In this document: piece after piece, positions 1-64,000 of the stretch | How the letters are laid out: each line of letters begins with the position of its first letter | How positions within the stretch are numbered: position 1 is the stretch's first letter | Assembly: GCF_024700885.2 (NCBI RefSeq) | Contig: NZ_CP117014.1 | DNA: 64,000 nucleotides | Source of the DNA: Escherichia coli | GTDB lineage: Bacteria; Pseudomonadota; Gammaproteobacteria; Enterobacterales; Enterobacteriaceae | Direction: 5' to 3' (one strand) | Position numbers and translations under genes: made by a program | The notes under the pieces: generated by a model | Seen by the model: the letters and a program-made list of their open reading frames with translations, nothing else | Databases searched by the model: none | What the model was told of the DNA's origin: nothing

Positions 1-42
1 GTGGTGGACGACGAGTGATGGGAAAAGACTGTAGTTGTTCAT
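1..42 (-). CDS. Partial ORF start (MNNYSLFPSLVVHH...) running off the left window edge
   Basis: ATG at 42-40 on minus strand preceded by AAGGAG (53-58); only 14 codons visible. By P1 synteny the gene after ref would be mat, unverified. Confidence 0.2.
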   Translation of the reverse strand, partial: MNNYSLFPSLVVHH

Positions 43-287
43 AGTGTAGTGACTCCTTGCTTTCGGAGCCGCCATCGACTGTTCCACGGTCTGGTGGCGG
101 CGCAATAAAGGCTGGAACACCGTGAGTCAACGGGGGCTTTTCAGCCACCTATATTGCACCGCCATAGGTATGACGGCGGCAATAATACGAAAAACTAAAC
201 AGTTTGTCTCAAAAAGTTGACCGGTGTGCCAATCGGTAGTGAATGTACATCGGAGAAATTTACAATTCAACTTAAAATGTTAGAAAA

Positions 288-866
288 CTAATTTATCGAT
301 TCAATCGCCATCTGATACAACGTCATTTCATCGGCATTGTGCCGTATGAAATCTGCTTTTCCGCCTATTTTTCCATCAGCATGAACAGGGACCAGCCAGG
401 GATATTGTTCTCGGACCTCGGCTGGCGCTGCGTACTGGTGGTGCCATTTACACAAAGGGAGGACATATTTATGCGCGTTCTCTGCCGTTCTCCCGAAGAT
501 ATGGTGCAGGGATACCACTGGGCTATGTTGCCCGTGAATATGGCAGGCAATGCAGGGGAGAGTACCTATAGCGGTCTGTATCCGGCGTTCATCGGCTGTG
601 AGTGATCTGCCTTTCAGGCCGCGTGACGTGCGTGTTTTTTTGGGCGGAGCGGATACAGCTTTATCTTTTCTCCGCTGTTCATATTGCTTTGCTTTTTCAT
701 TTTTCTTTTGCCGATATTCAGGCGATGCGGCCTTTTCTCTCGCTCGCTGCTGCTGGCGTTGAGCTTGTTGAAGGCGCTTTGCCCTTTGTTCCTCTCGCCA
801 GGCCGGGTCAGCCAATTTTTGCATGGCTTTTTGTCTCTGTTTCTCCCAATAACTCTGTTTCTGCAT
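288..866 (-). CDS. ref: Ref-like HNH endonuclease (recombination enhancement function)
   Basis: 192 aa; Cys/His motifs LPCIACHIHG, SLHHIFGRT, PLCKWHH, APAEVREQYPWLVPVHADG match my recollection of P1 Ref. Confidence 0.65.
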   Translation of the reverse strand: MQKQSYWEKQRQKAMQKLADPAWREEQRAKRLQQAQRQQQRAREKAASPEYRQKKNEKAKQYEQRRKDKAVSAPPKKTRTSRGLKGRSLTADERRIQTAIGTLPCIACHIHGQHSPVVSLHHIFGRTAENAHKYVLPLCKWHHQYAAPAEVREQYPWLVPVHADGKIGGKADFIRHNADEMTLYQMAIESIN

Positions 867-936
867 GATGGCAGTCTCTTACTTTTCAACGATTTTTCTA
901 TGATTGATCAAAACGGTTAGATATTCAAAATTGATT

Positions 937-944
937 TTCTAACA
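937..944 (+). promoter_or_regulatory. Operator-like motif TTCTAACA in the ref promoter region
   Basis: Lies within GTTAGA-N-ATTGATTTT-CTAACAC about 70 bp upstream of the ref start; same motif recurs at about 12 other promoters. Confidence 0.45.
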
Positions 945-1138
945 CAAAACATTAATATCATCACTGATAAATGTTTGGAGGACATGATGCTTATAGCTTT
1001 AAGTGCGATCCACCAGCCATCTGTGAATGAGATTGGCCTGTTCTATGTGTTGTTTTTCGGGGCGTTGGCGCTACTTGAGCTTGGTATTGAGCTTTTCGCA
1101 GTGCTTATGTTTTGCGTCACGATTTTGGGGAAATTTTG

Positions 1139-1750
1139 ATGGTGAAACGTGTTTTGAAAATTTACATCGCGGGGCCGATGACTGGTTATCCAGATTACAA
1201 CCGTGCTGCGTTTAATGCGAAAGCGAGCGAGCTGATGGCTGAAGGGCATATCGTTCTGAATCCAGCTGTGTTACCTGGTGGCCTTTGTCAGAGTGAATAC
1301 ATGGATATTTGCCTGGCAATGGTGCGTTCTGCTGATGCGATCTACTTGCTCAATCGATGGGAGGAATCGATTGGTGCTCGTGCAGAGCACGCGCTGGCTG
1401 AAAAGCTGGGGCTGACTGTAATTTATGAGTCACCAACCAACATTGAATGCCAGGTTGCTCCGCATATTTACCGGGAACTGGTCAATGCACTGCGTGATAT
1501 CGCTGCTGTATATCACGGCACAGAACAGCTTCGTGAGCGTTTAGCCCATACCATTTCCTATTACCTGTCTTTATCTCATGAGCACAAGCTCCGCCAGAAG
1601 GTAATGATCAAATTTATCATGAGGTTATCGAAATCCCTGGCAAACGCCGATCCAAAGAATCCATTACCGAAAGAGGCAATGAATTACCTGAAGTCCTGCA
1701 ACGTTGTTTCTGAAGATGGCGTTCTTTTGGTTAGAAGGAGTTCTGCGTGA
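1139..1750 (+). CDS. DUF4406-like (nucleoside 2-deoxyribosyltransferase-fold) protein with a C-terminal module shared with the 8866-10386 protein
   Basis: KIYIAGPMTGYPDYNRAAF...VLNPA motif; C-terminal PHIYRELVNALRDIA..GTEQLRERL recurs as PHVYRELVNRLHDTA..GTQQLRERI. ATG at 1139 chosen over the upstream alternative start at 1112. Confidence 0.5.
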   Translation: MVKRVLKIYIAGPMTGYPDYNRAAFNAKASELMAEGHIVLNPAVLPGGLCQSEYMDICLAMVRSADAIYLLNRWEESIGARAEHALAEKLGLTVIYESPTNIECQVAPHIYRELVNALRDIAAVYHGTEQLRERLAHTISYYLSLSHEHKLRQKVMIKFIMRLSKSLANADPKNPLPKEAMNYLKSCNVVSEDGVLLVRRSSA

Positions 1751-1779
1751 GCTGGCGGGGATGGGGAAGGGCAGAAATC

Positions 1780-2064
1780 ATGATACTCCGCCAGTGCGCC
1801 GGAACTATGACGGTCGAGAGTATTGGGAAGCTGATCGGTCGTACCGGTGATGCCGTCAGGACTAAAGCGCGGGAGTTGGGGATCAGCATGATTCTGAAAG
1901 GAGACTTTCATCCGTCAGCCAAATTCCGGCAGAGCGATATAGAACTGGCGCGGCAGCTTCATCAGTGTGGTGTTCCCCGCCGTGAGATCGCGGAAAAACT
2001 CGAAATGCCCCTGGGCATGATTAATCAGTACGTTTATTTCGAAAGGAGAGTACATGAAGTCTGA
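1780..2064 (+). CDS. Small putative DNA-binding (HTH) protein
   Basis: ORF; segment TVESIGKLIGRTGDAVRTKARELGI is HTH-like. Start taken at the internal ATG with an RBS. Confidence 0.4.
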   Translation: MILRQCAGTMTVESIGKLIGRTGDAVRTKARELGISMILKGDFHPSAKFRQSDIELARQLHQCGVPRREIAEKLEMPLGMINQYVYFERRVHEV

Positions 2065-2557
2065 AGGTTTAACGCCAGCACAACTGGCAGAGCGTAACGC
2101 TGAGTATGTAACGGAAATTTCCCGACTTGAGAAAGCGTGTGCTGCGCTGGCGGCGGAGAATGCGAGACTGAATGCGATATGTGAGGATCGCCGCACGTTC
2201 ATTATGAATGGCGTGCAGCTTGGCTTTATCAAGGTGCCAACAGTGGAAATAGATCCAGCTCTCGAAACAATTCGTCTCGCCCTATCACCACAAAAAACCA
2301 CTCCTGCGACCGACACTTTCCTGGATGAAGTGAAGACTGAAGCACGCAAGGAGGGCGCTTACTTTGTGGCGAACAGGATGCTGGCTGCTTGGGAAGCTGG
2401 TTTTATTGATGATACTGCGAAGAACGCCGCGGATATTGCCCGGATGATTCTTACCTCTACTGAGTTTATGGCTAATGCGCGGGAAGGCGATTTTGACCGC
2501 TCATTCTCTGATGGCGTTCTCGAAGATATCGCCGAACAGCTTAGAAAAGGAAGGTAA
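2054..2557 (+). CDS. Ead/Ea22-like coiled-coil protein (paralog family member)
   Basis: ACAALAAENARL motif and C-terminal similarity to 5775-6488 (FLDEVKTEARKEGAYF / FLAEIRAEARNEGVNY); RBS AAGGAGAG. Confidence 0.5.
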   Translation: MKSEGLTPAQLAERNAEYVTEISRLEKACAALAAENARLNAICEDRRTFIMNGVQLGFIKVPTVEIDPALETIRLALSPQKTTPATDTFLDEVKTEARKEGAYFVANRMLAAWEAGFIDDTAKNAADIARMILTSTEFMANAREGDFDRSFSDGVLEDIAEQLRKGR

Positions 2558-2560
2558 ACA

Positions 2561-2809
2561 GTGAGTAATACCGCACGACTACAGCTTGGTTTTTCACCGC
2601 TATCAAAAACCATCGTGTTGGCAAAAATGCGTGACTTAGGGGATGGAACAAAACGTCGTGTTGGCAATGATCGCGGTCGTGATGTAACCAACGAGGCCGC
2701 TCAACTCCTCTGGCATCTGGTCATGGCAGAAGGCGGTGAAATTAATTGGGAGCTGGATGATGGTTCTCGCATGGTATTGAAGGCAGAAAAGCAGGAACCA
2801 CCACAGTGA
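2561..2809 (+). CDS. Hypothetical small protein
   Basis: ORF with GTG start and RBS, translationally coupled to neighbours. Confidence 0.35.
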   Translation: MSNTARLQLGFSPLSKTIVLAKMRDLGDGTKRRVGNDRGRDVTNEAAQLLWHLVMAEGGEINWELDDGSRMVLKAEKQEPPQ

Positions 2810-3081
2810 ATATCGACACCACGATAACGCTCGATACGGCCCTAAATACCGGTCTGGCACTTCTTGGTTGGCTTTACATCATGTCCCGTACCTGGCGATG
2901 GCTGGGTTCCATTTTCCTAAAAGAGTGGAAAAAACGGCGCAAACAGGAACTACGCCAGAAGGCATTAGAAGCGTTCTATGACGCATTTGAACTTAGCCGC
3001 ATTGAACCAGGCACAACAGCCAGAATAGCGACAAAAGGCGACCTGATGATAGTGATGTTCAGACAGGAGAAAACCAAATGA
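2806..3081 (+). CDS. Hypothetical small membrane protein
   Basis: ORF with hydrophobic stretch LNTGLALLGWLYIM; overlapping start/stop coupling. Confidence 0.35.
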   Translation: MNIDTTITLDTALNTGLALLGWLYIMSRTWRWLGSIFLKEWKKRRKQELRQKALEAFYDAFELSRIEPGTTARIATKGDLMIVMFRQEKTK

Positions 3082-3302
3082 CAGAACAGACGATGACAAA
3101 TCGCGAACTTGTTGATGCCGCGATTGAACTTGCTGGCGATTTTTATTCCATGATGGGGTACACGCATCGCCCAGGCTTCAAATATTGGGAGTCTCCGCAC
3201 CCGCAAGAGCAACGGGTATTTCAAATGGCCTGCCGCGCTTTTGAAGTTATTCGCGGTTCTGATGTGATGGACGCGGTTGCTGATTTGGAGGATGAAGAGT
3301 GA
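3078..3302 (+). CDS. Hypothetical small acidic protein
   Basis: ORF with ATG and RBS AGGAGA; coupled to neighbours. Confidence 0.35.
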   Translation: MTEQTMTNRELVDAAIELAGDFYSMMGYTHRPGFKYWESPHPQEQRVFQMACRAFEVIRGSDVMDAVADLEDEE

Positions 3303-3610
3303 ACACAATTAAAGAAATGCCGGTAGAACGTGATGAATATGGCTGCTGGACACATCCGGAGTATGAGAAGTTTTGCGCAGGTCGTGAATATATTTCCACT
3401 GAGGAATTTGACGCCTGGATGAAGGAAAATAATCTTCAGTGGACTATTCGCAGTATGGATGAAGATGATTTTGATCTGGACGCAGCTGGTCCCGATATTG
3501 CCGCCTGGGAACCGGAGCGACCAGAGGGTGAAGGCTGGTTTGTTGGCTCTATTCATGACACTGAAGATGGTCCGGTTTGTATCTGGCTGCGTGAGAAGGT
3601 TGCCGCATGA
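3299..3610 (+). CDS. Hypothetical small acidic protein
   Basis: ORF with GTG start and RBS GGAGGA. Confidence 0.35.
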   Translation: MNTIKEMPVERDEYGCWTHPEYEKFCAGREYISTEEFDAWMKENNLQWTIRSMDEDDFDLDAAGPDIAAWEPERPEGEGWFVGSIHDTEDGPVCIWLREKVAA

Positions 3611-3767
3611 CCCAGGCTCTGCATGAAGTGAATTTATATAGCCGTATTGATGGTTCTGGCTATAGAAACTAGACACGGGCGCGGTTTTTAGCGGAAATCT
3701 GACGCTAATGCAGGTGAAGGGAGGGCAGCTTAAAGTCTGATCAAATCATTTACGCACTCAAAATCAC

Positions 3768-3796
3768 GTTAGAACATTGATTTTAGTTTTCTAACA
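3768..3796 (+). promoter_or_regulatory. Operator-like inverted repeat GTTAGAA-N14-TTCTAAC overlapping a putative promoter
   Basis: Perfect 7-bp inverted half-sites 45 bp upstream of the 3839 start; contains the recurrent TTCTAACA motif. Confidence 0.45.
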
Positions 3797-3838
3797 TATT
3801 ATTTTACCGATCGGAACAAAACAGAGTCGGTATGCATT

Positions 3839-4834
3839 ATGAGTGCAATAATCACCCCATATGTCGTAAATGAAACTGGTGTGGCTGTCTTTCCTGTAGA
3901 TAAGCCCACCAGCAATTACATCGGCGCAGGACGCCGTTTTCTTATATCCCCATTGCCGCGTGAACAGGCTGAAAACACCCCTGATGGTGTCGTTGACCTG
4001 AATTATTCACTGGTTGCCAACCAGTCACTGGCACCCTTTTTTCAAAGTGAGCGCGTATTTAACGCGTTAGGTGGTGAGGATTCTCTCGTTCACTGGGTTA
4101 GCACCAACATTCACGATTGCCAGGTGCATGATAAGCGCGATTGCAGCCACCAGCTAACCACCCATTTCTATAACGGTTCTGCCGTTCGCCTGTGCTGGAA
4201 GCATGATGCGGAATACATGATGAAGGGATACGGCAAGCTGGAAGACCAACTGTCACTGAATCGCGCCAACTGGATTATGAACTGGGCTGCCAGCGAGTTA
4301 AAACTTCCGCCAGATCGCGATCTGAGCATGGTTGAACTCACCTTTTGGGCCATTCGCCGGAATCTTAAAGACGAACTGCCTGATGAAGCTGGTCGCATTG
4401 CATTTTGTCAGCCAAAAACTGAAATCCCTACCGGCACTCTGAAAGAGTCGGATATTACTTGGGAGCATAGTACCCGCGAGCTGGTGGATATTTCCGCAGA
4501 GCAGATCGTCAATCTGTCCGTCGATGAAGATTCTGGCCTCCTATATATGCGCCGTCCAAAAACCTTACTCGGAAAAAGCCCGGCTTATCTCCGGTTTGTG
4601 GTGTCTCGCCCGTGTGTAGGCTGCGGCGGCAAGGTTAATCACCCATTCATGTACCGCGCCCGCTCGTTAAACGAACACGACCGCTGGACTGTTCCTCTTT
4701 GCGATGACTGCGCCAGAAGCGCAGAAAACGATGTCCGGGCATGGGAAAAAGCACATGGCATACGCCTTTACGTAGCCGCTAACCAGCTTTTCGACTTCGC
4801 CATTGAGCGCGGAGTGATCACGTTCAATAACTGA
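3839..4834 (+). CDS. DUF968-like / HNH-like Cys-His protein
   Basis: 331 aa; C-terminal CVGCGG...HPFMYRARSLNEHDRWTVPLCDDCAR resembles the Ref-type Cys/His cluster. Confidence 0.5.
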   Translation: MSAIITPYVVNETGVAVFPVDKPTSNYIGAGRRFLISPLPREQAENTPDGVVDLNYSLVANQSLAPFFQSERVFNALGGEDSLVHWVSTNIHDCQVHDKRDCSHQLTTHFYNGSAVRLCWKHDAEYMMKGYGKLEDQLSLNRANWIMNWAASELKLPPDRDLSMVELTFWAIRRNLKDELPDEAGRIAFCQPKTEIPTGTLKESDITWEHSTRELVDISAEQIVNLSVDEDSGLLYMRRPKTLLGKSPAYLRFVVSRPCVGCGGKVNHPFMYRARSLNEHDRWTVPLCDDCARSAENDVRAWEKAHGIRLYVAANQLFDFAIERGVITFNN

Positions 4835-4847
4835 TGGGAGCAATGCA

Positions 4848-5141
4848 ATGAGTCAAGGTAATGGTGACGGAGCTGCAAAGTGCAGAATCTCCACTTGTTT
4901 GATTAATGACAAAAAAATAGAACCGTGCGCGGCGTTGGCACAATCTCTGGAGAAGGATGCTGAATACACGACGCGGAAAGGTCTGCTGAAATACAAAATC
5001 TATAACCATGAATTAATTCATTCACAAGACCTGATCATGCTGCGGTCTGGTGAATTTTCTAAATCGCCTATTCGAGTTTCATTTTGCCCATTCTGTGGTG
5101 AAAGTCTGAAAACGTGGGAAGCGGAGGCAACCAGTGAATAA
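4848..5141 (+). CDS. Small Cys-rich protein with C-terminal zinc-ribbon-like CPFCGE
   Basis: ORF with ATG and RBS; CxxC pairs. Confidence 0.35.
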   Translation: MSQGNGDGAAKCRISTCLINDKKIEPCAALAQSLEKDAEYTTRKGLLKYKIYNHELIHSQDLIMLRSGEFSKSPIRVSFCPFCGESLKTWEAEATSE

Positions 5142-5778
5142 CCGCTTTTACATGATGTGCTTGCGTGAAACTGTGGGTAATAACGCCTCATTCCATTGCC
5201 ATAACGGCAATGGTTACAGTTCTGATATCGATCGCGCTCATATTTACACGCTGGAAGAAGCCCAAAAAGCCTGGAATTGTGGGCGAGATATCGATCAGCC
5301 TGTTTGTGCCGATAGTGTGGATGCAATGGCTGTGTGGCACGTTGATTGCCAGTACATCCCTACAGAAAGCCTGATTGAGTCAGATTGCACTGAGTATGTG
5401 GCCTACAAAAAAGGTAGCTGGAACGGCAACGATGTTTACTGGCTTCAACACGGTGGATTGCCAACAGATGACTTCAGTAAAGCGACCATCTTTAGCTTCG
5501 CCAACAAAAACGAACCAGGAATAGTTTGGTTGCCATTTTCCATTGCTGATGCAGCAAAGCGCCGGACGTTCAATATCAATAACTTTAACCGCAGAACAAT
5601 GGTTCAGGGCGCAGGTTTGGTCATGCCTGACTGGTTGAAAGAGCAGAACAGAAGAAAGAAGTCGCGAAGCGGGAAGGTGCGTTGGAATTGTCCGCATTGC
5701 GGAAAAATAACCTGGCAGTACAGCCCATATGATTTTGAAGGCTGTCGTGATTACAACTGTGAAGGATGGCGAGAATGA
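5134..5778 (+). CDS. Hypothetical protein with C-terminal zinc-ribbon-like motif
   Basis: 214-aa ORF; WNCPHCGK...CEGW near the C-terminus; start uncertain (GTG 5134 or ATG 5152). Confidence 0.35.
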   Translation: MNNRFYMMCLRETVGNNASFHCHNGNGYSSDIDRAHIYTLEEAQKAWNCGRDIDQPVCADSVDAMAVWHVDCQYIPTESLIESDCTEYVAYKKGSWNGNDVYWLQHGGLPTDDFSKATIFSFANKNEPGIVWLPFSIADAAKRRTFNINNFNRRTMVQGAGLVMPDWLKEQNRRKKSRSGKVRWNCPHCGKITWQYSPYDFEGCRDYNCEGWRE

Positions 5779-6488
5779 CAATTGACTATCAGGTACTGCG
5801 TGAGGCGGCAGAAAAGGCAACACCAGACGAATGGGTCGCATTTATTTCGACGGATACTGGTACTTATGCGGTGCACACGCCCGGTGATGAACGATGTGAA
5901 GACGTTATCAAATGGACCGGCTTTGATGGACAGAAAAATGCAGAGAACAACGCTCGTTATGTTGCCGCGTTCAACCCAAAGGTTGCACTGGAGCTTCTTG
6001 GTGAAATTAAGCGCCTGGAGGACACAAATATTGATGCTATGTGTCGAATTGCAGAGCTTGAGACTAATCTCGCGGCGCTGGCGGCGGAGAATGAACTGGC
6101 TCGTAAGGCAGTTCAGGCATTCTGCGATGTTGTTGGCGACAACACCGAGGTTATCGCTGAGGAGGTTGGGCGAGATGGCGTTCTGGTTATTTTGGAGGCC
6201 ATGAAGGCAACAGGAAATATGCCAGCCACCGATGCTTTTCTGGCTGAAATTCGTGCGGAAGCACGCAACGAGGGAGTTAACTATACCGCCAGCCGTCTTG
6301 CTGCTGCGTTCAATCACGGATTTATCAATAAGTCTTTGCGTGAAGTTTTCGACGTTACACGCATGATTTTGTCAGCGAAAGAAGAGTTGGCTAATGAAGC
6401 GCATCCGATTGATGGCCTGTCTGGTGAATATGCGGAGAAATCCCTTGAAGAATGGGCGGAACAGATTCGCAAAGGAGCTGACAAGTGA
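5775..6488 (+). CDS. Ead/Ea22-like protein (paralog of 7423-8178 N-terminus and 2054-2557 C-terminus)
   Basis: N-terminal MTIDYQVLREAAEKAT...AAFNPKVALELL matches 7423 ORF (MSKINYQALREAAEKAT...AAFNPKVALALL); LAALAAENE coiled coil. Confidence 0.5.
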   Translation: MTIDYQVLREAAEKATPDEWVAFISTDTGTYAVHTPGDERCEDVIKWTGFDGQKNAENNARYVAAFNPKVALELLGEIKRLEDTNIDAMCRIAELETNLAALAAENELARKAVQAFCDVVGDNTEVIAEEVGRDGVLVILEAMKATGNMPATDAFLAEIRAEARNEGVNYTASRLAAAFNHGFINKSLREVFDVTRMILSAKEELANEAHPIDGLSGEYAEKSLEEWAEQIRKGADK

Positions 6489-6895
6489 AGAAGATGATTT
6501 TTATCGCGGCATTGTTGGTGAATATCCAACAAGTGCATGCTTCAGCAGCTATTGTAGCCTCTACCGCCGCGACTACGGCTGCTGTAGCTGCTGCGAACTC
6601 TGCGAATATCGCAAACCAACAGGCACAGCGTGCTGCTAATGCATCAGCCAGCGTTCACTCAATCACCATTAAGAGCAGTAAGCAAAATCTGGGATTCATA
6701 ACGTGCGGCACGCGTTCTAATGAAGCTGTAGGTTCACTTGGATGTACGGTATATGGGGGTAGTGAGAATAGAGAAATTCCATGGAAAACGTGGCCCGGAT
6801 ACGTTCTTGGCTCGAAGCTCCCGGCCAGTTATGAAGTAAACGCCGTATCGTTTGATCACTATAACGGCGTGGCAACGGTCTATTTTGCATATTGA
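6485..6895 (+). CDS. Small secreted/periplasmic protein (signal peptide)
   Basis: N-terminal MKKMIFIAALLVNIQQVHA followed by an Ala/Thr-rich region; no lipobox cysteine. Confidence 0.4.
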   Translation: MKKMIFIAALLVNIQQVHASAAIVASTAATTAAVAAANSANIANQQAQRAANASASVHSITIKSSKQNLGFITCGTRSNEAVGSLGCTVYGGSENREIPWKTWPGYVLGSKLPASYEVNAVSFDHYNGVATVYFAY

Positions 6896-6902
6896 GGCCC
6901 GC

Positions 6903-7436
6903 ATGAAATTCTCCAAATTTTCTGAGTTGGTGAATCGTATTTTGTTGAATCGTATTTTGTCCAACAACCACAGCCATCGTCGCGATATGGATGTAACGAT
7001 CGTTGTTCATTCGCCTGGCAGCATTGGTTCAACACCCTCAGTTGAGGTTCAGTCAATTCACGCTGGTTTTGATTGGGATTCCGGGAAAGTGCTGATTTTC
7101 CCAGCACAGCCACTGACCACTCTAACACCAGAACAGATTACTGATATTACTGATAGTGTGCGCAAAGGTCAGTCCTGGCACGCATATCAGGAATACAAGA
7201 AGCATAAAGAGCAGTTGGAAAAATTATCGATTGAACTTGATACCGCAAAACAGCGCATTGCAGAGCTGGAGAGCAATCGCGCGGCGCTGGCGGCGGAGCA
7301 TGGTATTCAGATTGCAATAAATGAACTGCTTGCTCTGGCCCCGCGTCTGGATAAACGAGCGGTGGATGCACTCTCTGTGGCTGTGGAGCACCTGTGTAAA
7401 CTGATTAAGAAGGAGGCAGTCAGTGAGCAAAATTAA
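6903..7436 (+). CDS. Ead/Ea22-like coiled-coil protein
   Basis: ELESNRAALAAEHG motif; ATG at 6903 with RBS chosen over the upstream alternative start. Confidence 0.4.
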   Translation: MKFSKFSELVNRILLNRILSNNHSHRRDMDVTIVVHSPGSIGSTPSVEVQSIHAGFDWDSGKVLIFPAQPLTTLTPEQITDITDSVRKGQSWHAYQEYKKHKEQLEKLSIELDTAKQRIAELESNRAALAAEHGIQIAINELLALAPRLDKRAVDALSVAVEHLCKLIKKEAVSEQN

Positions 7437-8178
7437 TTACCAGGCACTGCGTGAGGCGGCAGAGAAAGCAACGTGGGGAGACTGGGACTCATATAAACCA
7501 CACCGTGGCGCACGTGGTTATAAGGTCCGACTAAGTGGTCAGGCCATTGCGCAACACGTTCTGAAAAACAACGCTGAATTTATTGCTGCCTTTAATCCAA
7601 AGGTTGCTTTGGCATTACTGGATGAACTGGAAAGAAACCAGCAATACATCAAACGCCGCGACCAGAAGAACGAGGATATTGCTCTTACGGTTGGGAAGCT
7701 GAGAGTTGAGCTTGAGGAAGTAAAACAACACGCTGAAGAATTATCCGAAACCAAGGCTGTTCGTAACCAATGGCGGCCAGATATTTGCCCAATAACCGGA
7801 CGTGCATTTTTCATGTGGATTGAGCATCCAACATTGGGAAATGTGCCGACATATGGTGGCCCATTAGATAGTTACACCATTCCAACAAAGGACGGTGACG
7901 GTGAGTTTTCATGTGAGCGTTACGATCATGATTTTGGCGGTTGGGTAGAAAGCGAATGTCTTGGGTTATATCTGATTGATGATAGAGAACAATGCAGGGT
8001 CTACGAACTGGAGGAGCGCGTTAAGGAACTGGATGCTCGGGAAATATCGCTCCCGGAACGTAGCAGCATGCTTCATCGAACAGATTTTCACGATGATTAC
8101 CAAACGGTAATGGCATACAAAGTTTCTGAAGTCATCGATGCAATCCGCGCTACTGGCATTCGCATCAAAGGAGAGTGA
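7423..8178 (+). CDS. Ead/Ea22-like protein
   Basis: GTG start with RBS AAGGAGG; N-terminal paralogy to 5775-6488. Confidence 0.45.
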   Translation: MSKINYQALREAAEKATWGDWDSYKPHRGARGYKVRLSGQAIAQHVLKNNAEFIAAFNPKVALALLDELERNQQYIKRRDQKNEDIALTVGKLRVELEEVKQHAEELSETKAVRNQWRPDICPITGRAFFMWIEHPTLGNVPTYGGPLDSYTIPTKDGDGEFSCERYDHDFGGWVESECLGLYLIDDREQCRVYELEERVKELDAREISLPERSSMLHRTDFHDDYQTVMAYKVSEVIDAIRATGIRIKGE

Positions 8179-8179
8179 G

Positions 8180-8590
8180 ATGAACGCTATAACCAAAGAA
8201 CGTATCAAATTATTCATTAAAAATCCGCTTGATAACGGACTTACTCGTGGCGAACAAATGGAACTGGCACGAATTGCTCTGGCATCGCTGGAAGCAGAGG
8301 CAGTTATGTTCTGTATATCAGGACAAAATGTAGATTCAGAAGAACATGTATCAACCAGCAAAGCGGTTGTTGATGCCTGGGTTGAAGAATGGAATCAGGT
8401 TGACGGAAGTCCTGGCGAACCACTGTACAAAACTATGCCACTCTACTATCACGCTGCCTTGCCAGCGCCGGTAGTGCCGGATGAAATGTATTGGCAGGAT
8501 GCGCCAGTTGAAGGCAGCAGCAAAGCGGCTGCATACGCTACAGGCTGGAACGCCTGCCGCGCCGCTATGCTTCATGGGAAAGGAGAGTGA
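8180..8590 (+). CDS. Hypothetical protein, N-terminal paralog of the 8866-10386 protein
   Basis: First 40 aa (MNAITKERIKLFIKNPLDNGLTRGEQMELARIALASLEA) nearly identical to 8866 ORF; about 90% DNA identity over roughly 120 bp. Confidence 0.45.
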   Translation: MNAITKERIKLFIKNPLDNGLTRGEQMELARIALASLEAEAVMFCISGQNVDSEEHVSTSKAVVDAWVEEWNQVDGSPGEPLYKTMPLYYHAALPAPVVPDEMYWQDAPVEGSSKAAAYATGWNACRAAMLHGKGE

Positions 8591-8591
8591 T

Positions 8592-8855
8592 ATGGCAACT
8601 TTAACAAAAAAAGAACGGGCATGGTTGAACGAATTACAGGACGTTCTTGATCGCTGTCCATCACCGAAAAAAATTGGTTTTTACACCATTGGCGATAAAA
8701 GCATTTACCTGTATGACCTGCGCCGCATGGATGAAATCATGGAGACTCTTGATAATCGTTCGTCGATGGATTGGTGTGTTGCTGTTCATGATATGAATGC
8801 AGGGTTTGATGAAAAGATTTTGTTCCCCTCATCAGTTGAAAGCACTGCGGGTTAA
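8592..8855 (+). CDS. Hypothetical small protein
   Basis: ORF starting MATLTKKERAWLNEL at an ATG directly after the previous stop. Confidence 0.35.
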   Translation: MATLTKKERAWLNELQDVLDRCPSPKKIGFYTIGDKSIYLYDLRRMDEIMETLDNRSSMDWCVAVHDMNAGFDEKILFPSSVESTAG

Positions 8856-8865
8856 GGAGTAACAC

Positions 8866-10386
8866 ATGACCACTATTACCAAAGAACGTATTGAATTGTT
8901 CATTAAAAATCCGCTTGAAAACGGGCTTACCCGTGGTGAACAAATGGAACTGGCACGGATTGCGCTGGCATCGCTGGAAGCAGATCCAGTTAAACGAGTT
9001 AACTCAGATCAGATGCGCCGAGTCTGCTTAGAAGCTAATCGCCATTTAGATAAATATGACGCGATGGCGAAAGAGGTAAATAAGTTGCTTGGACGCATCG
9101 CCCCGCCAGCGCCGGTAGTGCCGGAAGAAGCAACTCCGGAAAACGTAGAAATGCTCTCTGGCTATGTTTCCACGTACAAATTAACCGATAGCGAGCGCGA
9201 TATTGCTGCCGAAATATGGAACGCCTGCCGCACCGCCATGCTTCAGTCCGGAAACTTTCGGGAAAGCAAGAATTCGTCAACCAATAATTTTCGGGAAATC
9301 GCGGAAACGTCAACCAACTATCCGGTAATTCCTAGTGAGGTGTTGTCAGCAATCCTGAAGTTTGCCAGAGTTCGTGCCGATTTCGATGATTTTGACGGTG
9401 ACAGGCGAGGTATCGGTGATTGTCTGGATGAGGCCGAGCAAGAGCTTATCGTTACCATTAACAAATATGCCAGTCAGTTGGCAGCAGAACCGATAGCGAC
9501 TAATGACGTTCGAGAGCAAACAGCCGTTCCGCCAATACAGGCTGATGTCGCGCAAGCAATTGAAAATCTCAAGCAGAAGTTAGTGGAATGCAATCGCTAT
9601 AACTACTGCGCAGATGCAGTTAAAGGCGTAGAGGATGCCAGCCGCGTCTTGGCACTCCAAAATCAAAATATGTCAGCACCGGTAACGCCGGAGGCCATTG
9701 AAAACGCAATTGAATATATCCGCAGTATCGCTTTTCACATCGATGAAGACGATTACCACGGCAAGCATATTGCGTATTTCATGCGACAAGCATTGGCCTG
9801 GCTGGAAGGGCATTCATGCAGCGACGACAGGCTGGGTAAGGCCGACAATCAACCCGCATCTGGTAACCAGTCTGCCGAATCCAATCGCGGTAATGAGTGG
9901 ACCGGCAATCCTGATATTGATAACGCCATCATCATGCTCGACCGCATAGATACGGCGGAAAGTTGCGATGATGACCGTATTGAGGCCGTTAAGGCTGTGT
10001 TGCGTAGACTGGCAGGCAACTATCCGGATATTCCGGATAGTTCGGTGCCAGCGCCAGGAAAGGGCGTCACCGGTGAACGTATCCGCATTAAGCCGCATGT
10101 TTATCGCGAACTGGTTAACCGTCTCCACGATACAGCGATCAAGTGTGCTGGCACCCAGCAATTACGAGAAAGAATTAGCCGTGTTTTGGGCGACGTTATT
10201 ACACCAGATCATCATAAACAAGCCGAGAAAAGTGGCCTGGAAAGGTGTCGCCTTGAGGCGGCATTAAACATTAAGCCGGGGCATACGCTTGGCATTATTG
10301 ATGCACTATTGGTTCATAAGATGGCCAGGGCTTTATTGCCGCTGGTGGCTGAAAAGCATGAGGTGGACCATGCCAACGAAAGCTGA
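8866..10386 (+). CDS. Hypothetical 506-aa modular protein
   Basis: N-terminal module shared with 8180 ORF; C-terminal PHVYRELVNRLHDTAIKCAGTQQLRERI module shared with 1139-1750 protein; RBS AAGGAG. Confidence 0.45.
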   Translation: MTTITKERIELFIKNPLENGLTRGEQMELARIALASLEADPVKRVNSDQMRRVCLEANRHLDKYDAMAKEVNKLLGRIAPPAPVVPEEATPENVEMLSGYVSTYKLTDSERDIAAEIWNACRTAMLQSGNFRESKNSSTNNFREIAETSTNYPVIPSEVLSAILKFARVRADFDDFDGDRRGIGDCLDEAEQELIVTINKYASQLAAEPIATNDVREQTAVPPIQADVAQAIENLKQKLVECNRYNYCADAVKGVEDASRVLALQNQNMSAPVTPEAIENAIEYIRSIAFHIDEDDYHGKHIAYFMRQALAWLEGHSCSDDRLGKADNQPASGNQSAESNRGNEWTGNPDIDNAIIMLDRIDTAESCDDDRIEAVKAVLRRLAGNYPDIPDSSVPAPGKGVTGERIRIKPHVYRELVNRLHDTAIKCAGTQQLRERISRVLGDVITPDHHKQAEKSGLERCRLEAALNIKPGHTLGIIDALLVHKMARALLPLVAEKHEVDHANES

Positions 10387-10654
10387 ATTACAGGTGCGCG
10401 TAGATGAGCTTGAAAAAGAGAACGCGAGCCTCAAAAAAATGCTGTCGCGGGCGGAAAGGGAATTATCAGGCAAATTATTGCCAGAAGAACTGCCACCAGC
10501 AGATATACCTGATCGAGTGTCCTGGTGGATGAAGTATTTCCGTGCACCGTGGGAGGCGTTTTGGTGCTACGACCATCGCAGATGGTGTGATGAGCTTGAT
10601 AGCAGTTTCCCCTATTTTGCAGAAGGGAACTCTTGCCCTGAATGTAGGCGTTAA
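10370..10654 (+). CDS. Small Cys-motif protein (tandem paralog 1)
   Basis: Ends WCYDHRRWCDELDSSFPYFAEGNSCPECRR; paralogous to next ORF. Confidence 0.4.
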   Translation: MPTKAELQVRVDELEKENASLKKMLSRAERELSGKLLPEELPPADIPDRVSWWMKYFRAPWEAFWCYDHRRWCDELDSSFPYFAEGNSCPECRR

Positions 10655-10959
10655 TGATGACCGGCGAGCTTTATTTTAAAATGGCACGGGAGCGGCGTGT
10701 GCATCTGGATCGGATATTTCATCTCCAGAAGAGAGTAGAAGAACTGGAACGTCGTCTGAACTGTTATCCTGTTGATATGGTGTCTGCAATACCGCCGATT
10801 CCAATAGAAATGCAGATCCGCCTATGGATGGAAGAATATGGAATGCCGTGGGAGATATTTTTCTGCTTCGACCATAAACAGTGGGTAGATGAGCTGGATA
10901 ATAGTTTCCCATATTTCACAGAGAACACATGCCCAGTATGCAGGAAGAACGGAATATGA
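10654..10959 (+). CDS. Small Cys-motif protein (tandem paralog 2)
   Basis: Ends FCFDHKQWVDELDNSFPYFTENTCPVCRK. Confidence 0.4.
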   Translation: MMTGELYFKMARERRVHLDRIFHLQKRVEELERRLNCYPVDMVSAIPPIPIEMQIRLWMEEYGMPWEIFFCFDHKQWVDELDNSFPYFTENTCPVCRKNGI

Positions 10960-11480
10960 CAAAATTTGGAAAGCTGGAAGCTCATTTGCTAACTCGCAAC
11001 TACCGCCATGATATACACCCATATAGACAGTGGATCGATGAAAGCGAAGGAGTAGTTACATTCCCTCTCTACAGGTTTGATGGGATGTTGGCTGGGTATC
11101 AGACATATAGACCAGGTGCACCTAAGCAGCATAGCAATCCGAAGATGGCCCGGTATTTCACGCGATCACACGGCAGACAGTTACTTTGGGGAACCTATCT
11201 TCCTTTAAAAGATGGCCCAATATGGATAACTGAGTCTATTTTTAAGAGCGCAGCTGTACACAACGCGGGCGGCAATTCGTGGGCGCTGTTAGGTTCAACT
11301 TTCTCCGCAGGATTACGCCGTCAACTTGCGATGCTGCCGTATGACTTTCGCGTAATAGGTGACAATGATGCGGCTGGTGAATCACTTGTGAAGTCTTTCG
11401 GAAAAGGTTTTGTGGCCCCGGATCTTGACGAGCTACAACCACATGAAGTGTCTCATTTGATTTTTAGCCATAGCCAATAA
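10956..11480 (+). CDS. Stand-alone Toprim-domain protein
   Basis: ESIFKSAAVHNAG ... VIGDNDAAGE resembles the Toprim conserved Glu and DxD motifs; ATGA overlap with the previous stop. Confidence 0.45.
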   Translation: MTKFGKLEAHLLTRNYRHDIHPYRQWIDESEGVVTFPLYRFDGMLAGYQTYRPGAPKQHSNPKMARYFTRSHGRQLLWGTYLPLKDGPIWITESIFKSAAVHNAGGNSWALLGSTFSAGLRRQLAMLPYDFRVIGDNDAAGESLVKSFGKGFVAPDLDELQPHEVSHLIFSHSQ

Positions 11481-11690
11481 GCATCTCTCCCCTTTGAGGT
11501 CACAATTAGTGGCCTTAAACAATGTGTTTTCTACCTCGATTTAGCCTTTATTATCGTTTTGCATTTCTCTAATCCGGGCAACGAGGTTACGCTGATTCGT
11601 TGGTGATGAATAGTAGCAAAGCGCACAAAATCATCTGCGGTGGTTGATGTACGTAACGCGTTTGCACCAAATGTGTCTCTTTAATGTATA

Positions 11691-11706
11691 CTGTATAAAT
11701 GAACAG
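11691..11706 (+). promoter_or_regulatory. LexA (SOS) box upstream of humD
   Basis: CTGTATAAATGAACAG fits CTGT-N8-ACAG, 22 bp upstream of the humD ATG. Confidence 0.6.
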
Positions 11707-11727
11707 TATTATTGAGGTGAAAACGCT

Positions 11728-12117
11728 ATGGGCTTCCCTTCTCCTGCGGCGGACTATGTTGAAAGCCGAATTTCTCTTGATCAGCAACTAATCAGGCATC
11801 CATCAGCGACATACTTCATGCGGGCGGCAGACAGCCATCACCGTGAGGGAATATTGCAGGGTGCTTTGCTGGTGGTTGATTCTTCGCTTACTCCAGTTGA
11901 TGGTTCGCTGCTTGTGTGCGCTATGGAGGGAGAATATCGCGTAAAAAGATACCGGAAGTATCCGCGCCAGCACCTGGAGGATTTAAGCACCGGGAAGAAA
12001 GAGGCGTTACCAGTAGATGACGATGGTTACACGGGTAGTAATGCTGTTTTTGGTGTGATCACCCACATTATCAATGACGCCAGGGGCGGTGAATTTGATG
12101 ATAGTCCTGCTATATGA
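11728..12117 (+). CDS. humD: HumD (UmuD-prime homolog, S24 peptidase-like)
   Basis: 129 aa starting MGFPSPAADYVE; P1 synteny humD-phd-doc; LexA box upstream. Confidence 0.65.
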   Translation: MGFPSPAADYVESRISLDQQLIRHPSATYFMRAADSHHREGILQGALLVVDSSLTPVDGSLLVCAMEGEYRVKRYRKYPRQHLEDLSTGKKEALPVDDDGYTGSNAVFGVITHIINDARGGEFDDSPAI

Positions 12118-12251
12118 TTTGTTTTCAGAGAAACCATAGAGAGGCATGACTGGATCTATATCGCCCTGGCCATTTAAATGATTCCTCCCATTAGACGCGG
12201 TTACTCACTTGAAGATAAGATGAGGTTATAATTCTCTTTTTAGGTACGCGA

Positions 12252-12674
12252 ATGAGTTCGTCTGCTTTTGTCACTGTTGTCACTGGAGTAAGCGTTTTTG
12301 TCCTAGGTCGACTCATCATCAAGGGGGTTGAGTCTTACATTTCATTCAAGGAACAGTTGGGGGAAATATCGCATCTGTTATTGTCTAACCAAGCAAAGCT
12401 ATCGAATCCCCGCTCTGACTTAAAACAAGAAATCATCCATGATTTGAAAGATGCGGCAGCACAGTTACGGGTGAAGTACGAACTATTACCTTTCTATATC
12501 AAAATGTTACACATCGGTTTTCGCCTTGTTCCATCAGAAACTGAAATTCGTAAAGCGGCGCAAGAATTGAATCTGATAGCCTCGATACATGATGGTAAAA
12601 CCGGAGAGCTGCCATATGAGCACATAGCCAAGATTGGATTACTGCTCAGAATTCCAACCACTTATTCTGCTTAA
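12252..12674 (+). CDS. Moron: membrane-anchored protein inserted between humD and phd
   Basis: N-terminal TM helix FVTVVTGVSVFVLGRLII; own TATAAT at 12226-12231; AT-richer than flanks; P1 has humD directly followed by phd. Confidence 0.5.
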   Translation: MSSSAFVTVVTGVSVFVLGRLIIKGVESYISFKEQLGEISHLLLSNQAKLSNPRSDLKQEIIHDLKDAAAQLRVKYELLPFYIKMLHIGFRLVPSETEIRKAAQELNLIASIHDGKTGELPYEHIAKIGLLLRIPTTYSA

Positions 12675-12782
12675 TCCCAGCAATTGCAAGACTGCATCTC
12701 GAGGATTTAAGGCACCAAGAAGTGGTATTCAGCATCATTAAAACCTATAATTGCGTACACATAACGAGCACACGAGGTGTTT

Positions 12783-13004
12783 ATGCAATCCATTAACTTC
12801 CGTACCGCGCGCGGCAACCTTTCTGAAGTGCTCAACAATGTTGAAGCCGGGGAAGAGGTTGAAATCACCCGCAGAGGCCGTGAGCCAGCAGTAATTGTCA
12901 GCAAGGCTACTTTTGAAGCCTACAAAAAAGCGGCGCTGGATGCCGAATTTGCATCCCTGTTTGACACCCTGGACTCCACCAACAAGGAACTGGTTAACCG
13001 ATAA
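12783..13004 (+). CDS. phd: Phd antitoxin
   Basis: [73 protein letters not shown] matches my memory of P1 Phd across the full length. Confidence 0.85.
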
Positions 13005-13384
13005 TGAGGCATATATCACCGGAAGAACTTATTGCGCTTCATGATGCGAATATAAGCCGCTACGGCGGCCTGCCGGGAATGTCAGATCCGGGTAGGGCAG
13101 AGGCCATTATCGGGAGAGTTCAGGCCAGAGTTGCCTACGAAGAGATCACCGACCTTTTCGAAGTCTCCGCCACCTACCTGGTGGCTACGGCGAGAGGGCA
13201 TATATTCAATGATGCCAATAAGCGTACCGCGCTAAACAGTGCGCTGCTATTTCTACGCCGTAACGGTATACAGGTATATGATGATCCCGTGCTGGTGGAG
13301 CTTGCAGTGGGGGCTGCAACTGGTGAAATCCCCGTATCTTCAGTAGCGAAAAAACTACGTGAACTATATGGTTCCAATATTTGA
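13004..13384 (+). CDS. doc: Doc toxin (Fic-fold kinase)
   Basis: 126 aa with [10 protein letters not shown] Fic-type motif; near-identical to recalled P1 Doc; ATGA overlap with phd. Confidence 0.85.
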
Positions 13385-13385
13385 A

Positions 13386-13415
13386 AAGAAGCCCGCTCAA
13401 CCAGGCGGGCTTCTT
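13386..13415. terminator. Bidirectional rho-independent terminator between convergent doc and 13420 gene
   Basis: AAGAA-GCCCGC-tcaaccag-GCGGGC-TTCTT hairpin with flanking A/T runs. Confidence 0.55.
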
Positions 13416-13419
13416 ACTA

Positions 13420-14514
13420 TCACTCAATGATTTTTTCTGCTGTCAGCCAGCTAATTTCTTGCCTGTCTTTCGGCGGTTTTAGCATGTGGGCGTATTCAGC
13501 GACATTCTCCCACGGAATTGTTTTTGCCCACTCAACGATAGCATTGTGATCTGCAGTGAAGAGTGGAATGGTGTGCGATTTCAACCATTCTAATGTCGTG
13601 ACGCCATGTTTTTTGGCGTGGTGCTGCGCATGATGCCGGGCTATCACTCGTAATGGTATTGTCCATTCACTACCATCAGGCATCGAAAAGCGCATTGTCT
13701 TCGGCATATCTGATTCAAGAACAGCCTCCCTAATACCAGGGAACTCACCAAGAATCATACGACGATAGTCATCACTATTTCGCCCGCCATACCTTTCGGC
13801 AAAATGATCAAGATATTCTTGGGTAATAAATGGTGAATCCTCCGCACTCAGCTTAATGGCTTTATATACACCACTCGGATTATCTTCAGCTAAAGCACGT
13901 CCATGATGTGAATCATAAAAAAAGCCTATTTCCTCTGGTGACGGAATTGAAGTGAGCAATATGCGTGAATCACCACTAGTCATGCTTGCCCACACAATGC
14001 TGTATGCCCGATCGCTGATATGTGCGGAATCCACAATAATGAATAAAAGATGGTCGGCGTAGTGACCTGCAATGCTATCTTCATAGTTAAGGCGGAAGTT
14101 ACAAAAGCACATTCCCCAAAATTCATTGAACATCAGACCGCTATCACCGACCTTAAAATACTCAATGATAAAAGGTTGTTTTTTCAGCAATGCCTCCCAA
14201 CATTGCCACACATATGCAACAATTCCTCTTTTGCAAACATTTGATTTTGGATAAACAATTACTGTCCGGGAATCAGGATACATAATCGTATAAAGGGTAC
14301 TAATAACAGCAAGCACTTGCGGTCGTCCGATCCCATACGGAGTGGTGACAGTAGCTTTTGCATTATTGGGCTGTATAGCTTCAACAATTTGTTGTTGCTG
14401 GTGGCTTAAATCAATATCAAACAATTCTTTTGCTGCCAGTACCCAATTGTCTTTATATTTCTCCACCAGCGACAGCCAGCGCGGATCTTTATAAATATTG
14501 CTCTTAGTCGCCAT
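13420..14514 (-). CDS. Terminase large-subunit (PacB) paralog with degenerate Walker A/B motifs
   Basis: Aligns with PacB (19603-21111): DPRW, SHQQQQI, FYDSHH, SPF, EYGGR shared; Walker A GHGTGKS replaced by PYGIGRP, Walker B ILDEAS by IVDSAH; divergent shorter C-terminus. Start set at MATKSNIYKD (ATG 14514). Confidence 0.6.
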   Translation of the reverse strand: MATKSNIYKDPRWLSLVEKYKDNWVLAAKELFDIDLSHQQQQIVEAIQPNNAKATVTTPYGIGRPQVLAVISTLYTIMYPDSRTVIVYPKSNVCKRGIVAYVWQCWEALLKKQPFIIEYFKVGDSGLMFNEFWGMCFCNFRLNYEDSIAGHYADHLLFIIVDSAHISDRAYSIVWASMTSGDSRILLTSIPSPEEIGFFYDSHHGRALAEDNPSGVYKAIKLSAEDSPFITQEYLDHFAERYGGRNSDDYRRMILGEFPGIREAVLESDMPKTMRFSMPDGSEWTIPLRVIARHHAQHHAKKHGVTTLEWLKSHTIPLFTADHNAIVEWAKTIPWENVAEYAHMLKPPKDRQEISWLTAEKIIE

Positions 14515-15271
14515 CTGCCACTTCCTTAACTTCTTCTTTGGCCTGTTCTGCAATCGCCGCACGGCATTTCGCCCTGGCTGTAGCGATTGCTTCAGCTCGC
14601 ACATCGTCTGGAATCGTTGACGTGATATACATATCCAGTTCTTCGGCACGGAATACTGTTTGGTCCAGATATTCGCGTAGCATCCAGGTAAATTCGAAAT
14701 CACACGCGATAATCTCTGCGCTACCTTCTGCACCATTTGGGAAATGAATAAATGCCTGTTTAGCCAAACCGATAACACGACATGCGGTTGCCAAAACAGC
14801 GACAACTAGGTTTACATTTTCACACGCTACGGGCTGGTTAACGCCGGAGATTACTCCATTTAACTGTCGGTTATATGGAAGGTAGTTTGAGATGCGTTCT
14901 ACGCGCCATGTGCCAGTCAGGCTGCCATTTTTAAATATAATTGGTGTAACGGATAGCCCAAGCTCGCGTATAAGTCGTTGCGCTATAGCAGGATCATTAA
15001 ACAGGTCTAATGCTACACATTCGAAAGACTGCGCAAGGGCAAACAGTTCTTCCAGAGAGTAGTCTTTGCCCCTGGCGGTGATGTAACGACGAACGCCGCT
15101 GTCTGCATCACTCCATATAGCTACGCCATGCTCTTCATTCAGCTCTTCATTAAAGCCGAGATACGTCATGATAGTGCGTTCAATCGTGTCAAACGGCAGT
15201 GACATGTCGGCGTTAACAGCCACCAGCAGGCCATTACGCAAGCGGTATTGAATTGTTTTAGTGCTTTCCAT
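14504..15271 (-). CDS. Hypothetical 255-aa protein
   Basis: ORF tightly coupled within the six-gene minus-strand operon. Confidence 0.4.
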   Translation of the reverse strand: MESTKTIQYRLRNGLLVAVNADMSLPFDTIERTIMTYLGFNEELNEEHGVAIWSDADSGVRRYITARGKDYSLEELFALAQSFECVALDLFNDPAIAQRLIRELGLSVTPIIFKNGSLTGTWRVERISNYLPYNRQLNGVISGVNQPVACENVNLVVAVLATACRVIGLAKQAFIHFPNGAEGSAEIIACDFEFTWMLREYLDQTVFRAEELDMYITSTIPDDVRAEAIATARAKCRAAIAEQAKEEVKEVADGD

Positions 15272-15277
15272 GTCAAA

Positions 15278-15718
15278 TCACTCCACAACAAACCAGTCAC
15301 AGGCCAGCAGGTCGCCAACTGAAGGCACCCACGGAACAACTACACCTTGTGCATTTTTTAAGGCGAAATAAGCACCATACGGAACGAGGTCGCCGGGGAA
15401 ATATCCCTTAATGGCTTCCATTCGTGCCGGGTACTGTCCTTCAGGAACCAGCCAGCAGAATTGGTTTTCGCCGTTCCACCCGCGTCGAGCAACTTTCTTG
15501 CCTTCCTTCAGCCACATCAGCGCGTCTGAAAAGTCGGCTGCTTCAAGGTCGATTTCTTCTTGCTGGGTGGTGATGCCACCAGCAGAAATAGTTACGCTCC
15601 CGGTAAGATTAATCATCACGCCGTTGTCATCCGTAATGATGACCGTGGTTCCATTTTTTTTGTGAGCTTTGTATTTGGGACGGAACTTAAAAAGCTCTTT
15701 CGTTGCCATGTTATTCAT
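15278..15718 (-). CDS. DUF2829-like protein (Tad2-like candidate) with N-terminal extension
   Basis: C-terminal half FSDALMWLKEGKKVARRGWNG...VPWVPSVGDLLACDWFVVE fits my recollection of the DUF2829 signature. Confidence 0.45.
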   Translation of the reverse strand: MNNMATKELFKFRPKYKAHKKNGTTVIITDDNGVMINLTGSVTISAGGITTQQEEIDLEAADFSDALMWLKEGKKVARRGWNGENQFCWLVPEGQYPARMEAIKGYFPGDLVPYGAYFALKNAQGVVVPWVPSVGDLLACDWFVVE

Positions 15719-15732
15719 AGTCTTTTCTCTGC

Positions 15733-16227
15733 TTATAACTTTTCGTACTGAAGCGGTGAACGCTTAATTTCAAAGTGGCCTTCCGATGTGCTACCAAAGC
15801 CACCAGCACCACGCTCCGTTTCGTTGAGTTCCTCAACCTCGACTAGTGAGACTTGTTCAACACGCTCAAAAATTCCTTGCATGACAGCCATTCCAGGCTT
15901 GAGACAAACGCCTTCCCCGCCGGGATCAGTAATCAGTTTTGCCATGATTTCGCCGCGATAATCGGAGTCGATAATTCCTACGCAGTTAGCCAGGCGAGTA
16001 TGTTTTTTGCAGCCCAATCCTGATCGCGGATAGAGTTTCAGACACCAGCCGGGCGGGATCTCCATAGCCAGTCCGGTATACACCCACCAGCTTGAGGAAA
16101 TTGCACCATTGCTATCGACGCATGGTTTTATTTCAACAGCCTCAAAATCCATCGCCGCCGATCCGGAGGTGGCATAAGCTGGAAGTTTTGCTGCCGGATG
16201 TAGGCGTTTCACTTTTACGTAAATCAT
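15733..16227 (-). CDS. dut: dUTPase (trimeric dUTP diphosphatase)
   Basis: Motifs SAAMDF, PRSG, GIIDSDYRGEI and RGAGGFGSTS. Confidence 0.75.
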   Translation of the reverse strand: MIYVKVKRLHPAAKLPAYATSGSAAMDFEAVEIKPCVDSNGAISSSWWVYTGLAMEIPPGWCLKLYPRSGLGCKKHTRLANCVGIIDSDYRGEIMAKLITDPGGEGVCLKPGMAVMQGIFERVEQVSLVEVEELNETERGAGGFGSTSEGHFEIKRSPLQYEKL

Positions 16228-16706
16228 TGTTTTTTAGCTCTCTGCGTGAAGGTGTAAACCCGACGTTTGATATGTGGAACGGTAGGAACAGGAAGACAGG
16301 AACTTTCAATAACTCCTTGCTCATCCAGCGATCGCACCGCCCGCAAGAACTGCGACGTGTCGCCGCCAAACTGGCGGGCATAGGTGCTGCCGTTATGAAG
16401 TATTTGAGCTATTACCCGAGTTTTTGTCTGGCTGTCACGATATGCGAATAGCCGCACGGCCTCTTCTGGCGCAATCGCTAACTGATAGCCTTTCCCGGCA
16501 CGGTGTCGAATGAATCCATGCGCCAGTAGGTTTTTGAGTTCGTTACGAGTGCGAACAGATCCGTAACCCAGGAAGTGTGGATTGATAACGACTGGCTTAA
16601 ACCATTCCGTAGGTGCTTTAGCTAATAGAGCTAACAGCTTCCCGGATAATTCTGGATAGGAAGACGGGTAACAATTCAGAGATGGGTAATAAGTTTTCAC
16701 CGACAC
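16224..16706 (-). CDS. Hypothetical 160-aa protein
   Basis: ORF with 4-bp overlap to the downstream gene. Confidence 0.35.
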   Translation of the reverse strand: MSVKTYYPSLNCYPSSYPELSGKLLALLAKAPTEWFKPVVINPHFLGYGSVRTRNELKNLLAHGFIRHRAGKGYQLAIAPEEAVRLFAYRDSQTKTRVIAQILHNGSTYARQFGGDTSQFLRAVRSLDEQGVIESSCLPVPTVPHIKRRVYTFTQRAKKQ

Positions 16707-17041
16707 CCCCTTGCAGGATATCGACCGGCATTAGTATCCGGTGCAATAAAGCCGGTAGTGGGGCGAGTGAAAGCGAGATTAATCTTCTCGACCATAGTGC
16801 GATAATTTTCCTGATAGTGGGCCAGGAGTTTTTCGGCGGCAATGATGGTTACTTTCCGGACGTAGCTTTCTGCTTCCTCCAGATTTCGCCAGTTTTTTTC
16901 GAGGGTAAACACAGGGACGGCCTCAAGCCCGGTCATGATGCCGAACACAACGACAGCATGACTGTTCTTAACACCAGCGGCGAAGGTTACGGTGTAACCA
17001 TCCACCTTGAAGCGTCTTGATTCCGTGATTTGACTCTGCAA
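16697..17041 (-). CDS. Hypothetical 114-aa protein, first gene of the operon (P1 c8 position)
   Basis: ORF preceded on its upstream side by the TGTTAGAA operator-like motif at 17099-17106. Confidence 0.35.
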   Translation of the reverse strand: MQSQITESRRFKVDGYTVTFAAGVKNSHAVVVFGIMTGLEAVPVFTLEKNWRNLEEAESYVRKVTIIAAEKLLAHYQENYRTMVEKINLAFTRPTTGFIAPDTNAGRYPARGCR

Positions 17042-17098
17042 AGCACCCTCCTAAATAGGCGAGGGTACTTTACAGCAAAGGCGTTAATCTAAAAAGAT

Positions 17099-17106
17099 GT
17101 GTTAGA
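17099..17106 (-). promoter_or_regulatory. Operator-like motif (TGTTAGAA) upstream of the 17041-13420 operon
   Basis: Same motif family as 937-944 and others. Confidence 0.4.
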
Positions 17107-17114
17107 AATTTAAT

Positions 17115-18143
17115 TTACGAATCCATCAGGCGGCTATTAGCCCCCACAGACACGCCGCCACGGCGAAGATACCGCATAAGTGTTTCCGGTTTCTTCCAGG
17201 TTCCTTCCTGCATGATCTCCACCATAGACACCTGCTTTTCAGCCATATCAATAGCGGCCCCGACGCGTGCACTATGCCCGGTCCACGTCCGGTATCTTCC
17301 TTTGTTTGGCGTAGCATCTCTTTTATTCAGCAACACCCAGGCGTCGCTGAATATTTTCTCCATTGCAGGTGCAGTAAGGGGCGTTGTCGTGATCCTGGCC
17401 TTATTGCTACGGTGTATCGGCGGGAACAGCACTGCGTCAGGATGTTCGCGAAGCCCGGAAACATCCAGCCAGTCATTCAGCACAGCGGTAGTGCGACGGG
17501 AAAGCACCTTATCAAGCCCGGCGGCGGTCGTTATTGTCTTCGTGTGTGAAATATGTAGCGTGACAGTGTCACCTGTTTGATCCAGATCTCCTACACGAAT
17601 ACGCGAGATTTCCGACATACGCATCAGCGTATTGTATGCAACAAAGAGAAAAGCCCGGTTGCGCAGGTCCACCAGCCGTTCTGACCTGGACAACAGGACG
17701 TCGAGCAGTTTCAGATCGTCCCACCGAAGCGGTATAGCCTGGCCTGTTCGTTCGCCTTTTTCAGTTGCCGCTTCGCGCCGGATGCGCCGCATAGCCAGAG
17801 AAACACTTTTATCATCCGAAAGTGGCGGAAGGCCACAATGCGAAAGCAGCATATTCAGCATGGCGTAGTGCTTATCAATGGTGGTCGAAGCCAGATCGGC
17901 ATCATGCAGCTGAAGAAAATACTCGCGGGCCATTTCTGGTGAGATCGGAAACCAGGCAAGCTGGCGAGCGTGACACCAGCGCGCCCATGAATGAAACACC
18001 AACCGGAGGTCGCGCAGAGTATTCGGCGCATAAGCCCCCTGGTCATTCATGAACCGCATAAAGTTTTCTGCAGCCTCCTGGTACTCTTTGCCAATGTTGC
18101 GCAGAAAACCACCGGAGCTGCCAGAGATAATTAATTCACTCAT
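17115..18143 (-). CDS. dre: Cre-family tyrosine recombinase (Dre-like)
   Basis: 342 aa; AVSLAMRRIRRE, AYNTLMRMSEISRIRVGDL, WTGHSARVGAAIDMA parallel recalled Cre (AVSLVMRRIRKE, AYNTLLRIAEIARIRVKDI, WSGHSARVGAARDMA) at roughly 40% identity; adjacent rox-type site. Confidence 0.85.
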   Translation of the reverse strand: MSELIISGSSGGFLRNIGKEYQEAAENFMRFMNDQGAYAPNTLRDLRLVFHSWARWCHARQLAWFPISPEMAREYFLQLHDADLASTTIDKHYAMLNMLLSHCGLPPLSDDKSVSLAMRRIRREAATEKGERTGQAIPLRWDDLKLLDVLLSRSERLVDLRNRAFLFVAYNTLMRMSEISRIRVGDLDQTGDTVTLHISHTKTITTAAGLDKVLSRRTTAVLNDWLDVSGLREHPDAVLFPPIHRSNKARITTTPLTAPAMEKIFSDAWVLLNKRDATPNKGRYRTWTGHSARVGAAIDMAEKQVSMVEIMQEGTWKKPETLMRYLRRGGVSVGANSRLMDS

Positions 18144-18295
18144 GAAACTATTTAACCTCTATATACAGATAACGCTACGCGAAAAATATAAAAATGACAG
18201 GGTAGCTATAAGTTAATTTTCAAGATTCAAGCCTTTGATTCGAGGCGCGTATTTTCAGTGATGTCAATACTGATCATCTACCCATAATTATAGCC

Positions 18296-18327
18296 TAACT
18301 TTAAATAATGCCAATTATTTAAAGTTA
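18296..18327. other. rox-type recombination site (14-bp inverted arms, 4-bp spacer GCCA)
   Basis: TAACTTTAAATAAT-GCCA-ATTATTTAAAGTTA, perfect arms; arm begins ATAACTT-like as in loxP; 150 bp upstream of the recombinase start. Confidence 0.8.
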
Positions 18328-18426
18328 TAAAATGCCGATTTTTTTTAATCCATCATAGATTGATGATGACCAGTAACACGTTGCCTTCATGGTCTTTAAT
18401 TTGCGAAGTGTGGTTTCTACGGTTGG

Positions 18427-18521
18427 TTTTCTAAAATTGATGACAAAAAATCACAGTTCGATCCTTTACTCACTCTGTTATTCGACATAAATTTGTCATA
18501 GTAATTTTATGTTAGAAAACT
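18427..18521 (+). promoter_or_regulatory. Two operator-like motifs upstream of the 18538 gene
   Basis: TTTTCTAAAATTGATGAC at 18427-18444 and TGTTAGAAAACT at 18510-18521. Confidence 0.4.
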
Positions 18522-18537
18522 AAATCGAGTAGGAATA

Positions 18538-19575
18538 ATGAGTAAGAAGTCGATCGAGAAAGAGTACAAACGGTTCCTGCAAACCGCTGAACGGTGGAAA
18601 GAGCTGGTGGTCGCAAACTCTGTTTTCCATGATACCAGTTATGCTGGCGAGGAATTCCGCCATGTTGCATTAACGCATGACCAAAACATATTAGAAGAAG
18701 CTGAAAAATGTCTTGCTGAATGGAAAGCCTTCGTTGACATGTGCCGCGATGCCGACGGCAAAGCGTCGAACATTGTTGAGTCTGTATATTCTCCGATCCC
18801 ATTCATCATTGAGGACACCAATCAAAGCACGCATGTCGTTGTGCAAAGCGCTACAACAACACGTACATTTACACGTGAACAATTGCTAAAAAAATACGAC
18901 AAAATCATAAAGAAAAGCCTTAAAAATAGGGTTTTTTCTCAAATCGTAGGTGATCTTGAAGAAGAACAGCGCTTCTTTGAAGCTGAGCCTGAAGGCGAGA
19001 TCTACCGGGCGCGTAAAGAGGCATATACAGATGTTGTGCTGACAACAAACATCGAAGGCAGCAATGCCCTTTCTCGCTTTAGAGTTGGCGCACATGGTGC
19101 ATTGGTTTTCGCAAGACTACCGAAGACAACGATCCCCGTTGTCAATAATGTTGGTGAACGCCGGAGCATTACAATTTATTCTGGCGTCGAATCGGTACCT
19201 TGCAGCCTTCTCGGCGATTTTAACTTATATCGTGTTCGTGACCTGGAAAAACACCAGCCAAGCTATGTTGCGAAGTCGTACATCTTAAGGAACATCGATA
19301 TTCGCAATGAAAGCCTTAAGCAGAAATCCGCTAAGATGCTGGAGGATGCCGATCCGGCTATTCGCCATATCATTGAGCGTAAGATACGTACATCACGTGA
19401 AGCAATGGCAAGGCTGGATAAAATGGATCTGGAATTGTTAGACGTAATGATGGCCTCTGGAGACGACCTGACCGGCATTAAACTGAATGAAGCTCGTAAA
19501 AAATACGGCAAAGCAATCGAAGAACGTTACGGATACACATTCCCCCAAACGCAGTACGCCGCGAAGCTCTGGTAA
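18538..19575 (+). CDS. Hypothetical 345-aa protein, candidate immunity repressor (C1 position)
   Basis: Lies between pacB and the rox/recombinase, transcribed opposite to pac as c1 is in P1; two operator-like motifs upstream. No sequence match to C1 verified. Confidence 0.35.
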   Translation: MSKKSIEKEYKRFLQTAERWKELVVANSVFHDTSYAGEEFRHVALTHDQNILEEAEKCLAEWKAFVDMCRDADGKASNIVESVYSPIPFIIEDTNQSTHVVVQSATTTRTFTREQLLKKYDKIIKKSLKNRVFSQIVGDLEEEQRFFEAEPEGEIYRARKEAYTDVVLTTNIEGSNALSRFRVGAHGALVFARLPKTTIPVVNNVGERRSITIYSGVESVPCSLLGDFNLYRVRDLEKHQPSYVAKSYILRNIDIRNESLKQKSAKMLEDADPAIRHIIERKIRTSREAMARLDKMDLELLDVMMASGDDLTGIKLNEARKKYGKAIEERYGYTFPQTQYAAKLW

Positions 19576-19584
19576 TCACAACCG

Positions 19585-19604
19585 GCCCCGCATCGCGGGG
19601 CTTT
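19585..19604. terminator. Bidirectional terminator between convergent 18538 gene and pacB
   Basis: GCCCCGC-atc-GCGGGGC followed by TTT. Confidence 0.5.
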
Positions 19605-21111
19605 ATATATCCAGATCCGGCATTTCGATATCCGCCAGAACCTGATCTCGGAAAGTTGCCATTTCGGCACCAATATCTTCATTAGCAGGCACATAGTCCA
19701 CCAGCATAGTGAAGCAGTAGGTATCCCATCGGTCAGGCGATTTGATGTTTAGCTTTTGCCGCATGTGCTCTTTGCGCATCATCGCCATTTTCCCTTCTTC
19801 ATTCAGTAAAAAGGGGATTTTTGACGCTTGCTCTGCCGTTTTAGGGTCACTGTCTATCCGCATACGCCCTGACTTTATGGCATCACGCGCCATAATGTTT
19901 GCGTAGGCACGCTGATTAACAAATCGCTCCCTGTCTTTGTTCGCAAACATGGGTTTTCCCCACCGAATACGTACCGGGTTCGCACCACGACGCACCAACT
20001 GCGCACACGTATCAGAACCAAAACCATCAGCATCAACCGCGATTGTTATATTCGGGTATTTTTCCGGCGTACATTCGTTATATATGAAGTCAGCAAAGGC
20101 CAATGGGTCCATAGTGCCAGGCATCTCCATTACCTTAAAGTTAACAACGCGCCGCTTATCCCTGTGACCTGATACCTTGCAGATGTTGAGGACCGACTTA
20201 TCTCGCCCATTACCAACGTCAGCCGTTGCCACCCATCCCCAGTTTTTCTCCAACAACACCTTGCGGCGAGCAGAGCGATCGCATTCATCACGACCAAGCA
20301 AATAGCCGTTAATTTCTCGTGGGAACTGACCAAGCACCTTGACCATGTACTCAATAGAATCGCGCCCACCATATTCCAGAAGCTTCTCCTTGATGAATTG
20401 TGGTGTGACGAACGGTGATTCTTCCGAGTTAAGAACAATTGCTGTCCAGATCCCTTTCGGGTTGTCTGGGGTTTTTGCTCGAGAATGGTGCGAATCGTAG
20501 AAATAACCACTTGGCCTTGTTGGCTGGGATAGCATCAACATCCGGTTATCTTCTTCAGTAAGAGCACCGGTCATTACGCCGATCGCCTTATCAGATATAC
20601 CAGATGCTTCATCCAGAATTAGAAGCAAATGTGCCGCGTGTTCCCCCGCCAGCGCTTCTTCGTTGCCGAGTCGATAACCTTTGCAGAGAACTTCCCAAAT
20701 CCCCTTACGGGAGCGCTCATAAAACATGGTGTCAGAGAGGACAAAATAGGTCTGCAACCACCCATGACGCTTAACTGCATTCGCCCAATACTGTTTAACG
20801 TATTTGAATACGCCTGTTTTTACCTGGCCTATCTTGTTAGCAACAATGATGACACGGGCATCGGGGAACAGGATCATAAAAATCAACAGCAACATCGCGG
20901 TAAGGGACGACTTCCCCGTTCCGTGTCCGGACGTGACGGTCGTCCTACTCCCCGTTTCCTGCACTGACTGAATGATCTGCTGCTGCTGGTGGGAGGGGAA
21001 CATCCCAAAAATATCGACTACAGCCTGGGTAAAGTTGTAGCGGTATTTGATTACCATATCGCGCCAGCGTGGATCGCTGGTGACGCATTTAATCTTGCGC
21101 CCGCCAGCCAT
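19603..21111 (-). CDS. pacB: Terminase large subunit (PacB-like)
   Basis: 502 aa; Walker A SGHGTGKSS, Walker B LLLILDEAS; downstream of pacA with overlapping stop/start. Confidence 0.75.
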   Translation of the reverse strand: MAGGRKIKCVTSDPRWRDMVIKYRYNFTQAVVDIFGMFPSHQQQQIIQSVQETGSRTTVTSGHGTGKSSLTAMLLLIFMILFPDARVIIVANKIGQVKTGVFKYVKQYWANAVKRHGWLQTYFVLSDTMFYERSRKGIWEVLCKGYRLGNEEALAGEHAAHLLLILDEASGISDKAIGVMTGALTEEDNRMLMLSQPTRPSGYFYDSHHSRAKTPDNPKGIWTAIVLNSEESPFVTPQFIKEKLLEYGGRDSIEYMVKVLGQFPREINGYLLGRDECDRSARRKVLLEKNWGWVATADVGNGRDKSVLNICKVSGHRDKRRVVNFKVMEMPGTMDPLAFADFIYNECTPEKYPNITIAVDADGFGSDTCAQLVRRGANPVRIRWGKPMFANKDRERFVNQRAYANIMARDAIKSGRMRIDSDPKTAEQASKIPFLLNEEGKMAMMRKEHMRQKLNIKSPDRWDTYCFTMLVDYVPANEDIGAEMATFRDQVLADIEMPDLDI

Positions 21112-22475
21112 TAATCATCCTCCGGCGGTTCTATCGCGATATCATCATCTCCGGCGTCATACCCTGCATCAGATGCATCATAATCACCGTAAATTTCAGC
21201 CGTTGCCGAAGGGTCAATATCCAGCTCTTCGTCGTTGGCCTCGAATTCTCCAGCTTTACGCTCGCCATTGCGGTCGTAATCTCCGCACCCCAATTCTTCA
21301 ACAATGGTTGCCACATCCGCCCGGCGCTCTGCCAGCCATTGCGGATGGTTAGCCTGAAGCGTTGCAAACTCCCTTGCCTCTTTGTCCAGCTGTTCATCAT
21401 CAACATCATTGACGTCAGAAACAGGTGGTTCGAGAAGAGTGATAGCTTTCGCCGCGCGCGCCGCGAGGATAGCCGGGACGCTGACACCCTGGCGCTCGAT
21501 GTATTCAGCAACACCGATATCATCCAGTTCCTCGCGCTCACGCATACGTATAGCGGCGGCGATAACTCTGGCTGCGCGTGCGTCAGCGCCAATGCGATAT
21601 TCAATCTCTTTGCCACGCTGTTCGGCCTGTAGGCGTGCTAATTCGAGTTTTTCTCTGGCCTCAGCCTCTTTGAATGCTTGCTGGCGAGCGCTCTGACGAA
21701 GCTTTTCATCCCCCTGTCGCAGCTTTTGTTCGGACTGATATATAGCTGCCAACCTACTGATAAAATCATTCATGTAGTAGGCCGCGTCACTGATTAGACC
21801 GAGAAGGCGCTGCCCAGGGTGCATTCCTTCTGGCTCTTTATCGCCCAAGGCGTCTATTTCCGCCTGTAGACGTTCGGCCTCCTGATCAACAATGCTTTGA
21901 TACTGAAGTGCGCGCTCTTGCGCCATTTGAATTGCTAACCGCAGGTGTTCTTCTGCGCCGTTCTTCATCATATCGCGAGCCACATTCGTAGTTGGCAATG
22001 TGGCACGCTGCACAGCACCGTCAGGGATCATTGCAGAAGATCCCTCAATTTTTGGGGCGTTTTTATCTTCTTCGGGGATCATTTTCGCCATTTTTTCGCG
22101 CAATGATCTCCTGACAGATTCTTTTATCTCATTGTTATTATTTGAATTATTTTCATGATCCGAAGTTTTCTTTCTCGGCATACTTCGGAAAGAACCTGCG
22201 CCCTGCGAATTGTCAATTTCTGTAAATTTTGTTTTTTCTGCACCCTCTTCCAGCTTTTTTGTTGCTCTTCCCGCCCGTTTTTTTTCAGGTGATTTGGTGC
22301 TTTTTTTTGTTGTCTTTACCTGCGACCGCACCTCATTTTTTTTCATATTGAGATGCTTTCTGGCTGTATTGAAGCTAAGGCCATGCTCCTCACAGTATTC
22401 CTTTACAGTGATCCCTTTTTCTTCACGCAACGCTATAAAGCGGGCGCGGTGCTCCTCCCAATTAACCAGACTCAT
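21111..22475 (-). CDS. pacA: Terminase small subunit (PacA-like)
   Basis: 454 aa, N-terminal HTH-like and Lys/Glu-rich region; position immediately upstream of pacB; GATC cluster inside. Confidence 0.6.
   Translation of the reverse strand: MSLVNWEEHRARFIALREEKGITVKEYCEEHGLSFNTARKHLNMKKNEVRSQVKTTKKSTKSPEKKRAGRATKKLEEGAEKTKFTEIDNSQGAGSFRSMPRKKTSDHENNSNNNNEIKESVRRSLREKMAKMIPEEDKNAPKIEGSSAMIPDGAVQRATLPTTNVARDMMKNGAEEHLRLAIQMAQERALQYQSIVDQEAERLQAEIDALGDKEPEGMHPGQRLLGLISDAAYYMNDFISRLAAIYQSEQKLRQGDEKLRQSARQQAFKEAEAREKLELARLQAEQRGKEIEYRIGADARAARVIAAAIRMREREELDDIGVAEYIERQGVSVPAILAARAAKAITLLEPPVSDVNDVDDEQLDKEAREFATLQANHPQWLAERRADVATIVEELGCGDYDRNGERKAGEFEANDEELDIDPSATAEIYGDYDASDAGYDAGDDDIAIEPPEDD
22026..22160. 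other. Candidate pac site (cluster of Dam GATC hexamers inside pacA)
   Basis: Five GATC sites within 135 bp (22026, 22039, 22077, 22105, 22157), far above chance; P1 pac is a cluster of TGATC(A/G) elements inside pacA. Confidence 0.35.
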
Positions 22476-22864
22476 AAAGCAACACCACGCTTTTTAACGG
22501 CGGCATTCCACAGCTTATTCGCCATGTCCACCAGCTCTCGTTGCTCTTTTCGCGCCTGTTCGACTGATTTCCTGCTACAGTTTTTAACCAGTAAACTGCC
22601 ATATTCAGGGGTTCGCCCACGCACCTTGAACTGATATCCGTTCAGGCCATGCAACCAGTATTTTCGTGGGTAAACACGATCATCAAGCTCACAGATTGCC
22701 CTGCTTGAACGAACAAAATGACGAATGATGTTAGTTACACTTACTCGTGAAACATGGAGATGAGGGTATTTTTCTTTGGCGAGAGTGGTAATTTCAGTGA
22801 CTGTCAGATAGCAGTCAGCCCTGATCATGATATCCGCAATTTCTGCGCTGCTGATTTGTTCCAT
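22472..22864 (-). CDS. Hypothetical 130-aa protein, positional analog of late-promoter activator Lpa
   Basis: Immediately upstream of pacA as lpa is in P1; operator-like motif TATTAGAA at 22941-22955 upstream. Confidence 0.3.
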   Translation of the reverse strand: MEQISSAEIADIMIRADCYLTVTEITTLAKEKYPHLHVSRVSVTNIIRHFVRSSRAICELDDRVYPRKYWLHGLNGYQFKVRGRTPEYGSLLVKNCSRKSVEQARKEQRELVDMANKLWNAAVKKRGVAL

Positions 22865-22972
22865 TAATCCCCCGGGCAGGAAATGACCGAGGGGATGATA
22901 ATGAGAATGTTAAAACTGTATAGACTGGTAAAAAGATGAATGTATTAGAAAATTAATACTAAATATCTAATG

Positions 22973-23365
22973 CTACCAGCTAGACAAACGAACAACATGT
23001 TTCACTTTTGCGATCCACTGTCCGCGATAACTATTGATTACGGCCTGTGCCAGCTTCAAATTGGCTTCAAAATCAGCCTTACTACCATCAGACTCCACCA
23101 GCATTCCTCCATCTATTTCTGGTAAACATAGATAATCCTGCTCAACCTGCAGCGGCATTGATGGCTCTCTGAATGGGGTTACTTGCTCTGCTTTCCAGCG
23201 AAATCTAACCCTTATCCCCCTGGTGGTCATTACTAGATAGCCTGTTATAGTGCTTTTATGGCCCACATCAGTACGCGTGGCATTGCATGACTCGATCTTA
23301 CAGTTAGCGATAGACCACTCCATATTGGTGGCCTGTTGAGTGCTTAATTTGGTAGTCCCGTACAT
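22973..23365 (-). CDS. Hypothetical 130-aa protein
   Basis: ORF coupled with the upstream 191-aa gene. Confidence 0.3.
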   Translation of the reverse strand: MYGTTKLSTQQATNMEWSIANCKIESCNATRTDVGHKSTITGYLVMTTRGIRVRFRWKAEQVTPFREPSMPLQVEQDYLCLPEIDGGMLVESDGSKADFEANLKLAQAVINSYRGQWIAKVKHVVRLSSW

Positions 23366-23940
23366 CAGAAAGCCTCCCAGTCAGTCGCGATAATATCCAC
23401 ACCAGTTGCAAACCAGTCTGTCTGCGCCTGTAAATCCCCATTCATCATTACCAGGCGAGGCATCACCATCACATCGCACCCTTCCACAATATCGAATGCC
23501 TCTTCCGGCAAGAATTCGAAGAGCTTTTCTTTGCTGCCAATACTGCCACGGAACATCGATATATAGCTCCCTTTGGGCCATGATGTCCGCCGGGCATCAA
23601 GCCCTTTCATCATCCAGTAAAAAGCCGAGGAAAAAGGGATATTCTTTTTGCCAATGATTACATTATTCGCTTCTGTGTATTTCAGGAACTTAACTAACCT
23701 TACCATTGACTCGGATAACGCAACGTATGGCTCATGATTGATTGCTGACACGCTTACACCGTGCAATCCAACGCTTACCACTGTCATATCGCCGCTCTGT
23801 GCGGTTTCGATATTGACGCCTTTGCGAACTAATGAGGCGTAAATTTCCTCTCGCTTTTGGGTCCAGCGTTCACGCTTCCCTATGAAGTCACTCAAAATGA
23901 GATCTTCTTCTGTATATGCGTTATCGTTCGCCATTAACAT
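23365..23940 (-). CDS. Hypothetical 191-aa protein with a possible DUF2829-like C-terminal region
   Basis: FYWMMKGLDARRTSWPKGSYISMF ... TDWFATGVDIIATDWEAF loosely parallels the 15278 ORF pattern. Confidence 0.3.
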   Translation of the reverse strand: MLMANDNAYTEEDLILSDFIGKRERWTQKREEIYASLVRKGVNIETAQSGDMTVVSVGLHGVSVSAINHEPYVALSESMVRLVKFLKYTEANNVIIGKKNIPFSSAFYWMMKGLDARRTSWPKGSYISMFRGSIGSKEKLFEFLPEEAFDIVEGCDVMVMPRLVMMNGDLQAQTDWFATGVDIIATDWEAF

Positions 23941-24392
23941 AACGTTTCCTTTTTTACACGCGCGACTATCCCCCGGAAGTACCGGTAGTGATGTCGTAAC
24001 TTCGTATTAATTAAGGGGTACAGCCTGAGCGGCTATATGATGAATTGAAAGGAGTTGTGGCGGTGGTGCCTCCACCTGCCAGGTTAGCCACTCCTGGCGA
24101 CGTCACTTATCAGAACGTAGTGAATGAAAATGGCTTCGTCACGAGCGCATAGCCGCAATTACCACAACGGAAACGGCGCTCACGCTAATTAAACGCCTTT
24201 TCCTGTTGTGCGCCGTGCTCTTCCGGCTGTCACACCGAATCGCCAGGATGGTGAATCCGCAGTCCGACGCTATGAACGGGGCTTGCACATTCCGGCTACC
24301 TGGTGTGCCCATGCAGTGTTAGTAAAAGGTACCTAACAGCTACACCAGACCGCTAACGACGCATGTGCCATACGCCGTGTTACAACCAAATG

Positions 24393-24468
24393 TGGTGGCC
24401 CCTACCGGACTTGAACCGGTGACCGTGCGATTATGAGTCGCCCGCTCTAACCACTGAGCTAAAGGGCC
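24393..24468 (-). tRNA. tRNA with CAT anticodon, most like tRNA-Ile2 (lysidine, reads AUA)
   Basis: GGCCCTTTAGCTCAGTGGTTAGAGCGGGCGACTCATAATCGCACGGTCACCGGTTCAAGTCCGGTAGGGGCCACCA; cloverleaf folds; closely resembles E. coli ileX as recalled. Confidence 0.75.
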
Positions 24469-24897
24469 AGATTACTGTTAATTACGCTTACGCTTTTTGC
24501 CAGAACCGCGTAAGGCTTTTGCCGCTTGCTCTACCCCGTATGCAACCACCAGCAGAAACAATAATGTCCACTCCGGGTTTTTATCGGCAAACGCCCAAAA
24601 ATCCATCACTTGCAGCCACCTTTTAAGACAAAACGCCATTGCTGTTAGGTTGCGGTGCCGGGCGCCTCCCGGTGACGTTAACCAGTTAACAATTAACGCC
24701 GGATCACTTATGGATTCTCGTTACGCCAGTAAAAAGACCACCTTTACTGTTTTAACTGTTCCGCGTGCGCTTAGCCGCATTCACCGCAATGGTAAGAGCA
24801 TTTGGCTGACTGGGCGGCGATGACGCCTGTACGCATTTGGTGATCCGGTTCTGCTTCCGGCATTCGCTTAATTAGCCAAATACCCTTAATGTTGCAC

Positions 24898-24984
24898 TGG
24901 CGGAGAGTAATGGAATCGAACCATCATCGCTTGCGCAATGGGACGGTTTTCAAGACCGCTTGAGCACCATGCTCCCTACTCTCC
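24898..24984 (-). tRNA. tRNA-Ser (anticodon TGA) with long variable arm
   Basis: GGAGAGT...GGTCTTGAAAACC...GGTTCGATTCC...CTCTCCGCCA; 87 nt. Confidence 0.7.
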
Positions 24985-25438
24985 CGTTATTGTGGCGACC
25001 GGTGCTGATCTCCGGCTTGCGGTTATTTCAGACTCTCACGGGCGTTTAATTGCCCCGCCGAACAGCTCTTTTCCGCAATAGCTGCAATGTCTTTCGCGCA
25101 TCAGCCTGCGCATTCACCACAATGTTGAGAACACTGGTTGTCACGCTGCAACGCAACATTTATTCGTAGATTGGGATATGACCCCGTTACGCCAGTGTTC
25201 TCAACGTTGTAGTGCCGGTTACGGTTCCGGCCAGACCTCTTCCTCAACGGGGTGTTCTCCATACGGACTACCGTTTATTGGTCGTTCCTGCGGTTTATGT
25301 TGTGAAGCCAGATGCTTATCTTCTGGTTGCTTCAAAGAGCTGCACTTCATCACAACGGTAAGAGCATTTATGGCTCGCATCGCGGGAAAAAGCCCACGGT
25401 AGAGAGTCGAACTCTACAAATGCTCTTACCTGTTGTGT

Positions 25439-25514
25439 TGGTGCCGGTTAACGGGATCGAACCGCTGACCATTCGCTTACAAAGCGACTGCTCTACCAAC
25501 TGAGCTAAACCGGC
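25439..25514 (-). tRNA. tRNA-Thr (anticodon TGT)
   Basis: GCCGGTTTAGCTCAGTTGGTAGAGCAGTCGCTTTGTAAGCGA...GGTTCGATCCC...AACCGGCACCA. Confidence 0.7.
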
Positions 25515-25518
25515 AATT

Positions 25519-25605
25519 TGGTGGGGAGTGATGGAGTCGAACCACCCGAGTCGCAATGACAGTAGATTTACAGTCTACCCCGCTACCCCTACGGACTAAC
25601 TCCCC
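25519..25605 (-). tRNA. tRNA-Tyr (anticodon GTA) with long variable arm
   Basis: GGGGAGTTAGTCC...AGACTGTAAATCT...GGTTCGACTCC...CTCCCCACCA. Confidence 0.7.
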
Positions 25606-25610
25606 TAAAT

Positions 25611-25687
25611 TGGCGATGGTGGGTGGATTCGAACCACCTACCGAAAGCTTAGAAGGCTGCTGTTCTATCCTACTGAGCTACACCATC
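25611..25687 (-). tRNA. tRNA-Arg (anticodon TCT, reads AGA)
   Basis: GATGGTGTAGCTCAGTAGGATAGAACAGCAGCCTTCTAAGCTTT...GGTTCGAATCC...CACCATCGCCA; anticodon loop CTTCTAA like argU; stem slightly degenerate. Confidence 0.6.
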
Positions 25688-26191
25688 ACTTGCCGGGTAC
25701 GTCTCCGGCGAGGGCTTCCACCTCCGTATGCTTTTCGGCGCACCGCGCCCTGGCTGCAATTCGGTAACAGGGGATGCACAACCCTGGCTTCCAGCGTGAT
25801 TAGCGCCTTCAGCATGACGGGATATACCCGTTACAAGAAGTTCTCCCAGGATGCCATTAAGCAATGGCTGTTACGCGGGAAGGACGCAACAGGTAAGGGC
25901 GCTGACCAGAAAGACCTGACCCTTCTCATTCATCTGGTTAATCACACCAGCGCCCTTGCCTGTTATGCCTCCCCGTTCCCTAATACACAGACGGGGACAC
26001 TCTGCGGTCGATTTTTTTGACGGGGGACGACTCATACCCCGTGGCGTCTGGCTTCTTAGGCCGCTACCATCATCAGATCATCGTTTGCATTTACTTTAAT
26101 GGTCAGTTTCTAAACCGCCGCAAAGTCGCTAACCATGACGAAAACCCTAAAAAAGCCCACCCGAAGATGGGCAAATACGCTACATCTCACA

Positions 26192-26270
26192 CAAGAAAGA
26201 AGCCGACTGCCTGAGCTGGATTCACTTTCAAATGCCCGCTGAAAGGGATCACAAGTCGGCTTCTTTCTTG
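26192..26270. ncRNA. Long perfect hairpin (17-bp stems, about 45-nt loop), candidate structured RNA
   Basis: CAAGAAAGAAGCCGACT ... AGTCGGCTTCTTTCTTG in a 1.2-kb ORF-poor region next to the tRNA array. Confidence 0.3.
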
Positions 26271-26756
26271 ATGCGGCACTCTCTCCGCCCGTCACCGCTC
26301 TGTCTCGGTTGTCGCGTTTGCCACGCCAGCCGTAACGAGGTTTAAAGTCTTTACACGTTTCCATCACTCGACTGCCGTCTGTGGCTGTTCGTTGCAGCGG
26401 GGGTGCCTCCCCCTGGGGATATCCCCGGCCTTACCCCATTCTTTCAAGACACAATGCAAGGCCACATCCGCATAGGTGCATTACCGCAACATTAAGGAGA
26501 CTCAGGGCAAAAGGTAACCGCCACAAAAATCCCTATGCCTCCTTAATGTTGAAGATGTGCATTGATGATTAGATGCAGCATGTACCGTTACTCTCTGCCG
26601 GACCATCATCAATGAACACCTTAAAAAGACCTTCCGTGGCTCAACATGTATTGTCGTTTACTCCGCAAAGTGCTCTCTCTGAAACCACTTTCCGCACTAA
26701 ACCTGCTGAACTTTGGCCTGCACGGTGCCAAAGCGTGCTCTTGCATTACTATACAT

Positions 26757-26920
26757 TTCTAACACTTTAATTTGTTAAATGCTGGTGGGCGAACAATAAC
26801 CAATAAGTGACTATCAAGCCCAGCAAGCGAAACGTGGGTACCGCCCACCAGCAAGGAAAATTCTATGTTAAGTTATCTTCACAATCAATACATTCGAATT
26901 GTGATTTTAGATTTCTAACA
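26757..26920. promoter_or_regulatory. Two operator-like motifs flanking an 11-bp perfect inverted repeat
   Basis: TTCTAACA at 26757-26764 and 26913-26920; GCTGGTGGGCG ... CGCCCACCAGC between them. Confidence 0.35.
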
Positions 26921-26922
26921 CA

Positions 26923-28131
26923 TTATTTCCCATAAAGATCTTCTACACCCCCATTCTTCTTATCCCATTCGTTCGCCCATACCCGGCAAGCGTCAATGAT
27001 TTCCTGACGACGATCTCCTTGCATGAACGGGATGCTTTCATGGAAACAGCTTGGAATGCAGGCCACACTGAATACAGTATCAAACTCCGTCTGCTTGATT
27101 GCCTCCAGCGTCTCCGGACGCATTTTTAATTCATCGATTGGCGCATCCTTAGAGTCCATAATCCGGCGATATAAGCGCGGAAAATCCGTCTCCAGATACG
27201 CCATAATTTTATCTGCGAGACATTCGTCTATGTCGGTATTCCAGTCCTTTTCGAAGCCCGGCAGGCGATAGTAAAGCGGCGTTCCCCATACCGATGGGAT
27301 CACATCCATCGTTAACAGGCGATTGGTTCTGATTTGTTGATGGTAATTAGCCGTCAGCAGTGCTTCGCCACGCTGCCCAGTTTCCGCAACCAGGCCGTGC
27401 GGATACTCATGGATGTAGGCAATGGCATCCCTTCCATCATACATAAGTGGAAATGTCTCTGGTCTTTGTCCCATGCCACAAGCACGGTTCAGATCGTGAC
27501 CAAGCTGTGAGCACTCTCGCTTTAATGTTTCGATAATGCTCTGCGCTGTAGCCAACTTTTTACGCAGTGTGACGCCTTCGCCTTGATAATCAATGCATTG
27601 CTGATTGAGCTTGGTTAAACGCTCTTTTAGTTCCCGGCGCTCTCTTTTCAGCGTGCGGTTATCCTTCTCCGCAACATCCAGCCGCTTTGTCAGGCTTGGC
27701 GGATAGTCTTTTTTGTAACGGTTCAAATCGGCTTCGGCAGATTTACGCAGTGTATTTGCCTGTTCAAGACGCGCTTCCAGATTGCCGATCTCATTACGCA
27801 TATTCGCGGCAAATTGATTAACTGCATCACCCAGGCTTTCAACTGTCGCTGATACGCCTGTGACTTGTGAAAAACGGATCAAGCCATCATTAACTGCTTG
27901 TTGGTATTCCTCAAACTGATCCACCAGCTTATTGTAATCAACTGCCCCATCATCAAGCAGCTTGTTGATTTCCGCCACCAGGTTATCTGTAGTGGCAATG
28001 ACACTCTCGTGCAGTCGCTTTGACAGGTCATCACCCGGATTCCGTTTCTGTATAAGAGCGATTTGTGTGCGCAGCGTTTCAATTGCTGTCGAGATAATTT
28101 CCAGATTAGAAGTATCAGTGTGTTGACTCAT
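26923..28131 (-). CDS. Hypothetical 402-aa protein: N-terminal coiled coil plus unrecognised C-terminal domain
   Basis: ORF with operator-like motif (28162-28169) in its promoter; no motif I can assign to a known family. Confidence 0.5.
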   Translation of the reverse strand: MSQHTDTSNLEIISTAIETLRTQIALIQKRNPGDDLSKRLHESVIATTDNLVAEINKLLDDGAVDYNKLVDQFEEYQQAVNDGLIRFSQVTGVSATVESLGDAVNQFAANMRNEIGNLEARLEQANTLRKSAEADLNRYKKDYPPSLTKRLDVAEKDNRTLKRERRELKERLTKLNQQCIDYQGEGVTLRKKLATAQSIIETLKRECSQLGHDLNRACGMGQRPETFPLMYDGRDAIAYIHEYPHGLVAETGQRGEALLTANYHQQIRTNRLLTMDVIPSVWGTPLYYRLPGFEKDWNTDIDECLADKIMAYLETDFPRLYRRIMDSKDAPIDELKMRPETLEAIKQTEFDTVFSVACIPSCFHESIPFMQGDRRQEIIDACRVWANEWDKKNGGVEDLYGK

Positions 28132-28212
28132 TGCTATTCCCGTTACTTTGTTAAATTATTTTTCTAACATATTTTATTAGTTTGATGACAGTATCGAAAG
28201 ATGCAATAAACA

Positions 28213-28238
28213 AAAAACCCGCTAATTGGCGGGTTTTT
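28213..28238. terminator. Rho-independent terminator separating the 104-aa gene from the 402-aa gene
   Basis: AAAAACCCGC-taattg-GCGGGTTTTT. Confidence 0.6.
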
Positions 28239-28244
28239 ATGCAA

Positions 28245-28559
28245 TTACTGTGTTGCAGCCTGATAAATAAGATACGCGATAAATACAGGTACGATGGCCC
28301 ATTGCAGCAATGAAAGTAGCCTCATTACTGTTATTGGGGTAACTCCATCCACGTATTGTTTCTCTGACATTTTCCCGAACCAACTAACCGACAACAGTGC
28401 CGAGTTTTCCCCCAATTCCAGCTCTCTGAGAGCTTCACGGATTAACGGCGCTGTCACAGCCTTAACCGGTGTGCTCAACGTGATACTCCGCGTCCTCCCC
28501 GCATCGTCAGCGAACGCCAGACTCACATAATATTTTTTGCTCAATGTACAAACTCCCAA
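28245..28559 (-). CDS. Small protein with C-terminal transmembrane helix
   Basis: C-terminal LLSLLQWAIVPVFIAYLIY; start uncertain, may be the shorter MSEKQYV form. Confidence 0.35.
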   Translation of the reverse strand: MGVCTLSKKYYVSLAFADDAGRTRSITLSTPVKAVTAPLIREALRELELGENSALLSVSWFGKMSEKQYVDGVTPITVMRLLSLLQWAIVPVFIAYLIYQAATQ

Positions 28560-28741
28560 TCATCAGCGCTTGCACTTTCCGGGGTTATGTGAACCTTATC
28601 GCCAGTAACAATATTGCGAGCTTCAAAACTTCCATTGATACGTTTCGAGATCTCAATACATAGAGCCTGCTGCCATGAGCGACGACGAGCGATAGCATTA
28701 GTTCCTGCAGGGATAAGTTCTGCCACGTTAAGTAACCGCAA
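28541..28741 (-). CDS. Hypothetical 66-aa protein
   Basis: ORF immediately downstream of the VRR-NUC gene; short overlap with the next ORF. Confidence 0.3.
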   Translation of the reverse strand: MRLLNVAELIPAGTNAIARRRSWQQALCIEISKRINGSFEARNIVTGDKVHITPESASADDWEFVH

Positions 28742-28755
28742 AACGATTTCTCCGT

Positions 28756-29250
28756 TTAATCAAGACAAACATACTCCGTGATAGCTTTTATGGCTTCAGC
28801 GGCACTGCGCGCCTCAAAGCAGTAGTAACCGGCTTCTGTGAGGCGAGTCATCCAGACGAGTTGTTCGGGAGTCAGGCGATTTCTCCCATGTTTCATCTCA
28901 ATGCGCATTCCGTGGTATCCCCCACAAGCAAGGTCTATAGAAAGATCGGGATATCCCTTCTTTTGGCCCTCTGCCACCATTTTTATTGCCGTCCTTATGC
29001 CTCGCAGGCCACCGTTTGGAGTGGCGTGAGTATGCTCATACACATAACGCATATTGCGATACATCCAGTCCAGGACGCGAACCTGCTCGTAATGCTCATG
29101 GTTCCTTTTGATTAGATCTGGGTTTTTCTCCAGTTCTCTAAGAGCTGCGGCATGTGGGGATGTTTCAGAATATTCACTGCGACGCCTTCTCTTTCGCGCT
29201 ATTTTTCTAACACACCCATTGATAGTAAATATGCGAAATAATAACAACAA
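28756..29250 (-). CDS. VRR-NUC domain nuclease (PD-(D/E)xK fold); true start probably internal
   Basis: GYPDLSIDLACGGYHGMRIEMKHG...LTPEQLVWMTRLTEAG fits the VRR-NUC pattern; operator-like motif at 29205-29212 lies inside the longest ORF, so the real start is likely Met63/Met67 (about 29064). Confidence 0.55.
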   Translation of the reverse strand: MLLLFRIFTINGCVRKIARKRRRRSEYSETSPHAAALRELEKNPDLIKRNHEHYEQVRVLDWMYRNMRYVYEHTHATPNGGLRGIRTAIKMVAEGQKKGYPDLSIDLACGGYHGMRIEMKHGRNRLTPEQLVWMTRLTEAGYYCFEARSAAEAIKAITEYVCLD

Positions 29251-29386
29251 CGTTAGATTTGTAAAACAAGAGAGATACTACTCAAGGATGGTCTATATGC
29301 AACAGGTCGGATTTGCTTTTAGAGTAAAGAGTGACCTTAATCAACAAGGAGGGTAAATCGCATGGCATTTACCCAACCTGTTATTT

Positions 29387-29647
29387 TTAAAGGGTTATTT
29401 TATCCTGTTCGGATAATTCTTTGATTGTCTTGTCGATTGCGATCAACCAACCTTCATAGGTTAAATCATCAACAAGTTCTACCAACTTATCATCGGTGTG
29501 AGGAAAGTATATCCAGCTCCAGTTCGCAGGGTTTTCTGCTTTTCGCAGCGTAAAAACCTTCTTGTATCGGTGGAACTCAAGGATATACCCCTTCGATATG
29601 GAATATTCCTTTAGGTCTTCGACCGTAAACCTACGATTCTTTCGCAT
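29387..29647 (-). CDS. Small protein, positional analog of P1 Lxc/Bof
   Basis: 86 aa, directly downstream of the ulx-like and darB-like genes as in P1; no sequence match verified. Confidence 0.35.
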   Translation of the reverse strand: MRKNRRFTVEDLKEYSISKGYILEFHRYKKVFTLRKAENPANWSWIYFPHTDDKLVELVDDLTYEGWLIAIDKTIKELSEQDKITL

Positions 29648-29649
29648 GG

Positions 29650-30084
29650 CTACCCCATAATTCGATATTTCTCTATAGACTCGTCGTAACTTGTGTACAC
29701 GTATGGCTCTGTATCATCGGCATAAGGTGCGACTTCCAGAGCATGAACAGGATTGTATACCGCGTCATTTTCCAGGCGATCGCTCGAATACAGATGCCCA
29801 GCCAAAACCGTAAGCGCCGGGCGACTCATTTTGTAGATCTCTGCCACATCACTATCTACAACTTGTCCAAATGATATGTCGCCGCGCTCCAGCAATAACG
29901 TTTTAAGCGCAGGCCACCACGGCCCATAAAGGTGATAAAGCTGTGGATCTCGTTTCAGCCTTTCCACCATGCCATTCAGATATGCATCCAGAAACGCCTC
30001 TTCACTCCTGCCATTGAGCGCCTGCGGCAAAATGTCCTCAAGGTAGGATTCCGTCGGTTTTACAGTGTCAATTAATGTCGTCAT
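29650..30084 (-). CDS. Hypothetical 144-aa protein, positional analog of P1 Ulx
   Basis: Immediately downstream of darB-like gene. Confidence 0.3.
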   Translation of the reverse strand: MTTLIDTVKPTESYLEDILPQALNGRSEEAFLDAYLNGMVERLKRDPQLYHLYGPWWPALKTLLLERGDISFGQVVDSDVAEIYKMSRPALTVLAGHLYSSDRLENDAVYNPVHALEVAPYADDTEPYVYTSYDESIEKYRIMG

Positions 30085-30120
30085 TCAAATTCGGCCCCAG
30101 TTGGGGCCGCTCCTTATCTG

Positions 30121-33100
30121 TTAGGCCGCATCGGCGATTATTTTACGCAGTTCATCTACCGAGTAACGCGTAGATACCATCCATGCAGGACGGTCAAAGT
30201 TCACATCAGCAACCGGGTTTGCTTCAAAATTCCAGAAACGTCCGCCAATCTTCTTAATCGCGTCTTTGGCGTTCCGTATTGTCGAGGAACCTGGTTGGTC
30301 GGCAATGAGATAAACCGCGCCAACGTCCTCGCTGACGCTCCACCAGCGCCCGCGAACACGCGCCTTAGCGCGAATCGGCTTATCATTAACCACAATGATA
30401 TAGTCATCATTCGCCGCTTCATCAGCTCTGGCTTCAGCCACTGCCGCCTGCTCTTCTCTTTTGCTTTCAGCCTGCTCAAGCCTTTCCGCGATCTCTGATT
30501 CAGTGGCCCCGCCGTTTTTCAGCGATACATAGTCCTGCCACGTTGCCGATTTGAGCGTATCCGGCAACTCATTCACATAGTCGCCGTCTTTCAACTCACG
30601 GGCGCGGCGGGTAGCCATTTCTACCAGGCGATTAACAGAAACAGCATCAGCAAAATCGTCCTTACTAATGTGTTTTTCATCAAATGCATTGATGACAGCC
30701 CCCACCTTAATCCACTGTGCTGCCGGTGATTCCAGGGGGTTATCAGCCTGAACAATGGCGAGTTTCGCTCCATCTACCCCATTATTCGCCAGCTGTTCCA
30801 ATGCCGCCCATCCATCTGCATCACTGAGTGATTTATATTGCTCAAACAATGCATCGCGCCAGGCCACCAGCGCAGAACGTGTTTTTTCGATCTTCGCCTT
30901 AATTTTCGCGATCTTGACCTGATTAAACATCCGTTCAATATCATCGATATTGCTAAAGGCTTTCATCCTGCCCTGGAATAAACGGTATGCCAGCACGGTC
31001 CTCCAGAATGATTCCAGACCTTCTCCGGACGGTTTGCGGAACAAGCTAAGAATATCTTCAGAAGTGACTTTATTAAGCGAACGACCTGACAGACCACGCC
31101 CAGCCATCCAGTTTTCGAACTCATGGGCAACATCATCCATCGTTGCCTGTGCGCCCCATGCCTGCATTCCCTGGGTGTAATCATACCCATACAATGCCTG
31201 GAGGAATCCCTCGCCGTCCACGATATTCAGCGGGTTATCACTGGCTTGTATTTTTGCCACTTCACGCTTCAGCGCCTCGTCGTTGCCATCAGGATATATC
31301 CATCGCTCAGGTGCTATATCCGATGCTCGCCCGATTTTTTGGCCTATCACGCCATCATAGGCCGATGACAGCGCGATCTGACCATCATCTGTGCGATATG
31401 CCCAGTATTTAATAGCTGACCCACCGCCCCATGCATTACCAGGTTTACCAGCAATAACATTCATTACCCCATTGCGAATAGCATCATAGAACTGATCGCG
31501 AGTAAGTATTGTTGATAGCTGGTGGCACTGAACACCACGCGCAGCCGTTGCGCGCGATTCAGCTACCCCCTCTTCAAAAGTTACCGCTTCAATCACAGAG
31601 TCAAACGGCAATGTAACGATTGACCCCGGTGCTCGAGCGTAACGACTTGCTCTATCCAGCCAGGCGATACGGCAGAGGTATTGTGCTTTTTCACCGTCAA
31701 TTTTTTCCACCCGGACAATCGCTGTTGTTTCGCGATCATCAATGACTGCACGGTAATAACTACCTTTATGCAACAGGATATTCTTGTCAGTGCGCATATA
31801 TTCCTGTGGGTTCTGAATAACATCGATACTGATATCCAGCACACCAGACTTAATAGCGCGCTCCACCTCACCACGAGAGCGTTTCATTATGGTATCCGCG
31901 TCTTTTGCCCTGGTGATCGCAAACCGCAGCACCCGCGCACGTTTTCTGTAGCTACTCAACTGCTCAAGCGCGTATTTTTGCCCATTCCTGTTCGTACCCG
32001 CTTTTATCAGGTCGTCAAGATTGCGCTGGTAATACTCTATCTGTTCCATCGCGCTTTTCAGTTCTGTCTCCATCATGCCGATATCTTTTCCGGCGGCGTT
32101 TGCCGCTTTCAGGTAGATATCGAGAGCATTGTTGGCCTCGCGCTGTGCTTTCAGTTTCAGACGTTCTTCACGCTCTTGCGCCTGGCGAGCCATGATTGCG
32201 CGGCGTTCTTCCGGGTTTGCCGCCAGCATAATGGCGCGTTCATCAGCATCATCCGCATCACCATTGGCGATCTCTGACATGTCGGATGTCATCACCATCT
32301 TGATCCAGTCTTTCTTACGTTTCAGCGTATCCAGACGGAAGTCGTCGAATGTGCCTTTGCCACAATAGTAGTGAACATTGACCTTTTCTTGCGGTGAACC
32401 TACGCGCGCACCGCGCCCATTTCGTTGGTCGATACTGGCTGGTGTCCAGGGTAGTGTCAGGTGGTGGATATCGGTTGTCCCGATGTGCAGGTTAATACCT
32501 ACTTCAGCCTTCTTGTTACAGATTATGATGCGCGTGCGACCTTCGTTATAGTCGGCGGCAATACCTTCCATGCCCTCAAGGCCAGCATCATTTTTAGCGG
32601 AGAGATAATCCTCATATTGGGCAAGTTTGCTGTAGTAGGTTTCCCATGCCCCTTCTTTGTATTCACCGTTTTTGTTTGGAGTAGGTTCGGTCGGCTTATT
32701 CACCTTCTTCAGCTTGATGCCACCAGCCTGGCTAACTGTCGTCGCATTGATAATGCCAATCTCCTGCTCCGGCATTTGCAGTGCACTGGCGATAATACGG
32801 CGCAGCTTCTGGTGCTGGGCTTTTTCATCAATAAAGACGATCTGCTTACCGTTCTTCAGACCTTCACGAAGATTTTCGATCAGCGCGGCATACTTCGGCG
32901 GGATGGGGTGCGACACCTGCTGCATATCAATGCCGGCAGCCGCAATGGCCTTCAGTATTTCAGCTTCCAGTTCAATGCTGGCACGTATTTCAACATGCGT
33001 CGGATGTTCACTAAAAGCGGTCTTCACTACCTTGCTGGTACGCGTACTGACCAGCCCGCCAGCGCCGTCTTCCTCGGCCTCATCAACATCATCTGCCACT

Positions 33101-36100
33101 TTACCGCCAGCTACTTTTGGCAAGGCATCAGCAATAGCTTTTACCTGGTCTGCAAGCTCAACGGGGAACTGGAATGTAATCGCACTGGCATACAGATCCG
33201 GGTCTATAGCAACCTTATCCATGTCACGGATGATGGAGAAGATGAAATCATCCGGTTTGTCGTTAGTGATATGCCCGTTTTCATCGACTGTCAGCTCATC
33301 ATTGCGACTTAACTCCTGAGCACGCTTACGAAGCTCTTCATAAGCAGTCTCCTGCTCCCCTGTCATCGGGATCTGCAAGGTGTTCTCGATGATGTCGGGA
33401 ATTTTAACCGTCGCTCCGACATCTGCAGCAGTCTTCAGAGTGGTCCAACGATGGAAAATACCACGCAGGCCGTCAAGGTTCTGGAAGCCCACCAGCCCCT
33501 GCTTCTCTTCCACTTCCCCGGAAATTTTCTGGACCTGAACTGTGGCTGTTTTGCCAAACACACGAACGAAATCATCAGGCGTAATGATGCCCATGCGCAT
33601 CCACTCTTCCTGCGGAATGACAGTAGACAGCATGTTGAAGGCATCAATCGGACTGTTCACCAGCGGTGTTGCCGTCAGCATGACTACACCACGCCCGTTG
33701 TTGCGTTTCATCATGTACGCAGCTTTTACAGCCATGTCGCGGGCCATCTTGGATACTGCCGGGTTAGGCAAATATGCCAGTTGTCCCGCTTCACGCCCGG
33801 CATTAAAGGAGTTGCGGTAGTTATGCCCCTCGTCGGCAATCACGCTATCGAAGTTCATATCCTCAAAGTACGGGATATTCTGCTTCTTCGTTGTACCGGT
33901 ATTCGCGGCCTGATCCTTAATCTTGTTCTTCTTCTGCGCATCACGGTGTTTACCGGACGCCAGGTCAAGACGCCCCATTTCCACAGCATTAAAGACAGCT
34001 TGCTGTGAGTTCTCCTCGATGGTTTTTTCTCGTAGCGGGATAGACGCGAATTGTTCTTTTGTCATGATGACCGTTCGCCAATTTGACGACGGGATCATGT
34101 TCATGCGCTGAACGATAACGGCGCTGGCGGACTCTTTCACAACATTTCTGGTAAGAGGCTGCCCGTTACTGTCGAGGCGTGGTTCGCCATTTTCATCAAG
34201 CACCGGCGCGGTCAGAATATTTCCGCTGTCATCACGAACTTCATCCAAACCGATAAACATCATATTGGCGAAGGCATCAGCACTGTAGAAACTCTGTGCC
34301 TCGTGATACCAGTTCTGATAAACCGCCTTCGGAACAACAATACACGTGCGTTTAGTGCGACCTGTTTCGAAGTTATACGCCTCAAGCGCAAGCGCGGTCG
34401 TGGTTTTACCCAGCCCGGTACCAAATCCCATGATGCCGCGCCCATCTTCTGACAAGCTACGAACTTCTTCATTCTGATAAGTCAGAGGAATGCGCTTTCC
34501 ACTAATCCCTTCCAGGCCAAGCGGTGCGTTAGAGTGCGTGAACGGAATGAAGCCATTGAATGCGTCGTTATAGTCACGGGCTATCTGATCCGCCTGCGGG
34601 TGGGTGCGTAACCAGTCGTTAAAGCTAACTTCCAGTTGAGCAATTTTATCCAAGTACTCGTTAGCGTTCTGCCCACGCGGTTTAACACCGTTCAGGTAGT
34701 TTTCTAACTGGTTCAGGAAGCCGTCTTTATTGTTGGCCTTCTTGAACTCATTCCCGTTTTTGCCGTTTACGGTTCGTAGTTGATAGCCGGTAAATACCCC
34801 GTCCTTACCTTCGTAATCGTCCGGAGATACCAGAATGCCATCGACGACCTTCAGATCAGGTTCAGTGTACTTAAACTCGTCATAGCCCTGCTCTGCCAGG
34901 AACTCTTTTATCAAGCGGCGATCCAGCCAGCGGGCATTCAGATTAACGGTGACTTTATTTAGTGGCGTGAAAATGCGTTTCTCTTCGATTTTCGCCAACT
35001 GACGCTCAAAGTTCGCTTTCTGCTCACCTGTTGACGCATCACGCCAGCCCACCAGCAGTGCTGTTTTGGTTGCAACATCGCCGCTGGTGGCGCGGTCCAT
35101 CGGCAGCAGACAGCCATACCCATCAATAGCGATATCATCAAATTTCGCCAGGTATTCAAGGACCGCGTCGTCGTCCTCTGGCAGTTCACCAGCAAACGCC
35201 TCACGAAAGTCGCCCAGCGTTATAGGATTAAGGGCTACATCACTAAAAAGATGTGCTATCACTTGTTCAGGACGCGTAAAGTCAATACCGGCAGCACCAT
35301 CCGTTACATCAAGTCGCCCTGCCAGAAGGTCAGAAGTGGAACCATCCTGTTTCACATTGCCAGTGAACGTCATCCAGTTTTTAGCGCCAGCTTCAGCAAG
35401 CCCATTCAGCTTAATCGCGTGCGGTGGTCCATACTTCGCAACTTCTGCTGCCGCCAGGCGGGATGCATCTGCCAGTTTGTCATCAACGTTCACCCCCAGG
35501 TTACGCAAATCAAGTGCCTTGTTGATCAACTGACCTATCAGTGCACCGCGCATAACGCGCTCCCTGTCTTTTTCTCGCTGCTTGCCAGCAAAGCGAATCA
35601 TTGCTGCCACTTCATCACTGACAACCGATGGATAGTCGGACGCGATCGCCGATATCTGGTCCCATGACAAAGCCAGAATCCCGTTTGTTGACTGGAACGC
35701 GATCTGCAGATCGCCAAACGTCGAAACACCATATCGACTTACATCAAGCGCGGAGGATTTGGTTGTCGTGTCCTTAACCCATTTCAGACCATCAAACTCA
35801 TGCCAGATACCGCCTACAAGGCGTTTATCGCCCACTTTCGCGCCCTGCCATGCCTGAGTAGTTACGCCGAGCAAATCCCAATTGATGCGACTATCAAAGC
35901 GACGAGATAGCGCGGTTTTCATCGACTCATTGGATACACGACCGTCTTTTTTCACCACCAGGGTATTGCGGAAGCTGGTACGTTCCATGTCGCCGTAAAC
36001 AAATCGCTTCCCTTCGGTTGTAAACCATTTCCCTTTGAGGAAGGTATCCCAAAGGACGTTTGCCGATTTGAGCGTCGAATCATCCGTATCGGGGATCATC

Positions 36101-36957
36101 ACCAGGAAGGCTTCCGGGTGTTTACGCAATACCCATACGTCCACCACGGTATCTGTACCTGATTCACTGAACGTACCGGAAGGCATACGATGCGCGCCCA
36201 AAAATTCCGCTTTACGGCTGACTTTATCGCGCAATTTTTTGTATTTCGTACCATCAGTCATGCCATTCGGCACCACCAATACGATAAGCCCACCAGGTTT
36301 AACCTTGTCGATCGTGCGCAGCACAAAGTAATTGCCAACGTTCTTCTCGTTTGCATATGCCGGATCAAGCCCTGCAACGCCGGAACGGCCTTCGCCAAAC
36401 GGTACGTTACCAACAGCGTGGTCATACATTGCGTCTTTCGCCGCCAGCGCCTCAAACGCCCCGATATTCACATCGTCTTCCGGGTGCAAAAGCTGGTTTA
36501 TTCGACCGGAAATCGGAGACAGCTCGGCGCTGGTCATTATCATTCCCTGCCGTTTTGTCTCCTGGAAAATACCCGTGCCAGCTGATGGTTCCAGTACGTG
36601 ACCGCCATCAATACCGTAGTCAGCAAACAGCTCCCATATACCTTCAGCCATAAACTGTGGCGTGTAGTATTCGTATTGGCTGCCCTCACCATCTGTCAGG
36701 CCGCCTTCACCGGTATACCCAGCAAGAATCTGACGTTGTTCGTCAGTTAATTTCGCCCCATCGAAGCCGGGCGGAAGGGAATTAAGAAGATTTACTGCGG
36801 CATTGTTTGCTGCCCGGCGTGTTTTCTGAATACTGACGCCATCGGCTTTCCTGACGCCAAAGGTCGCAACAGCACGTAATTTATGCAACCGACTAACAAT
36901 TTCAATCAGTTCGCCTAAGCTGGAGGCTTCACTGATTGAATGAAGTAGTTTGTCCAA
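30121..36957 (-). CDS. darB: DarB-like virion anti-restriction protein (N6-adenine methyltransferase plus helicase)
   Basis: 2278 aa (P1 DarB about 2255 aa as recalled); methyltransferase motifs LEPSAGTGIF and NVPFG; helicase Walker A GFGTGLGKTT and VIADEGHNYRN. Confidence 0.75.
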   Translation of the reverse strand: MDKLLHSISEASSLGELIEIVSRLHKLRAVATFGVRKADGVSIQKTRRAANNAAVNLLNSLPPGFDGAKLTDEQRQILAGYTGEGGLTDGEGSQYEYYTPQFMAEGIWELFADYGIDGGHVLEPSAGTGIFQETKRQGMIMTSAELSPISGRINQLLHPEDDVNIGAFEALAAKDAMYDHAVGNVPFGEGRSGVAGLDPAYANEKNVGNYFVLRTIDKVKPGGLIVLVVPNGMTDGTKYKKLRDKVSRKAEFLGAHRMPSGTFSESGTDTVVDVWVLRKHPEAFLVMIPDTDDSTLKSANVLWDTFLKGKWFTTEGKRFVYGDMERTSFRNTLVVKKDGRVSNESMKTALSRRFDSRINWDLLGVTTQAWQGAKVGDKRLVGGIWHEFDGLKWVKDTTTKSSALDVSRYGVSTFGDLQIAFQSTNGILALSWDQISAIASDYPSVVSDEVAAMIRFAGKQREKDRERVMRGALIGQLINKALDLRNLGVNVDDKLADASRLAAAEVAKYGPPHAIKLNGLAEAGAKNWMTFTGNVKQDGSTSDLLAGRLDVTDGAAGIDFTRPEQVIAHLFSDVALNPITLGDFREAFAGELPEDDDAVLEYLAKFDDIAIDGYGCLLPMDRATSGDVATKTALLVGWRDASTGEQKANFERQLAKIEEKRIFTPLNKVTVNLNARWLDRRLIKEFLAEQGYDEFKYTEPDLKVVDGILVSPDDYEGKDGVFTGYQLRTVNGKNGNEFKKANNKDGFLNQLENYLNGVKPRGQNANEYLDKIAQLEVSFNDWLRTHPQADQIARDYNDAFNGFIPFTHSNAPLGLEGISGKRIPLTYQNEEVRSLSEDGRGIMGFGTGLGKTTTALALEAYNFETGRTKRTCIVVPKAVYQNWYHEAQSFYSADAFANMMFIGLDEVRDDSGNILTAPVLDENGEPRLDSNGQPLTRNVVKESASAVIVQRMNMIPSSNWRTVIMTKEQFASIPLREKTIEENSQQAVFNAVEMGRLDLASGKHRDAQKKNKIKDQAANTGTTKKQNIPYFEDMNFDSVIADEGHNYRNSFNAGREAGQLAYLPNPAVSKMARDMAVKAAYMMKRNNGRGVVMLTATPLVNSPIDAFNMLSTVIPQEEWMRMGIITPDDFVRVFGKTATVQVQKISGEVEEKQGLVGFQNLDGLRGIFHRWTTLKTAADVGATVKIPDIIENTLQIPMTGEQETAYEELRKRAQELSRNDELTVDENGHITNDKPDDFIFSIIRDMDKVAIDPDLYASAITFQFPVELADQVKAIADALPKVAGGKVADDVDEAEEDGAGGLVSTRTSKVVKTAFSEHPTHVEIRASIELEAEILKAIAAAGIDMQQVSHPIPPKYAALIENLREGLKNGKQIVFIDEKAQHQKLRRIIASALQMPEQEIGIINATTVSQAGGIKLKKVNKPTEPTPNKNGEYKEGAWETYYSKLAQYEDYLSAKNDAGLEGMEGIAADYNEGRTRIIICNKKAEVGINLHIGTTDIHHLTLPWTPASIDQRNGRGARVGSPQEKVNVHYYCGKGTFDDFRLDTLKRKKDWIKMVMTSDMSEIANGDADDADERAIMLAANPEERRAIMARQAQEREERLKLKAQREANNALDIYLKAANAAGKDIGMMETELKSAMEQIEYYQRNLDDLIKAGTNRNGQKYALEQLSSYRKRARVLRFAITRAKDADTIMKRSRGEVERAIKSGVLDISIDVIQNPQEYMRTDKNILLHKGSYYRAVIDDRETTAIVRVEKIDGEKAQYLCRIAWLDRASRYARAPGSIVTLPFDSVIEAVTFEEGVAESRATAARGVQCHQLSTILTRDQFYDAIRNGVMNVIAGKPGNAWGGGSAIKYWAYRTDDGQIALSSAYDGVIGQKIGRASDIAPERWIYPDGNDEALKREVAKIQASDNPLNIVDGEGFLQALYGYDYTQGMQAWGAQATMDDVAHEFENWMAGRGLSGRSLNKVTSEDILSLFRKPSGEGLESFWRTVLAYRLFQGRMKAFSNIDDIERMFNQVKIAKIKAKIEKTRSALVAWRDALFEQYKSLSDADGWAALEQLANNGVDGAKLAIVQADNPLESPAAQWIKVGAVINAFDEKHISKDDFADAVSVNRLVEMATRRARELKDGDYVNELPDTLKSATWQDYVSLKNGGATESEIAERLEQAESKREEQAAVAEARADEAANDDYIIVVNDKPIRAKARVRGRWWSVSEDVGAVYLIADQPGSSTIRNAKDAIKKIGGRFWNFEANPVADVNFDRPAWMVSTRYSVDELRKIIADAA

Positions 36958-37108
36958 AGGATTTCCCCCTCTAAACCGTAAAAAATTCCGCTATGCGGTA
37001 CGGTTGAGAGGGTATGGAGAATGTTATTTTCAGGGGGACGATACTACCGTCAAAATCACATACTCCCCATAGTTTGCCTACTTATTAACCCATGACCGGG
37101 AGAAAAAT

Positions 37109-37594
37109 ATGGCAAACATTGAACCTCGCTGGCTAATTGAAGCCCGTAAGCACATTGGCTTGACTGAAATAAAAGGCGCTAAACACAACCCTGAAATCGT
37201 TCAGTTCTGGCGCGACATCAAGCGCGGCGGAATTAAAGACGATGAAACGCCGTGGTGCGCAGCATTTGTCGGTGCAATGCTGGAACGTGTAGGCATTCGC
37301 TCAACAAGATTTGAGTCGGCAAAATCCTATCTGGATTGGGGCGAGAAATTAGATACACCGGCATACGGATGTATCGTTGTATTTACCCGCGTAGGCGGTG
37401 GGCACGTAGGCTTCGTTGTCGGACGCCGCGCCAATGGCGATCTGCTTGTCCTGGGTGGGAACCAGGGGGATGCGGTTAATATTCGCGCATTCCCAACATC
37501 AAGAGTGTCTGGCTATCGCTGGCCTGCTGGCGAACCACGCAATACCGCCCTGTTACCAGTCGGAGACGCAGCAACCTCAACTAATGAGGCATGA
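37109..37594 (+). CDS. CHAP/NlpC-P60-like peptidoglycan hydrolase (candidate endolysin)
   Basis: Cys in ETPWCAAFVGA and His in GGGHVGFVVG typical of the TIGR02594-type family; occupies the lyz region relative to P1. Confidence 0.5.
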   Translation: MANIEPRWLIEARKHIGLTEIKGAKHNPEIVQFWRDIKRGGIKDDETPWCAAFVGAMLERVGIRSTRFESAKSYLDWGEKLDTPAYGCIVVFTRVGGGHVGFVVGRRANGDLLVLGGNQGDAVNIRAFPTSRVSGYRWPAGEPRNTALLPVGDAATSTNEA

Positions 37595-37622
37595 AAAAAG
37601 CCCCGGCCAGGCCGGGGCATCA
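37594..37622. terminator. Rho-independent terminator after the hydrolase gene
   Basis: AAAAAAGCCCCGGCC-a-GGCCGGGGC. Confidence 0.55.
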
Positions 37623-37823
37623 CGCTTCAAGTCACGATCCAATCATTACCGACTATATCAGCCGTCGATAAATCAACTTCCCGGATCTGGAGTCCATTAA
37701 TACAAAACCATCCGGTAGTAGAGTAATTATCAGGCCAGGCCCATACACCAACACTCCATGCTTTACGGCGGCACACTTCAGCCTGTCCTTCCCTGATTTT
37801 TTTTACCGCCTGCATGATGTCCA

Positions 37824-38531
37824 TCACTCACCTCCCCAACCGATCACCTGGAATTGCCCCATTTTGGGGTGATACCAGCGTTTTCCTCGGTGTTCAGCCT
37901 CCGACATCATCCGGTTAAAAGCATTCATGAAGGGAGATAAGGCCACGATGGAACGACGCGACAATACCCCCTCTGGAGTCAAAAACTCATGTGTATCGGT
38001 GGGAATCCGGTAAGCGTTGACAAGGTTTCGGCATTTGGCTTCAGTCAGGCCGCATTTCGCCGCCAGCTGGCGGTAGCCAATGTAGCCTTCCGGAATATTG
38101 CCTTTCTTTATTTGCTCGACGGTTTCAGCGACCTGGCTAACCTTTGACTCAACAGCATGAATCAGCTTTTGCTGCTGAACTGCATTCGCAGCCATTGCAG
38201 CGATCATCTCTATTTCGGTCAACGGCTGGCGTACTTGTTCTTCCAGTTCGCGCCAGCGGTCCACCAGCCGGGCGGTGAATTCGGGAGAGAGCTGCGCGAC
38301 GACAATGATGCTGTCTCGTTTGCCTTGCTCGCCTTCGAAGACGTAAGCCTCAACGCCACGACGCAATCCTAAGTTATTGATTTTTTCGAAAACAGCCATT
38401 GGCGGTTTTCGGATAATGCTTCGAGCAACCATACGCTCAATACTACGTTTAACGTCAGAGTGTTGGCTTCCCACCAGCTCCGCAATCTCAATGCTGGTCA
38501 TTGATAGTTTTTCGAGAATGCAGATACCCAT
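37824..38531 (-). CDS. Rha-family phage regulatory protein
   Basis: N-terminal MTSIEIAELVGSQHSDVKRSIERM resembles the Rha domain. Confidence 0.45.
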   Translation of the reverse strand: MGICILEKLSMTSIEIAELVGSQHSDVKRSIERMVARSIIRKPPMAVFEKINNLGLRRGVEAYVFEGEQGKRDSIIVVAQLSPEFTARLVDRWRELEEQVRQPLTEIEMIAAMAANAVQQQKLIHAVESKVSQVAETVEQIKKGNIPEGYIGYRQLAAKCGLTEAKCRNLVNAYRIPTDTHEFLTPEGVLSRRSIVALSPFMNAFNRMMSEAEHRGKRWYHPKMGQFQVIGWGGE

Positions 38532-38755
38532 CAGTGTGCCTCCGCAATTCCGGGATTGGTAATATTGCGATACCAGGGATTAGTGTTTGGTTGTGGGGAA
38601 GTAGAGAAACGACCAGTAAGAACACCATGCTGATCAGGGATCAGAGAACGGGCTTCTTTTTCGGTTGCGGCAATTGCGAAGTGATCGCAGCGTTTTTGCA
38701 GGGAGTGGAAACGCCAGATGAATTCTGGACGTGAGCAAGGATTGGCATTAACCAT
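38531..38755 (-). CDS. Hypothetical 74-aa protein
   Basis: ORF coupled to Rha-like gene. Confidence 0.3.
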   Translation of the reverse strand: MVNANPCSRPEFIWRFHSLQKRCDHFAIAATEKEARSLIPDQHGVLTGRFSTSPQPNTNPWYRNITNPGIAEAH

Positions 38756-39168
38756 AGTTACGGCCTCACTAACAGGTTTAACAACCTGCCACCCGCTGTC
38801 AAACAGGTGGCAGGACGTGACAGGGTTGACAGACTGGCGTTAGTGAAACCAGCAGGCCGAAGCCTCCCCATCACGCCCCACCATAATTCGGGCGTAACGC
38901 GGTTTACGGACACAAAAATACCGCAATATCGGAAATCTGCGGTTGTCCGCACTAACATTCAGGCTGTCAAACCCGGTCGCAGAATTTGCTACGACGGCAT
39001 GAATATAAGCCTGAAAACATGGAAGATCAACTAAAAATTTCAGCAATGGATGACTTCAGTCGATGATGCAGATCATACATTCCGTTTTAGAAACAGCAAA
39101 TTAATTTTCTAACATAAATAATCGGCCGAGCATTTTCCGATCATTGGGATGTTTTGTAGACACACAGG

Positions 39169-40131
39169 TCATCCCCTAAATCCCGCAGGGATTGACCAAT
39201 CCTCACGGTCAAATTCAGACCGATAGCCACGCTGTTTCATCAGGTCAAAGGCTTCACCAATGGTTGCACACCCCTGGGAGCCAGAATAATCCATTGAGAA
39301 ATCTAGGGCACTGGATTGTTTAGGCTTATTCACTGCGGTAGCGGCACTACGTATCCATGCAAATTTTTTTGCCAGCTTTTCAGCGGTACGATACAGAGCC
39401 TGCCGTTTTGCGTGCCCCTCGTCTGAACGACGCTTTGCAGCTCTCGCTTTTGCCGCCGCCAGGCAGTGGTTGGTATGTTCTTCCCTGATTACTGGTTTTT
39501 TATCCAGTACCCCGTTATCCGTTTGAGAACTATCTGCAGGTGAAGCCTTTGGCTGAACCGCGCATGATCTTTCTCTTCTTTTGGCTATAGAGTGACTCTT
39601 ATTTTCTATTGGCTGTTCATTTTGAACATGGGGGGACTTGTTCAATTTGAACAGGGGGTTCCCAGTTTCAAAAAAATAACGAACCTTTGAAATCAACTGC
39701 TTAACCAGTTTTGTGGCGTTGGCAAATTTGATGCCCTGCTTACCCCCTATCTCCATTGCTACATGAATGAAGTGGAGAAATTGTGTCGTAAACCGATATA
39801 CGTTACACACCTGGGCATTGTTATTCGCTACCTGATGTTGCTTAACAAGCATTCCGCACTTCGTCGCTTCAGCAAATGCCCGGCGCACAGTAGAAATACT
39901 GCGTCCTGTAATCTCGGACATATCAGCATATGAGCGACGGATCATGTATTCATCGGTAGACCCTGCCAGGTTGGCGAACTCGGCAATAATGGCGCTATGT
40001 GAAGGGGAAAGAAGACCGCTATGACGAGCAAAAAAACTCAACTGATGACCTTTGATTTTTTTGTGGTATTCAGTGTTGTTTTTATACTCAGAAGTGTTGA
40101 AAGTTACTGAAACTGAATTTAAAATACTCAC
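39169..40131 (-). CDS. Putative replication initiator (RepL-like) with internal palindromic repeats
   Basis: HTH-like MSEITGRSISTVRRAFAEATKCGML; two tandem palindromes inside the coding sequence; operator-like motif upstream. Confidence 0.4.
   Translation of the reverse strand: MSILNSVSVTFNTSEYKNNTEYHKKIKGHQLSFFARHSGLLSPSHSAIIAEFANLAGSTDEYMIRRSYADMSEITGRSISTVRRAFAEATKCGMLVKQHQVANNNAQVCNVYRFTTQFLHFIHVAMEIGGKQGIKFANATKLVKQLISKVRYFFETGNPLFKLNKSPHVQNEQPIENKSHSIAKRRERSCAVQPKASPADSSQTDNGVLDKKPVIREEHTNHCLAAAKARAAKRRSDEGHAKRQALYRTAEKLAKKFAWIRSAATAVNKPKQSSALDFSMDYSGSQGCATIGEAFDLMKQRGYRSEFDREDWSIPAGFRG
39614..39657. repeat. Two tandem palindromic sites TGTTCA-N3-TGAACA inside the RepL-like gene (candidate internal origin)
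   Basis: TGTTCATTTTGAACATGGGGGG and TGTTCAATTTGAACAGGGGG about 24 bp apart. Confidence 0.4.
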
Positions 40132-40304
40132 CAGATAGTTCCGTGAAAAAATCTATCTACCGTATAAATCTATGGCAGTGGATTTATACACCCAAAAAGC
40201 CGCTTCTCAGCGGCTTTTGCTTTTTTGGCAGTCGCTACCGGAGCAGTGACCGCGATCCTACTCGATCCCATCCACCAGGATCAACAGTGTATATAAATAC
40301 ACTA

Positions 40305-40312
40305 TGTTAGAA
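40305..40312 (-). promoter_or_regulatory. Operator-like motif upstream of the RepL-like operon
   Basis: TGTTAGAA about 175 bp upstream of the 40131 start. Confidence 0.35.
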
Positions 40313-40331
40313 ATTTAACTTAACAAGGCGA

Positions 40332-41330
40332 TTACCCCCTTCTGGAAACGAAGAGTAACGGGGTAGTGTTTTTGTTCTCCTTCGGTGATAACTCTGGTTC
40401 TTTCTTGCCTGATACCGGTAAGCCATAAGTAGCATTTGCCCCAAGAGATTCAAGCATCGCAGCCACTATGCGGGCATCATCTTCAGACTGCATACGGCAG
40501 AGCGCCCGGCGCTGTTCTGCGCTGATAAAAACAGGCATTTCCTGGATAGCTTCACGCAAAATCCGGCGGCATTGCTTTGCATTTTCCCCCTGGCTTTCCA
40601 TCATCGCTGTTTGAGCGCGCAGCTTATCTCGAAGCTGTATGTTTTCCACTTCAAGGAGCATCAATTCTGATTCCAGGGCTTCACGATGTGCAGATTCGAG
40701 CATGGCTTGCTGATTTTTCATTGCTGAAAAGTGGTGAACCAGATCCGTAGCAGCGTTATCGGTAAAACCTTGTTCGATAAGTGCTGCATGAATAGCCGCA
40801 TCGCGCTCTTCTGCTGATTCAAGCATCAGGCTTTTCTTGTCGAGGCTGATATAGTTAGGCACAGTTACGTAATCAAAGCCGTGGAAAGACTTTACCAGGG
40901 ATACCGATGAATCTGGACCAGATGTAGCCCACGACCAACCACCAGCACCAGAATTAATCATGCCCTGAACAATACGCCCGGTGTCTGTATTCAGTATTTC
41001 CTGCGTATGAGTAACAATGCCGTTGTCGTCAATCGAAATGTCGATAGTCCTGTTTGACGGCACGTTCTCCAATACAACAGGCTTCCCATCTACCATCACA
41101 ACAGAGACTTCCGGCAAGTTCAGGCTTTTCGTTTTGTTATAGTGCATCGCCCGGCGACCATGACCGTAATAACCATACATCTCACCCAGCGCGATACGCT
41201 CTTTTGTTTCTGGCGAGTTGAATGTGTCTCGTACCGACTGAATGACGTAATTTCGGTTGTTCTGCGGTGTGTGTTTGCGGATTTTCTCTACCAGGGAGAA
41301 GCGATCCGTAACAGTATTCAGTGATTGCAT
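40332..41330 (-). CDS. Putative prohead protease/scaffold (Pro-like)
   Basis: 332 aa with C-terminal coiled coil; directly downstream of the portal candidate. Confidence 0.4.
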   Translation of the reverse strand: MQSLNTVTDRFSLVEKIRKHTPQNNRNYVIQSVRDTFNSPETKERIALGEMYGYYGHGRRAMHYNKTKSLNLPEVSVVMVDGKPVVLENVPSNRTIDISIDDNGIVTHTQEILNTDTGRIVQGMINSGAGGWSWATSGPDSSVSLVKSFHGFDYVTVPNYISLDKKSLMLESAEERDAAIHAALIEQGFTDNAATDLVHHFSAMKNQQAMLESAHREALESELMLLEVENIQLRDKLRAQTAMMESQGENAKQCRRILREAIQEMPVFISAEQRRALCRMQSEDDARIVAAMLESLGANATYGLPVSGKKEPELSPKENKNTTPLLFVSRRG

Positions 41331-41343
41331 TATTTCCCTCCGG

Positions 41344-43026
41344 TTAATTGCTCATCACAAATTTTGCAAAGTTTATTAACTGTTCTGGCGTCCAGTTTTC
41401 CGGATCGTCACCGGACGACAACGGCGCGGATTCGTACATACCATGCTCGTTGTTTTGCTCTGATTCATTCGCCTTAAACTCTTTGATCATGGTGTTGAGA
41501 GTGTCATCGTCGATGTGCAACTGCTCAGTGAACAGATAACGCATAAACGCGTCGCTACCAGCCAGTTTCGGGTTGTTCTGGATCTGGTCCATAATTTGGG
41601 AGATGACAGCAACAAAGTTGGCGCGTGCATCCAGTTCTCGGTTTTCCTCTTCCTGGATAGCTGTGTTCATTGAGTTGAATTGCACGTCATAAGGGCGGTT
41701 TGTTTCGGTGTAAACCTTGCCGTATTTATAAGCGAGGTGAATGTCCAGAAGCCGATAAATAGTTCGCTGGGCGGCCTGTCTGATCCAGTTCGCACGCAAT
41801 GCAGCCTGGATAGCAGTTTGCTGCCAGCCGCCTTCTCCAAGCCCTCCGCTCATCTGATCAGCCCAGCCAAGCATTGTTGCGTCAATGCCGAGGCTTGCAG
41901 CAAGCTGCCGGAGGTGAAACATAACGTCTTCGATACCACTGATATCTGCGGGTATGGATTGCGTATCAATGGTGATGCCGTTCTTCCCGTCTCCCATAAC
42001 AGGTATCAGATGGTTAAGCACAGTCGGAATAGCGTTGGCATTAATCGACCTTTGCGCCACCAGGTCACTATGACGCTTCAATGCCTGGCTGACGCCACGC
42101 GTATAGTTCGCCGCATTAACCGGGTCCAGTGTGTTCGTCGTAAGAGCAATCAGGCGGTCAATTTTGGCTGCATTATTTCGCGTTGATTTCAGCGCGGCGA
42201 GCGAAGCACATAAATTAAGGTAAGGTTCATAGCTGTATTCCAGGAATGAAGTTCCGTAATTCTGCGTCTCCATTAACGGCTTATCAGCCTGATCACTTAA
42301 CAGTGAGTACCCTTTTGTGCCGTAGCTAACCGGAATAACTTTATGCTGTGGCGTCCAATAGGGATTTTTCATGGAAACCAGATTCCACGGTTCGGTTATT
42401 ACTCTGCGCAAACTATGCGTATCCAGAATGTAATCACCACTGAAACCTACCAGCTGGCTACCACGATAAAACTCCTGGACGAAGTGTGGCAGAGTGTAAT
42501 AACTGGACTCAATGCCTGTTATCCCCCTGCCCTGTTCAGCATAAGGTCGGACATAAGACACCCCAAAGATCGCCATAATCATGGCCCATGAAGGAAGTCC
42601 GTCATTAATCACCGTCCCCAAATCAGCGGTTAACTCTTCACATCTACTTACTGCCTCGGCATCGGAACCATCCTTTGGCGAAAGGATGAATGCTTGTCCG
42701 GTTTTTTTTGAAGGCGCAAGCGCATGTGCAATGTGAATATTTAAAGCCGTCGAGATAGTCGGGCTTTTAGCCATCGTTTCCAGGATGTTGTACTTTTGCA
42801 GGCGGTCGCCGGGCAGTTCTGCCGAAATTGATACTGTATCTGCCGCGCTTGTCATGCCATCGCTATTGCCACCCAGTATCCCCGGACGTAAAGCGGACAG
42901 ACCAGAACGCGCAACGACACTATGACCGCTCGTAAAAACGACCGGATCGGCAGGCGTGACATCGCCACTGTTGAAGGCTTTCTTCAATGCCGACAGAAAG
43001 CCTTTGTTTTTGTCTTTCGTTGCCAT
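41344..43026 (-). CDS. Putative portal protein (Prt-like)
   Basis: 560 aa; size and position next to protease gene and the dar cluster. Confidence 0.4.
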   Translation of the reverse strand: MATKDKNKGFLSALKKAFNSGDVTPADPVVFTSGHSVVARSGLSALRPGILGGNSDGMTSAADTVSISAELPGDRLQKYNILETMAKSPTISTALNIHIAHALAPSKKTGQAFILSPKDGSDAEAVSRCEELTADLGTVINDGLPSWAMIMAIFGVSYVRPYAEQGRGITGIESSYYTLPHFVQEFYRGSQLVGFSGDYILDTHSLRRVITEPWNLVSMKNPYWTPQHKVIPVSYGTKGYSLLSDQADKPLMETQNYGTSFLEYSYEPYLNLCASLAALKSTRNNAAKIDRLIALTTNTLDPVNAANYTRGVSQALKRHSDLVAQRSINANAIPTVLNHLIPVMGDGKNGITIDTQSIPADISGIEDVMFHLRQLAASLGIDATMLGWADQMSGGLGEGGWQQTAIQAALRANWIRQAAQRTIYRLLDIHLAYKYGKVYTETNRPYDVQFNSMNTAIQEEENRELDARANFVAVISQIMDQIQNNPKLAGSDAFMRYLFTEQLHIDDDTLNTMIKEFKANESEQNNEHGMYESAPLSSGDDPENWTPEQLINFAKFVMSN

Positions 43027-43209
43027 GAGTCACCGCGAAATGTTTTCAGTTTGCGGCAGCATAATCAGTATGTGATTTTTGATGATGGATCTTTTCAACT
43101 AGAAATATTGGCTGGCCCCTCTCGTAACAAAGTGAAGAATAAAACTTGAATATGCACATTGTGCGCATTAAGATTGAAAAAGTTGACCACTTTGCTGCGG
43201 AGAAATCCC

Positions 43210-43512
43210 ATGAAAAGCTCTTTAATTAATTCCAAATTACACCAACTTGCTATCAAAAATCGAGTTCCTGCATGGTCGGTTTACATGCATATCAGCCGCG
43301 CATGTCTGAGCAATGAAAACATTTACAATCTGCAAATTCTAAGCCGGGAAGGCAGGACTTTGTTTAGCGTTGCAGAGGATTCCTATAAGGCCTGGGATAT
43401 GCTGGATGACGCGTTAAGCCAATACGCGCAAACAGAAGAATGCCAAAAAGAATGGGCCAGGTACTGTGATGAAGGGATGCCATGCTGCGGTCTATTCGGC
43501 GCAGCTCTGTGA
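43210..43512 (+). CDS. Hypothetical small protein
   Basis: ORF; ATG at 43210 with GGAG upstream. Confidence 0.3.
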   Translation: MKSSLINSKLHQLAIKNRVPAWSVYMHISRACLSNENIYNLQILSREGRTLFSVAEDSYKAWDMLDDALSQYAQTEECQKEWARYCDEGMPCCGLFGAAL

Positions 43513-43524
43513 ATCGATTCAACG

Positions 43525-43788
43525 ATGATATACTTCGTTGCGAATCACAGCATTGGCAAAGGGCATATTGTGAAACAACTCCCACCAAACACCCCGGAAA
43601 CTATAATTGAAATCCGCCAGCGAATGGGGCTAACGCAAACGGAGTTAGCCCACAAAATGGGGTATCAACTCCGGGCTTGGCAATTCAAAGAAGATAGAAA
43701 TAAACCGAGACGCCTTATGGCTGGTGAATTTGAGTACCTGTTATTGCTTGCTGGAGAGCATCCTGAATTTATTCTTACACCACGCTAA
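43525..43788 (+). CDS. XRE-type HTH regulator (Hxr-like)
   Basis: IRQRMGLTQTELAHKMG helix-turn-helix; same position relative to ddrB as hxr in P1. Confidence 0.5.
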   Translation: MIYFVANHSIGKGHIVKQLPPNTPETIIEIRQRMGLTQTELAHKMGYQLRAWQFKEDRNKPRRLMAGEFEYLLLLAGEHPEFILTPR

Positions 43789-43792
43789 AAAA

Positions 43793-43808
43793 ACCCGCCT
43801 GACGGCGG
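43793..43808. terminator. Bidirectional terminator between convergent hxr-like and 43823 gene
   Basis: AAAAAAACCCGCC-tgac-GGCGGGATT. Confidence 0.55.
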
Positions 43809-43822
43809 GATTATCAATCATA

Positions 43823-44116
43823 TCAATTCACATCAATGTCTTGATATGATTCGCCAGTATCGTCTTCGTCGTCAGGATCTCCTTCCACCTCTGGCCACTC
43901 AACCTCCCAGCCAACAGTTTCCAGGCTCCGCAGAACAAACACCCCATCGGCATGAATGGTATTCACGATCCCCATTGCGGAATTTGAGTTGATAAAGCGT
44001 AAATCTTGCGCAATATTTTCTTCCGAAATATCGCCTTCAAATATACGCAATGTGCCGTCATCAGAGCATTCAACAATCCCTCTAATCCCAGCGGGACTCA
44101 CAATGCTATACTTCAT
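43823..44116 (-). CDS. Small acidic protein (IddB-like position)
   Basis: 97 aa, acidic C-terminus; overlaps the stop region of the upstream 1013-aa gene. Confidence 0.3.
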   Translation of the reverse strand: MKYSIVSPAGIRGIVECSDDGTLRIFEGDISEENIAQDLRFINSNSAMGIVNTIHADGVFVLRSLETVGWEVEWPEVEGDPDDEDDTGESYQDIDVN

Positions 44117-47100
44117 TTTGCAACTCCTTCATACATCCCAAGAAAAATTCCAGCACGCCGTCATTGTTTAATACAGAGTTAGTCGCCTGCTCCGGATCGG
44201 CATACATCTGCAAGGCCATAGAAAAAATCTCAGTCGCCCTGCAATTGCTTAATGCAGGTGGCTTTGATATAAATCTGCCGCTGACAGAACTTACCGTATT
44301 TTCCATATAAATTTTAGACATATATCCATGACTTAGGTCGGTTCGCACCAAATACTCAGCACTGCCACGGCTACCAATATTATGATAAGAAACTTTACCG
44401 TTAGTTTTTGATTTAATGAAGGCTTTGGCCCTCTCCAATAGATGGGGATTTGAATGTTCTATATGGTGACCTATTTCATGCCATAATACACGCTCGTGAT
44501 CACTATTAGCATCAATTGTTATATTCCCATTTCGACTTGCAAAAGCACGAACATTGTTCTTGTGGTTAATATTTTTTAATGTAGATAAAGTCCCTCCTGA
44601 AATAATATAGGCTTTTTCAATCGTCTCGCGAATACTGTATGCTTTACGGGAGAAAGTTTCATTATCGTGACCACTTAACTGCTCTGCTTCATCAGAAATA
44701 GCAATCCCACGACTCCATTCCTTAGACTGGTCATGTGACACATTTGACGATTCAAGAATCATGTCAAATGCGGCTCTGACTTTTTTATGTACTACATTTT
44801 CAAGCGCATTAGGATAGGCTTTTTGTCCACGTGTTAATGAAGCTATTTCATATAGTTCTGCTTGCAAGTCTTCCGGTATGTCCAGATTAAAAACAAGCAT
44901 TTTTTTCAGATCATATCCAATCCCATGATCATTCTGGTGCAAAACCTCAGCAAGGTAGTCAGTGAGTTTTTCCTTATTTGACCTAACTTTATTGATTTGT
45001 TCTATAGTAAAGTCAACACGCTCCTTGATTCCGTAATATGAGGAATGCTCTGCTAATTCCACTATCTCCTTAAGCCTGACAAGTGTCTCAATATACGCAT
45101 CAGCGATCTCCTCTGCCGTTAGTTCAGAGCTAACTCCGACACTGGCTGTTATTTTCCTACCAGCCGCCATAATATCGTCGATATTATGCAAGCTCTTTTT
45201 GAATAACTTCAAAGTATTTTGGATTATGCACACCATCTCTTCTGCGCTTCCAGCTTTATTCATTTCCTTTCTAAATCTTAAAGCTGTTTTCTCTGCAATA
45301 GACGCTGGAGATTTTAAATAGTTACCTAACCAAACAAGACAACCATTGCGCAATTCATCAATACTAAAGTCATCAGGAATATGTTTTGCTGCATTATGTA
45401 AAACACGTATAAATTGTTCAGCGGGCACGCCTTCTTCTGATATGTTGCAAAACGTTTCAATATCACAATCAATATTTCTTTCATCTGCGAGCGAAGGAGC
45501 TTCATCTCCTTTTTCAATCGCGTCACGCAGTGCGTTAGCATAAAAATTGCTGCGTTGATAAGACAATAACATCGTTGTTAACACAGCGTCGCTGTATCCA
45601 TAACGTTTAGCCCACTCCTTAATCTCATTAACGGTGACATTGCGAATATAAAAACCAAGTTCCAAAAATACATTGCGCTTTATTTTTTTTGCGGACTCCT
45701 TAATTTTTTCTGACACCTTCACGATTCGGATCAAGTCCTCCACGCTGGTCGCATCAGCAATTAGCTTTGAAATGTATGGTTCGACATCTCCTGAAACCGA
45801 TTCAAACATGGCGAAATTAAGCCCTTTACCTTCGCCATACTCAGCCTCAATTTCATCAGAAACGGCAGATAAAATGCTACGCAGATCGACATCTCCGCCG
45901 CCGAACATATCGCCTAACGCTTGTTGCTGGTGAATAAGTTCATCGTTAATTTTTTGCGCCAGTTTCTTGAAAGCTGCCCCCATTCGCTTAGCGCTTCGGT
46001 TGTTGGCAACAATAAACAGAGCAAGCGCTTCTGCTTCCGGAGTGCTATCTCCAAACAATCCACGCTGTGCGATCACCTCTTCTACTGCCTGACCGTTATC
46101 TTTTGCTTCACGAACAAGGTTAATTGCTTCCTGTAGCGCGGCAATAGCCTGTTTATCCAGACCATTCAATTGCTCTATACCGTCTACCAGTCCGGTTACC
46201 GTGTCATGGTGAACATCACCTGAAAGCGACTGCATTTGCGCAAAATCGCTGGCTGCCGTATTTAATGCGGTAAGAATGTTACGCATTTCCGGATCTGGCT
46301 CTTCCGCCACCAGCCGAACAAGCCTTTCATCCTTGTACGCTTTGGCAAAAATTGCATTCTGGATGCGGTCGATAAGTTGTTTCGTTGGACGCCCATCGGC
46401 AGTAAGCAAACCTGCCGTCGCCGTATCACCTATTTCGCGCAAAAACGCACGAATAAACGCATCATTGGACCGCGCCAGTAGATTTCCATCATCTGAAGGA
46501 TTAAATAGCGCCATGACGCTCTCAGTGAGAAATTGCGCATCCGCATACGCTTTTTCACTTGCAGCCATCTCTTGCAGATCGCTGATGTTTGAATCGCGGG
46601 CAAATTGTGCGCGGTCTACATCTGTGAGTCTTTCTCGCACCAATACGGGCATAGACATTTGTGAAATGTCGTCAGGATTCAGACCAAACTCTTTTGCATG
46701 ATCGATCAGGTACTGGCGATATTCATCCGCCTGCCCTTGCTCATAGGCACGCCAGATACCCATGCTCCTTCCGTTGCCGGATTCAACAACGTTGTCCGGA
46801 CCAACTATCGGCGCTCCGTGGCTGCTCATGCCGGAATCCGTTAATTGTGCCGGGCGTAAATTGGAGGCAATACGGTTAACCTGGAGTTTGCTTGATAGCC
46901 GTGTACGGTCACGTGGCTGGAGTTCTTCCGGGAAGGCCGGATTAATCGTACCGTCAAGGTTGTTCGAAATGATCAGACTGCTGGCATCAACGACCTTAAA
47001 AGCCGTCTTTACCTCTGCCCCTTTACTGGTGACTACGTAACTACTGCGCCCCTGGCGTGTTTCTCGCCTCTCTAATGAAGAAACCAGCGCAATAACACTG

Positions 47101-47147
47101 TTAATGTCTGCTGCTTCGGATAGCGCGGAAGTAACTGACTTGTTCAA
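44106..47147 (-). CDS. Large virion/anti-restriction-cluster protein (DdrB-like position) with HExxH motif
   Basis: 1013 aa; LWHEIGHHIEH zinc-metallopeptidase-like motif near C-terminus; position in the dar operon. Confidence 0.45.
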   Translation of the reverse strand: MNKSVTSALSEAADINSVIALVSSLERRETRQGRSSYVVTSKGAEVKTAFKVVDASSLIISNNLDGTINPAFPEELQPRDRTRLSSKLQVNRIASNLRPAQLTDSGMSSHGAPIVGPDNVVESGNGRSMGIWRAYEQGQADEYRQYLIDHAKEFGLNPDDISQMSMPVLVRERLTDVDRAQFARDSNISDLQEMAASEKAYADAQFLTESVMALFNPSDDGNLLARSNDAFIRAFLREIGDTATAGLLTADGRPTKQLIDRIQNAIFAKAYKDERLVRLVAEEPDPEMRNILTALNTAASDFAQMQSLSGDVHHDTVTGLVDGIEQLNGLDKQAIAALQEAINLVREAKDNGQAVEEVIAQRGLFGDSTPEAEALALFIVANNRSAKRMGAAFKKLAQKINDELIHQQQALGDMFGGGDVDLRSILSAVSDEIEAEYGEGKGLNFAMFESVSGDVEPYISKLIADATSVEDLIRIVKVSEKIKESAKKIKRNVFLELGFYIRNVTVNEIKEWAKRYGYSDAVLTTMLLSYQRSNFYANALRDAIEKGDEAPSLADERNIDCDIETFCNISEEGVPAEQFIRVLHNAAKHIPDDFSIDELRNGCLVWLGNYLKSPASIAEKTALRFRKEMNKAGSAEEMVCIIQNTLKLFKKSLHNIDDIMAAGRKITASVGVSSELTAEEIADAYIETLVRLKEIVELAEHSSYYGIKERVDFTIEQINKVRSNKEKLTDYLAEVLHQNDHGIGYDLKKMLVFNLDIPEDLQAELYEIASLTRGQKAYPNALENVVHKKVRAAFDMILESSNVSHDQSKEWSRGIAISDEAEQLSGHDNETFSRKAYSIRETIEKAYIISGGTLSTLKNINHKNNVRAFASRNGNITIDANSDHERVLWHEIGHHIEHSNPHLLERAKAFIKSKTNGKVSYHNIGSRGSAEYLVRTDLSHGYMSKIYMENTVSSVSGRFISKPPALSNCRATEIFSMALQMYADPEQATNSVLNNDGVLEFFLGCMKELQNEV

Positions 47148-47240
47148 AATACACTCCCCTTACATAGAAAGCAGGAAGTGTAAAAAGTGTGTGATTTATG
47201 GACTTACAGGAAAGTGAAAGGGGCATTTCAGCCCCTTTGA

Positions 47241-47609
47241 TTACCCTGCATAACCGTTGGCTTTCACCCAGCTTATGGTCTGCTCTTTTGCCTGTTCCAA
47301 CGTAAGGAACTCGCCAACATAGTTTGAGATCCCACGCAGCGCATCAATAAATTCCATTTGTGTGGACTTTGTGAACACACCGCCCAGGAAGTCAGTCACT
47401 ATCTTAGGAACTTCATCTACAACAGGATCAGTCTGTTGTTGCGGTTCCGCTGCCGGTTGCGCGGCAGTCCCCAAGCCCAATTTCAGCATCACATCAACAA
47501 TCTGCTTACCAATGGTGACGCGTTGCAATACTGGCGCCGTTTTCTGCGCCTGCATTAGATCTGATAGCTCTTTACCTAATTTCAGGCGGTCTAAAACAGA
47601 GATGGTCAT
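47241..47609 (-). CDS. Small protein (DdrA-like position)
   Basis: 122 aa; located between DarA-like and DdrB-like genes. Confidence 0.35.
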   Translation of the reverse strand: MTISVLDRLKLGKELSDLMQAQKTAPVLQRVTIGKQIVDVMLKLGLGTAAQPAAEPQQQTDPVVDEVPKIVTDFLGGVFTKSTQMEFIDALRGISNYVGEFLTLEQAKEQTISWVKANGYAG

Positions 47610-49534
47610 TAAGCACCTCCCTGCTGAATTTCAGCCAGAATGTTGATCAGGTAGTCAACTGCTGCACCAACAGTGGCTTCGTTCTCGTCGTATCGACCTG
47701 CGCTGATTAGAGCGTTTGCTGCTTCCTGCACATGATCAAGTTCAGCACTGATGACCGTCAGATCGCGGGATGTAAACTGCTCCGGCACGGATTTCAGGTA
47801 CTCCAGTGCTTTATCTGCCTCCTGATCAGCTTCACTTGCTGATTCACCAGCTTCTTCTGGCTCCGGCTCCTGTTCTGGTGCTGGTTGTGGTTGTGATTCC
47901 GGCTCAACCACATGCTCTGCTTTTACTTCGCTTGAATGATTTTGAAGGGCGTTATACACGTCCATAATGAAAAGGTTCTCCCCATCACCAAGTGGATACG
48001 CCACGTTTGGAAACGCTTTGCGGAAAAGAATTTTCACTTGCGCCTTGAATGTTTTCAGGTCACTGCCAAACAGGTCTACATAGCCATCAATATGTTTCGA
48101 CATGCTGGACACAACCAATTGGCCTGCAAAATCTTTCAGCTCATCTTCATCAGGAAGATAGAGCAACTCGTACTGGCTGACTTCTTCATCTGTCAGTTTA
48201 CGGTCATACGTAATGATACCGTGACGAGCATATTCGTAATACTGATCAGCCTGGTCAGGACGATCAAGCACGGCTTTATTTCCATCCGGCACAGCACCAA
48301 CACCAGCCGGGCGAGATTGAAGTGCATAGTGGTATTTACCTACATCCTGGCTCTCTGGTTGTGATACTGGGTTCGTCTCGGGGTCTGTCTGTGGTGGTTC
48401 GGGGTCTTCCTGCTGGCCTGGTAACACATCAACTTTATATTTATCTGCGTTATGCTCTCGGTAGGCTTTAAGTAATTTGGTTGCAGCATCTGCCAAACTG
48501 CCTCCTTTGACAGCACTGGCATCAATACTGAATTTACCTTCAGGTGCTACTATCGTAACGAAATTGTCACTGCCGGACGTGATATAATTAACTTCAGCGC
48601 CATTATCCAGCACTGTTTTTCCGTCAATGGCAAGATTATGTTTTACATGTCGCAGCTGGTCACTAAACGCTCGTTCCTTCGTTTTTTCACCTTTAGCAGA
48701 CAACAATTTATCGCGTTTTTCTTGTAATTCCTCGTTGATGGCTTTCTGGGCATCAAGTTTTTTTTGCATCTCCGTAAGAGCAGCACGCTTTTCAGTCAGC
48801 CCACGTTGCGCAACGTCCACCTGATCAATCATTATTGACCGTTCTTCTGCCAGTTTATCTGCTTCATTGAGATAACTCTCAATATCTGCCTTCATTTTGT
48901 CCTGGCGCTCTTTTGCTTTCTTAAATTTTTCGCTGTTACGCTCAATCAAATTAGATAGCGCCTGGCATACCTGGCTTAAAGAAACATCTCTCCCACCAAT
49001 CGGGGCGACAACGTGAGTTACGTTACGCTTATTAAGTAAAAACTGAAATGCAACAAGCTCGTCGTTACTCTTTATTTTTGCCCCGTCAGCTGTTGGAGAG
49101 TGGAAAATTATGCTTGTACTCTGCCCGTCAGTAAGTGGTATCTGCGCGGTCAAAACAGGGATATTAGCTACCCGACGTACACGACCGATAATCGCACCAC
49201 CAATACAATTACGTCCATTTTCATCGGTCCCGGCTTCATCAGTCCCTGCCATAATATTCGTACCATTCAGGCCACGATTCAGCGCACGGACGAAAGCTCG
49301 CATTGTTTGGGCTAACCGAATTCTGGTTGTAGTTATGGACTCAAACATAGCTTCGTCAGACACAACCAGAATTTCATTGCCCATATAGGCAAGCTCAATA
49401 TCTTCTAAGGTCGCCGCCTCAAAAATCAGGTCATCTTCGCTTAATTCTTCTGAAGACCAGCGACTTGGCACATAGCCGGGGATCGTATCAGCAAAAGTAG
49501 ACTGAATATTAATTCGTAAAGGATTGTTAATCAT
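47609..49534 (-). CDS. DarA-like internal head/anti-restriction protein
   Basis: About 641 aa from ATG 49534 (GGAGG RBS); P1 DarA about 639 aa as recalled; coiled-coil centre, acidic Pro/Glu-rich linker. Confidence 0.45.
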   Translation of the reverse strand: MINNPLRINIQSTFADTIPGYVPSRWSSEELSEDDLIFEAATLEDIELAYMGNEILVVSDEAMFESITTTRIRLAQTMRAFVRALNRGLNGTNIMAGTDEAGTDENGRNCIGGAIIGRVRRVANIPVLTAQIPLTDGQSTSIIFHSPTADGAKIKSNDELVAFQFLLNKRNVTHVVAPIGGRDVSLSQVCQALSNLIERNSEKFKKAKERQDKMKADIESYLNEADKLAEERSIMIDQVDVAQRGLTEKRAALTEMQKKLDAQKAINEELQEKRDKLLSAKGEKTKERAFSDQLRHVKHNLAIDGKTVLDNGAEVNYITSGSDNFVTIVAPEGKFSIDASAVKGGSLADAATKLLKAYREHNADKYKVDVLPGQQEDPEPPQTDPETNPVSQPESQDVGKYHYALQSRPAGVGAVPDGNKAVLDRPDQADQYYEYARHGIITYDRKLTDEEVSQYELLYLPDEDELKDFAGQLVVSSMSKHIDGYVDLFGSDLKTFKAQVKILFRKAFPNVAYPLGDGENLFIMDVYNALQNHSSEVKAEHVVEPESQPQPAPEQEPEPEEAGESASEADQEADKALEYLKSVPEQFTSRDLTVISAELDHVQEAANALISAGRYDENEATVGAAVDYLINILAEIQQGGA

Positions 49535-50147
49535 GCTCATCCTCCAGGCGCGCGATTTCTTCTTTAAGAGCACGTGTCTTAGCTACTTCCTGAGACAAGG
49601 CAGCTTTAACGTTACCCGTATCTTGCATTACTTTGTCTGACTTGCTCTGGAGTTTAGACAGTTTGTCGTTAGCATTAGCGATATCTTCACGGAGTGCATC
49701 ACGTGATTCTTTCGCTTCAGCTAATTTCTGAGCGTTAGATTTAACTCCCTGCCGCTTCTTATTTCCGTCATCAATATTTTTTGCTGCACGAGCAAGTTTT
49801 CGAGCTAATGACTTCTGGAAAGAAGTTGCTCCGCGATTAAATAAAGCCGCAAGAGATTGCCCCAAAGCCGACATTGTTTTTACTGGCTTGAACGGTACTG
49901 TTTTACCATTCAGTTTGATCCCAGATATATCACCGGTATCGTTAACCTGAACTTCCATTGTCTGTTCATCAATACCAATAAGGGTAAATGTGCGCGTCAT
50001 GATCCCATCTTTCTTCCTGCCATTACTTGCAGGGATCACCCTCGCTATCTTGTAACCACCTTTGCTGATTTCTTTGACGAGTTTTGCCAGCCCCTTTTCG
50101 TTTAACTCATCATAATTAAGAAGAACATAATTATTCTTATTTGACAT
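49527..50147 (-). CDS. Hdf-like protein
   Basis: 206 aa from ATG 50147 (AAGGAG RBS); coiled-coil; position between lydB-like and darA-like. Confidence 0.35.
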   Translation of the reverse strand: MSNKNNYVLLNYDELNEKGLAKLVKEISKGGYKIARVIPASNGRKKDGIMTRTFTLIGIDEQTMEVQVNDTGDISGIKLNGKTVPFKPVKTMSALGQSLAALFNRGATSFQKSLARKLARAAKNIDDGNKKRQGVKSNAQKLAEAKESRDALREDIANANDKLSKLQSKSDKVMQDTGNVKAALSQEVAKTRALKEEIARLEDEHD

Positions 50148-50583
50148 CCCAGTCTCCTTCACGCTTTTCGATCGTAAACTGGCGCTCTATGCAGTCATTG
50201 ATAGGGAAAATGCGATAAAGCGGATTCAGTCGGCAGTTACCGTTAGTCAATGTGACTTTCAGATCCCACTTCGTTGGCTCAAGATATTTCGTATCGATGA
50301 GCAAATACTCTTCTCTCTCACCGCGTTTTGAGGCGTCAACTGGTCGCGTTTTCCCTGAAATAACCACAGATGGATTTTTCAGGTCTTGCAACCAATATTC
50401 GATTTGAGCATTGCTGACCCAGCTTCGCTTAACACGTAGCGAAACAGGAAATGCTATAGCGGATTCTTTCACTACAGCGTCACCAATACTCAAAATCTCA
50501 ACACTCTTGCGACGAAAAATGAAACGGTCAATGATGGCAACAAATGCCATGATAAAAATGAAATAATTTCCAAAGTTACCCAT
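50137..50583 (-). CDS. LydB-like (antiholin position)
   Basis: 148 aa with N-terminal hydrophobic segment; directly after the holin candidate. Confidence 0.35.
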   Translation of the reverse strand: MGNFGNYFIFIMAFVAIIDRFIFRRKSVEILSIGDAVVKESAIAFPVSLRVKRSWVSNAQIEYWLQDLKNPSVVISGKTRPVDASKRGEREEYLLIDTKYLEPTKWDLKVTLTNGNCRLNPLYRIFPINDCIERQFTIEKREGDWDVK

Positions 50584-50909
50584 TATTTCTCTCCACCTTT
50601 TCCCCCATTCGCTATTACGCTTAAGAGATTCAAGACGTAACTAGCTCTGGACTTCAAGCCCTGTAAAATTTCACTACCGTTGTTACTGGCAATCAGAACA
50701 ACGCAGAAAATGATACCTTCAGGCCATTCTTGGCTAACCGCCACCCCATACCCCGCAAGCCCGGCTGTTACCGCAGTAAACAATTCACTCGCAAGATTGA
50801 GCAGGGACGCAGAAATGCGCCCGTCTCTAACTCCGAGAAGGAATACGCCGGTTCCACTTAGTAGGGATGTTATGACTACTACAGCCAGATTTTCATAATC
50901 TGCAAACAT
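50583..50909 (-). CDS. Holin candidate (LydA-like)
   Basis: 108 aa with multiple hydrophobic helices; first gene of the operon next to the invertase. Confidence 0.45.
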   Translation of the reverse strand: MFADYENLAVVVITSLLSGTGVFLLGVRDGRISASLLNLASELFTAVTAGLAGYGVAVSQEWPEGIIFCVVLIASNNGSEILQGLKSRASYVLNLLSVIANGGKGGEK

Positions 50910-51012
50910 ACCCCTCCAGAAATAACATCTAATGCGCCACTAACTTAGTCAGTTTGTTATTTCCTTACAGGACATCTTCTAGGATCGTATCCTTAGCATA
51001 CAAGGGAGACAT

Positions 51013-51048
51013 ATGCTTATTGGATACATTCGCATATCAACAAATGAT
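51013..51048 (+). pseudogene. Relic of a second invertase 5-prime end (MLIGYIRISTND...) in inverted orientation
   Basis: About 80% identical to the first 36 bp of the intact invertase gene (51698-51663) but frame diverges immediately. Confidence 0.5.
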
Positions 51049-51125
51049 GATGCGCCGCGCGATAAATGCACTCTATCTTGTGCGATAAATGGCATCCACG
51101 CGGCGTTTCATTATTTGAAAAAGAA

Positions 51126-51698
51126 TTACATTTCAGGTTGCGTTATGACAGTCCCAACAGGGTGATAGCGGTAGATCGTTGACAGTCCAATATCATAGAT
51201 AATTGCCAGCCGCTTTCTGTCATACCCTTTCTGGAGCAATCTTGCGATCTGCTCATGCTGCTCCTTCGTCAGTTTCGGGCGACGTCCTCCAACTCTTCCT
51301 TGTGCTCGCGCAGCAGCCAGTCCTGCCAGCGTGCGCTCAACTATCAGTTCACGCTCCATTTCTGCCAGTGCACCCATCATATGAAAAAAGAACCTTCCCA
51401 TCGGAGTGCTGGTATCGATTGAATCCGTCAGACTGCGAAAATTGACACCTTTTGCGCGTAACTCTTCTGTGAGAGCAATGAGGTGTTTCATTCTTCTACC
51501 CAACCGATCCAGCTTCCAGACCACCAATGTATCCCCTCTTTTAAGGCACTTTAAAGCGCGTTTCAGGCCTGGTCGTTCCGACTTGGTTCCGCTCATTTTG
51601 TCCTCAAAAATCTGTTCACATCCTGCGCACATTAATGCATTGCGTTGCAAATCTGTGTTTTGGTCATTTGTTGACACACGTATGTAGCCAATCAGCAT
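51126..51698 (-). CDS. cin: Serine DNA invertase (Cin/Gin/Hin family)
   Basis: MLIGYIRVSTNDQNTDLQ...LVVWKLDRLGR...C-terminal HTH (GLSTIYRY); about 190 aa from ATG at 51698; adjacent invertible segment. Confidence 0.85.
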   Translation of the reverse strand: MLIGYIRVSTNDQNTDLQRNALMCAGCEQIFEDKMSGTKSERPGLKRALKCLKRGDTLVVWKLDRLGRRMKHLIALTEELRAKGVNFRSLTDSIDTSTPMGRFFFHMMGALAEMERELIVERTLAGLAAARAQGRVGGRRPKLTKEQHEQIARLLQKGYDRKRLAIIYDIGLSTIYRYHPVGTVITQPEM

Positions 51699-51742
51699 TA
51701 AAAATACTCCCTTTTGAGTGGTTAAAGTACTGAGATAATGTG

Positions 51743-51768
51743 GGGAGGATTTGAGAGATAAACGTTGG
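51743..51768. repeat. Left crossover site (cix/gix-like) of the invertible segment
   Basis: Reverse complement TTCTCCCAAACC-AA-CGTTTATCTCTC; inner half-site identical to the right site. Confidence 0.65.
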
Positions 51769-51769
51769 T

Positions 51770-52123
51770 TTGGGAGAAGCGGCAAAACGGAATGTGGGCA
51801 CAGGAGATAATCAGATACCGGATATGGGAGCATTCGCTTCTGGTTCGGGATGGTTCAGGCTACCAGGTGGATATATTGTTCAGTTTGGCACTTTTTCAGG
51901 AAACACGACCCGCTTTATCAGTGGACACTTCCCTATACCATTCCCTAATCGGCCGATGGTTTCAGTCAGTGTTATGTCTGATGCCGTTCAGTCAGACCCG
52001 TCGAATCCTGCCCCGCATGTTTTGTCTGTAAATTTTGAACATATCAGTAATTCAGCGTGGCGTGTGGCAACCAGTGATATCTCACAGCAATACAGATTCA
52101 GTTATATTTCGATAGGATGGTAG
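51770..52123 (+). CDS. Alternative tail-fibre C-terminal exon (Sv-prime), currently silent
   Basis: Starts directly at the left crossover site; no own ATG; would fuse in frame to ...YLGLGE of the fibre after inversion. Confidence 0.6.
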
Positions 52124-52566
52124 AAATGCAGAAATATATTTTCAGTGCCGATAAAAATGCGTTTTTCCCTGTGGAGCTTAAAATCGCTTATCAGGAATCC
52201 GGCGAATGGCCCGATGATGGAATCGAAATTGACGACACTGTTGCTGCCGAATTTATGAAGGAAGCACCAGAAGGAAAATACAGAGGTGTCATCGACGGAA
52301 TGCCTGCATGGATTGATATTCCACCGCCAACTCATGAGGAACAAATTGCCGCAGCCGAACTGAAAAAGCAGCAATTGATTAATCAGGTCAACGAATACAT
52401 AAACAGTAAGCAATGGCCTGGTAAAGCGGCGATTGGTCGCCTGAAAGGTGAGGAACTGGTGCAATATAATTTGTGGCTGGATTATCTGGACGCACTGGAA
52501 CTGGTCGATACTTCCAGTGCGCCAGATATTGAATGGCCTACGCCTCCGGCAGTTCAGGCCAGATGA
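52117..52566 (+). CDS. Alternative tail-fibre assembly chaperone (U-prime)
   Basis: 149 aa; C-terminal [23 protein letters not shown] parallels the other Tfa ([25 protein letters not shown]). Confidence 0.65.
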
Positions 52567-53131
52567 CATCAGGCGCGGTGCTGGTATCTGTTGCCTCCAC
52601 CGCGTCAATGTAATCCAGCACAGCGTTAAGTCGGGTGGTTTCTGCCTGCGTCAGCTTCCGCCCGGCCCGTAATTTCAGCTGAATCAGACTGATGGAAGCC
52701 ATTGCAGCATCAATCAGCGACTGGCGCTTTACTTCTGCCGCGTCTAGTGCGGCGCTATGCTGTGCCTCGGTATCCGTCACCCATTTCTCACCATCCCATT
52801 TATCGTATGGCGTTAACGGTGAAAGCGTGACATAACCGTCTTTGATGGCACCGATATAATCCACTGTAACAGCTGCGCCATTTTCTGTTGAGTAAACAGT
52901 CTCATTGCGATGGTCTTCTTCATGGCTCCATCCCTTACCCGTAAATACTGCCACTCTTCCCGGAATGTATTCGCCCGGGTCAATACCAGTGGAACAGGCG
53001 GGCATACTTACGCCAGTATTAATATATTCATCAGACCAGCCAGTATATTCATACGTAACTGCCTCATAATAAAAACAACGCATATTACCCGGTACTGTAG
53101 CCAGCCCATTTTCATCAAAAACAGGTTTCAT
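52538..53131 (-). CDS. Tail-fibre assembly chaperone (U), expressed orientation
   Basis: 197 aa; MKPVFDENG...Tfa-type sequence; directly downstream of the fibre gene. Confidence 0.7.
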   Translation of the reverse strand: MKPVFDENGLATVPGNMRCFYYEAVTYEYTGWSDEYINTGVSMPACSTGIDPGEYIPGRVAVFTGKGWSHEEDHRNETVYSTENGAAVTVDYIGAIKDGYVTLSPLTPYDKWDGEKWVTDTEAQHSAALDAAEVKRQSLIDAAMASISLIQLKLRAGRKLTQAETTRLNAVLDYIDAVEATDTSTAPDVIWPELPEA

Positions 53132-55740
53132 TATGCAGCCCTCACAATATAATTAAAGGCGATGTTACGTGGACGGTTTTCATTAGCTGTTGGCACGACA
53201 CGAGAGGCGTCGAATCCAAGGTCATCGGTTTTGCCTATATCAGTTGTGTTATTCGGCATTCTCGCTGATCGTGTTCCTGCATCGTAAAAAGCCCCTCTGA
53301 TTGCATCAAAAGACATACCGATCCCGCCATCTGCGAATCCCTCAATATTTCTTATTGCATCCCCCTGTGAAGATAATAATTGTCGCCCGGCATCCACTCC
53401 ACGTCCGTCATCCCAGCCACGAATAAATTCACCGCGTAAATCAGGCAATTTATTTGTCGGATAAACCTTTGCCAGTTCCGGGTATTCTTCAGCAGAAAAA
53501 GCCGCACCGTTGCATTTCAGCCAGCCTGTTGGCGGAGTGGCGGAAGGCCACGGAACAGGCACACCAACGGGTAATGCCGAACCTTCTCCCAAACCAAGGT
53601 AATTGAGGACATCTTTTATACTGCCCTTAGCGATAATAGCGCGACCAATAGCTGTAAGGGTTGTCAGCGCTGCGCGGTCTGCTCCGGTAAAATAAGGCAA
53701 CCGATCTGCTGCAGTGGCAAGTCCTGCCAGAGCAGTGAGCGTGGCATCTGCCGGTTGTTTTCCGTTTGCCAGATCGTATGCAGCCTTGACAGCTTTCGGT
53801 GTAGCGGCCAGCACTTCAGACGTGCTGTTAGTGGCACTACTGAGCTGAGTGATGCCTTTCGCTGTCAATGAAGCTGTTGGCACACCAGTGATCTGATTCC
53901 AGGGATGTATATGATTGGATGGTGCCTTTCCGGCTGCTAGATCGTATGCAGCTTTAACCGCTTTTGGAGTTGCAGCTAATGTTTCAGAAGTGCTGTTGGT
54001 GTCGCTACTGAGCTGAACTATCCCTTTTTGTGTCGTGGTTGCATCCTGGGCTGTGTACTTCCCGTTAGCCAGGTCATATGCAGCCTTGACAGCTTTCGGT
54101 GTAGCGGCCAGCACTTCAGACGTGCTGTTAGTGGCACTACTGAGCTGAGTGATGCCTTTCGCTGTCAATGAAGCTGTTGGCACACCAGTGATCTGATTCC
54201 AGGGATGTATATGATTGGATGGTGCCTTTCCGGCTGCTAGATCGTATGCAGCTTTAACCGCTTTTGGAGTTGCAGCTAATGTTTCAGAAGTGCTGTTGGT
54301 GTCGCTACTGAGCTGAACTATCCCTTTTTGTGTCGTGGTTGCATCCTGGGCTGTGTACTTCCCGTTAGCCAGGTCATATGCAGCCTTGACAGCTTTCGGT
54401 GTAGCGGCCAGCACTTCAGACGTGCTGTTAGTGGCACTACTGAGCTGAGTGATGCCTTTCGCTGTCAATGAAGCTGTTGGCACACCAGTGATCTGATTCC
54501 AGGGATGTATATGATTGGATGGTGCCTTTCCGGCTGCTAGATCGTATGCAGCTTTAACCGCTTTTGGAGTTGCAGCTAATGTTTCAGAAGTGCTGTTGGT
54601 GTCGCTACTGAGCTGAACTATCCCTTTTTGTGTCGTGGTTGCATCCTGGGCTGTGTACTTCCCGTTAGCCAGGTCATATGCAGCCTTGACAGCTTTCGGT
54701 GTAGCGGCCAGCACTTCAGACGTGCTGTTAGTGGCACTACTGAGCTGAGTGATGCCTTTCGCTGTCAATGAAGCTGTTGGCACACCAGTGATCTGATTCC
54801 AGGGATGTATATGATTGGATGGTGCCTTTCCGGCTGCTAGATCGTATGCAGCTTTAACCGCTTTTGGAGTTGCAGCTAATGTTTCAGAAGTGCTGTTGGT
54901 GTCGCTACTGAGCTGAACTATCCCTTTTTGTGTCGTGGTTGCATCCTGGGCTGTGTACTTCCCGTTAGCCAGGTCATATGCAGCCTTGACAGCTTTCGGT
55001 GTAGCGGCCAGCACTTCAGACGTGCTGTTAGTGGCACTACTGAGCTGAGTGATGCCTTTCGCTGTCAATGAAGCTGTTGGCACACCAGTGATCTGATTCC
55101 AGGGATGTATATGATTGGATGGTGCCTTTCCGGCTGCTAGATCGTATGCAGCCTTGACAGCTTTCGGTGTAGCCGCTTTTCTTTCTTCTGTACTGCTTAT
55201 TTCATTAGAGAATTCGACACCAACAGCCCGGTTAACCCGGTATTTAAGCACAATCATTTCTTTAGTCACAGCCGTTGCGCCGCTAGGCACGATAACTCGA
55301 CATAATTCAATTTGATTCTGCCCAATAGTATTGTCCGTACGCGCGTAAATTCTTGCAGCACTGACAGAAGATGCGCTATCTACCTGTGTCGTTTTTACAC
55401 CATGTTCAAAATTGGCTTCCAGCACAATAATGTTGGTAGCCCCTGCCTTTACCGAGACAGTCACATCTTCTATTTGCTGAACGGATATCTGAACATTATT
55501 TACATCTACTGAAGCAGCCCCTTTACCTTCGGAGTTTTCAGAAGTTATGCGGACACTCAACCCTGTGCCGGGAACCGGTTCAAATCCACAGTAAAAGCCA
55601 GGCAAAACAATATTTTTTAGTTTTCTGTTAAGAGCCAGACTACTATAGAGTTCGAAATATTGAACATCAGCAAGCAACGACTGTGAGACACCAGAGGATA
55701 GTGTCATTATGTTGTTCGTTTTATCAGCCCCCATAATCAA
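53131..55740 (-). CDS. Tail fibre protein S with tandem-repeat shaft and invertible C-terminus
   Basis: 869 aa; repeated ATPKAVKAAYDLA units; C-terminal GEFIRGWDDGRGVD...NIAFNYIVRAA; right crossover site inside the gene. Confidence 0.8.
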   Translation of the reverse strand: MIMGADKTNNIMTLSSGVSQSLLADVQYFELYSSLALNRKLKNIVLPGFYCGFEPVPGTGLSVRITSENSEGKGAASVDVNNVQISVQQIEDVTVSVKAGATNIIVLEANFEHGVKTTQVDSASSVSAARIYARTDNTIGQNQIELCRVIVPSGATAVTKEMIVLKYRVNRAVGVEFSNEISSTEERKAATPKAVKAAYDLAAGKAPSNHIHPWNQITGVPTASLTAKGITQLSSATNSTSEVLAATPKAVKAAYDLANGKYTAQDATTTQKGIVQLSSDTNSTSETLAATPKAVKAAYDLAAGKAPSNHIHPWNQITGVPTASLTAKGITQLSSATNSTSEVLAATPKAVKAAYDLANGKYTAQDATTTQKGIVQLSSDTNSTSETLAATPKAVKAAYDLAAGKAPSNHIHPWNQITGVPTASLTAKGITQLSSATNSTSEVLAATPKAVKAAYDLANGKYTAQDATTTQKGIVQLSSDTNSTSETLAATPKAVKAAYDLAAGKAPSNHIHPWNQITGVPTASLTAKGITQLSSATNSTSEVLAATPKAVKAAYDLANGKYTAQDATTTQKGIVQLSSDTNSTSETLAATPKAVKAAYDLAAGKAPSNHIHPWNQITGVPTASLTAKGITQLSSATNSTSEVLAATPKAVKAAYDLANGKQPADATLTALAGLATAADRLPYFTGADRAALTTLTAIGRAIIAKGSIKDVLNYLGLGEGSALPVGVPVPWPSATPPTGWLKCNGAAFSAEEYPELAKVYPTNKLPDLRGEFIRGWDDGRGVDAGRQLLSSQGDAIRNIEGFADGGIGMSFDAIRGAFYDAGTRSARMPNNTTDIGKTDDLGFDASRVVPTANENRPRNIAFNYIVRAA
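53584..53609. repeat. Right crossover site (cix/gix-like) inside the tail-fibre gene
   Basis: TTCTCCCAAACC-AA-GGTAATTGAGGA, inverted relative to the left site; segment between sites about 1.84 kb. Confidence 0.65.
53761..55160. repeat. About 4.6 copies of a 300-bp tandem repeat inside the tail-fibre gene (copies 2-5 perfect)
   Basis: Identical text recurs at 54061, 54361, 54661, 54961; first copy at 53761 slightly divergent; encodes a 100-aa unit. Confidence 0.85.
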
Positions 55741-56183
55741 CCCTCAACTTGCTCGATTGTCATGAGAATACTGTAACGTTTACCTTTATAGAGGGTATCT
55801 TGCTGGGTGCAAAGCACACCAAAAGCCTGTTCCTCAGCATCAACAAGCACAAGCGTGTTAAAGTCGTAAGGCGTGTTATCCGGCATTCTTTCTTGAGGGA
55901 AGGCTGCATTGATCGTGATAATCCCATCCACGCTGGACAATATCAGATCGGACACAGCAAACTGTTGAGCGCCACTCAATTTAAAATCGAGCGGAATGTC
56001 CGCTATATTCCAGCCTCCTGCACCATTAGCAGTTACCAGACTAGATTTGCACCAATACGCCTTAGAGATAACAAAACGCGCACCTTTGCCGATCGCCGAC
56101 TCTGCGCGGCGTGAATAATAGTAGGAAAGTAATTGCGCCTTATACAGGCGGTTACCATCTCTTGCCTTTAAATTTTCAGCCAT
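55737..56183 (-). CDS. Tail-fibre-associated protein (gene R position)
   Basis: 148 aa; 4-bp overlap with the fibre gene start. Confidence 0.4.
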   Translation of the reverse strand: MAENLKARDGNRLYKAQLLSYYYSRRAESAIGKGARFVISKAYWCKSSLVTANGAGGWNIADIPLDFKLSGAQQFAVSDLILSSVDGIITINAAFPQERMPDNTPYDFNTLVLVDAEEQAFGVLCTQQDTLYKGKRYSILMTIEQVEG

Positions 56184-56277
56184 ACGAACATAGCCCCTTC
56201 ATAAGCAATGAACCAAAGGAGAGTATGCTCAGTTTGTGATTTCCGTTGTTCTTCCCCCAAATGCGGGGGAAGAATTA

Positions 56278-57123
56278 TTAAACAGATTGAAGGTGGTAAT
56301 CCAAAGGCCACGCATCGAGTGGGGTTACATCAAGATGTAATTGCTTTTCTGCCGTTCGGTTCGGTATGGCATTAAGAGAAATATTGTCTGCCTGGCAGGA
56401 GGTATCACTACGGGATAGCATATCAGCCATACTCTCAGTAACATAAACACCTTCAATTACCGAAACATCCGTAGACAGGTAATTTAATATTTCTGCCACT
56501 TCAGGGAATACAGCACTAAGCCGAAACGAGACGCCATCAAAAACAATATGCAATGGCAACAAAGGGGCTATTACTGTTTCGAAGTCAGATAACAATTTCT
56601 GCACAGCGGCTTCTTTATCCTGCTCTCCATATGAGCGATATAGCTTGTTCTGATCAACAACGACCAGCCCCCTTGATGTCAGGAAGAGCTCACCGAATTG
56701 AGCCTGTGCCGTAGGTATTTCTATTTCGGTCGCAAAATATGAACCATAGGGGTGTTTTTCTATATTTACAGGTGCATACAGCGGTTCCCAACTAACAGGA
56801 ATACAACCGAATTCACGCCAGAATGTCTGCTCAATAGGCAAGATAGTACCTTTAAAGTGCACTTCATCTAAACGCTGCGCCAGAAGCATTGGCCTACGGG
56901 CATTATCTTTTTCAGTGATAACGAAAAAACGCCCGTATTCAGCAATGCGGGCATCCATATCCTCACTGTCCATAGTGAAGAAGGATTTTCTGTTACTTAT
57001 TCTTGTTAATATTGGTTCTACTGCCTCATTCCAGACATCCTGTAAAGCGTCTATAAATGCACTCCAGAGATGTGAATCCTGTTTTACTTTAGTTAATCGT
57101 TCCTTAAGCCAATTATCTTTCAT
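56278..57123 (-). CDS. Baseplate protein (gene 16 position)
   Basis: 281 aa in the baseplate cluster. Confidence 0.4.
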   Translation of the reverse strand: MKDNWLKERLTKVKQDSHLWSAFIDALQDVWNEAVEPILTRISNRKSFFTMDSEDMDARIAEYGRFFVITEKDNARRPMLLAQRLDEVHFKGTILPIEQTFWREFGCIPVSWEPLYAPVNIEKHPYGSYFATEIEIPTAQAQFGELFLTSRGLVVVDQNKLYRSYGEQDKEAAVQKLLSDFETVIAPLLPLHIVFDGVSFRLSAVFPEVAEILNYLSTDVSVIEGVYVTESMADMLSRSDTSCQADNISLNAIPNRTAEKQLHLDVTPLDAWPLDYHLQSV

Positions 57124-57133
57124 GCTAACCTCA

Positions 57134-58564
57134 TTACGGGTAAGAAATGCTGAACGTTGAAGATTTTACGTTAAGATAAATGAAGTCATTAAAGTAAACA
57201 GCATCTTTCATATTTTGTATTGTTATGTCGTAAGACAGAAACATATCCAGAGACTCTATTACTCGCCAAATATCTTTAACTTTTACCTGTGCATAACATT
57301 GCTGGGAATCATCATCACTCTGTAGTAATAAACTGAATGATGACGAATCACGGCCAAAATTATCTTCCAACGCTGCTTTAATAGCATTTTGAGCATCGTC
57401 TATCAGAACATTTTTACGTGCAATACCTATAAATTTTATAGTAAATGGCTGTTCATTTGTATCTACATACTCGAACCGCTTGTTCAACTCATTTGGAACA
57501 TTCTCTAGAGCTTTCAGTATTTCTGATTTTAGCTGAGCCTGGCTTACACCCGGCTTATGTCCGCAAAAGAAAATTTTGTTGATGTTTCGAACGTCAAACC
57601 CAGTTATTTTCTCTTGTAACGCTTCGCCCCAAACGTTCAACCATGAAGTTCCATGAACAACATTCTGAATGAATTGGCGATAATCACCGCCCCATACCAC
57701 TTGTTCATCGTATGCAACATAATACTGAGCACGATTTCGAGTTTCTTCTGTAGTTTCCATACCACTACCACCGGTAATGATCGAATCAGTTTTAAACTCT
57801 AGTGACTCCGCATATTGAGCGATATTTCCAGCCGGTTCTAACTTTTGTCCTTCAGCCAAAGTATAGTCGCCAAGGCTAGCCATAACATCGATTCGAACCT
57901 GACAGCCTGCTGGAGGCATCATACCCATAGAACCATCACCAAACTTGACTCCAAGTTGTTCTGTAGGTTTATATGCCAATGAATAGTGCTTACTCTTGTC
58001 TCTGGACATTCTAAATAATGGGTTATATGTCCATTTTTCTTCTACTCCATCTGTAATAACATAAACATCCAGGCTAGAGACTTCTTTTGTTAACTCTCTG
58101 GAAAGCAACAATGTCAGAAATAAAGTTTCCTTCTCAATATCAAATGTAATGCTAACAGCTTCATGCTGTTTAGTTTCTACGCCAGAAACAGTTCCTCCAG
58201 CAGGAATTACAACACTGTTAATAATTGCCAAAGGTGTTTGGTCATTGGCAAGCAATTCAGCCCCGGCTGGTAACGTAATATCCCGATCAGTTTTATTGGT
58301 TATAGACGTTGTTCCGTATGAAGCACTAACAAATCGCCCTACGTAGCTACGGTCTTCAGCAACCGCTAAAATACTTGAGCGACGCGTTGCCGTTGAAATA
58401 AGTCCCTCAGTGAGGCCGCGGCTTGCAAATGTACGGGCAATATAAATAAGCTGCGCTCCGAATATAGCGTGCATCTGCACAAACTGACTATTTACAAATC
58501 GTGACCACCATGTGTTTTCGTTTAACTTGGCGTTAAATTTGTCCAGTAATTCTGTAATCGTCAC
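57134..58564 (-). CDS. Baseplate protein (BplA / gpJ-like)
   Basis: 476 aa; position and size. Confidence 0.45.
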   Translation of the reverse strand: MTITELLDKFNAKLNENTWWSRFVNSQFVQMHAIFGAQLIYIARTFASRGLTEGLISTATRRSSILAVAEDRSYVGRFVSASYGTTSITNKTDRDITLPAGAELLANDQTPLAIINSVVIPAGGTVSGVETKQHEAVSITFDIEKETLFLTLLLSRELTKEVSSLDVYVITDGVEEKWTYNPLFRMSRDKSKHYSLAYKPTEQLGVKFGDGSMGMMPPAGCQVRIDVMASLGDYTLAEGQKLEPAGNIAQYAESLEFKTDSIITGGSGMETTEETRNRAQYYVAYDEQVVWGGDYRQFIQNVVHGTSWLNVWGEALQEKITGFDVRNINKIFFCGHKPGVSQAQLKSEILKALENVPNELNKRFEYVDTNEQPFTIKFIGIARKNVLIDDAQNAIKAALEDNFGRDSSSFSLLLQSDDDSQQCYAQVKVKDIWRVIESLDMFLSYDITIQNMKDAVYFNDFIYLNVKSSTFSISYP

Positions 58565-58935
58565 GCGCCCACCCCACTTGATTTCTGCATAACAATATCC
58601 ATGCTCCCACCTTTCGCATAAAAACTAATTAATAAAGAATCTTCAGAAATTGATGTGCAACGAATCCCCTGCACATCCAAACCTGGCAAGTCTTGTCGTA
58701 GTTTTTTCATCATTCTCCCTTCAATAGCCACTTCAACTATGTGCGAAGTTTCAGAGCCGAATGGTTCATGCTTAAATTCTTCCATTGGACTCCCCCAAGA
58801 GGGTAAACCATAAACACTCCCTTCAGGGGTTCGTAGCCACTCGTCAAGTCGGGCCATCCATGCTGCGGTACTTCCTTCTGCAATAATGACACCGCTCTCA
58901 TTCGTTTGAAGTCTTGCGTCTATTTCGTAAAGCAT
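58561..58935 (-). CDS. Small baseplate protein (PmgA position)
   Basis: 124 aa; 4-bp overlap with the downstream gene. Confidence 0.4.
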   Translation of the reverse strand: MLYEIDARLQTNESGVIIAEGSTAAWMARLDEWLRTPEGSVYGLPSWGSPMEEFKHEPFGSETSHIVEVAIEGRMMKKLRQDLPGLDVQGIRCTSISEDSLLISFYAKGGSMDIVMQKSSGVGA

Positions 58936-58940
58936 CAGTA

Positions 58941-61900
58941 TTAATCCTCAAGCAGAGCATCCAGCGACTGGTCATTAATAGTTGTGCTCGCACGTGGTCG
59001 CGGCTGCGGCTGCGATGTTTTGACAACATTATCCGGATCGCCTTTTGTATTGTTCTTGTTCACATTCAGCAGATCGTTCAGGATAGAGCAGATGTTATCC
59101 AGCGCCTTCAACATAGCAGGATCGTTATTTATAGTGTCAGTAGTTAATGGTTGTCTTATTCCGCTTCGTGCGAGATCGGTTACAGTAGGGAGTTGTGGCG
59201 GCATAGCAAGAAAAGGTTCTTGCACAGCTGAAGCAGAGCCAAATATGGCGTTATTGGCACCAGTTGCTATTCCCCTAATGCTATTAGCGGTTTGTTGAAT
59301 CCCCCCATTCAGCCAGTCTCCAACATTTCTTGTTAATGGGCTAATAGCTCGCGCAATCGCACTATTCTGCCCAGTAGACTGCATTACAAGATCGTTCAAT
59401 ATCCCTGTACTATCAATCCCCCCAACAAGTCGTGAAAGGTTATCGCCAACGGCAGGAATTACTGCGGTTCCTGTCTGTTTAAGCCCTGACACCGTGGAAT
59501 CAAATAGCGAACCAAAGAAGCTCTTATCCTCACCTGTAACCACCTTGTAGCCGTTGTCATAAATCTGCACATCACTTGGTGCCGTGATAGTTCGTTTTCC
59601 AGAGGTAACTACTGGCGCAGCTCCCGCCATAGCCTGGCTGATTGCTAGAGCCTGCTCCTGCTGTGGAGTTTTCGGAGTAGAAGGGGATACTTGATCTCCC
59701 GGAAGTAGATCAATGATTTCTGTATCGTGATTAACAGTGCGTTTTTGTTGTATGGCTGTTGCGATATCAGCCACTTGAGAAGCTTTTTTAAATCCAAAAG
59801 ATTTACCGGTTAAGCCGGATATCTTTTCAGTAAGAGCCTGATCCATTCCTTTCGCTTTTTCGGAAAGCGAAGATATAGAACCAAACGAAGTAGCCAACGC
59901 AAAATCCTTTACCAGGTCCAGACTTGTTCCAGCAAGGCTGGTAGCCGCGCCGCCAAATAAATTACTTGCACCACTGATTCCGCTTTCATTTATTGCGATT
60001 AACCGCTCAAGCAAACTCGATGGAGAGCCGGTATTAACATCAGCGTTCTCTGGATTAATCGGTTGTGGTTGGTTACCTGTTTTTTGTGGCTTTTTGACTG
60101 CCTGGGCATGTTGTGCAACCTCAATTGGCTGTTGTGTTGCTGTCGGAACGGCATTCAAAACTGGTTGAGCTGGAGATTTTCCATTAGCATATTTTACCTT
60201 GCGACCAACACTATATTGCGAATCGCGGGCAATTAGCTGACCACCATTTTCTTTCTGAATTTTATTAATCCGCGCCAAGGTTTCGTCAGAGAATTGCCCC
60301 TCCCATCGACCAGTGTTTGTGTTAAATGCTCCAAGTGCGTTCTTAATGAACTCATTATTAACTGCCGGATTTCCGCCTTCTTTCGTCGCAATTGCACGAA
60401 CTAATTGCGTCATAACCTCTGGTTTGCTGACATCTATTTTTTCATTAGGCGATACACCAAGATATTTACTGACGTTATCAATATATTGGTTAGTATTGTT
60501 CTCATTTGGCGGTGCCCATTTTGAAATGATGCTGGATACCGTCTGTAACTTCTGATATCCCGCTGCGGCACTGGTGCCGTTGTAATAGCTGGAAACCTGG
60601 TTTGCCAGTGCCCTGATCCCTTCTTCAGGTGTGTTAAATCGCGCAAAACGTTGTTCACCTTTTGCATTTGGCGATTCCAGCGTCGCCCCTTCCTGGTTGG
60701 CAAAAACAAGATTGCCGAGATTATTATTTCGGTAATTGCGGTTTTTAGCGTTGCTGCCGCCAATATTCAGATCCGCTGCAATGGTGTTGTTGGCAGGTGC
60801 ACTAAATTCAGTTGGAGAAGTATACCCGTGCTCACCAACTCCATCCTCGCCATTACGCCCACCTTGTAATTGTTCACCTAGAGAATGAATCGCATCGACA
60901 GTTTTTTTGGTGCCGTCTTCAACAGCTTTTTTTACTTGTTTCGTGTTTTCGTCAGTGGATAAAAATGTATCCTTAAGGCTACCAAAAACAGATTTGGTGA
61001 TATCTACCGCGCCGTTAACACCACGAGCAATATCTCCGGTATCAAAATTCTGAAGTTTTTCACCTGCTCTTTCAAATCCTAGCGCAGAAATTCCTTTCCC
61101 TATCAAGTTCGTTGCGCCCGACACCAAGCCCCCCATATCGAGCACATTAGCTGTTGCGTAAGCCGTTTTTTGCTGTTCGGATACAGCATTATCGTCACTT
61201 AATCCAAAGGCTGCCTTTTGCGCCTCTGTATCTGTGTAACCATCTATGGCGTCATATCCAGCCATTGCCAGCGAACCGATGATAGGGACCGCTCTTGCCG
61301 CTGTGGATGCTGCTGATTTAACACCTATTTTTGCAGCACTTTTGAGGGCTACAGATTCAGTTTTTTTCTTTGCAATGGCTTCGCCGGTTTTAATGGTGGC
61401 ATCTTCAGCCACAACACCAGCTGACTTCACGGCCTTAGCAGTATTTTTTGTTTCCTTTGCAATCCCCTTTGATGTATCGCTGATAGTGCTTACATCTTTG
61501 GGTTTGCTGATCTTATTTTTAACTACTTTTGCTGCTCCGACACCAGTGCCAGCCGCAGCGCTACCGGCAGCAACTTTTTCGCCAGCGGAGAGTGCTTTTT
61601 TCCCAAGATTGCGTCCTTTCCTTTTCGATTTGTTCCGTTTATTTTTTCCCGTCTGATCACCAATATTGATTTTATTTCTTCTGCTTGCTCGATTTTTCCA
61701 GAGATCACTTAAGCCGAACTTATTTCCAGAAGACACTGATTTCCGAAGCTTAACTATCTCGTCAGAAACATTTTCCAGACCATCAATTATTTCGTTGTCA
61801 TTGGTCTGAAGGATTTTGGTTTGCTCTTCTACTGCTTGTGCGGATTTTGTCTCAACAGCGTTATTGAACGCTTTTGCAGATGTTGCTTTTTGAGAATTCA

Positions 61901-62810
61901 CCGCCGCCGGATAAGTAATTACTGGTGATATTGCTTTCGAGGTTGATGTTTCTTTTTTCCCCTTTTCTACCCATTCTTTAAGAGATTCTGCTTTACCTGT
62001 GATCTCTTTAGTTATATCGTACATGCCACGAGCCGCCATCCAGAACGGCCCACCAGCACCGACACCAGCTGCATTTGTTAAAGACTCTTCACTGGAAGAC
62101 CGATTGCCATCTACCCCCATAATGGAACCTAGCTTTCTGAGAAAGCCAGCTTGTAATTTTGCGTCGGCTTTACGTGCGTTCTGCAATTCTTTTTTTCTGG
62201 CTACATCCTCATTGCTTTTTTGGGATACAAAACGTCCATTACTATCCCGCAGCGGGCCTTTTAGACTTTGGGGGGATTGTGGTTCAAGAGGGGCTGAATT
62301 AGCAGCTACCGGTATAAAACCGTCCGATTTTCGGATGGTCTGACGTGATTGCACGGAGCGAACACTTTCTGGTGTGTTCGTTGCAACGATAGAGCGGTCC
62401 ACGGTTTGGTTTATCGGTGCCCTCTCCTTTTTAGCAGGGAGACGTTTTTTATATGGGTTAGTTTGGACATCTCTAACGCTATCAGATGTACTTTGCTCGT
62501 ACTCTTTACGCCTGCGTGATAGTCTGTTGCTAACTCTGCCTTGCCTTTCGTCCTGTTGAGTTATGGTGCTTGCCCCAGAAAGAATGGCGTCTTTTACCTC
62601 AGCAAGAGCTTTAAGTTCGTTTGTGCTCGCTTCCTGAATAGCGTCAATTATTGCGATACGGTCTTTATTCTCTTTCAAAATAACCTCTCTTTTACCAGCG
62701 CGATCAACGTTTCCCGGCTTGAGCTTTGTATTTTTCTTCCAGGGCTTTTGACATATGGAGTGCTCGCCATTGCGGTAATTGTTCAGCGTCACTAACGGGC
62801 TGATATCCAT
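58941..62810 (-). CDS. Tail tape-measure/injection protein (Sit-like)
   Basis: 1289 aa, Lys/Ala/Gly-rich with repetitive low-complexity stretches; position upstream of baseplate genes. Confidence 0.55.
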   Translation of the reverse strand: MDISPLVTLNNYRNGEHSICQKPWKKNTKLKPGNVDRAGKREVILKENKDRIAIIDAIQEASTNELKALAEVKDAILSGASTITQQDERQGRVSNRLSRRRKEYEQSTSDSVRDVQTNPYKKRLPAKKERAPINQTVDRSIVATNTPESVRSVQSRQTIRKSDGFIPVAANSAPLEPQSPQSLKGPLRDSNGRFVSQKSNEDVARKKELQNARKADAKLQAGFLRKLGSIMGVDGNRSSSEESLTNAAGVGAGGPFWMAARGMYDITKEITGKAESLKEWVEKGKKETSTSKAISPVITYPAAVNSQKATSAKAFNNAVETKSAQAVEEQTKILQTNDNEIIDGLENVSDEIVKLRKSVSSGNKFGLSDLWKNRASRRNKINIGDQTGKNKRNKSKRKGRNLGKKALSAGEKVAAGSAAAGTGVGAAKVVKNKISKPKDVSTISDTSKGIAKETKNTAKAVKSAGVVAEDATIKTGEAIAKKKTESVALKSAAKIGVKSAASTAARAVPIIGSLAMAGYDAIDGYTDTEAQKAAFGLSDDNAVSEQQKTAYATANVLDMGGLVSGATNLIGKGISALGFERAGEKLQNFDTGDIARGVNGAVDITKSVFGSLKDTFLSTDENTKQVKKAVEDGTKKTVDAIHSLGEQLQGGRNGEDGVGEHGYTSPTEFSAPANNTIAADLNIGGSNAKNRNYRNNNLGNLVFANQEGATLESPNAKGEQRFARFNTPEEGIRALANQVSSYYNGTSAAAGYQKLQTVSSIISKWAPPNENNTNQYIDNVSKYLGVSPNEKIDVSKPEVMTQLVRAIATKEGGNPAVNNEFIKNALGAFNTNTGRWEGQFSDETLARINKIQKENGGQLIARDSQYSVGRKVKYANGKSPAQPVLNAVPTATQQPIEVAQHAQAVKKPQKTGNQPQPINPENADVNTGSPSSLLERLIAINESGISGASNLFGGAATSLAGTSLDLVKDFALATSFGSISSLSEKAKGMDQALTEKISGLTGKSFGFKKASQVADIATAIQQKRTVNHDTEIIDLLPGDQVSPSTPKTPQQEQALAISQAMAGAAPVVTSGKRTITAPSDVQIYDNGYKVVTGEDKSFFGSLFDSTVSGLKQTGTAVIPAVGDNLSRLVGGIDSTGILNDLVMQSTGQNSAIARAISPLTRNVGDWLNGGIQQTANSIRGIATGANNAIFGSASAVQEPFLAMPPQLPTVTDLARSGIRQPLTTDTINNDPAMLKALDNICSILNDLLNVNKNNTKGDPDNVVKTSQPQPRPRASTTINDQSLDALLED

Positions 62811-62824
62811 ACAGAGTCAGGTTG

Positions 62825-63646
62825 TTAATAATGGTTAGCCATCCATTCAGATCTAATTGATGGGATAAACTCTCTATTGAGAAAGGGGACGTACAGTGTG
62901 GTTGTCACATCTGCACCCTCCTTAGCGTTTTTGCAATGTTGCGGAGGCAGGATCAGTCGGCTTGAGCCTCTCTCAATAGACATTTTCAGGCCGTGACGTA
63001 GGTCTTTTTGCATAAGCTGTATGCGAGCCACAAGCGGAGTAAATTCGGTTTCAAGCGCCATGCTTTCAATGATGTCAAAGCGTCGGTTAGCGGCCTGCGT
63101 GAAGTCCTCCGGATCGTCTTCAAGCGCCGTGCATAAAGCGAGTTCAGCAATTCGCATCCGTGCTACGCCAGCACTGTATTCGGGACTTTTCATATCAGGA
63201 AGTGACGCTCGCATTCGTTCAAGGAGTTCCGCACCTTTCCCGGTTAATGGTTTAAGTATCCAGTCAGTTGGTACTCCATTTACTGGTACGTTGGTTTTCA
63301 CGTAAGGAGGTACAGTGAGTATTTCTACTGTTTGGGCCAGGTCGCTCAGGTTAATATCTGCATGATGCGTATTACCGCAGTGACTGCACTCATAGGAGTA
63401 GGTCATTACTGCATCGGGGCGCGAATTAACAAATATCCACCAAAGGGCAGTTCTGCGATCCTGGACTGTCCAGTAAGCACTGTCGTTAATTTCACCATCC
63501 TGCATAGAGTTAAGGTACTCTGTAGTAGTTGCCTCATCTTCTGCCGGGTTCAGGTCAGAATATTTCAGCGCATCCTTCACGGTAGGGGCGTGGAACTGAA
63601 TTTCTGTCTCAGGACGGGAAGGCAATGGGAATTTTGGAATGTTCAA
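62825..63646 (-). CDS. Hypothetical tail-morphogenesis protein (PmgB position)
   Basis: 273 aa with CSHCG motif; directly upstream of sit-like gene. Confidence 0.35.
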   Translation of the reverse strand: MNIPKFPLPSRPETEIQFHAPTVKDALKYSDLNPAEDEATTTEYLNSMQDGEINDSAYWTVQDRRTALWWIFVNSRPDAVMTYSYECSHCGNTHHADINLSDLAQTVEILTVPPYVKTNVPVNGVPTDWILKPLTGKGAELLERMRASLPDMKSPEYSAGVARMRIAELALCTALEDDPEDFTQAANRRFDIIESMALETEFTPLVARIQLMQKDLRHGLKMSIERGSSRLILPPQHCKNAKEGADVTTTLYVPFLNREFIPSIRSEWMANHY

Positions 63647-63732
63647 GTATTCCTCCGATAAGCAGATGTCTGTTTATTCGTTGGAGGATAGGTAGTGTGT
63701 GAAATTGGGTGGAGCTTTGTAATTCTTCTTTT

Positions 63733-63941
63733 TTATCCACAGGATAGATCCAATATATAGATCCTGATTAGATCCATATAGTACCAAATAGATCCCGTAG
63801 CTCTTCAGGCCGCGCCACATAAGGCTTTAACCACTATTCAGATGTGTGCTGGAGGGAGAACGATGTGTGCTGACGGGAAAAATATGTGTGCTGGAGGGTT
63901 TTACATGTGTGCTGACGGGATGTAGGATGTGTGCTGACGGG
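63733..63941. other. Plasmid-type replication origin (oriR-like): DnaA box, GATC heptamer cluster, five iterons
   Basis: TTATCCACA at 63733-63741; AGATCC repeats at 63746-63795; five 21-bp-spaced iterons (G/C/T)ATGTGTGCTG(G/A)(A/C)GGG at 63841, 63862, 63883, 63904, 63926. Confidence 0.75.
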
Positions 63942-64000
63942 AAAAAAAGCCGGATATCCACTGTCGTAAACTTTATTCACAACATGACGGTAACTTATTG

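Follow-up and report, generated by a model that had tools for sequence, protein, structure and literature searches.

A Toprim protein of a P1/D6-like phage-plasmid has a primase-type fold and probably belongs to the Rad (retron anti-defense) family

We analyzed a 64,000-nucleotide stretch of Escherichia coli DNA (contig NZ_CP117014.1), which we will call the window. A gene at positions 10956..11480 (+ strand) encodes a protein of 174 amino acids that resembles Rad, the retron anti-defense protein of phage T5. Sequence similarity indicates that this gene probably encodes an intact Rad-family protein, which would be an anti-retron enzyme of the phage-plasmid. A previous, sequence-only reading of the window had suggested that this protein could be a primase fragment, the core of an OLD-type nuclease, or a decoy. 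Our verdict is that it is none of these.

Results

The rad-like gene

We describe the gene as rad-like, encoding a stand-alone DnaG-type RNA-polymerase-domain (Toprim) protein, given its open reading frame, its match to PHROG 849, its homologs, its identity to T5 Rad, and an AlphaFold model. The 174-aa open reading frame is just where the sequence-only reading had placed it: on the + strand, with an ATG at 10956 and a stop codon at 11478-11480. An alternative in-frame ATG at 10929 would give a protein of 183 aa. The 174-aa form is the one that RefSeq annotates (as a "toprim domain-containing protein") on plasmids with 99% DNA identity, and the homologs' alignments to the window protein begin at around residue 5-7.

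The gene has an ATGA start/stop overlap (10956..10959, +) with the upstream open reading frame (10654-10959), and 13 nt past its stop codon there is a terminator-like hairpin (11493..11519, +; a consensus match only). Because of the overlap upstream and the hairpin downstream, we conclude that the rad-like gene is the final cistron of a long accessory operon on the + strand. The two open reading frames that precede it (10289-10654 and 10654-10959) are tandem paralogs from phrog_3797. They share 43% identity, and each combines a coiled-coil N-terminus with a C-terminal C-x-D-H...C-P-x-C motif that is possibly a zinc finger. Their translation is coupled to that of rad.

A divergent Toprim domain

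Given the window protein alone, searches of Pfam-A and NCBIfam found no match, even at E ≤ 1. Of Pfam's Toprim families (PF13155, PF01751, PF13662, and PF13362), none reached its gathering threshold or gave anything at E ≤ 1. A phmmer search of PDB sequences with this protein alone found no match either. PADLOC reported a marginal match to a DnaG-like DRT and nothing else, with no match to OLD, Gabija, or PARIS.

The sequence-only reading had taken a lack of Toprim HMM hits as grounds for abandoning the idea of a Toprim domain. Read literally, the Pfam-A and NCBIfam results would do just that, but we consider this standard to be too strict, because of four other observations. PHROG 849 ("DNA primase") matches the window protein at 1.5e-53, with the alignment covering profile positions 145-333 of 435; 25 of 61 relatives match Pfam's Toprim_2 at E ≤ 0.01; the profile of these 61 relatives matches the catalytic cores of DnaG at 2e-6 (and T7 gp4 at 0.018); and the fold is unambiguous (see below). 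The homolog from Kagunavirus also scores above the gathering threshold for Toprim (24.0 vs. 22.1). Since the relatives match Toprim_2 and the Kagunavirus homolog passes the threshold, the Toprim domain is present, though it is too divergent for the curated models.

In an exhaustive search, we found 344 homologous clusters (at 50% identity) with E ≤ 1e-3, so that a chance resemblance can be considered excluded. Almost all of these proteins are 160-190 aa long. Judging by these lengths, the stand-alone form of ~165-190 aa is the norm for the family and not a fragment. Homologs are found in ~490 phage records.

To describe conservation, we counted residues in 138 members of the family. The conserved glutamate and DxD that the sequence-only reading had noticed are E93 (kept in 137 members) and D136-N-D138 (D136 in 127, D138 in 128), and D156 is kept in 122. 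In the N-terminal part of the protein, R14, G47, Y51, R/K66, and G79 are conserved, and Y67 is invariant.

E93, the catalytic glutamate of Toprim, lies in ITESIFK. The corresponding motif IV (E93-S-I-F-K97; 11232..11246, +) does not fit the canonical EGxxD: the residue at +4 is lysine, as it is in T5 Rad, while DnaG and T7 primase have aspartate. The two aspartates of motif V (D136-N-D138; 11361..11369, +) lie in GDNDAAG. The motif VI-like segment (D156-L-D158-E159; 11421..11432, +) is followed by just 15 more residues.

Across the 138 members, the +4 residue of motif IV is D in 72 proteins and K in 51. This residue varies together with the position of D158 in motif VI: D158 is found in 49 of the 51 proteins with K, and glycine is found there in 50 of the 72 proteins with D. 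Family-wide, the K-type can be written as E[GS]xFK with D-x-D-E, and the D-type as EGxFD with D-x-G. The window protein (K97), T5 Rad, the protein from Privateervirus P59, and the Kagunavirus homolog are all of the K-type. It appears from these alignments that an acidic residue moved between motifs IV and VI and was not lost. The covariation of K97 and D158 suggests that the metal center is maintained, which argues against a dead decoy.

Some relatives have unusual gene structures. In jumbo phages of Erwinia, Klebsiella, and Serratia, the coding sequence of the Rad homolog is in every case divided between two reading frames (at 2905-3517 in locus L005, and around 9990-10500 in loci L053, L063, L066, L083, and L092). 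The +1 switch is at the same place each time, at profile position ~78-82, just before the Toprim glutamate motif. Either programmed frameshifting or a pseudogene passed on by descent could account for this pattern. Four metagenomic relatives are longer and have a Rad-like domain fused to a second domain: the head of a tRNA nucleotidyltransferase in P0093, a HAD phosphatase-like domain in P0096, a DUF3268 zinc finger in P0107, and a cytidylyltransferase in P0161. Some of these metagenomic fusions may be artefacts of gene calling. In Vibrio phages F89 (g2) and F96 (~1999-2409), a Rad-like domain either adjoins a tRNA nucleotidyltransferase or is fused to one.

A complete primase-type fold

Using the alignment of 61 relatives, AlphaFold gave a compact and confident model (pLDDT 95.9, pTM 0.90). 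When we compared this model to the PDB with Foldseek, the best 36 matches were all DnaG-type primases. The superposition on complete RNA-polymerase domains of the DnaG/T7 type spans 148-164 residues, which is the whole protein, while Toprim-only proteins (RNase M5, small Toprim proteins, and topoisomerases) align over only ~80-90 residues. Because the whole protein superposes on primase domains and Toprim-only proteins cover just half of it, the model indicates that the window protein is a complete minimal primase RNA-polymerase domain, comprising an N-terminal subdomain and Toprim.

The N-terminal, primase-type subdomain (approximately residues 1-85; 10956..11210, +; the boundary is approximate) contains the conserved residues R14, P37, G47, Y51, R66, and Y67. 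The Toprim subdomain (approximately residues 86-174; 11211..11477, +) was delimited by profile alignment to the Toprim domains of E. coli DnaG and T7 gp4. The sequence-only reading had described the protein as only a Toprim-like core. The Toprim part of that description holds and the "only" does not, as residues 1 to ~85 form a primase-specific subdomain. Similarly, its suggestion of a primase fragment was right about primase ancestry, but the protein is a complete minimal domain of the length that is usual for its family. It was also right that there is no partner domain: we found no zinc-binding domain, no helicase, and no helicase-binding domain in the window protein with Pfam, with NCBIfam, or in the model, and the polymerase domain begins right at the N-terminus.

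The window protein shares the Toprim glutamate, the DxD, and the acidic residues of motif VI with DnaG-type primases (DnaG from E. coli and A. aeolicus, T7 gp4, T4 gp61, and the N-terminal domain of Twinkle). It also shares the basic/aromatic motif of their N-terminal subdomain (R66-Y67). Unlike these primases, it lacks zinc-binding and helicase or helicase-binding domains, it is roughly half as large as the DnaG core, it has lysine instead of aspartate at +4 of motif IV, and its family is dispensable for the replication of T5. RNase M5 and the small stand-alone Toprim proteins (PDB 6tg6, 2i5r, and 2fcj) align over ~87-90 residues, all in the Toprim half, and lack the primase N-terminal subdomain, which accounts for the other half of the window protein.

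The Toprim nucleases of the OLD family (P2 Old, GajA, AriB of PARIS, and the Toprim of retron Eco2) share the Toprim catalytic module. They are also players in the arms race between phages and their hosts' defenses, and several of them cleave tRNA or other nucleic acids. But OLD-family nucleases act on the side of defense and come with ABC-ATPase or RT modules, either as fusions or as separate partners, while the window protein lacks an ATPase. The listed Foldseek matches include no OLD, Gabija, or PARIS structure. Together with the PADLOC result, this speaks against the OLD-type nuclease core that the sequence-only reading had considered.

Similarity to Rad of phage T5

By tblastn, residues 6-169 of the window protein are 43% identical to a protein of T5, and the E values across T5-like phages are ~1e-24 to 1e-30. 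By BLASTP, the window protein is 43.1% identical to T5p074 over 167 aa. T5p074 (ORF071 in AY587007; 172 aa) is encoded in the tRNA region of T5 and is annotated as a "DNA primase-like protein." ORF071 is Rad, and its earlier label as a primase was due to its TOPRIM domain (PMC10644984).

Rad from T5 and PhiSP15 was described in a preprint by Azam et al. in 2023. It neutralizes the retrons Ec67, Ec78, Ec83, Ec48, and Se72 (10.1101/2023.03.15.532788). In cells with Rad, msDNA and msr-msd RNA are reduced and the mRNA for the RT and the effector is not, as judged by qPCR and gels (10.1101/2023.03.15.532788). The mutants T5n and PhiSP15m, whose 8 kb deletion includes rad, are viable but fail on strains with retron Ec67 or Ec78, and rad alone restores their growth (10.1101/2023.03.15.532788). 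There is no reported cost of losing this region of T5 in hosts without these defenses (10.1101/2023.03.15.532788). In phage BF23, the anti-defense locus that includes rad was lost by a deletion of ~4 kb (PMC10644984).

The preprint also reports that R13E, P33T, I88T, D135H, and E156H weaken Rad, with single mutants being only "slightly reduced" in activity (10.1101/2023.03.15.532788). T5p074 has R13, P33, I88, D135, and E156, which are exactly the five positions that were mutated. Because all five match, and given the statement in PMC10644984, we identify T5p074 as Rad. All five residues are identical in the window protein, as R14, P37, I91, D138 (in motif V), and E159 (in the motif VI-like segment).

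The window protein and T5 Rad belong to the same family, have nearly the same length (174 vs. 172 aa), and share the two-subdomain architecture. They also share the K-type motifs: ES[IV]FK (ESVFK in T5), GDND, and D-x-D-E. Besides T5 and PhiSP15 Rad, a few other homologs are known to be active, and Rad from the Proteus phage Privateer is strongly so (10.1101/2023.03.15.532788). By taxonomy, Privateer is placed in Grimontviridae, which is not the virus family of T5. We used phage P59 (Privateervirus) as a congeneric proxy for Privateer: its protein is 43% identical to T5 Rad, which is the same distance as for the window protein.

The settings of the two genes differ. T5 rad is found in a virulent phage, within a tRNA-rich anti-defense island, while the window gene belongs to a P1/D6-like phage-plasmid, which is temperate, and closes an accessory operon next to humD-phd-doc. 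At 43% identity, the target specificity of the window protein could also differ from that of T5 Rad. In looking for later work on how Rad functions, we found the 2023 preprint and papers that cite it. The word "Rad" is absent from the version published in 2024 (PMC11555353), so the data on Rad are in the unreviewed preprint only.

A variable slot upstream of humD

The window is from a P1/D6-like phage-plasmid: on either side of the rad-like gene, the sequence matches phage D6 (at 96%) as well as phages of the P1 group. The rad-like gene is 99.4% identical, at the DNA level, to a copy on the Salmonella plasmid pGMI14-002_2, where the gene order is the same. At its position at the end of the operon, the gene is just upstream of humD-phd-doc. 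Downstream of it are, in order, a LexA box, humD, a 140-aa open reading frame, and phd-doc.

The LexA box (TACTGTATAAATGAACAGTA, at 11688-11707) is near the consensus and lies ~20 nt upstream of humD, which encodes a UmuD'-like protein (11728-12117). A LexA site is likewise annotated upstream of humD in P1. The 140-aa open reading frame (12252-12674) lies between humD and phd, and D6 has a similarly sized gene, orf109, in that position. The Phd/Doc toxin-antitoxin pair (12777-13384) is arranged as in P1.

In the slot immediately before humD, P1 has hot and lxr, D6 has hot, and both phage PhiR41_1 and the window's element have a rad-like gene. Like the rad-like gene, hot (which encodes a homolog of the theta subunit) and lxr are flanked by the accessory operon and by humD, which LexA controls, but the hot and lxr proteins of P1 and D6 are unrelated to the window protein. 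The cargo of the slot is variable, and no function is conserved there. The stretch ahead of humD would seem to be a site where accessory cargo is swapped. P7 (AF503408) retains only the final ~137 nt of the gene (corresponding to 11344-11480 in the window). SJ46 (NC_031129) has an unannotated fragment at 78192-78389 that corresponds to residues 109-174, at 85% identity. Because these 3' remnants are found there, the sequences suggest that P7 and SJ46 once had a rad-like gene in this slot and that it has since partly decayed or been displaced.

The gene is carried by 50 plasmids in PLSDB, all of which are predicted to be non-mobilizable and most of which are 92-128 kb. It is also found in 62 of 5,426 complete E. 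coli genomes, and it is plasmid-borne in every case. Across these ~50-60 plasmids the gene is intact and 94-99% conserved.

The window also contains a cluster of five tRNA genes (24393-25687, - strand; Met-CAT, Ser-TGA, Thr-TGT, Tyr-GTA, and Arg-TCT), which is 13 kb from the rad-like gene. In T5, a phage-borne tRNA-Tyr reportedly counters retron Ec78. The closest complete plasmid is annotated with a gene for glutamine-tRNA ligase (glnS).

Gene neighborhoods of the homologs

We identified loci with a 14-sequence family alignment and clustered the proteins encoded within 6 kb. Across 89 loci from 18 lineages, there was no universal partner: one family was common to four lineages, and none to more.

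The two phrog_3797 proteins encoded just upstream were candidates for supplying a zinc-binding domain in trans. We rejected this idea, as no other Rad locus has them and the upstream neighbor in PhiR41_1 is different. Also, D6, which lacks rad, has one phrog_3797 gene. We found no homolog of the DUF3268 zinc finger elsewhere in the window. In Kagunavirus, the gene follows or overlaps a gene for a SNF2 helicase, within the replication module. A role as the replicative primase of Kagunavirus-type phages is weakened by the separate "replicative helicase-primase" in these phages. The closest complete element has no annotated replicative helicase.

The gene is inside a tRNA cluster in T5-like phages and in one set of 170-183 kb phages, where tRNA genes lie ~10-40 nt away on either side. 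In Agricanvirus, the gene adjoins RtcB. In about 30 of the 50 loci that we scanned for tRNAs, there was no tRNA within 10 kb.

Discussion

A proposed mechanism

If the window protein is a Rad, then it would be expressed with the rest of the accessory operon upon infection or induction. By homology to T5 Rad, it would act as a single-subunit enzyme on the retron's non-coding RNA (msr-msd) or on the RNA-DNA msDNA. The N-terminal primase subdomain might bind structured RNA or single-stranded DNA, and the acidic cluster of Toprim (E93, D136, D138, D156, and D158) would perform metal-dependent phosphodiester chemistry. The simplest form of this chemistry would be cleavage, which we propose because of the conserved acidic cluster and because of the precedent of RNase M5, a Toprim enzyme that acts on rRNA. 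With less non-coding RNA and msDNA, abortive infection by the retron would not stop the phage.

Some considerations weigh against parts of this proposal. Destruction of msDNA is expected to trigger some retrons instead of silencing them. The protein folds like a polymerase and not like a known nuclease. Also, the fusions and neighbors (tRNA nucleotidyltransferase, HAD phosphatase, and RtcB) would fit a broader role in RNA or tRNA metabolism as well. A more speculative idea, which we consider a long shot, is that Rad is an entire primase catalytic domain that was re-used on its own against RNA/DNA-based immunity. It might then act by primase-type chemistry or binding on msDNA or non-coding RNA and not as a simple RNase, and K97/D158 would mark the re-tooled site. 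On a resident phage-plasmid, it could also silence the retrons of its host during lysogeny and thereby alter immunity to other phages.

Alternative functions

It is improbable, though not outlandish, that the window protein is a broader RNA-processing or repair enzyme, acting on tRNAs or their precursors, for example, with the anti-retron effect in T5 as just one consequence. The tRNA clusters around the gene in T5-like and 170-183 kb phages point in this direction, and so do the fusions or adjacency to tRNA nucleotidyltransferase (P0093, and Vibrio phages F89 and F96), the fusions in P0096 and P0161, the RtcB gene of Agricanvirus, the five tRNA genes of the window's element and glnS on the closest complete plasmid, and the precedent for RNA cleavage by RNase M5. 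But most scanned loci have no tRNA nearby, the window's own tRNAs are distant, some of the fusions may be artefacts, and T5 can lose the region without reported cost in defense-free hosts. Furthermore, the tRNA clusters of T5 have been described as anti-defense islands (10.1101/2023.03.15.532788), which explains why the gene is near tRNAs without invoking a tRNA substrate. An auxiliary DNA primase is also unlikely, and we would give it rather low odds. Such an enzyme would make RNA primers for lytic or rolling-circle replication, would use a zinc-binding domain in trans (from host DnaG or a phage protein), and would be recruited by the host's DnaB. In DnaG and in T7 primase, a zinc-binding domain can indeed cooperate in trans with a polymerase domain. 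The fold and the full set of catalytic motifs are of the DnaG/T7 type, PHROG and many GenBank records name the family "DNA primase," the gene overlaps a helicase gene in Kagunavirus, P0107 has a zinc finger, and the slot in P1 contains hot, a replisome accessory gene. Against this, the window protein lacks the zinc-binding and helicase-binding domains, DUF3268 is absent from the window, the Cys/His-containing open reading frames upstream do not accompany the gene in other lineages, there is no conserved partner gene and no annotated replicative helicase in the closest complete element, BF23 naturally lacks the gene, and motif IV has lysine instead of aspartate. The protein is not the element's replicative primase: T5n and PhiSP15m are viable, Kagunavirus has a separate helicase-primase, the homologs share no neighbor, the P1 slot is variable, the gene is found only on plasmids in E. 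coli, and it is often in tRNA clusters.

We think it very unlikely that the protein is a catalytically dead remnant or decoy, whether a pseudogenized piece of a primase or a binder that sequesters a host factor or a sensor of a defense system. The sequence-only reading had raised a decoy, and the lack of Pfam or NCBIfam matches, the change of aspartate to lysine in motif IV, the truncated copies elsewhere (in P7 and SJ46, and the short fragments P0005, P0008, P0011, and P0012), and the split homologs of jumbo phages would fit with it. But the full length is kept across the 344 clusters, E93, D136, D138, and D156 are retained in 88-99% of members, and the aspartate that is missing from position 97 is offset by one gained at 158, so that the number of acidic residues is unchanged. 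Mutating the DxD (D135H) or E156 (E156H) weakens T5 Rad, the AlphaFold model is confident and compact, and the gene is intact on all those plasmids.

Implications

So far, databases label these proteins as "toprim domain-containing protein," "DNA primase," or "hypothetical," and the link to Rad provides a testable function. The Rad family was recently described and is poorly characterized, and the rad-like gene of these plasmids is not rare. Relative to the preprint, we add that Rad proteins are complete DnaG-type RNA-polymerase domains and not just Toprim "RNase" domains. The assignment to Rad, the apparent relocation of charge between K97 and D158, and the variable slot upstream of humD are also new here. 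If the assignment is correct, this P1/D6-like phage-plasmid would be a carrier of an anti-retron counter-defense gene.

What the first reader, a model, noticed from the sequence alone, without database searches (positions are those of the whole stretch)
11691..12674. SOS-controlled humD followed by an inserted membrane-protein moron ahead of phd-doc
The sequence CTGTATAAATGAACAG directly upstream of humD is a good LexA box. In P1, humD is followed directly by phd, but here a 140-aa gene with an N-terminal TM helix, its own TATAAT and lower GC sits between them. A single membrane protein next to an addiction module is a typical superinfection-exclusion or abortive-infection candidate.
Basis: partly seen in the sequence, partly recalled or inferred. 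Interest (0 to 1): 0.5.

Follow-up and report, generated by a model that had tools for sequence, protein, structure and literature searches.

The report
Membrane-protein gene cassette inserted between humD and phd
A P1-like phage-plasmid of the D6 lineage has a 600-base self-contained gene cassette wedged between its SOS-controlled humD gene and its phd-doc addiction module; the cassette encodes a small membrane-anchored protein of a large, unnamed family that turns up again and again in the accessory "hotspots" of prophages and plasmids, so it is a reasonable but untested candidate for a new phage-exclusion gene.

Summary
The window is a D6-like (P1 subgroup 2) phage-plasmid. A strong LexA box (11689-11708) precedes humD (11728-12117). 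Its 16-nt core is identical to the annotated P1 site. phd-doc (12783-13384) keeps its own promoter.

About 600 bp (12118-~12716) lie between humD and phd. P1, P7, SJ46, RCS47 and hundreds of P1-like plasmids lack this stretch. Only D6 and about 33 PLSDB plasmids carry it. It holds a 140-aa ORF (12252-12674, identical to D6 orf109, "hypothetical").

The ORF is a real gene: dN/dS is 0.08-0.49. It has one N-terminal TM helix and a four-helix domain. It has no Pfam, NCBIfam or PADLOC match.

The family has more than 1000 50%-identity clusters. Members sit in the P2 gpA-portal hotspot, the P2 Z/fun position, the lambdoid P-nin region on the opposite strand, next to AbiD, and directly beside type II TA pairs. 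They travel with a conserved promoter. On plasmids they are bounded by a repeated ~45-nt palindromic element.

The most likely function is a membrane-anchored exclusion or abortive-infection protein. That rests on context only (confidence about 0.45). The window copy carries substitutions at two near-invariant residues. Interest is moderate.

The parts
11689..11708 (+). LexA (SOS) box TACTGTATAAATGAACAGTA, 20 nt upstream of humD
   Evidence: It is the only match in the window to the 20-nt consensus at up to 3 mismatches, with 0 expected. The 16-nt core is identical to the annotated P1 LexA site.
11728..12117 (+). humD, UmuD'-like translesion-polymerase subunit, 129 aa
   Evidence: NCBIfam NF051876 HumD equivalog, 213.8 bits against a cut-off of 120; PHROG 811. 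About 95% nt identity to P1 humD.
12118..12716 (+). Inserted cassette (moron) of about 600 bp, absent from P1 and most P1-like elements
   Evidence: Alignments with P1, D6 and NZ_CP076307. Only D6 has it among 50,697 phage records. 33 of 1431 matching PLSDB records cover it. GC is 0.42.
12163..12188 (+). Degenerate remnant of the upstream 26-nt palindromic boundary repeat (CTGGCCATTTAAATGATTCCTCCCAT)
   Evidence: It aligns with CTGGACRTWCAG..TGTCCAG of the plasmid cassettes; my hand count is 13 of 26 positions, with the left arm kept. No intact core occurs in the window.
12192..12221 (+). Family-conserved promoter-like pair: TAGACG (-35), 18-nt spacer, TAAGAT (-10)
   Evidence: The homologous positions read TAGACA-17-TAGGAT in IncF, Salmonella and Serratia plasmids, TGGACA-17-TAGGAT in the P2-like prophage, and TAGACA-18-TAAGAT in the 48-kb phage-plasmid. 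This is a prediction only; it falls below the scan threshold.
12227..12232 (+).
   Evidence: I found no acceptable -35 at 16-18 nt on reading the sequence.
12242..12245 (+). Shine-Dalgarno AGGT, 6 nt before the ATG
   Evidence: Conserved as TAGGTAC or CAGGTGA in the homologues.
12252..12674 (+). 140-aa single-pass membrane protein gene (identical to D6 orf109; PHROG 7512, function unknown)
   Evidence: 100% aa identity to D6. dN/dS 0.08-0.49 in 15 pairs. TM segment at residues 5-23. AF2 pLDDT 86, helices 4-45, 59-77, 96-115 and 122-132. More than 1000 cluster representatives at E<=1e-3.
12672..12704 (+). Degenerate remnant of the downstream boundary repeat, starting with the stop codon (TAATCCCAGCAATTGC...)
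   Evidence: It aligns with TAATCCCCGCGCCAGC-CTGGACGTTC... of the plasmid cassettes.
12723..12751 (+). Pphd retained: -35 TGGTAT, 17-nt spacer, -10 TATAAT, followed by the Phd/Doc operator region
   Evidence: Collinear with the annotated P1 Pphd (TGGTGC-17-TATAAT). Homology to phd-doc on IncF plasmids starts at 12746.
12783..13004 (+). phd antitoxin, 73 aa
   Evidence: TIGR01552 48.1 bits against a cut-off of 20.8; PHROG 375.
13004..13384 (+). doc toxin, 126 aa, overlapping the phd stop by 1 nt
   Evidence: TIGR01550 118.7 bits against a cut-off of 38.65; PHROG 577.
13391..13406 (.). First G+C-rich hairpin after the LexA box, and the likely end of the humD-ORF-phd-doc transcript
   Evidence: Terminator scan; it was called on the - strand and is palindromic. 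No terminator-like structure lies between humD, the ORF and phd.

Best explanation
The locus is the humD-phd-doc cluster of a D6-lineage P1-like phage-plasmid. One complete, self-contained gene cassette has been inserted into it. The insertion point is the 12-nt gap between the humD stop codon and the -35 of the phd promoter.

SHOWN:
- The cassette is present or absent among close relatives.
- It has lower GC than its neighbours.
- It carries a promoter-like pair, a ribosome-binding site and the ORF, and all three are conserved wherever the gene occurs.
- The ORF is under purifying selection.
- It encodes a 140-aa protein with one N-terminal transmembrane helix followed by a helical bundle of about 115 aa.
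- On plasmids the same cassette is one unit of arrays. The units are separated by a repeated ~45-nt element with a 26-nt palindromic core. The window keeps only decayed remnants of that element on both sides.

INFERRED:
- The gene is transcribed constitutively in the lysogen from its own sigma-70 promoter.
- It is also transcribed by read-through from the LexA-repressed humD promoter after DNA damage, because no terminator intervenes.
- The protein sits in the inner membrane with its helical domain in the cytoplasm. The N-flank has almost no positive charge, and a conserved Lys (80% of family members) follows the helix.
- It acts in conflicts between mobile elements. Either it senses or blocks an incoming phage at the membrane (superinfection exclusion), or it kills or arrests the infected cell through its conserved G-x6-G/Q transmembrane helix (abortive infection).

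The functional step rests only on guilt by association.
For: Insertion and polymorphism:
-.

Real gene:
- dN/dS is 0.08-0.49.
- The family has 1001 or more cluster representatives, all about 140-150 aa.

Anatomy:
- One TM segment at residues 5-23.
- AF2 pLDDT 86.
- Family-wide flank charges are K+R 0.14 on the N side and 2.24 on the C side.
- Conserved TM residues are T8, G12, G19 and Q20.

Autonomous unit:
- The promoter-like pair is conserved in IncF, Salmonella, Serratia, 48-kb phage-plasmid and P2-like prophage copies.
- On reading, G+C-rich hairpins followed by T runs lie after the ORF in L004 and L022, and hairpins without a clear T run in L016, L042 and L046/47.

Context:
- Klebsiella P2-like prophage, between gpA and portal, beside a ParE-HTH pair. 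This locus is the published anti-phage hotspot (PMC9122126).
- High-GC P2-like prophage, between the tail-fibre genes and the sheath gene, which is the Z/fun position.
- Lambdoid prophages, on the opposite strand between P/DnaB and the nin genes.
- Salmonella plasmids, directly after AbiD (PADLOC 4.8e-59) or after Phd-ParE.
- IncX1 pSTY1, in the same array as a SLATT protein.
- A metagenomic plasmid, beside a MmeI-type restriction-modification enzyme.

Read-through:
- No terminator or stable hairpin lies in 12105-12260 or 12660-12790.
Against: - No experimental datum exists for any member. Every source calls them 'hypothetical'.
- No PADLOC, Pfam or NCBIfam match for the window protein or for 10 diverse members.
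- Accessory hotspots also hold non-defence cargo.
- The window/D6 protein has Arg at position 20 (Gln in 94% of the family), Ser at position 28 (Pro in 98%) and a one-residue deletion between them. It has also lost the flanking repeats, and I see no terminator after it as in other copies. This particular copy could be altered or inactive.
- Topology is not settled: the C-flank charges are nearly balanced (K+R 2.24, D+E 1.93).
Confidence: 0.45

Rival explanations
1. The protein is a functional companion of type II toxin-antitoxin modules. It might be a membrane anchor, sensor or modulator that tunes addiction or TA-mediated abortive infection, rather than an independent effector.
For: A type II TA pair lies within about 650 bp in 5 of about 13 independent contexts:
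- Phd-Doc in the window
- HTH-RelE/ParE in L003
- RHH-RelE/ParE in L005
- Phd-ParE in L016/L018
- ParE-HTH in L022
. Another ParE-HTH pair lies 2.7 kb away in Serratia.
Against: - The TA families, gene order, strand and spacing differ in every case.
- Many contexts have no TA nearby: the lambdoid prophages, L042, L007, L004 and L017.
- The cassette brings its own promoter and, by my reading, often its own terminator.
- P1 phd-doc works without it.
- TA modules are themselves enriched in the same accessory loci, which is enough to explain the co-location.
Confidence: 0.12
2. It is accessory cargo with a membrane role unrelated to phage or plasmid conflict, such as envelope-stress tolerance, a host-fitness or virulence trait (lysogenic conversion), or a scaffold for another membrane protein.
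For: - It is common on ColV/ColBM-type IncF virulence plasmids, next to the aerobactin locus.
- There are no defence-family hits.
- The fold is a generic helical bundle.
Against: - It occurs in very different hosts and elements (Legionella, Halomonas, Desulfuromusa, metagenomes), always as small-MGE cargo. That points to a function useful to the element itself.
- It has been placed repeatedly and independently in sites where exclusion genes are known.
Confidence: 0.2
3. In this element the gene is mainly an SOS-induced function that belongs with humD. It might, for example, delay division or alter the membrane during prophage induction. It would be expressed chiefly by LexA-controlled read-through.
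For: - It lies directly downstream of LexA-controlled humD with no terminator between them.
- umuD/umuC-like pairs lie 3.6-6 kb from homologues on Salmonella and Serratia plasmids.
- SOS-type dinQ/dqlB toxins occur in the same plasmid arrays.
Against: - Most homologues are nowhere near a LexA box or a umuD gene and carry their own promoter.
- The palindrome upstream of the plasmid copies is CTGGAC..GTCCAG, and the nearest CTGT..ACAG match there has a 7-nt spacer, not the 8-nt spacer of a LexA box, by my reading.
- Adjacency to humD is confined to the D6 lineage.
Confidence: 0.08
4. The window copy is a decaying passenger. It is intact as an ORF but functionally impaired, and is kept only because the insertion is recent.
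For: - It has substitutions at two of the three most conserved family positions (Q20R, P28S) and a deletion between them.
- Both boundary repeats are degenerate, and I see no terminator after the ORF.
- The 8-codon upstream extension seen in relatives is cut by a stop codon.
- All carriers are at least 98.9% identical, so they share recent ancestry.
Against: - The ORF is uninterrupted in D6 and in 31 of the 33 PLSDB copies from E. coli and Salmonella of many sources. The two pSa1423-type copies are the exceptions; the one I aligned shows indels.
- dN/dS against its nearest relatives is 0.20-0.30, not about 1.
- The gene looks mosaic: the 5' half is closest to L003 and the 3' half to L004. That suggests recombination between functional alleles rather than decay.
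Confidence: 0.15

Closest known systems
Phage P1 humD-phd-doc cluster (NC_005856, 87545-88647)
   Same: The 16-nt LexA box core is identical, humD is about 95% identical, Pphd has the same architecture, and phd and doc are the same genes.
   Different: In P1, phd starts 72 bp after humD. Here about 600 bp with an extra gene are inserted. The divergently transcribed P1 gene lxr is missing, and a primase-like toprim gene lies upstream instead.
Phage D6 orf109 (YP_009914786.1, 'hypothetical protein'), P1 subgroup 2
   Same: It is the same gene at the same site. The 663 bp between humD and phd are 99.8% identical, and the protein is 100% identical over residues 18-140 (the TM segment was masked in the tblastn).
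   Different: Nothing at the gene level. The flanks further out are mosaic: homology to D6 starts at window position 11657 and ends near 13341. No function has ever been assigned.
Classical prophage exclusion morons: P2 old/tin and fun(Z), lambda rexAB and ren, P1 sim
   Same: Homologues of the ORF occupy the same genomic slots: P2 gpA-gpQ, P2 tail fibre-sheath, and lambdoid P-nin. They are small autonomous transcription units inside or against phage operons (PMC9122126). That these slots hold tin/old is from the paper; Z/fun, ren and sim are from my own knowledge.
   Different: No sequence or specific fold similarity to any of them. No phenotype is known.
Pfam DUF4760 (small proteins with an N-terminal TM helix and a helical domain)
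   Same: Same size and architecture. Foldseek finds weak hits to DUF4760 proteins (E 5e-3 to 3, TM-score about 0.5).
   Different: Pfam does not match the window protein or 27 relatives. DUF4760 itself has no known function (one passing mention in the library).
Site-bounded gene modules: integron cassettes with attC, and Acinetobacter pdif modules
   Same: On plasmids the ORF is one unit of an array. One- or two-gene units are separated by copies of one repeat in the same orientation, starting right after the stop codon. Break-points between related plasmids fall at or inside the repeat.
   Different: The repeat (TAATCC..CTGGAC-N12-GTCCAG) resembles neither the attC core (GTTRRRY) nor dif/XerCD sites, by my own comparison from memory. 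No IntI is present. The units carry their own promoters and lie in both orientations. Recombination has not been shown, and the repeats could instead be operators.

Membership tests
SOS (LexA-regulated) gene | LexA box CTGT-N8-ACAG close to the consensus TACTG(TA)5CAGTA | tested here: met
   TACTGTATAAATGAACAGTA at 11689-11708, 3 mismatches, unique in 64 kb, 0 expected.
SOS (LexA-regulated) gene | The box overlaps or abuts the promoter of the regulated gene | tested here: inconclusive
   The box ends 20 nt before the humD ATG and contains TATAAA. The scan called no clean -35/-10 pair. The homologous P1 site is annotated as regulating lxr and humD.
SOS (LexA-regulated) gene | LexA binding and derepression after DNA damage | not testable with these tools
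   PMC9603915 states this only for P1 humD.
HumD / UmuD'-like | Match to the curated HumD equivalog above its cut-off | tested here: met
   NF051876, 213.8 bits against 120, full length 1-128.
Phd-Doc type II toxin-antitoxin | Phd-family antitoxin followed by an overlapping Doc-family toxin, both above curated cut-offs | tested here: met
   TIGR01552 48.1 bits against 20.8; TIGR01550 118.7 bits against 38.65. The phd stop and doc start overlap at 13004.
Moron (autonomous extra gene in a phage genome) | Present in some genomes and precisely absent at the same site in close relatives | tested here: met
   Absent in P1, P7, SJ46, RCS47 and NZ_CP076307; present in D6 and 33 PLSDB plasmids.
Moron (autonomous extra gene in a phage genome) | Nucleotide composition differs from the neighbours | tested here: met
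   GC 0.42 against 0.50 and 0.51; 8th percentile of 600-bp windows.
Moron (autonomous extra gene in a phage genome) | Own promoter | tested here: inconclusive
   The TAGACG-18-TAAGAT pair is conserved across unrelated contexts, but it is below the consensus-scan threshold and no transcript data are available.
Moron (autonomous extra gene in a phage genome) | Own terminator | tested here: not met
   There is none between the ORF and phd in the window. By my reading, hairpins follow the ORF in L004, L016, L022, L042 and L046/47.
Known anti-phage defence systems (PADLOC-DB v2.0.0) | Profile match to a known or candidate defence protein | tested here: not met
   0 families at E<=1 for the window protein and for 10 diverse relatives.
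Superinfection-exclusion / abortive-infection membrane proteins | Inner-membrane location | tested here: inconclusive
   One predicted TM helix. The family charge bias favours N-out/C-in. No topology predictor or experiment was available.
Superinfection-exclusion / abortive-infection membrane proteins | Reduces infection by other phages when expressed from the prophage | not testable with these tools
   No phenotype data were found in the library.
Pfam DUF4760 | Match to PF15956-type profile (Pfam-A scan) | tested here: not met
   No Pfam hit even at E<=10 for the query, and none in 28 members. Only a weak fold resemblance.
Holin / type I toxin-like small membrane toxin | Very small and mostly hydrophobic, with 1-3 TM helices making up most of the protein | tested here: not met
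   Only 19 of 140 residues are hydrophobic TM. The other ~115 aa form a soluble helical domain. Toxicity was not tested.

The most novel reading that the evidence does not exclude
The 140-aa protein founds a new, widespread (more than 1000 clusters) single-gene family of membrane-anchored anti-phage or anti-MGE effectors.

It spreads as a promoter-ORF cassette. The cassette belongs to a previously undescribed kind of cassette array on enterobacterial plasmids. In these arrays, conflict genes (AbiD, a SLATT protein, dinQ-like toxins, several other TM-plus-helical proteins) are shuffled by recombination at a repeated ~45-nt element with a 26-nt palindromic core. That element is found in about 1300 PLSDB plasmids.

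The D6 lineage captured one such cassette between humD and phd.
Probability: 0.2. Interest if true: 0.65.

Novelty: new member of a known kind. Interest (0 to 1): 0.42.

Why it matters
- If the protein blocks or aborts phage infection, it would add a compact single-gene defence family. Current defence catalogues miss this family, yet it sits on P1-like, P2-like and lambdoid prophages and on ColV/IncF/IncX plasmids of E. coli, Salmonella and Klebsiella.
- It would bear on phage-therapy host range and on competition among phage-plasmids.
- The placement allows a double input: constitutive expression plus SOS read-through. It also feeds transcription into the phd-doc addiction operon. That could be tested directly in D6 lysogens.
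- Separately, the repeat-bounded arrays on plasmids may reveal how small conflict genes are exchanged between plasmids and phage-plasmids.

Tried and rejected
- Pfam, NCBIfam, PADLOC and PDB sequence searches of the protein and of diverse relatives gave nothing.
- The hypothesis that the two other TM-plus-helical proteins of the pSTY1 array are distant paralogues was rejected: hhalign probability below 1% and no Pfam match.
- A three-taxon branch estimate suggested dN/dS of about 0.9 on the window lineage. I rejected it as unreliable because the gene is mosaic, 5' half L003-like and 3' half L004-like.
- I asked whether the palindrome upstream of the plasmid copies is a LexA box. It is not: the spacing is wrong (CTGT-N7-ACAG).
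- I looked for P1 C1 operators near the ORF. There are none in the whole window at up to 3 mismatches.
- Target-site duplications or repeats at the insert ends in the window: none were found.
- The search for related loci with broad alignments failed because no conserved stretch was available. The genome-contig scan gave only 4 loci.
- The D6 genome paper (PMC5800970) and the P1 genome paper (PMC523184) are not held.
- Literature searches for DUF4760, for the repeat sequence, and for humD with phage-plasmid defence returned nothing relevant.
- pSa1423-type copies show many indels across humD, the ORF and phd in the one I aligned. I treated them as low-quality sequence, not as evidence of decay.
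Full report
**What the window is.** The 2-kb stretch around the finding is 96.7% identical to phage D6. D6 is the type member of P1-like subgroup 2. The stretch matches P1, P7, SJ46, RCS47 and others only in two pieces that flank a gap. No single plasmid record covers more than 74% of window 8000-17000, so the element is a mosaic D6-like phage-plasmid. PMC9603915 notes that the humD-phd-doc cluster is one of the few blocks shared between P1 and subgroup 2. The same paper says that the pmgT...lxr-humD region is highly variable and that humD is LexA-regulated.

**Checking the observation.**
- The 20-mer TACTGTATAAATGAACAGTA (11689-11708) is the only match in 64 kb to the LexA consensus at up to 3 mismatches, with none expected by chance.
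- Its 16-nt core is identical to the site annotated as a LexA binding site in P1.
- The looser CTGT-N8-ACAG pattern alone would not be significant.
- humD (11728-12117) matches the curated HumD equivalog. phd (12783-13004) and doc (13004-13384) match their TIGRFAM models above the cut-offs.
- A 140-aa ORF lies between them at 12252-12674.
- In P1 the humD stop and the phd start are 72 bp apart. The three-way and four-way alignments show that about 600 bp (12118 to about 12716) are extra in the window and in D6.
- The phd promoter is untouched. It reads -35 TGGTAT (12723-12728), 17 nt, -10 TATAAT (12746-12751), collinear with the annotated P1 Pphd.
- GC is 0.42 in the insert, against 0.50 and 0.51 in its neighbours.

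All descriptive points are therefore confirmed.

**It is an insertion, and it is polymorphic.**
- Among 50,697 phage records only D6 has the insert, at DNA or protein level.
- In PLSDB, 33 records cover it.
- In an evenly spaced sample of the 1431 matching records, about a quarter have humD and phd adjacent within a 512-bp span.
- One of those is NZ_CP076307, the best overall match to this part of the window.
- 21 of 5426 complete E. coli genomes carry the insert, always on a plasmid.

**The gene is real.**
- Pairwise Nei-Gojobori dN/dS against five homologues from other contexts is 0.08-0.49.
- The protein has a single strongly hydrophobic segment at residues 5-23.
- AlphaFold2, run with a 10-sequence alignment, gives pLDDT 86. 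It shows one long helix (4-45) that continues from the membrane segment, and three further helices.
- A profile search of 1.8 billion cluster representatives finds 1001 proteins at E<=1e-3 and 225 at E<=1e-10. Almost all are 135-160 aa with the same layout.
- The best-conserved positions are G12, Q20, P28, Y82, P94 and L132. T8, G19, K24 and N107 are also conserved.
- The window/D6 protein is unusual here. It has Arg20, Ser28 and a one-residue deletion between them.

**No known family.**
- Pfam, NCBIfam, PADLOC and PDB sequence searches are empty for the query and for diverse relatives.
- PHROG 7512 ('unknown function') is the only hit.
- All database names are 'hypothetical protein'.
- Foldseek finds only uncharacterised relatives and faint DUF4760 resemblance.
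- BFVD returns nothing.

**Where the family lives.** This is the main new evidence. Homologues occur in these settings:

| Setting | Position of the homologue |
|---|---|
| Klebsiella P2-like prophage | Between the replication gene gpA and the portal gene, next to a ParE-HTH pair. Rousset et al. showed this locus to be an anti-phage hotspot holding old/tin (PMC9122126). |
| Lambdoid prophages (Atlantibacter and several IMG/VR contigs) | On the opposite strand, between P/DnaB and the NinB/DUF1367 nin genes |
| Legionella integrative element | After the integrase-primase core |
| 48-kb E. coli phage-plasmids | Beside a RelE/HTH pair |
| IncF plasmids, including ColV/ColBM types | Beside an RHH-RelE pair or dqlB toxins |
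| Salmonella plasmids | Directly after AbiD (PADLOC 4.8e-59) or after Phd-ParE |
| Serratia plasmid | Near ParE-HTH and umuDC |
| Metagenomic plasmid | After a MmeI-type restriction-modification enzyme and an ISL3 transposase |

The gene is therefore cargo of many kinds of mobile element. It has been placed repeatedly and independently in slots where exclusion or defence genes are known.

**It travels as a cassette.**
- DNA similarity between contexts starts about 90 nt before the ATG. That stretch includes a promoter-like pair: TAGACA or TGGACA, 17-18 nt, then TAGGAT or TAAGAT. In the window it reads TAGACG-18-TAAGAT at 12192-12221.
- A short leader and a Shine-Dalgarno sequence follow.
- By my reading, hairpins follow the ORF in several contexts. 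In the window none does, and neither intergenic RNA folds better than shuffled sequence.
- The nearest hairpin is after doc, at 13391-13406.
- The window copy can therefore be transcribed from its own promoter and by read-through from the LexA-controlled humD promoter. Its transcription also runs into phd-doc.

**A repeat that bounds the cassette (outside the window).**
- On plasmids the cassette is flanked by direct copies of an element of about 45 nt. Its consensus is TAATCCCCGCGCCAGC-CTGGACGTTCAGGTTATTCTGTCCAG. The 26-nt core has 7-bp inverted arms.
- In IncX1 pSTY1 six copies lie on one strand within 3.8 kb, against 0.05 expected by shuffling. They separate one- or two-gene units:
  - a 143-aa TM protein
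  - a SLATT protein with a small partner
  - a 171-aa TM protein
  - an 85-aa protein
  - a member of this family
.
- Break-points between related Salmonella plasmids fall at or inside the core.
- A 49-mer of the element matches 1296 PLSDB plasmids, mostly conjugative and mostly in unannotated intergenic DNA.
- In Klebsiella IncFIB plasmids a copy lies about 180 bp from a small tyrosine recombinase gene.
- The window insert aligns with a whole unit, including decayed remnants of both repeats at 12163-12188 and 12672-12704. No intact core exists in the window.
- I cannot tell whether the repeats are recombination sites or operators. I found no description of them in the literature.

**How it most likely works.**
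- Shown: the insertion, the coding constraint, the single TM segment with a helical domain, the conserved upstream signals, and the genomic contexts.
- Inferred:
  - expression in the lysogen, with an SOS boost
  - an N-out/C-in topology; family-wide K+R is 0.14 in the N-flank against 2.24 in the 15 residues after the helix
  - oligomerisation through the small-residue face of the helix (T8, G12, G19) with a conserved Gln at its cytoplasmic end
  - a role in excluding or aborting infection by competing phages
- I put about 0.45 on the conflict function as a whole. Within that I split it roughly evenly between exclusion at DNA entry and abortive membrane damage.
- Four rivals are listed with the results that would refute each: a TA companion, non-conflict cargo, an SOS-specific role, and a decaying copy.

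**Novelty and verdict.**
- The SOS box, humD and phd-doc are textbook P1 biology.
- The inserted gene is already deposited as D6 orf109 with no function.
- New here: it is a polymorphic cassette of a large unnamed MGE-borne family. Its context points to inter-element conflict, and on plasmids it belongs to repeat-bounded arrays.
- I class it as a new member of a known kind, a prophage moron and candidate exclusion gene.
- Interest is moderate. It is a good experimental target but not a surprise to a specialist.

Noticed in passing
L055 (pSTY1, NZ_CP009103.1) 25814-29630; L016/L017 5657-7997; L004 5915-9690; decayed remnants in window 12163-12188 and 12672-12704: A repeated element of about 45 nt (TAATCC..CTGGAC-N12-GTCCAG) bounds one- or two-gene units in the accessory regions of IncX1, IncF and other enterobacterial plasmids. 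Copies share one orientation within an array. pSTY1 has 6 copies against 0.05 expected, and a 49-mer matches 1296 PLSDB plasmids. Break-points between related plasmids fall at or inside it. It could be a recombination site or an operator, and I found no description of it.
   Followed up: partly
L055 25998-26429 (+) and 28101-28616 (+); L004 5380-5859 (-): Two further small proteins (143 aa and 171 aa) sit in the same plasmid array as the family member. Both have an N-terminal TM helix followed by a helical domain. They show no detectable homology to the family or to Pfam (hhalign probability below 1%).
   Followed up: partly
window 53762-55164, inside the ORF 53131-55740 (- strand): A 300-bp tandem repeat, 4.7 copies at 99% identity (100-aa units), lies inside an 869-aa tail-fibre gene (PHROG 2631/454).
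   Followed up: partly
window 10929-11480 (+), terminator-like hairpin at 11493-11519: A 183-aa toprim/primase-like ORF (PHROG 849) lies directly upstream of the humD control region. In P1, lxr and hot occupy this position. lxr, the divergent partner of the P1 LexA box, is absent here.
   Followed up: partly
window 12220-12231: The upstream ATG gives an in-frame 8-residue N-terminal extension (MIQSLGTI or MVKFPGEV) in many homologues. Here it opens a 3-codon mini-ORF (ATG AGG TTA TAA). L003 has a similar early stop. The protein in the window therefore starts at MSSS.
   Followed up: partly
window 12252-12674 compared with L003 and L004: The ORF looks mosaic. Its 5' half is 80-85% identical to the 48-kb phage-plasmid allele. 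Its 3' half is closer (78%) to the IncF allele. This suggests recombination among alleles.
   Followed up: partly
window 13420-14805 (- strand): The gene convergent with doc matches PHROG 5902 (unknown function) and weakly matches a large-terminase family. In P1 and D6, pdcA follows doc, so the region downstream of doc is also rearranged.
   Followed up: no
L007-L010 (JGI metagenome plasmid): A family member starts 2 nt after the stop of an ISL3 transposase gene, downstream of a MmeI-type restriction-modification enzyme. It may be a passenger gene of the IS.
   Followed up: no

What the first reader, a model, noticed from the sequence alone, without database searches (positions are those of the whole stretch)
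13420..17106. Six-gene repressor-controlled operon combining dUTPase, a DUF2829 (Tad2-like) protein and a catalytically dead terminase paralog
Six tightly coupled minus-strand genes (overlaps or gaps of 14 bp or less) begin behind an operator-like motif at 17099-17106 and sit where P1 has only c8 between cre and ref. The content (dUTPase, candidate cyclic-nucleotide sponge, pseudo-terminase, three unknowns) looks like an early-expressed counter-defence or host-takeover operon rather than structural genes.
Basis: partly seen in the sequence, partly recalled or inferred. Interest (0 to 1): 0.72.

Follow-up and report, generated by a model that had tools for sequence, protein, structure and literature searches.

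The report
Phage-plasmid early operon with dead terminase
A six-gene block in a D6-like, P1-family phage-plasmid sits behind a repeated repressor-type DNA motif and combines a lysogeny-gene homologue, a dUTPase, a homologue of a protein that soaks up bacterial immune signals, the unknown IsaA and a copy of the phage's DNA-packaging ATPase that has lost its catalytic residues; most of it is already in published phage D6, but I found no description of the inactivated, fast-diverging terminase copy.

Summary
Six minus-strand genes (17041 to 13420) are packed with overlaps of 4-11 nt or gaps of 6-14 nt and end at a strong hairpin terminator.

It has 9 exact copies in the window against 0.03 expected. 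Copies lie upstream of homologues of P1's C1-controlled genes (ref, lpa, repL, c1), so it is very probably the D6-type C1 operator.

- Gene 1 is the homologue of P1 c8.
- Gene 2 is an orphan.
- Gene 3 is an intact trimeric dUTPase.
- Gene 4 carries a Tad2 domain closest to ModTad2, with all four SPO1 Tad2 ligand-contact residues kept.
- Gene 5 is IsaA.
- Gene 6 is a true paralogue of the element's own PacB ATPase domain (37% identity). It lacks the Walker A lysine, the Walker B glutamate and the nuclease domain.

Genes 1-5 are phage D6 orf117-113; gene 6 is variable cargo. Its ATPase-like domain is 52% identical between two elements whose PacA, PacB and flanking genes are 97-99% identical.

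Early, counter-defence use is a reasonable inference but has not been shown. Only the Tad2 gene belongs to a family with a proven counter-defence role.

The parts
17098..17116 (-). Putative D6-type C1 operator (core TTTCTAACACA at 17098-17108, A/T-rich left half AAATTAAA up to 17116), starting at the last base of the dre stop codon (17115-17117)
   Evidence: Core 11-mer: 9 exact copies in the window against 0.03 expected. Shared extended consensus. Other copies lie upstream of ref, pdcB, c1, lpa and repL homologues. Invariant in D6 and five other D6-like loci although nearby bases vary. Binding by C1 has not been tested.
17036..17075 (-). 15-bp RNA hairpin in the g1 leader that pairs the Shine-Dalgarno (17046-17052) and the TTG start (17039-17041)
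   Evidence: MFE -25.6 kcal/mol, z = -5.1, 0 of 200 shuffles fold as well. The stem is conserved in six D6-like loci with one one-sided U.G to U-A change and a variable loop; there are no compensatory changes. Absent from the P1 c8 leader.
16697..17041 (-). g1, 114 aa: homologue of P1 C8 (D6 orf117)
   Evidence: phrog_1968 at 4e-48. P1 C8 hits the same family at 6e-53. Same position directly downstream of the cre/dre gene. No Pfam, PDB or NCBIfam hit.
16224..16706 (-). g2, 158-160 aa: orphan protein (D6 orf116)
   Evidence: phrog_6669 at 1e-96, unknown function. No Pfam, NCBIfam, PADLOC or PDB match. Homologues occur only in D6-like elements, always between the c8-like gene and dut.
15733..16227 (-). 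g3, 164 aa: trimeric-type dUTPase (D6 orf115)
   Evidence: NF001862 scores 121.5 bits against a cutoff of 103. phrog_135 at 5e-62. 48 solved dUTPases match at E <= 1e-10, and the PRSG, GIIDSDYRGE and GGFGST motifs are visible in the alignment.
15278..15718 (-). g4, 146 aa: 57-residue N-terminal remnant plus Tad2 (DUF2829) domain at residues 58-146 (D6 orf114)
   Evidence: PDB 9eib ModTad2 at 8e-21, about 46% identity over 89 residues; SPO1 Tad2 at 1.4e-9. W81, N82, W131 and D137 align with SPO1 Tad2 W25, N26, W73 and D79. It is an internally deleted form of the 281-aa SJ46 protein. Neighbouring alleles are called PF11195 Tad2-like.
14504..15271 (-). g5, 255 aa: IsaA homologue (D6 orf113)
   Evidence: 48% identity to P1 IsaA, E 3e-89. 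phrog_2326 at 1e-133. AF2 model pLDDT 85, but no informative fold match.
13420..14514 (-). g6, 364 aa: non-catalytic PacB (large terminase) ATPase-domain paralogue (residues 1-260) fused to an unknown C-terminal domain of about 100 aa; absent from D6
   Evidence: 37% identity to the window's own PacB, E 6e-57. AF2 pLDDT above 94 for residues 1-260; the best PDB folds are TerL ATPase domains. Walker A is GIGRP where PacB has GTGKS, and Walker B is VDSA where PacB has LDEA/VDEA. No nuclease domain. The C-terminal domain also occurs as stand-alone proteins of about 100 aa, phrog_17928.
13384..13413 (-). Intrinsic terminator (GAAGCCCGC-loop-GCGGGCTTC then TTCTTTTC), between g6 and convergent doc
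   Evidence: Terminator scan hit at 13406-13391; sequence read directly.

Best explanation
This is an accessory, non-structural operon of a D6-like P1-family phage-plasmid. It is the c8 transcription unit downstream of the Cre-like recombinase gene, enlarged with cargo.

Regulation (inferred). The element's C1-type repressor binds the AAATTAAA-TTTCTAACACA site starting at the last base of the dre stop codon and keeps the unit off, or low, in the plasmid prophage. After infection or induction the six genes are transcribed as one message up to the terminator at 13384-13413. A strong leader hairpin that buries the g1 ribosome site adds a translational check on the c8-like gene.

Products.
- g1 acts like P1 C8 (annotated as putative lysogeny establishment).
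- g3 hydrolyses dUTP and so keeps uracil out of replicating phage DNA.
- g4 forms a Tad2-type oligomer that sequesters a TIR-made ADP-ribose-derived alarm signal. His-ADPR of type II Thoeris is the best guess, because ModTad2 is the closest relative. This would blunt Thoeris-type abortive infection.
- g5 (IsaA) and the translationally coupled g6 act together or in parallel, by binding rather than catalysis. g6 keeps the PacB ATPase fold, the Q motif and the P-loop glycines, but has no catalytic lysine, no catalytic glutamate and no nuclease domain.

Shown here: gene order and coupling; motif over-representation and placement; family memberships; loss of the catalytic residues; cassette-like divergence of the g6 ATPase-like domain.

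Inferred: repression by C1; early timing; a single transcript; ligand binding by g4; any activity of g1, g2, g5 and g6.
For: Operon anatomy.

Motif.
- 9 copies against 0.03 expected, and the third most frequent 9-mer family of the window after two overlapping Chi-containing 9-mers.
- Copies lie upstream of ref/orf88, pdcB, c1, lpa and repL. In P1, ref, mat and ssb carry annotated C1 operators.
- The site is invariant across D6-like loci while adjacent bases differ.

Gene identities.
- g1 is the C8 family.
- The dUTPase scores above the curated cutoff.
- The Tad2 domain keeps its ligand residues.
- IsaA is nonessential for P1 lytic growth, EOP 0.86 (PMC10695390).
- No product matches a virion family.

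Context in relatives.
- In P1-like phages the Tad2-like/isaA/dead-PacB genes sit in the ssb unit, which has an annotated C1 operator.
- In another P1-like contig a short dead PacB directly follows a ref-like gene. Both are early-gene contexts, not the pacA-pacB unit.

g6 is a working protein.
- Intact ORF in three clades at 51-66% identity.
- dN/dS is 0.27 in the ATPase-like domain.
- Confident fold.
- 162 plasmids carry a full-length copy in addition to PacB.
Against: - No sigma-70 consensus promoter was found in the 73-bp dre-g1 spacer. Only a weak TTAAAT-16-TAGATT can be read by eye, and its -10 is not conserved in other D6-like loci.
- There is no terminator between dre and g1, so part of the expression could be read-through from the strong dre promoter at 18287-18314 in lysogens.
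- The P1 C1 operator consensus has no match within 3 mismatches anywhere in the window. The operator assignment therefore rests on analogy of position, not on known binding data.
- P1's own c8 has an annotated promoter but no annotated C1 operator.
- g4 carries an N-terminal extension that solved Tad2 proteins lack.
- Nothing links the dUTPase, IsaA, g2 or g6 to defence systems directly (PADLOC: none).
Confidence: 0.55

Rival explanations
1. Prophage-expressed maintenance unit. The six genes are simply the distal part of a constitutive dre transcript (seven genes) made in the plasmid state. The repeated motif at 17098-17108 has no repressing role here, or only attenuates. The products would then serve the lysogen (nucleotide hygiene, lysogeny stabilisation, interference with other phages) rather than early lytic growth.
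For: - A near-consensus promoter, TTGGCA-16-TATAAT, lies upstream of dre.
- No terminator lies between dre and g1, and no consensus promoter lies in the spacer.
- P1 c8 has no annotated C1 operator.
- g1 belongs to a family annotated for lysogeny establishment.
Against: - The motif starts at the last base of the dre stop codon and is invariant across D6-like loci.
- Elsewhere it marks homologues of the P1 C1 regulon.
- Counter-defence activity of Tad2-family proteins has been shown in the context of phage infection, by co-expression or engineering into phages.
- The Tad2-like/isaA/dead-PacB genes sit in the C1-controlled ssb unit in P1-like phages.
Confidence: 0.2
2. g6 (with IsaA) is a packaging modulator rather than a counter-defence protein. 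As a non-catalytic PacB look-alike it would bind PacA, PacB, the pac site or the portal. It could delay or tune pac cleavage by the element's own pacase, or poison the packaging motor of a co-resident or superinfecting P1-family phage.
For: - It is a true paralogue of PacB across the whole ATPase domain.
- It keeps the fold.
- Mixing inactive subunits into ring ATPase motors is known to stall them (general knowledge of terminase motors).
- P1-type and D6-type plasmids occur in the same host species.
Against: - The ATPase-like domain is 52% identical between two elements whose PacB (499/502) and PacA (323/326) are almost identical. It does not co-vary with its own terminase.
- It is never next to pacA-pacB.
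- It is about equally distant (33-37%) from D6-type and P1-type PacB, so there is no obvious specific target.
Confidence: 0.2
3. The block is a late or structural gene cluster, or g6 is a decaying pseudogene left from a pacB duplication.
For: Some records annotate g6-type genes as 'terminase large subunit'. The D6-type late promoter is not known, so a late promoter cannot be formally excluded.
Against: - No similarity to virion proteins.
- isaA is nonessential in P1.
- No P1-type Lpa box lies in or before the operon.
- g6 has an intact 364-366 codon ORF in three diverged clades, dN/dS 0.27-0.34 and a high-confidence fold.
Confidence: 0.04

Closest known systems
Phage D6 orf117-orf113 (NC_050154, 87343-89889), downstream of dre
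   Same: 97.8% nucleotide identity over 14531-17200. Same five genes in the same order and with the same overlaps, the same spacer motif and the same hairpin.
   Different: D6 has no sixth gene. After the isaA-like gene comes pdcA on the other strand. The window is 100% identical to E. coli plasmid NZ_CP074704.1. In D6 the genes are annotated only as hypothetical, dUTPase or DUF2829.
P1 c8 (between cre and ref) and the P1 ssb-isaA unit
   Same: g1 and P1 C8 fall in one PHROG and share the position after cre/dre. g5 is 48% identical to P1 IsaA. P1-like genomes have ssb-isaA-[g6-like 51%]-hxr, or ssb-[N-domain+Tad2]-isaA-hxr.
   Different: In P1 the c8 unit is a single gene, and the isaA module sits about 20 kb away behind the Ossb operator. 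In reference P1 the slot after isaA holds IS1 plus the unrelated isaB. Here all modules are fused into one unit together with a dUTPase and g2.
Tad2 (Thoeris anti-defence 2; DUF2829/PF11195), especially ModTad2 (PDB 9eib)
   Same: Domain homology at 8e-21, about 46% identity. W-N, W and D ligand-contact residues are conserved. The beta2-beta3 loop has the same length as in ModTad2.
   Different: g4 has a 57-residue N-terminal extension, the remnant of a larger domain. Its ligand is untested. The loop that forms the second pocket differs between alleles of otherwise identical operons.
PacB, the P1-family large terminase subunit
   Same: Same ATPase-domain fold, 33-37% identity over about 255 residues. 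The Q motif and the P-loop glycines are kept.
   Different: The Walker A Lys, Walker B Glu, the motif III threonine (SQPT replaced by SIPS) and the whole nuclease domain are missing. A new C-terminal domain has been added. The gene lies in an early accessory unit, not beside pacA.
Phage anti-defence gene clusters (for example the anti-Gabija locus of SPbeta-like phages, and anti-CRISPR loci)
   Same: A conserved frame with variable small cargo genes, at least one proven counter-defence family, nonessential genes, and allele swapping confined to particular genes.
   Different: Only one of the six genes belongs to a proven counter-defence family. The first gene is a lysogeny-control homologue.

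Membership tests
Trimeric dUTPase (Dut) | Full-length match above the curated family threshold | tested here: met
   NF001862 scores 121.5 bits (cutoff 103) and TIGR00576 scores 119.2 (cutoff 102.55).
Trimeric dUTPase (Dut) | Conserved catalytic motifs (PRSG, G-I-D-x-D-Y-R-G, C-terminal GFGST P-loop-like motif) | tested here: met
   LYPRSGLG, GIIDSDYRGEI and GGFGSTS align with solved dUTPases.
Tad2 / DUF2829 (PF11195) | Homology of the ~90-residue domain | tested here: met
   9eib at 8e-21, 8v3e at 1e-20, 8sme (SPO1 Tad2) at 1.4e-9. Pfam Tad2-like is assigned to alleles of the same gene.
Tad2 / DUF2829 (PF11195) | Ligand-contact residues of SPO1 Tad2 (W25, N26, W73, D79) | tested here: met
   g4 W81, N82, W131 and D137 align with them (residues named in bioRxiv 10.1101/2023.05.01.538930).
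Tad2 / DUF2829 (PF11195) | Small stand-alone protein (about 89-104 aa) forming a homotetramer | tested here: not met
   g4 is 146 aa, with a 57-residue N-terminal remnant of a larger domain. Oligomeric state is not testable here.
Tad2 / DUF2829 (PF11195) | Sequesters gcADPR, His-ADPR or cyclic nucleotides and relieves Thoeris or CBASS defence | not testable with these tools
   Needs binding assays and plating on defence-carrying hosts.
Large terminase subunit (TerL/PacB) | ASCE ATPase domain fold of TerL | tested here: met
   The best Foldseek PDB matches are TerL ATPase domains of P74-26, Sf6, T4, HK97 and D6E. 37% identity to the resident PacB.
Large terminase subunit (TerL/PacB) | Walker A G-x-G-K-[ST] lysine | tested here: not met
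   GIGRP in g6. The lysine position is R, E, Q, H, M, C, T or I across nine dead-clade members, against invariant K in PacB-type proteins.
Large terminase subunit (TerL/PacB) | Walker B hhhhDE catalytic glutamate | tested here: not met
   IIVDSA in g6. The pair is DS, NS, EA, DA, PN or HA in the clade, against DE in PacB.
Large terminase subunit (TerL/PacB) | C-terminal RNase H-like nuclease domain | tested here: not met
   The alignment ends at residue ~260. The nuclease motifs of 500-aa homologues (DVG..RD.S, D..G.G, SPD..D) have no counterpart. The C-terminal ~100 aa belong to a different, unknown domain.
Large terminase subunit (TerL/PacB) | Encoded next to the small subunit (pacA) in the late packaging unit | tested here: not met
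   pacA-pacB are at 19603-22475. g6 follows isaA and is convergent with doc.
P1 C8 family (phrog_1968) | Profile match and position directly downstream of cre | tested here: met
   g1 at 4e-48 and P1 C8 at 6e-53, to the same profile. Pairwise BLASTP is only weak, 24% identity, E 0.054. The position is shared.
IsaA (phrog_2326) | Full-length homology to P1 IsaA | tested here: met
   48% identity, E 3e-89. 53 invariant columns in 17 sequences.
C1-repressed operon of P1-family phages | 17-bp P1 operator ATTGCTCTAATAAATTT at the promoter | tested here: not met
   No match with up to 3 mismatches anywhere in the window.
C1-repressed operon of P1-family phages | A repeated asymmetric site shared with the homologues of known C1-controlled genes of the same element | tested here: met
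   TTTCTAACAYA lies upstream of ref/orf88, pdcB, c1, lpa, repL and g1.
C1-repressed operon of P1-family phages | Site bound by the element's C1 (PF27008) and transcription derepressed on induction | not testable with these tools
   Needs EMSA or ChIP and transcript mapping.

The most novel reading that the evidence does not exclude
The inactivated PacB ATPase-domain proteins are a family of terminase mimics used in genetic conflict. There are about a dozen 50%-identity clusters. Most are 230-270 aa, and some, like g6, are fused to extra domains. Made early and without catalytic activity, they would act as a decoy or inhibitor. The target could be host immune receptors that recognise the large terminase (Avs-type sensors) or a rival phage's packaging motor. 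An alternative is that they hold a nucleotide-derived signal in the crippled ATP pocket. The ATPase-like domain is exchanged as a cassette because the target keeps changing.
Probability: 0.2. Interest if true: 0.8.

Novelty: new variant of a known kind. Interest (0 to 1): 0.5.

Why it matters
- P1-family phage-plasmids are common in E. coli and Salmonella and carry resistance genes, so what lets them establish in defended hosts is of practical interest.
- The locus offers a natural, compact test bed: one repressor-site-fronted unit that joins a lysogeny gene, a nucleotide-hygiene enzyme and a Thoeris-signal sponge homologue of the ModTad2 type in an enterobacterial phage.
- The most useful lead is the non-catalytic PacB paralogue. 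It occurs in 162 of 748 PacB-carrying plasmids, always outside the packaging unit. Its ATPase-like domain diverges to 52% identity while the real terminase stays 99% identical.
- If it proves to be a terminase mimic aimed at immunity or at competitors, it would be a new class of phage conflict protein, and a warning against automatic 'terminase large subunit' annotation.
- If it is not, the finding remains an ordinary accessory operon of a known phage group.

Tried and rejected
- P1 C1 operator consensus: 0 hits within 3 mismatches, so the P1-type operator is rejected.
- P1 late-promoter box ACAAGTGAYT, derived from LPpro, LPlyz and LPmat: not enriched, and none lies in or before the operon. 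It is uninformative for D6-type late promoters.
- Sigma-70 scan: nothing in the dre-g1 spacer.
- Pfam: no hit for g1, g2, g5 or g6.
- PADLOC: nothing credible.
- NCBIfam: only the dUTPase.
- PDB sequence search: nothing for g1, g2, g5 or g6.
- g6 C-terminal domain: low model confidence. It matches only phrog_17928, of unknown function.
- P1 IsaB as a remnant of a g6-type gene: rejected, no similarity.
- Rfam on 12500-18700: nothing.
- Literature search for a PacB paralogue or terminase decoy: nothing relevant.
- The D6 genome paper, the P1 genome paper and the Dre paper are not held. Any operator or transcript data in them could not be used.
- Contexts of further short dead-PacB proteins were too short or uninformative.

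Full report
WHAT THE WINDOW IS

The region is 100% identical to E. coli plasmid NZ_CP074704.1. Over 14531-17200 it is 97.8% identical to phage D6. D6 is a P1-family plasmid prophage whose Cre homologue is Dre.

The neighbours fit that identification:
- dre lies at 17115-18143 (minus strand).
- The 345-aa C1-type repressor lies at 18538-19575.
- pacB and pacA lie at 19603-22475, and lpa at 22472-22864.
- phd-doc lie at 12777-13384, convergent with the block under study.

THE OBSERVATION

Six minus-strand ORFs run from 17041 to 13420. Their junctions are overlaps of 10 (or 4), 4 and 11 nt and gaps of 14 and 6 nt. The sixth gene starts at the ATG at 14514; the mechanical ORF extends further upstream. 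A GC-rich hairpin with a T run follows its stop codon.

THE MOTIF

- It is the core of TTTCTAACAYA, which has nine exact copies against 0.03 expected. No shuffle gave more than one.
- TTTCTAACA is the third most frequent 9-mer family in the window, after two overlapping Chi-containing 9-mers.
- Aligned sites share an A/T-rich left half, giving roughly AAATTAaT-TTTCTAACAyA. Several sites have an inverted partner, GTTAGA, about 15 nt upstream.

Where the sites lie, using the D6 annotation:
- between ref and the divergent orf88 operon (936);
- at the 3' end of ref (276), where P1 has Omat;
- upstream of pdcB (3788);
- 20 nt before c1 (18508);
- upstream of lpa (22941, one mismatch);
- upstream of repL (40303);
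- upstream of g1 (17098-17108).

Ref, mat and ssb carry annotated C1 operators in the P1 record. By my own knowledge of P1 biology, lpa, kilA-repL and c1 are also C1-controlled. The P1 operator consensus itself has no match within three mismatches, so this would be a heterospecific operator. The site before g1 is invariant in D6 and five further D6-like loci, although bases a few positions away differ. I take it to be the D6-type C1 operator, at about 70% confidence. Binding is untested.

PROMOTER QUESTION

- The consensus scan finds no sigma-70 promoter in the 73-bp spacer and no terminator after dre. It finds a near-consensus promoter upstream of dre.
- By eye, a weak TTAAAT-16-TAGATT places the operator core in the spacer. 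Its -10 is not conserved in other loci.
- It is therefore open whether C1 represses a weak internal promoter or blocks read-through from dre.
- A 15-bp hairpin (17036-17075) buries the Shine-Dalgarno sequence and the TTG start of g1. Its energy is -25.6 kcal/mol, z = -5.1. It is conserved in D6-like loci and absent from P1. This points to an extra translational control.

THE GENES

g1 (114 aa) and P1 C8 both match phrog_1968 end to end, at 4e-48 and 6e-53. Both lie directly after cre/dre. The block therefore does not merely sit where P1 has c8. It is the c8 unit, enlarged.

g2 has no detectable relatives outside D6-like elements and no family assignment.

g3 is an intact trimeric dUTPase, above the curated cutoff and with its motifs present.

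g4 carries a Tad2 domain at residues 58-146.
- The best solved relative is ModTad2 (8e-21, about 46% identity). SPO1 Tad2 follows at 1.4e-9.
- The four residues that contact gcADPR in SPO1 Tad2 (W25, N26, W73, D79) align with W81, N82, W131 and D137.
- Other Tad2 proteins also bind cyclic nucleotides (abstract).
- The N-terminal 57 residues are the remnant of a larger domain that is present in SJ46 (281 aa) and in other D6-like alleles of 216-233 aa.

g5 is IsaA, 48% identical to P1 IsaA.
- isaA knock-down does not reduce P1 plating; EOP is 0.86 (PMC10695390).
- A good AF2 model (pLDDT 85) found no informative fold neighbour.

g6 is treated in the next section.

THE TERMINASE PARALOGUE

Relationship to PacB:
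- An exhaustive HMMER search gave 793 relatives. Most are about 450-570 aa and match g6 residues 1-265 in their N-terminal halves.
- g6 is 37% identical (E 6e-57) to the PacB encoded 5 kb away in the same window. It is 33-37% identical to PacB of D6, P1, P7 and SJ46.
- The AF2 model has pLDDT above 94 for residues 1-260. Its best PDB neighbours are TerL ATPase domains.

Loss of catalytic features:
- PacB-type proteins have SGHGTGKS, hhhhDEASG and SQPT, followed by the nuclease motifs. g6 has TPYGIGRPQ, IIVDSAH and TSIPS, and no nuclease domain.
- In nine members of the same clade the lysine position is R, E, Q, H, M, C, T or I. The DE pair is DS, NS, EA, DA, PN or HA.
- The variability at these positions shows that catalysis is not under selection.
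- A rough motif count over the 150 best cluster representatives finds 93 with both motifs (median length 485 aa) and 13 of at least 200 aa with neither. Most of those 13 are 230-270 aa.
- 'Catalytically dead terminase paralogue' is therefore supported at sequence and fold level. Enzymology is untested.
- The Q motif and the P-loop glycines remain invariant, so residual nucleotide binding cannot be excluded.

The extra domain: residues 267-364 form a separate domain. It also occurs as stand-alone proteins of about 100 aa and at the end of phrog_17928. Its function is unknown.

g6 IS FUNCTIONAL AND UNUSUAL IN ITS EVOLUTION

- Full-length g6-type genes are present in 162 of 748 plasmids that carry a PacB-type gene, always as a second copy.
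- They fall in three clades: 95-100%, about 66%, and about 51% identity to g6.
- In P1-like genomes the 51% form follows isaA, between ssb and hxr. In reference P1 that slot holds IS1 and the unrelated isaB.
- In another P1-like contig a 263-aa form directly follows a ref-like gene.

Comparison of the window with a second six-gene D6-like element (L019/L021):
- Everything from dre to doc is 96-100% identical at nucleotide level except two stretches. These are part of g4 (the N-domain indel and the Tad2 beta2-beta3 loop) and the ATPase-like domain of g6, which is 50-66% identical.
- g6 codons 1-255 are 52% identical at protein level, with dN/dS 0.27. Codons 256-364 are 98% identical.
- PacB (499/502) and PacA (323/326) of the same two elements are nearly identical.
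- The dead ATPase-like domain is thus a swapped cassette that diverges independently of the terminase it derives from. It shares this behaviour with the ligand loop of the Tad2 gene.
- This argues against a decaying pseudogene and against tight co-evolution with the resident pacase. It fits a protein whose partner is external (host or competitor), but does not prove it.

DISTRIBUTION OF THE OPERON

- The five-gene core (c8-like, g2, dut, Tad2-like, IsaA, then convergent doc) is conserved in D6 and in many D6-like plasmids.
- The six-gene form occurs in a minority: 43 of 242 matching plasmid records cover at least 80% of the query.
- D6 has pdcA in place of g6.

INTERPRETATION

The best-supported reading is a repressor-site-fronted, non-structural accessory operon expressed when repression is lifted. 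It has one proven-family counter-defence gene (Tad2-type sponge), one nucleotide-hygiene enzyme, one lysogeny-control homologue and three proteins of unknown action. One of those three is a non-catalytic PacB mimic.

Its anatomy and family calls are right. Its functional label rests on one gene plus association, and its expression timing rests on an inferred operator.

Rivals are constitutive read-through expression from dre, a packaging-modulator role for g6, and late or structural function or pseudogene status (disfavoured).

NOVELTY

Five genes are already in published D6. Tad2-like, dUTPase and IsaA are members of known families.

New here, as far as the held literature shows:
- recognition of the D6-type operator motif and its regulon-like distribution;
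- the identity of g1 with c8;
- the family of inactivated, domain-swapping PacB paralogues in early accessory contexts.

I rate it a new variant of a known kind, of moderate interest.

Noticed in passing
window 17036-17075 (-): A perfect 15-bp hairpin in the g1 leader sequesters both the AGGAGGG Shine-Dalgarno and the TTG start codon. It is conserved in D6-like loci with a variable loop and is absent upstream of P1 c8. It may be a translational switch or a processing site.
   Followed up: partly
window 23365-23940 (-): A second, very divergent DUF2829/Tad2-like gene (191 aa; Pfam PF11195 4.4e-9 at residues 103-190) lies two genes upstream of lpa (D6 orf6). It lacks the W-N pair of ligand residues (it has SW-P) and is only 24% identical to g4.
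   Followed up: partly
window 916-946, 3768-3798, 22941-22971, 39086-39116: Several copies of the operator-like motif have an inverted partner (GTTAGA ... TCTAAC, about 15 nt apart). This resembles the paired, bivalent C1 operators of P1. The g1 site is single.
   Followed up: partly
window 26756-26766 and 26912-26922 (+): Two operator-like copies 156 bp apart lie in a stretch of about 0.9 kb with no annotated gene in D6, between the tRNA genes and pmgS. An unannotated small gene or RNA under repressor control may lie there.
   Followed up: no
whole window, e.g. 13290, 14396, 15220, 15576, 15800: The Chi octamer GCTGGTGG is strongly over-represented: the 9-mer TGCTGGTGG occurs 17 times and is the most frequent 9-mer. 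Several copies lie inside the operon.
   Followed up: no
window 53770-55170 (within ORF 53131-55740, -): Five to nine copies of a repeat with a period of about 300 bp (sub-period about 168/132 bp) lie inside the long tail-fibre-like ORF.
   Followed up: no
g6 residues 267-364 (window 13420-13716): The C-terminal domain of g6 also exists as stand-alone proteins of about 100 aa in metagenomes and as the last ~100 residues of the 511-position family phrog_17928. Its function is unknown and the AF2 confidence is low.
   Followed up: partly
window 15381-15455 (g4 residues ~88-112): The beta2-beta3 loop of the Tad2 domain, the region that forms the second ligand pocket in ModTad2-type proteins, is replaced by a different and 8-residue longer loop in an otherwise 96-100% identical operon (L019). 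This suggests allele-specific ligand range.
   Followed up: partly
window 1-12000: Only about half of this stretch aligns with D6. It contains cargo absent from D6, for example a 506-aa ORF at 8866-10386, which I did not examine.
   Followed up: no
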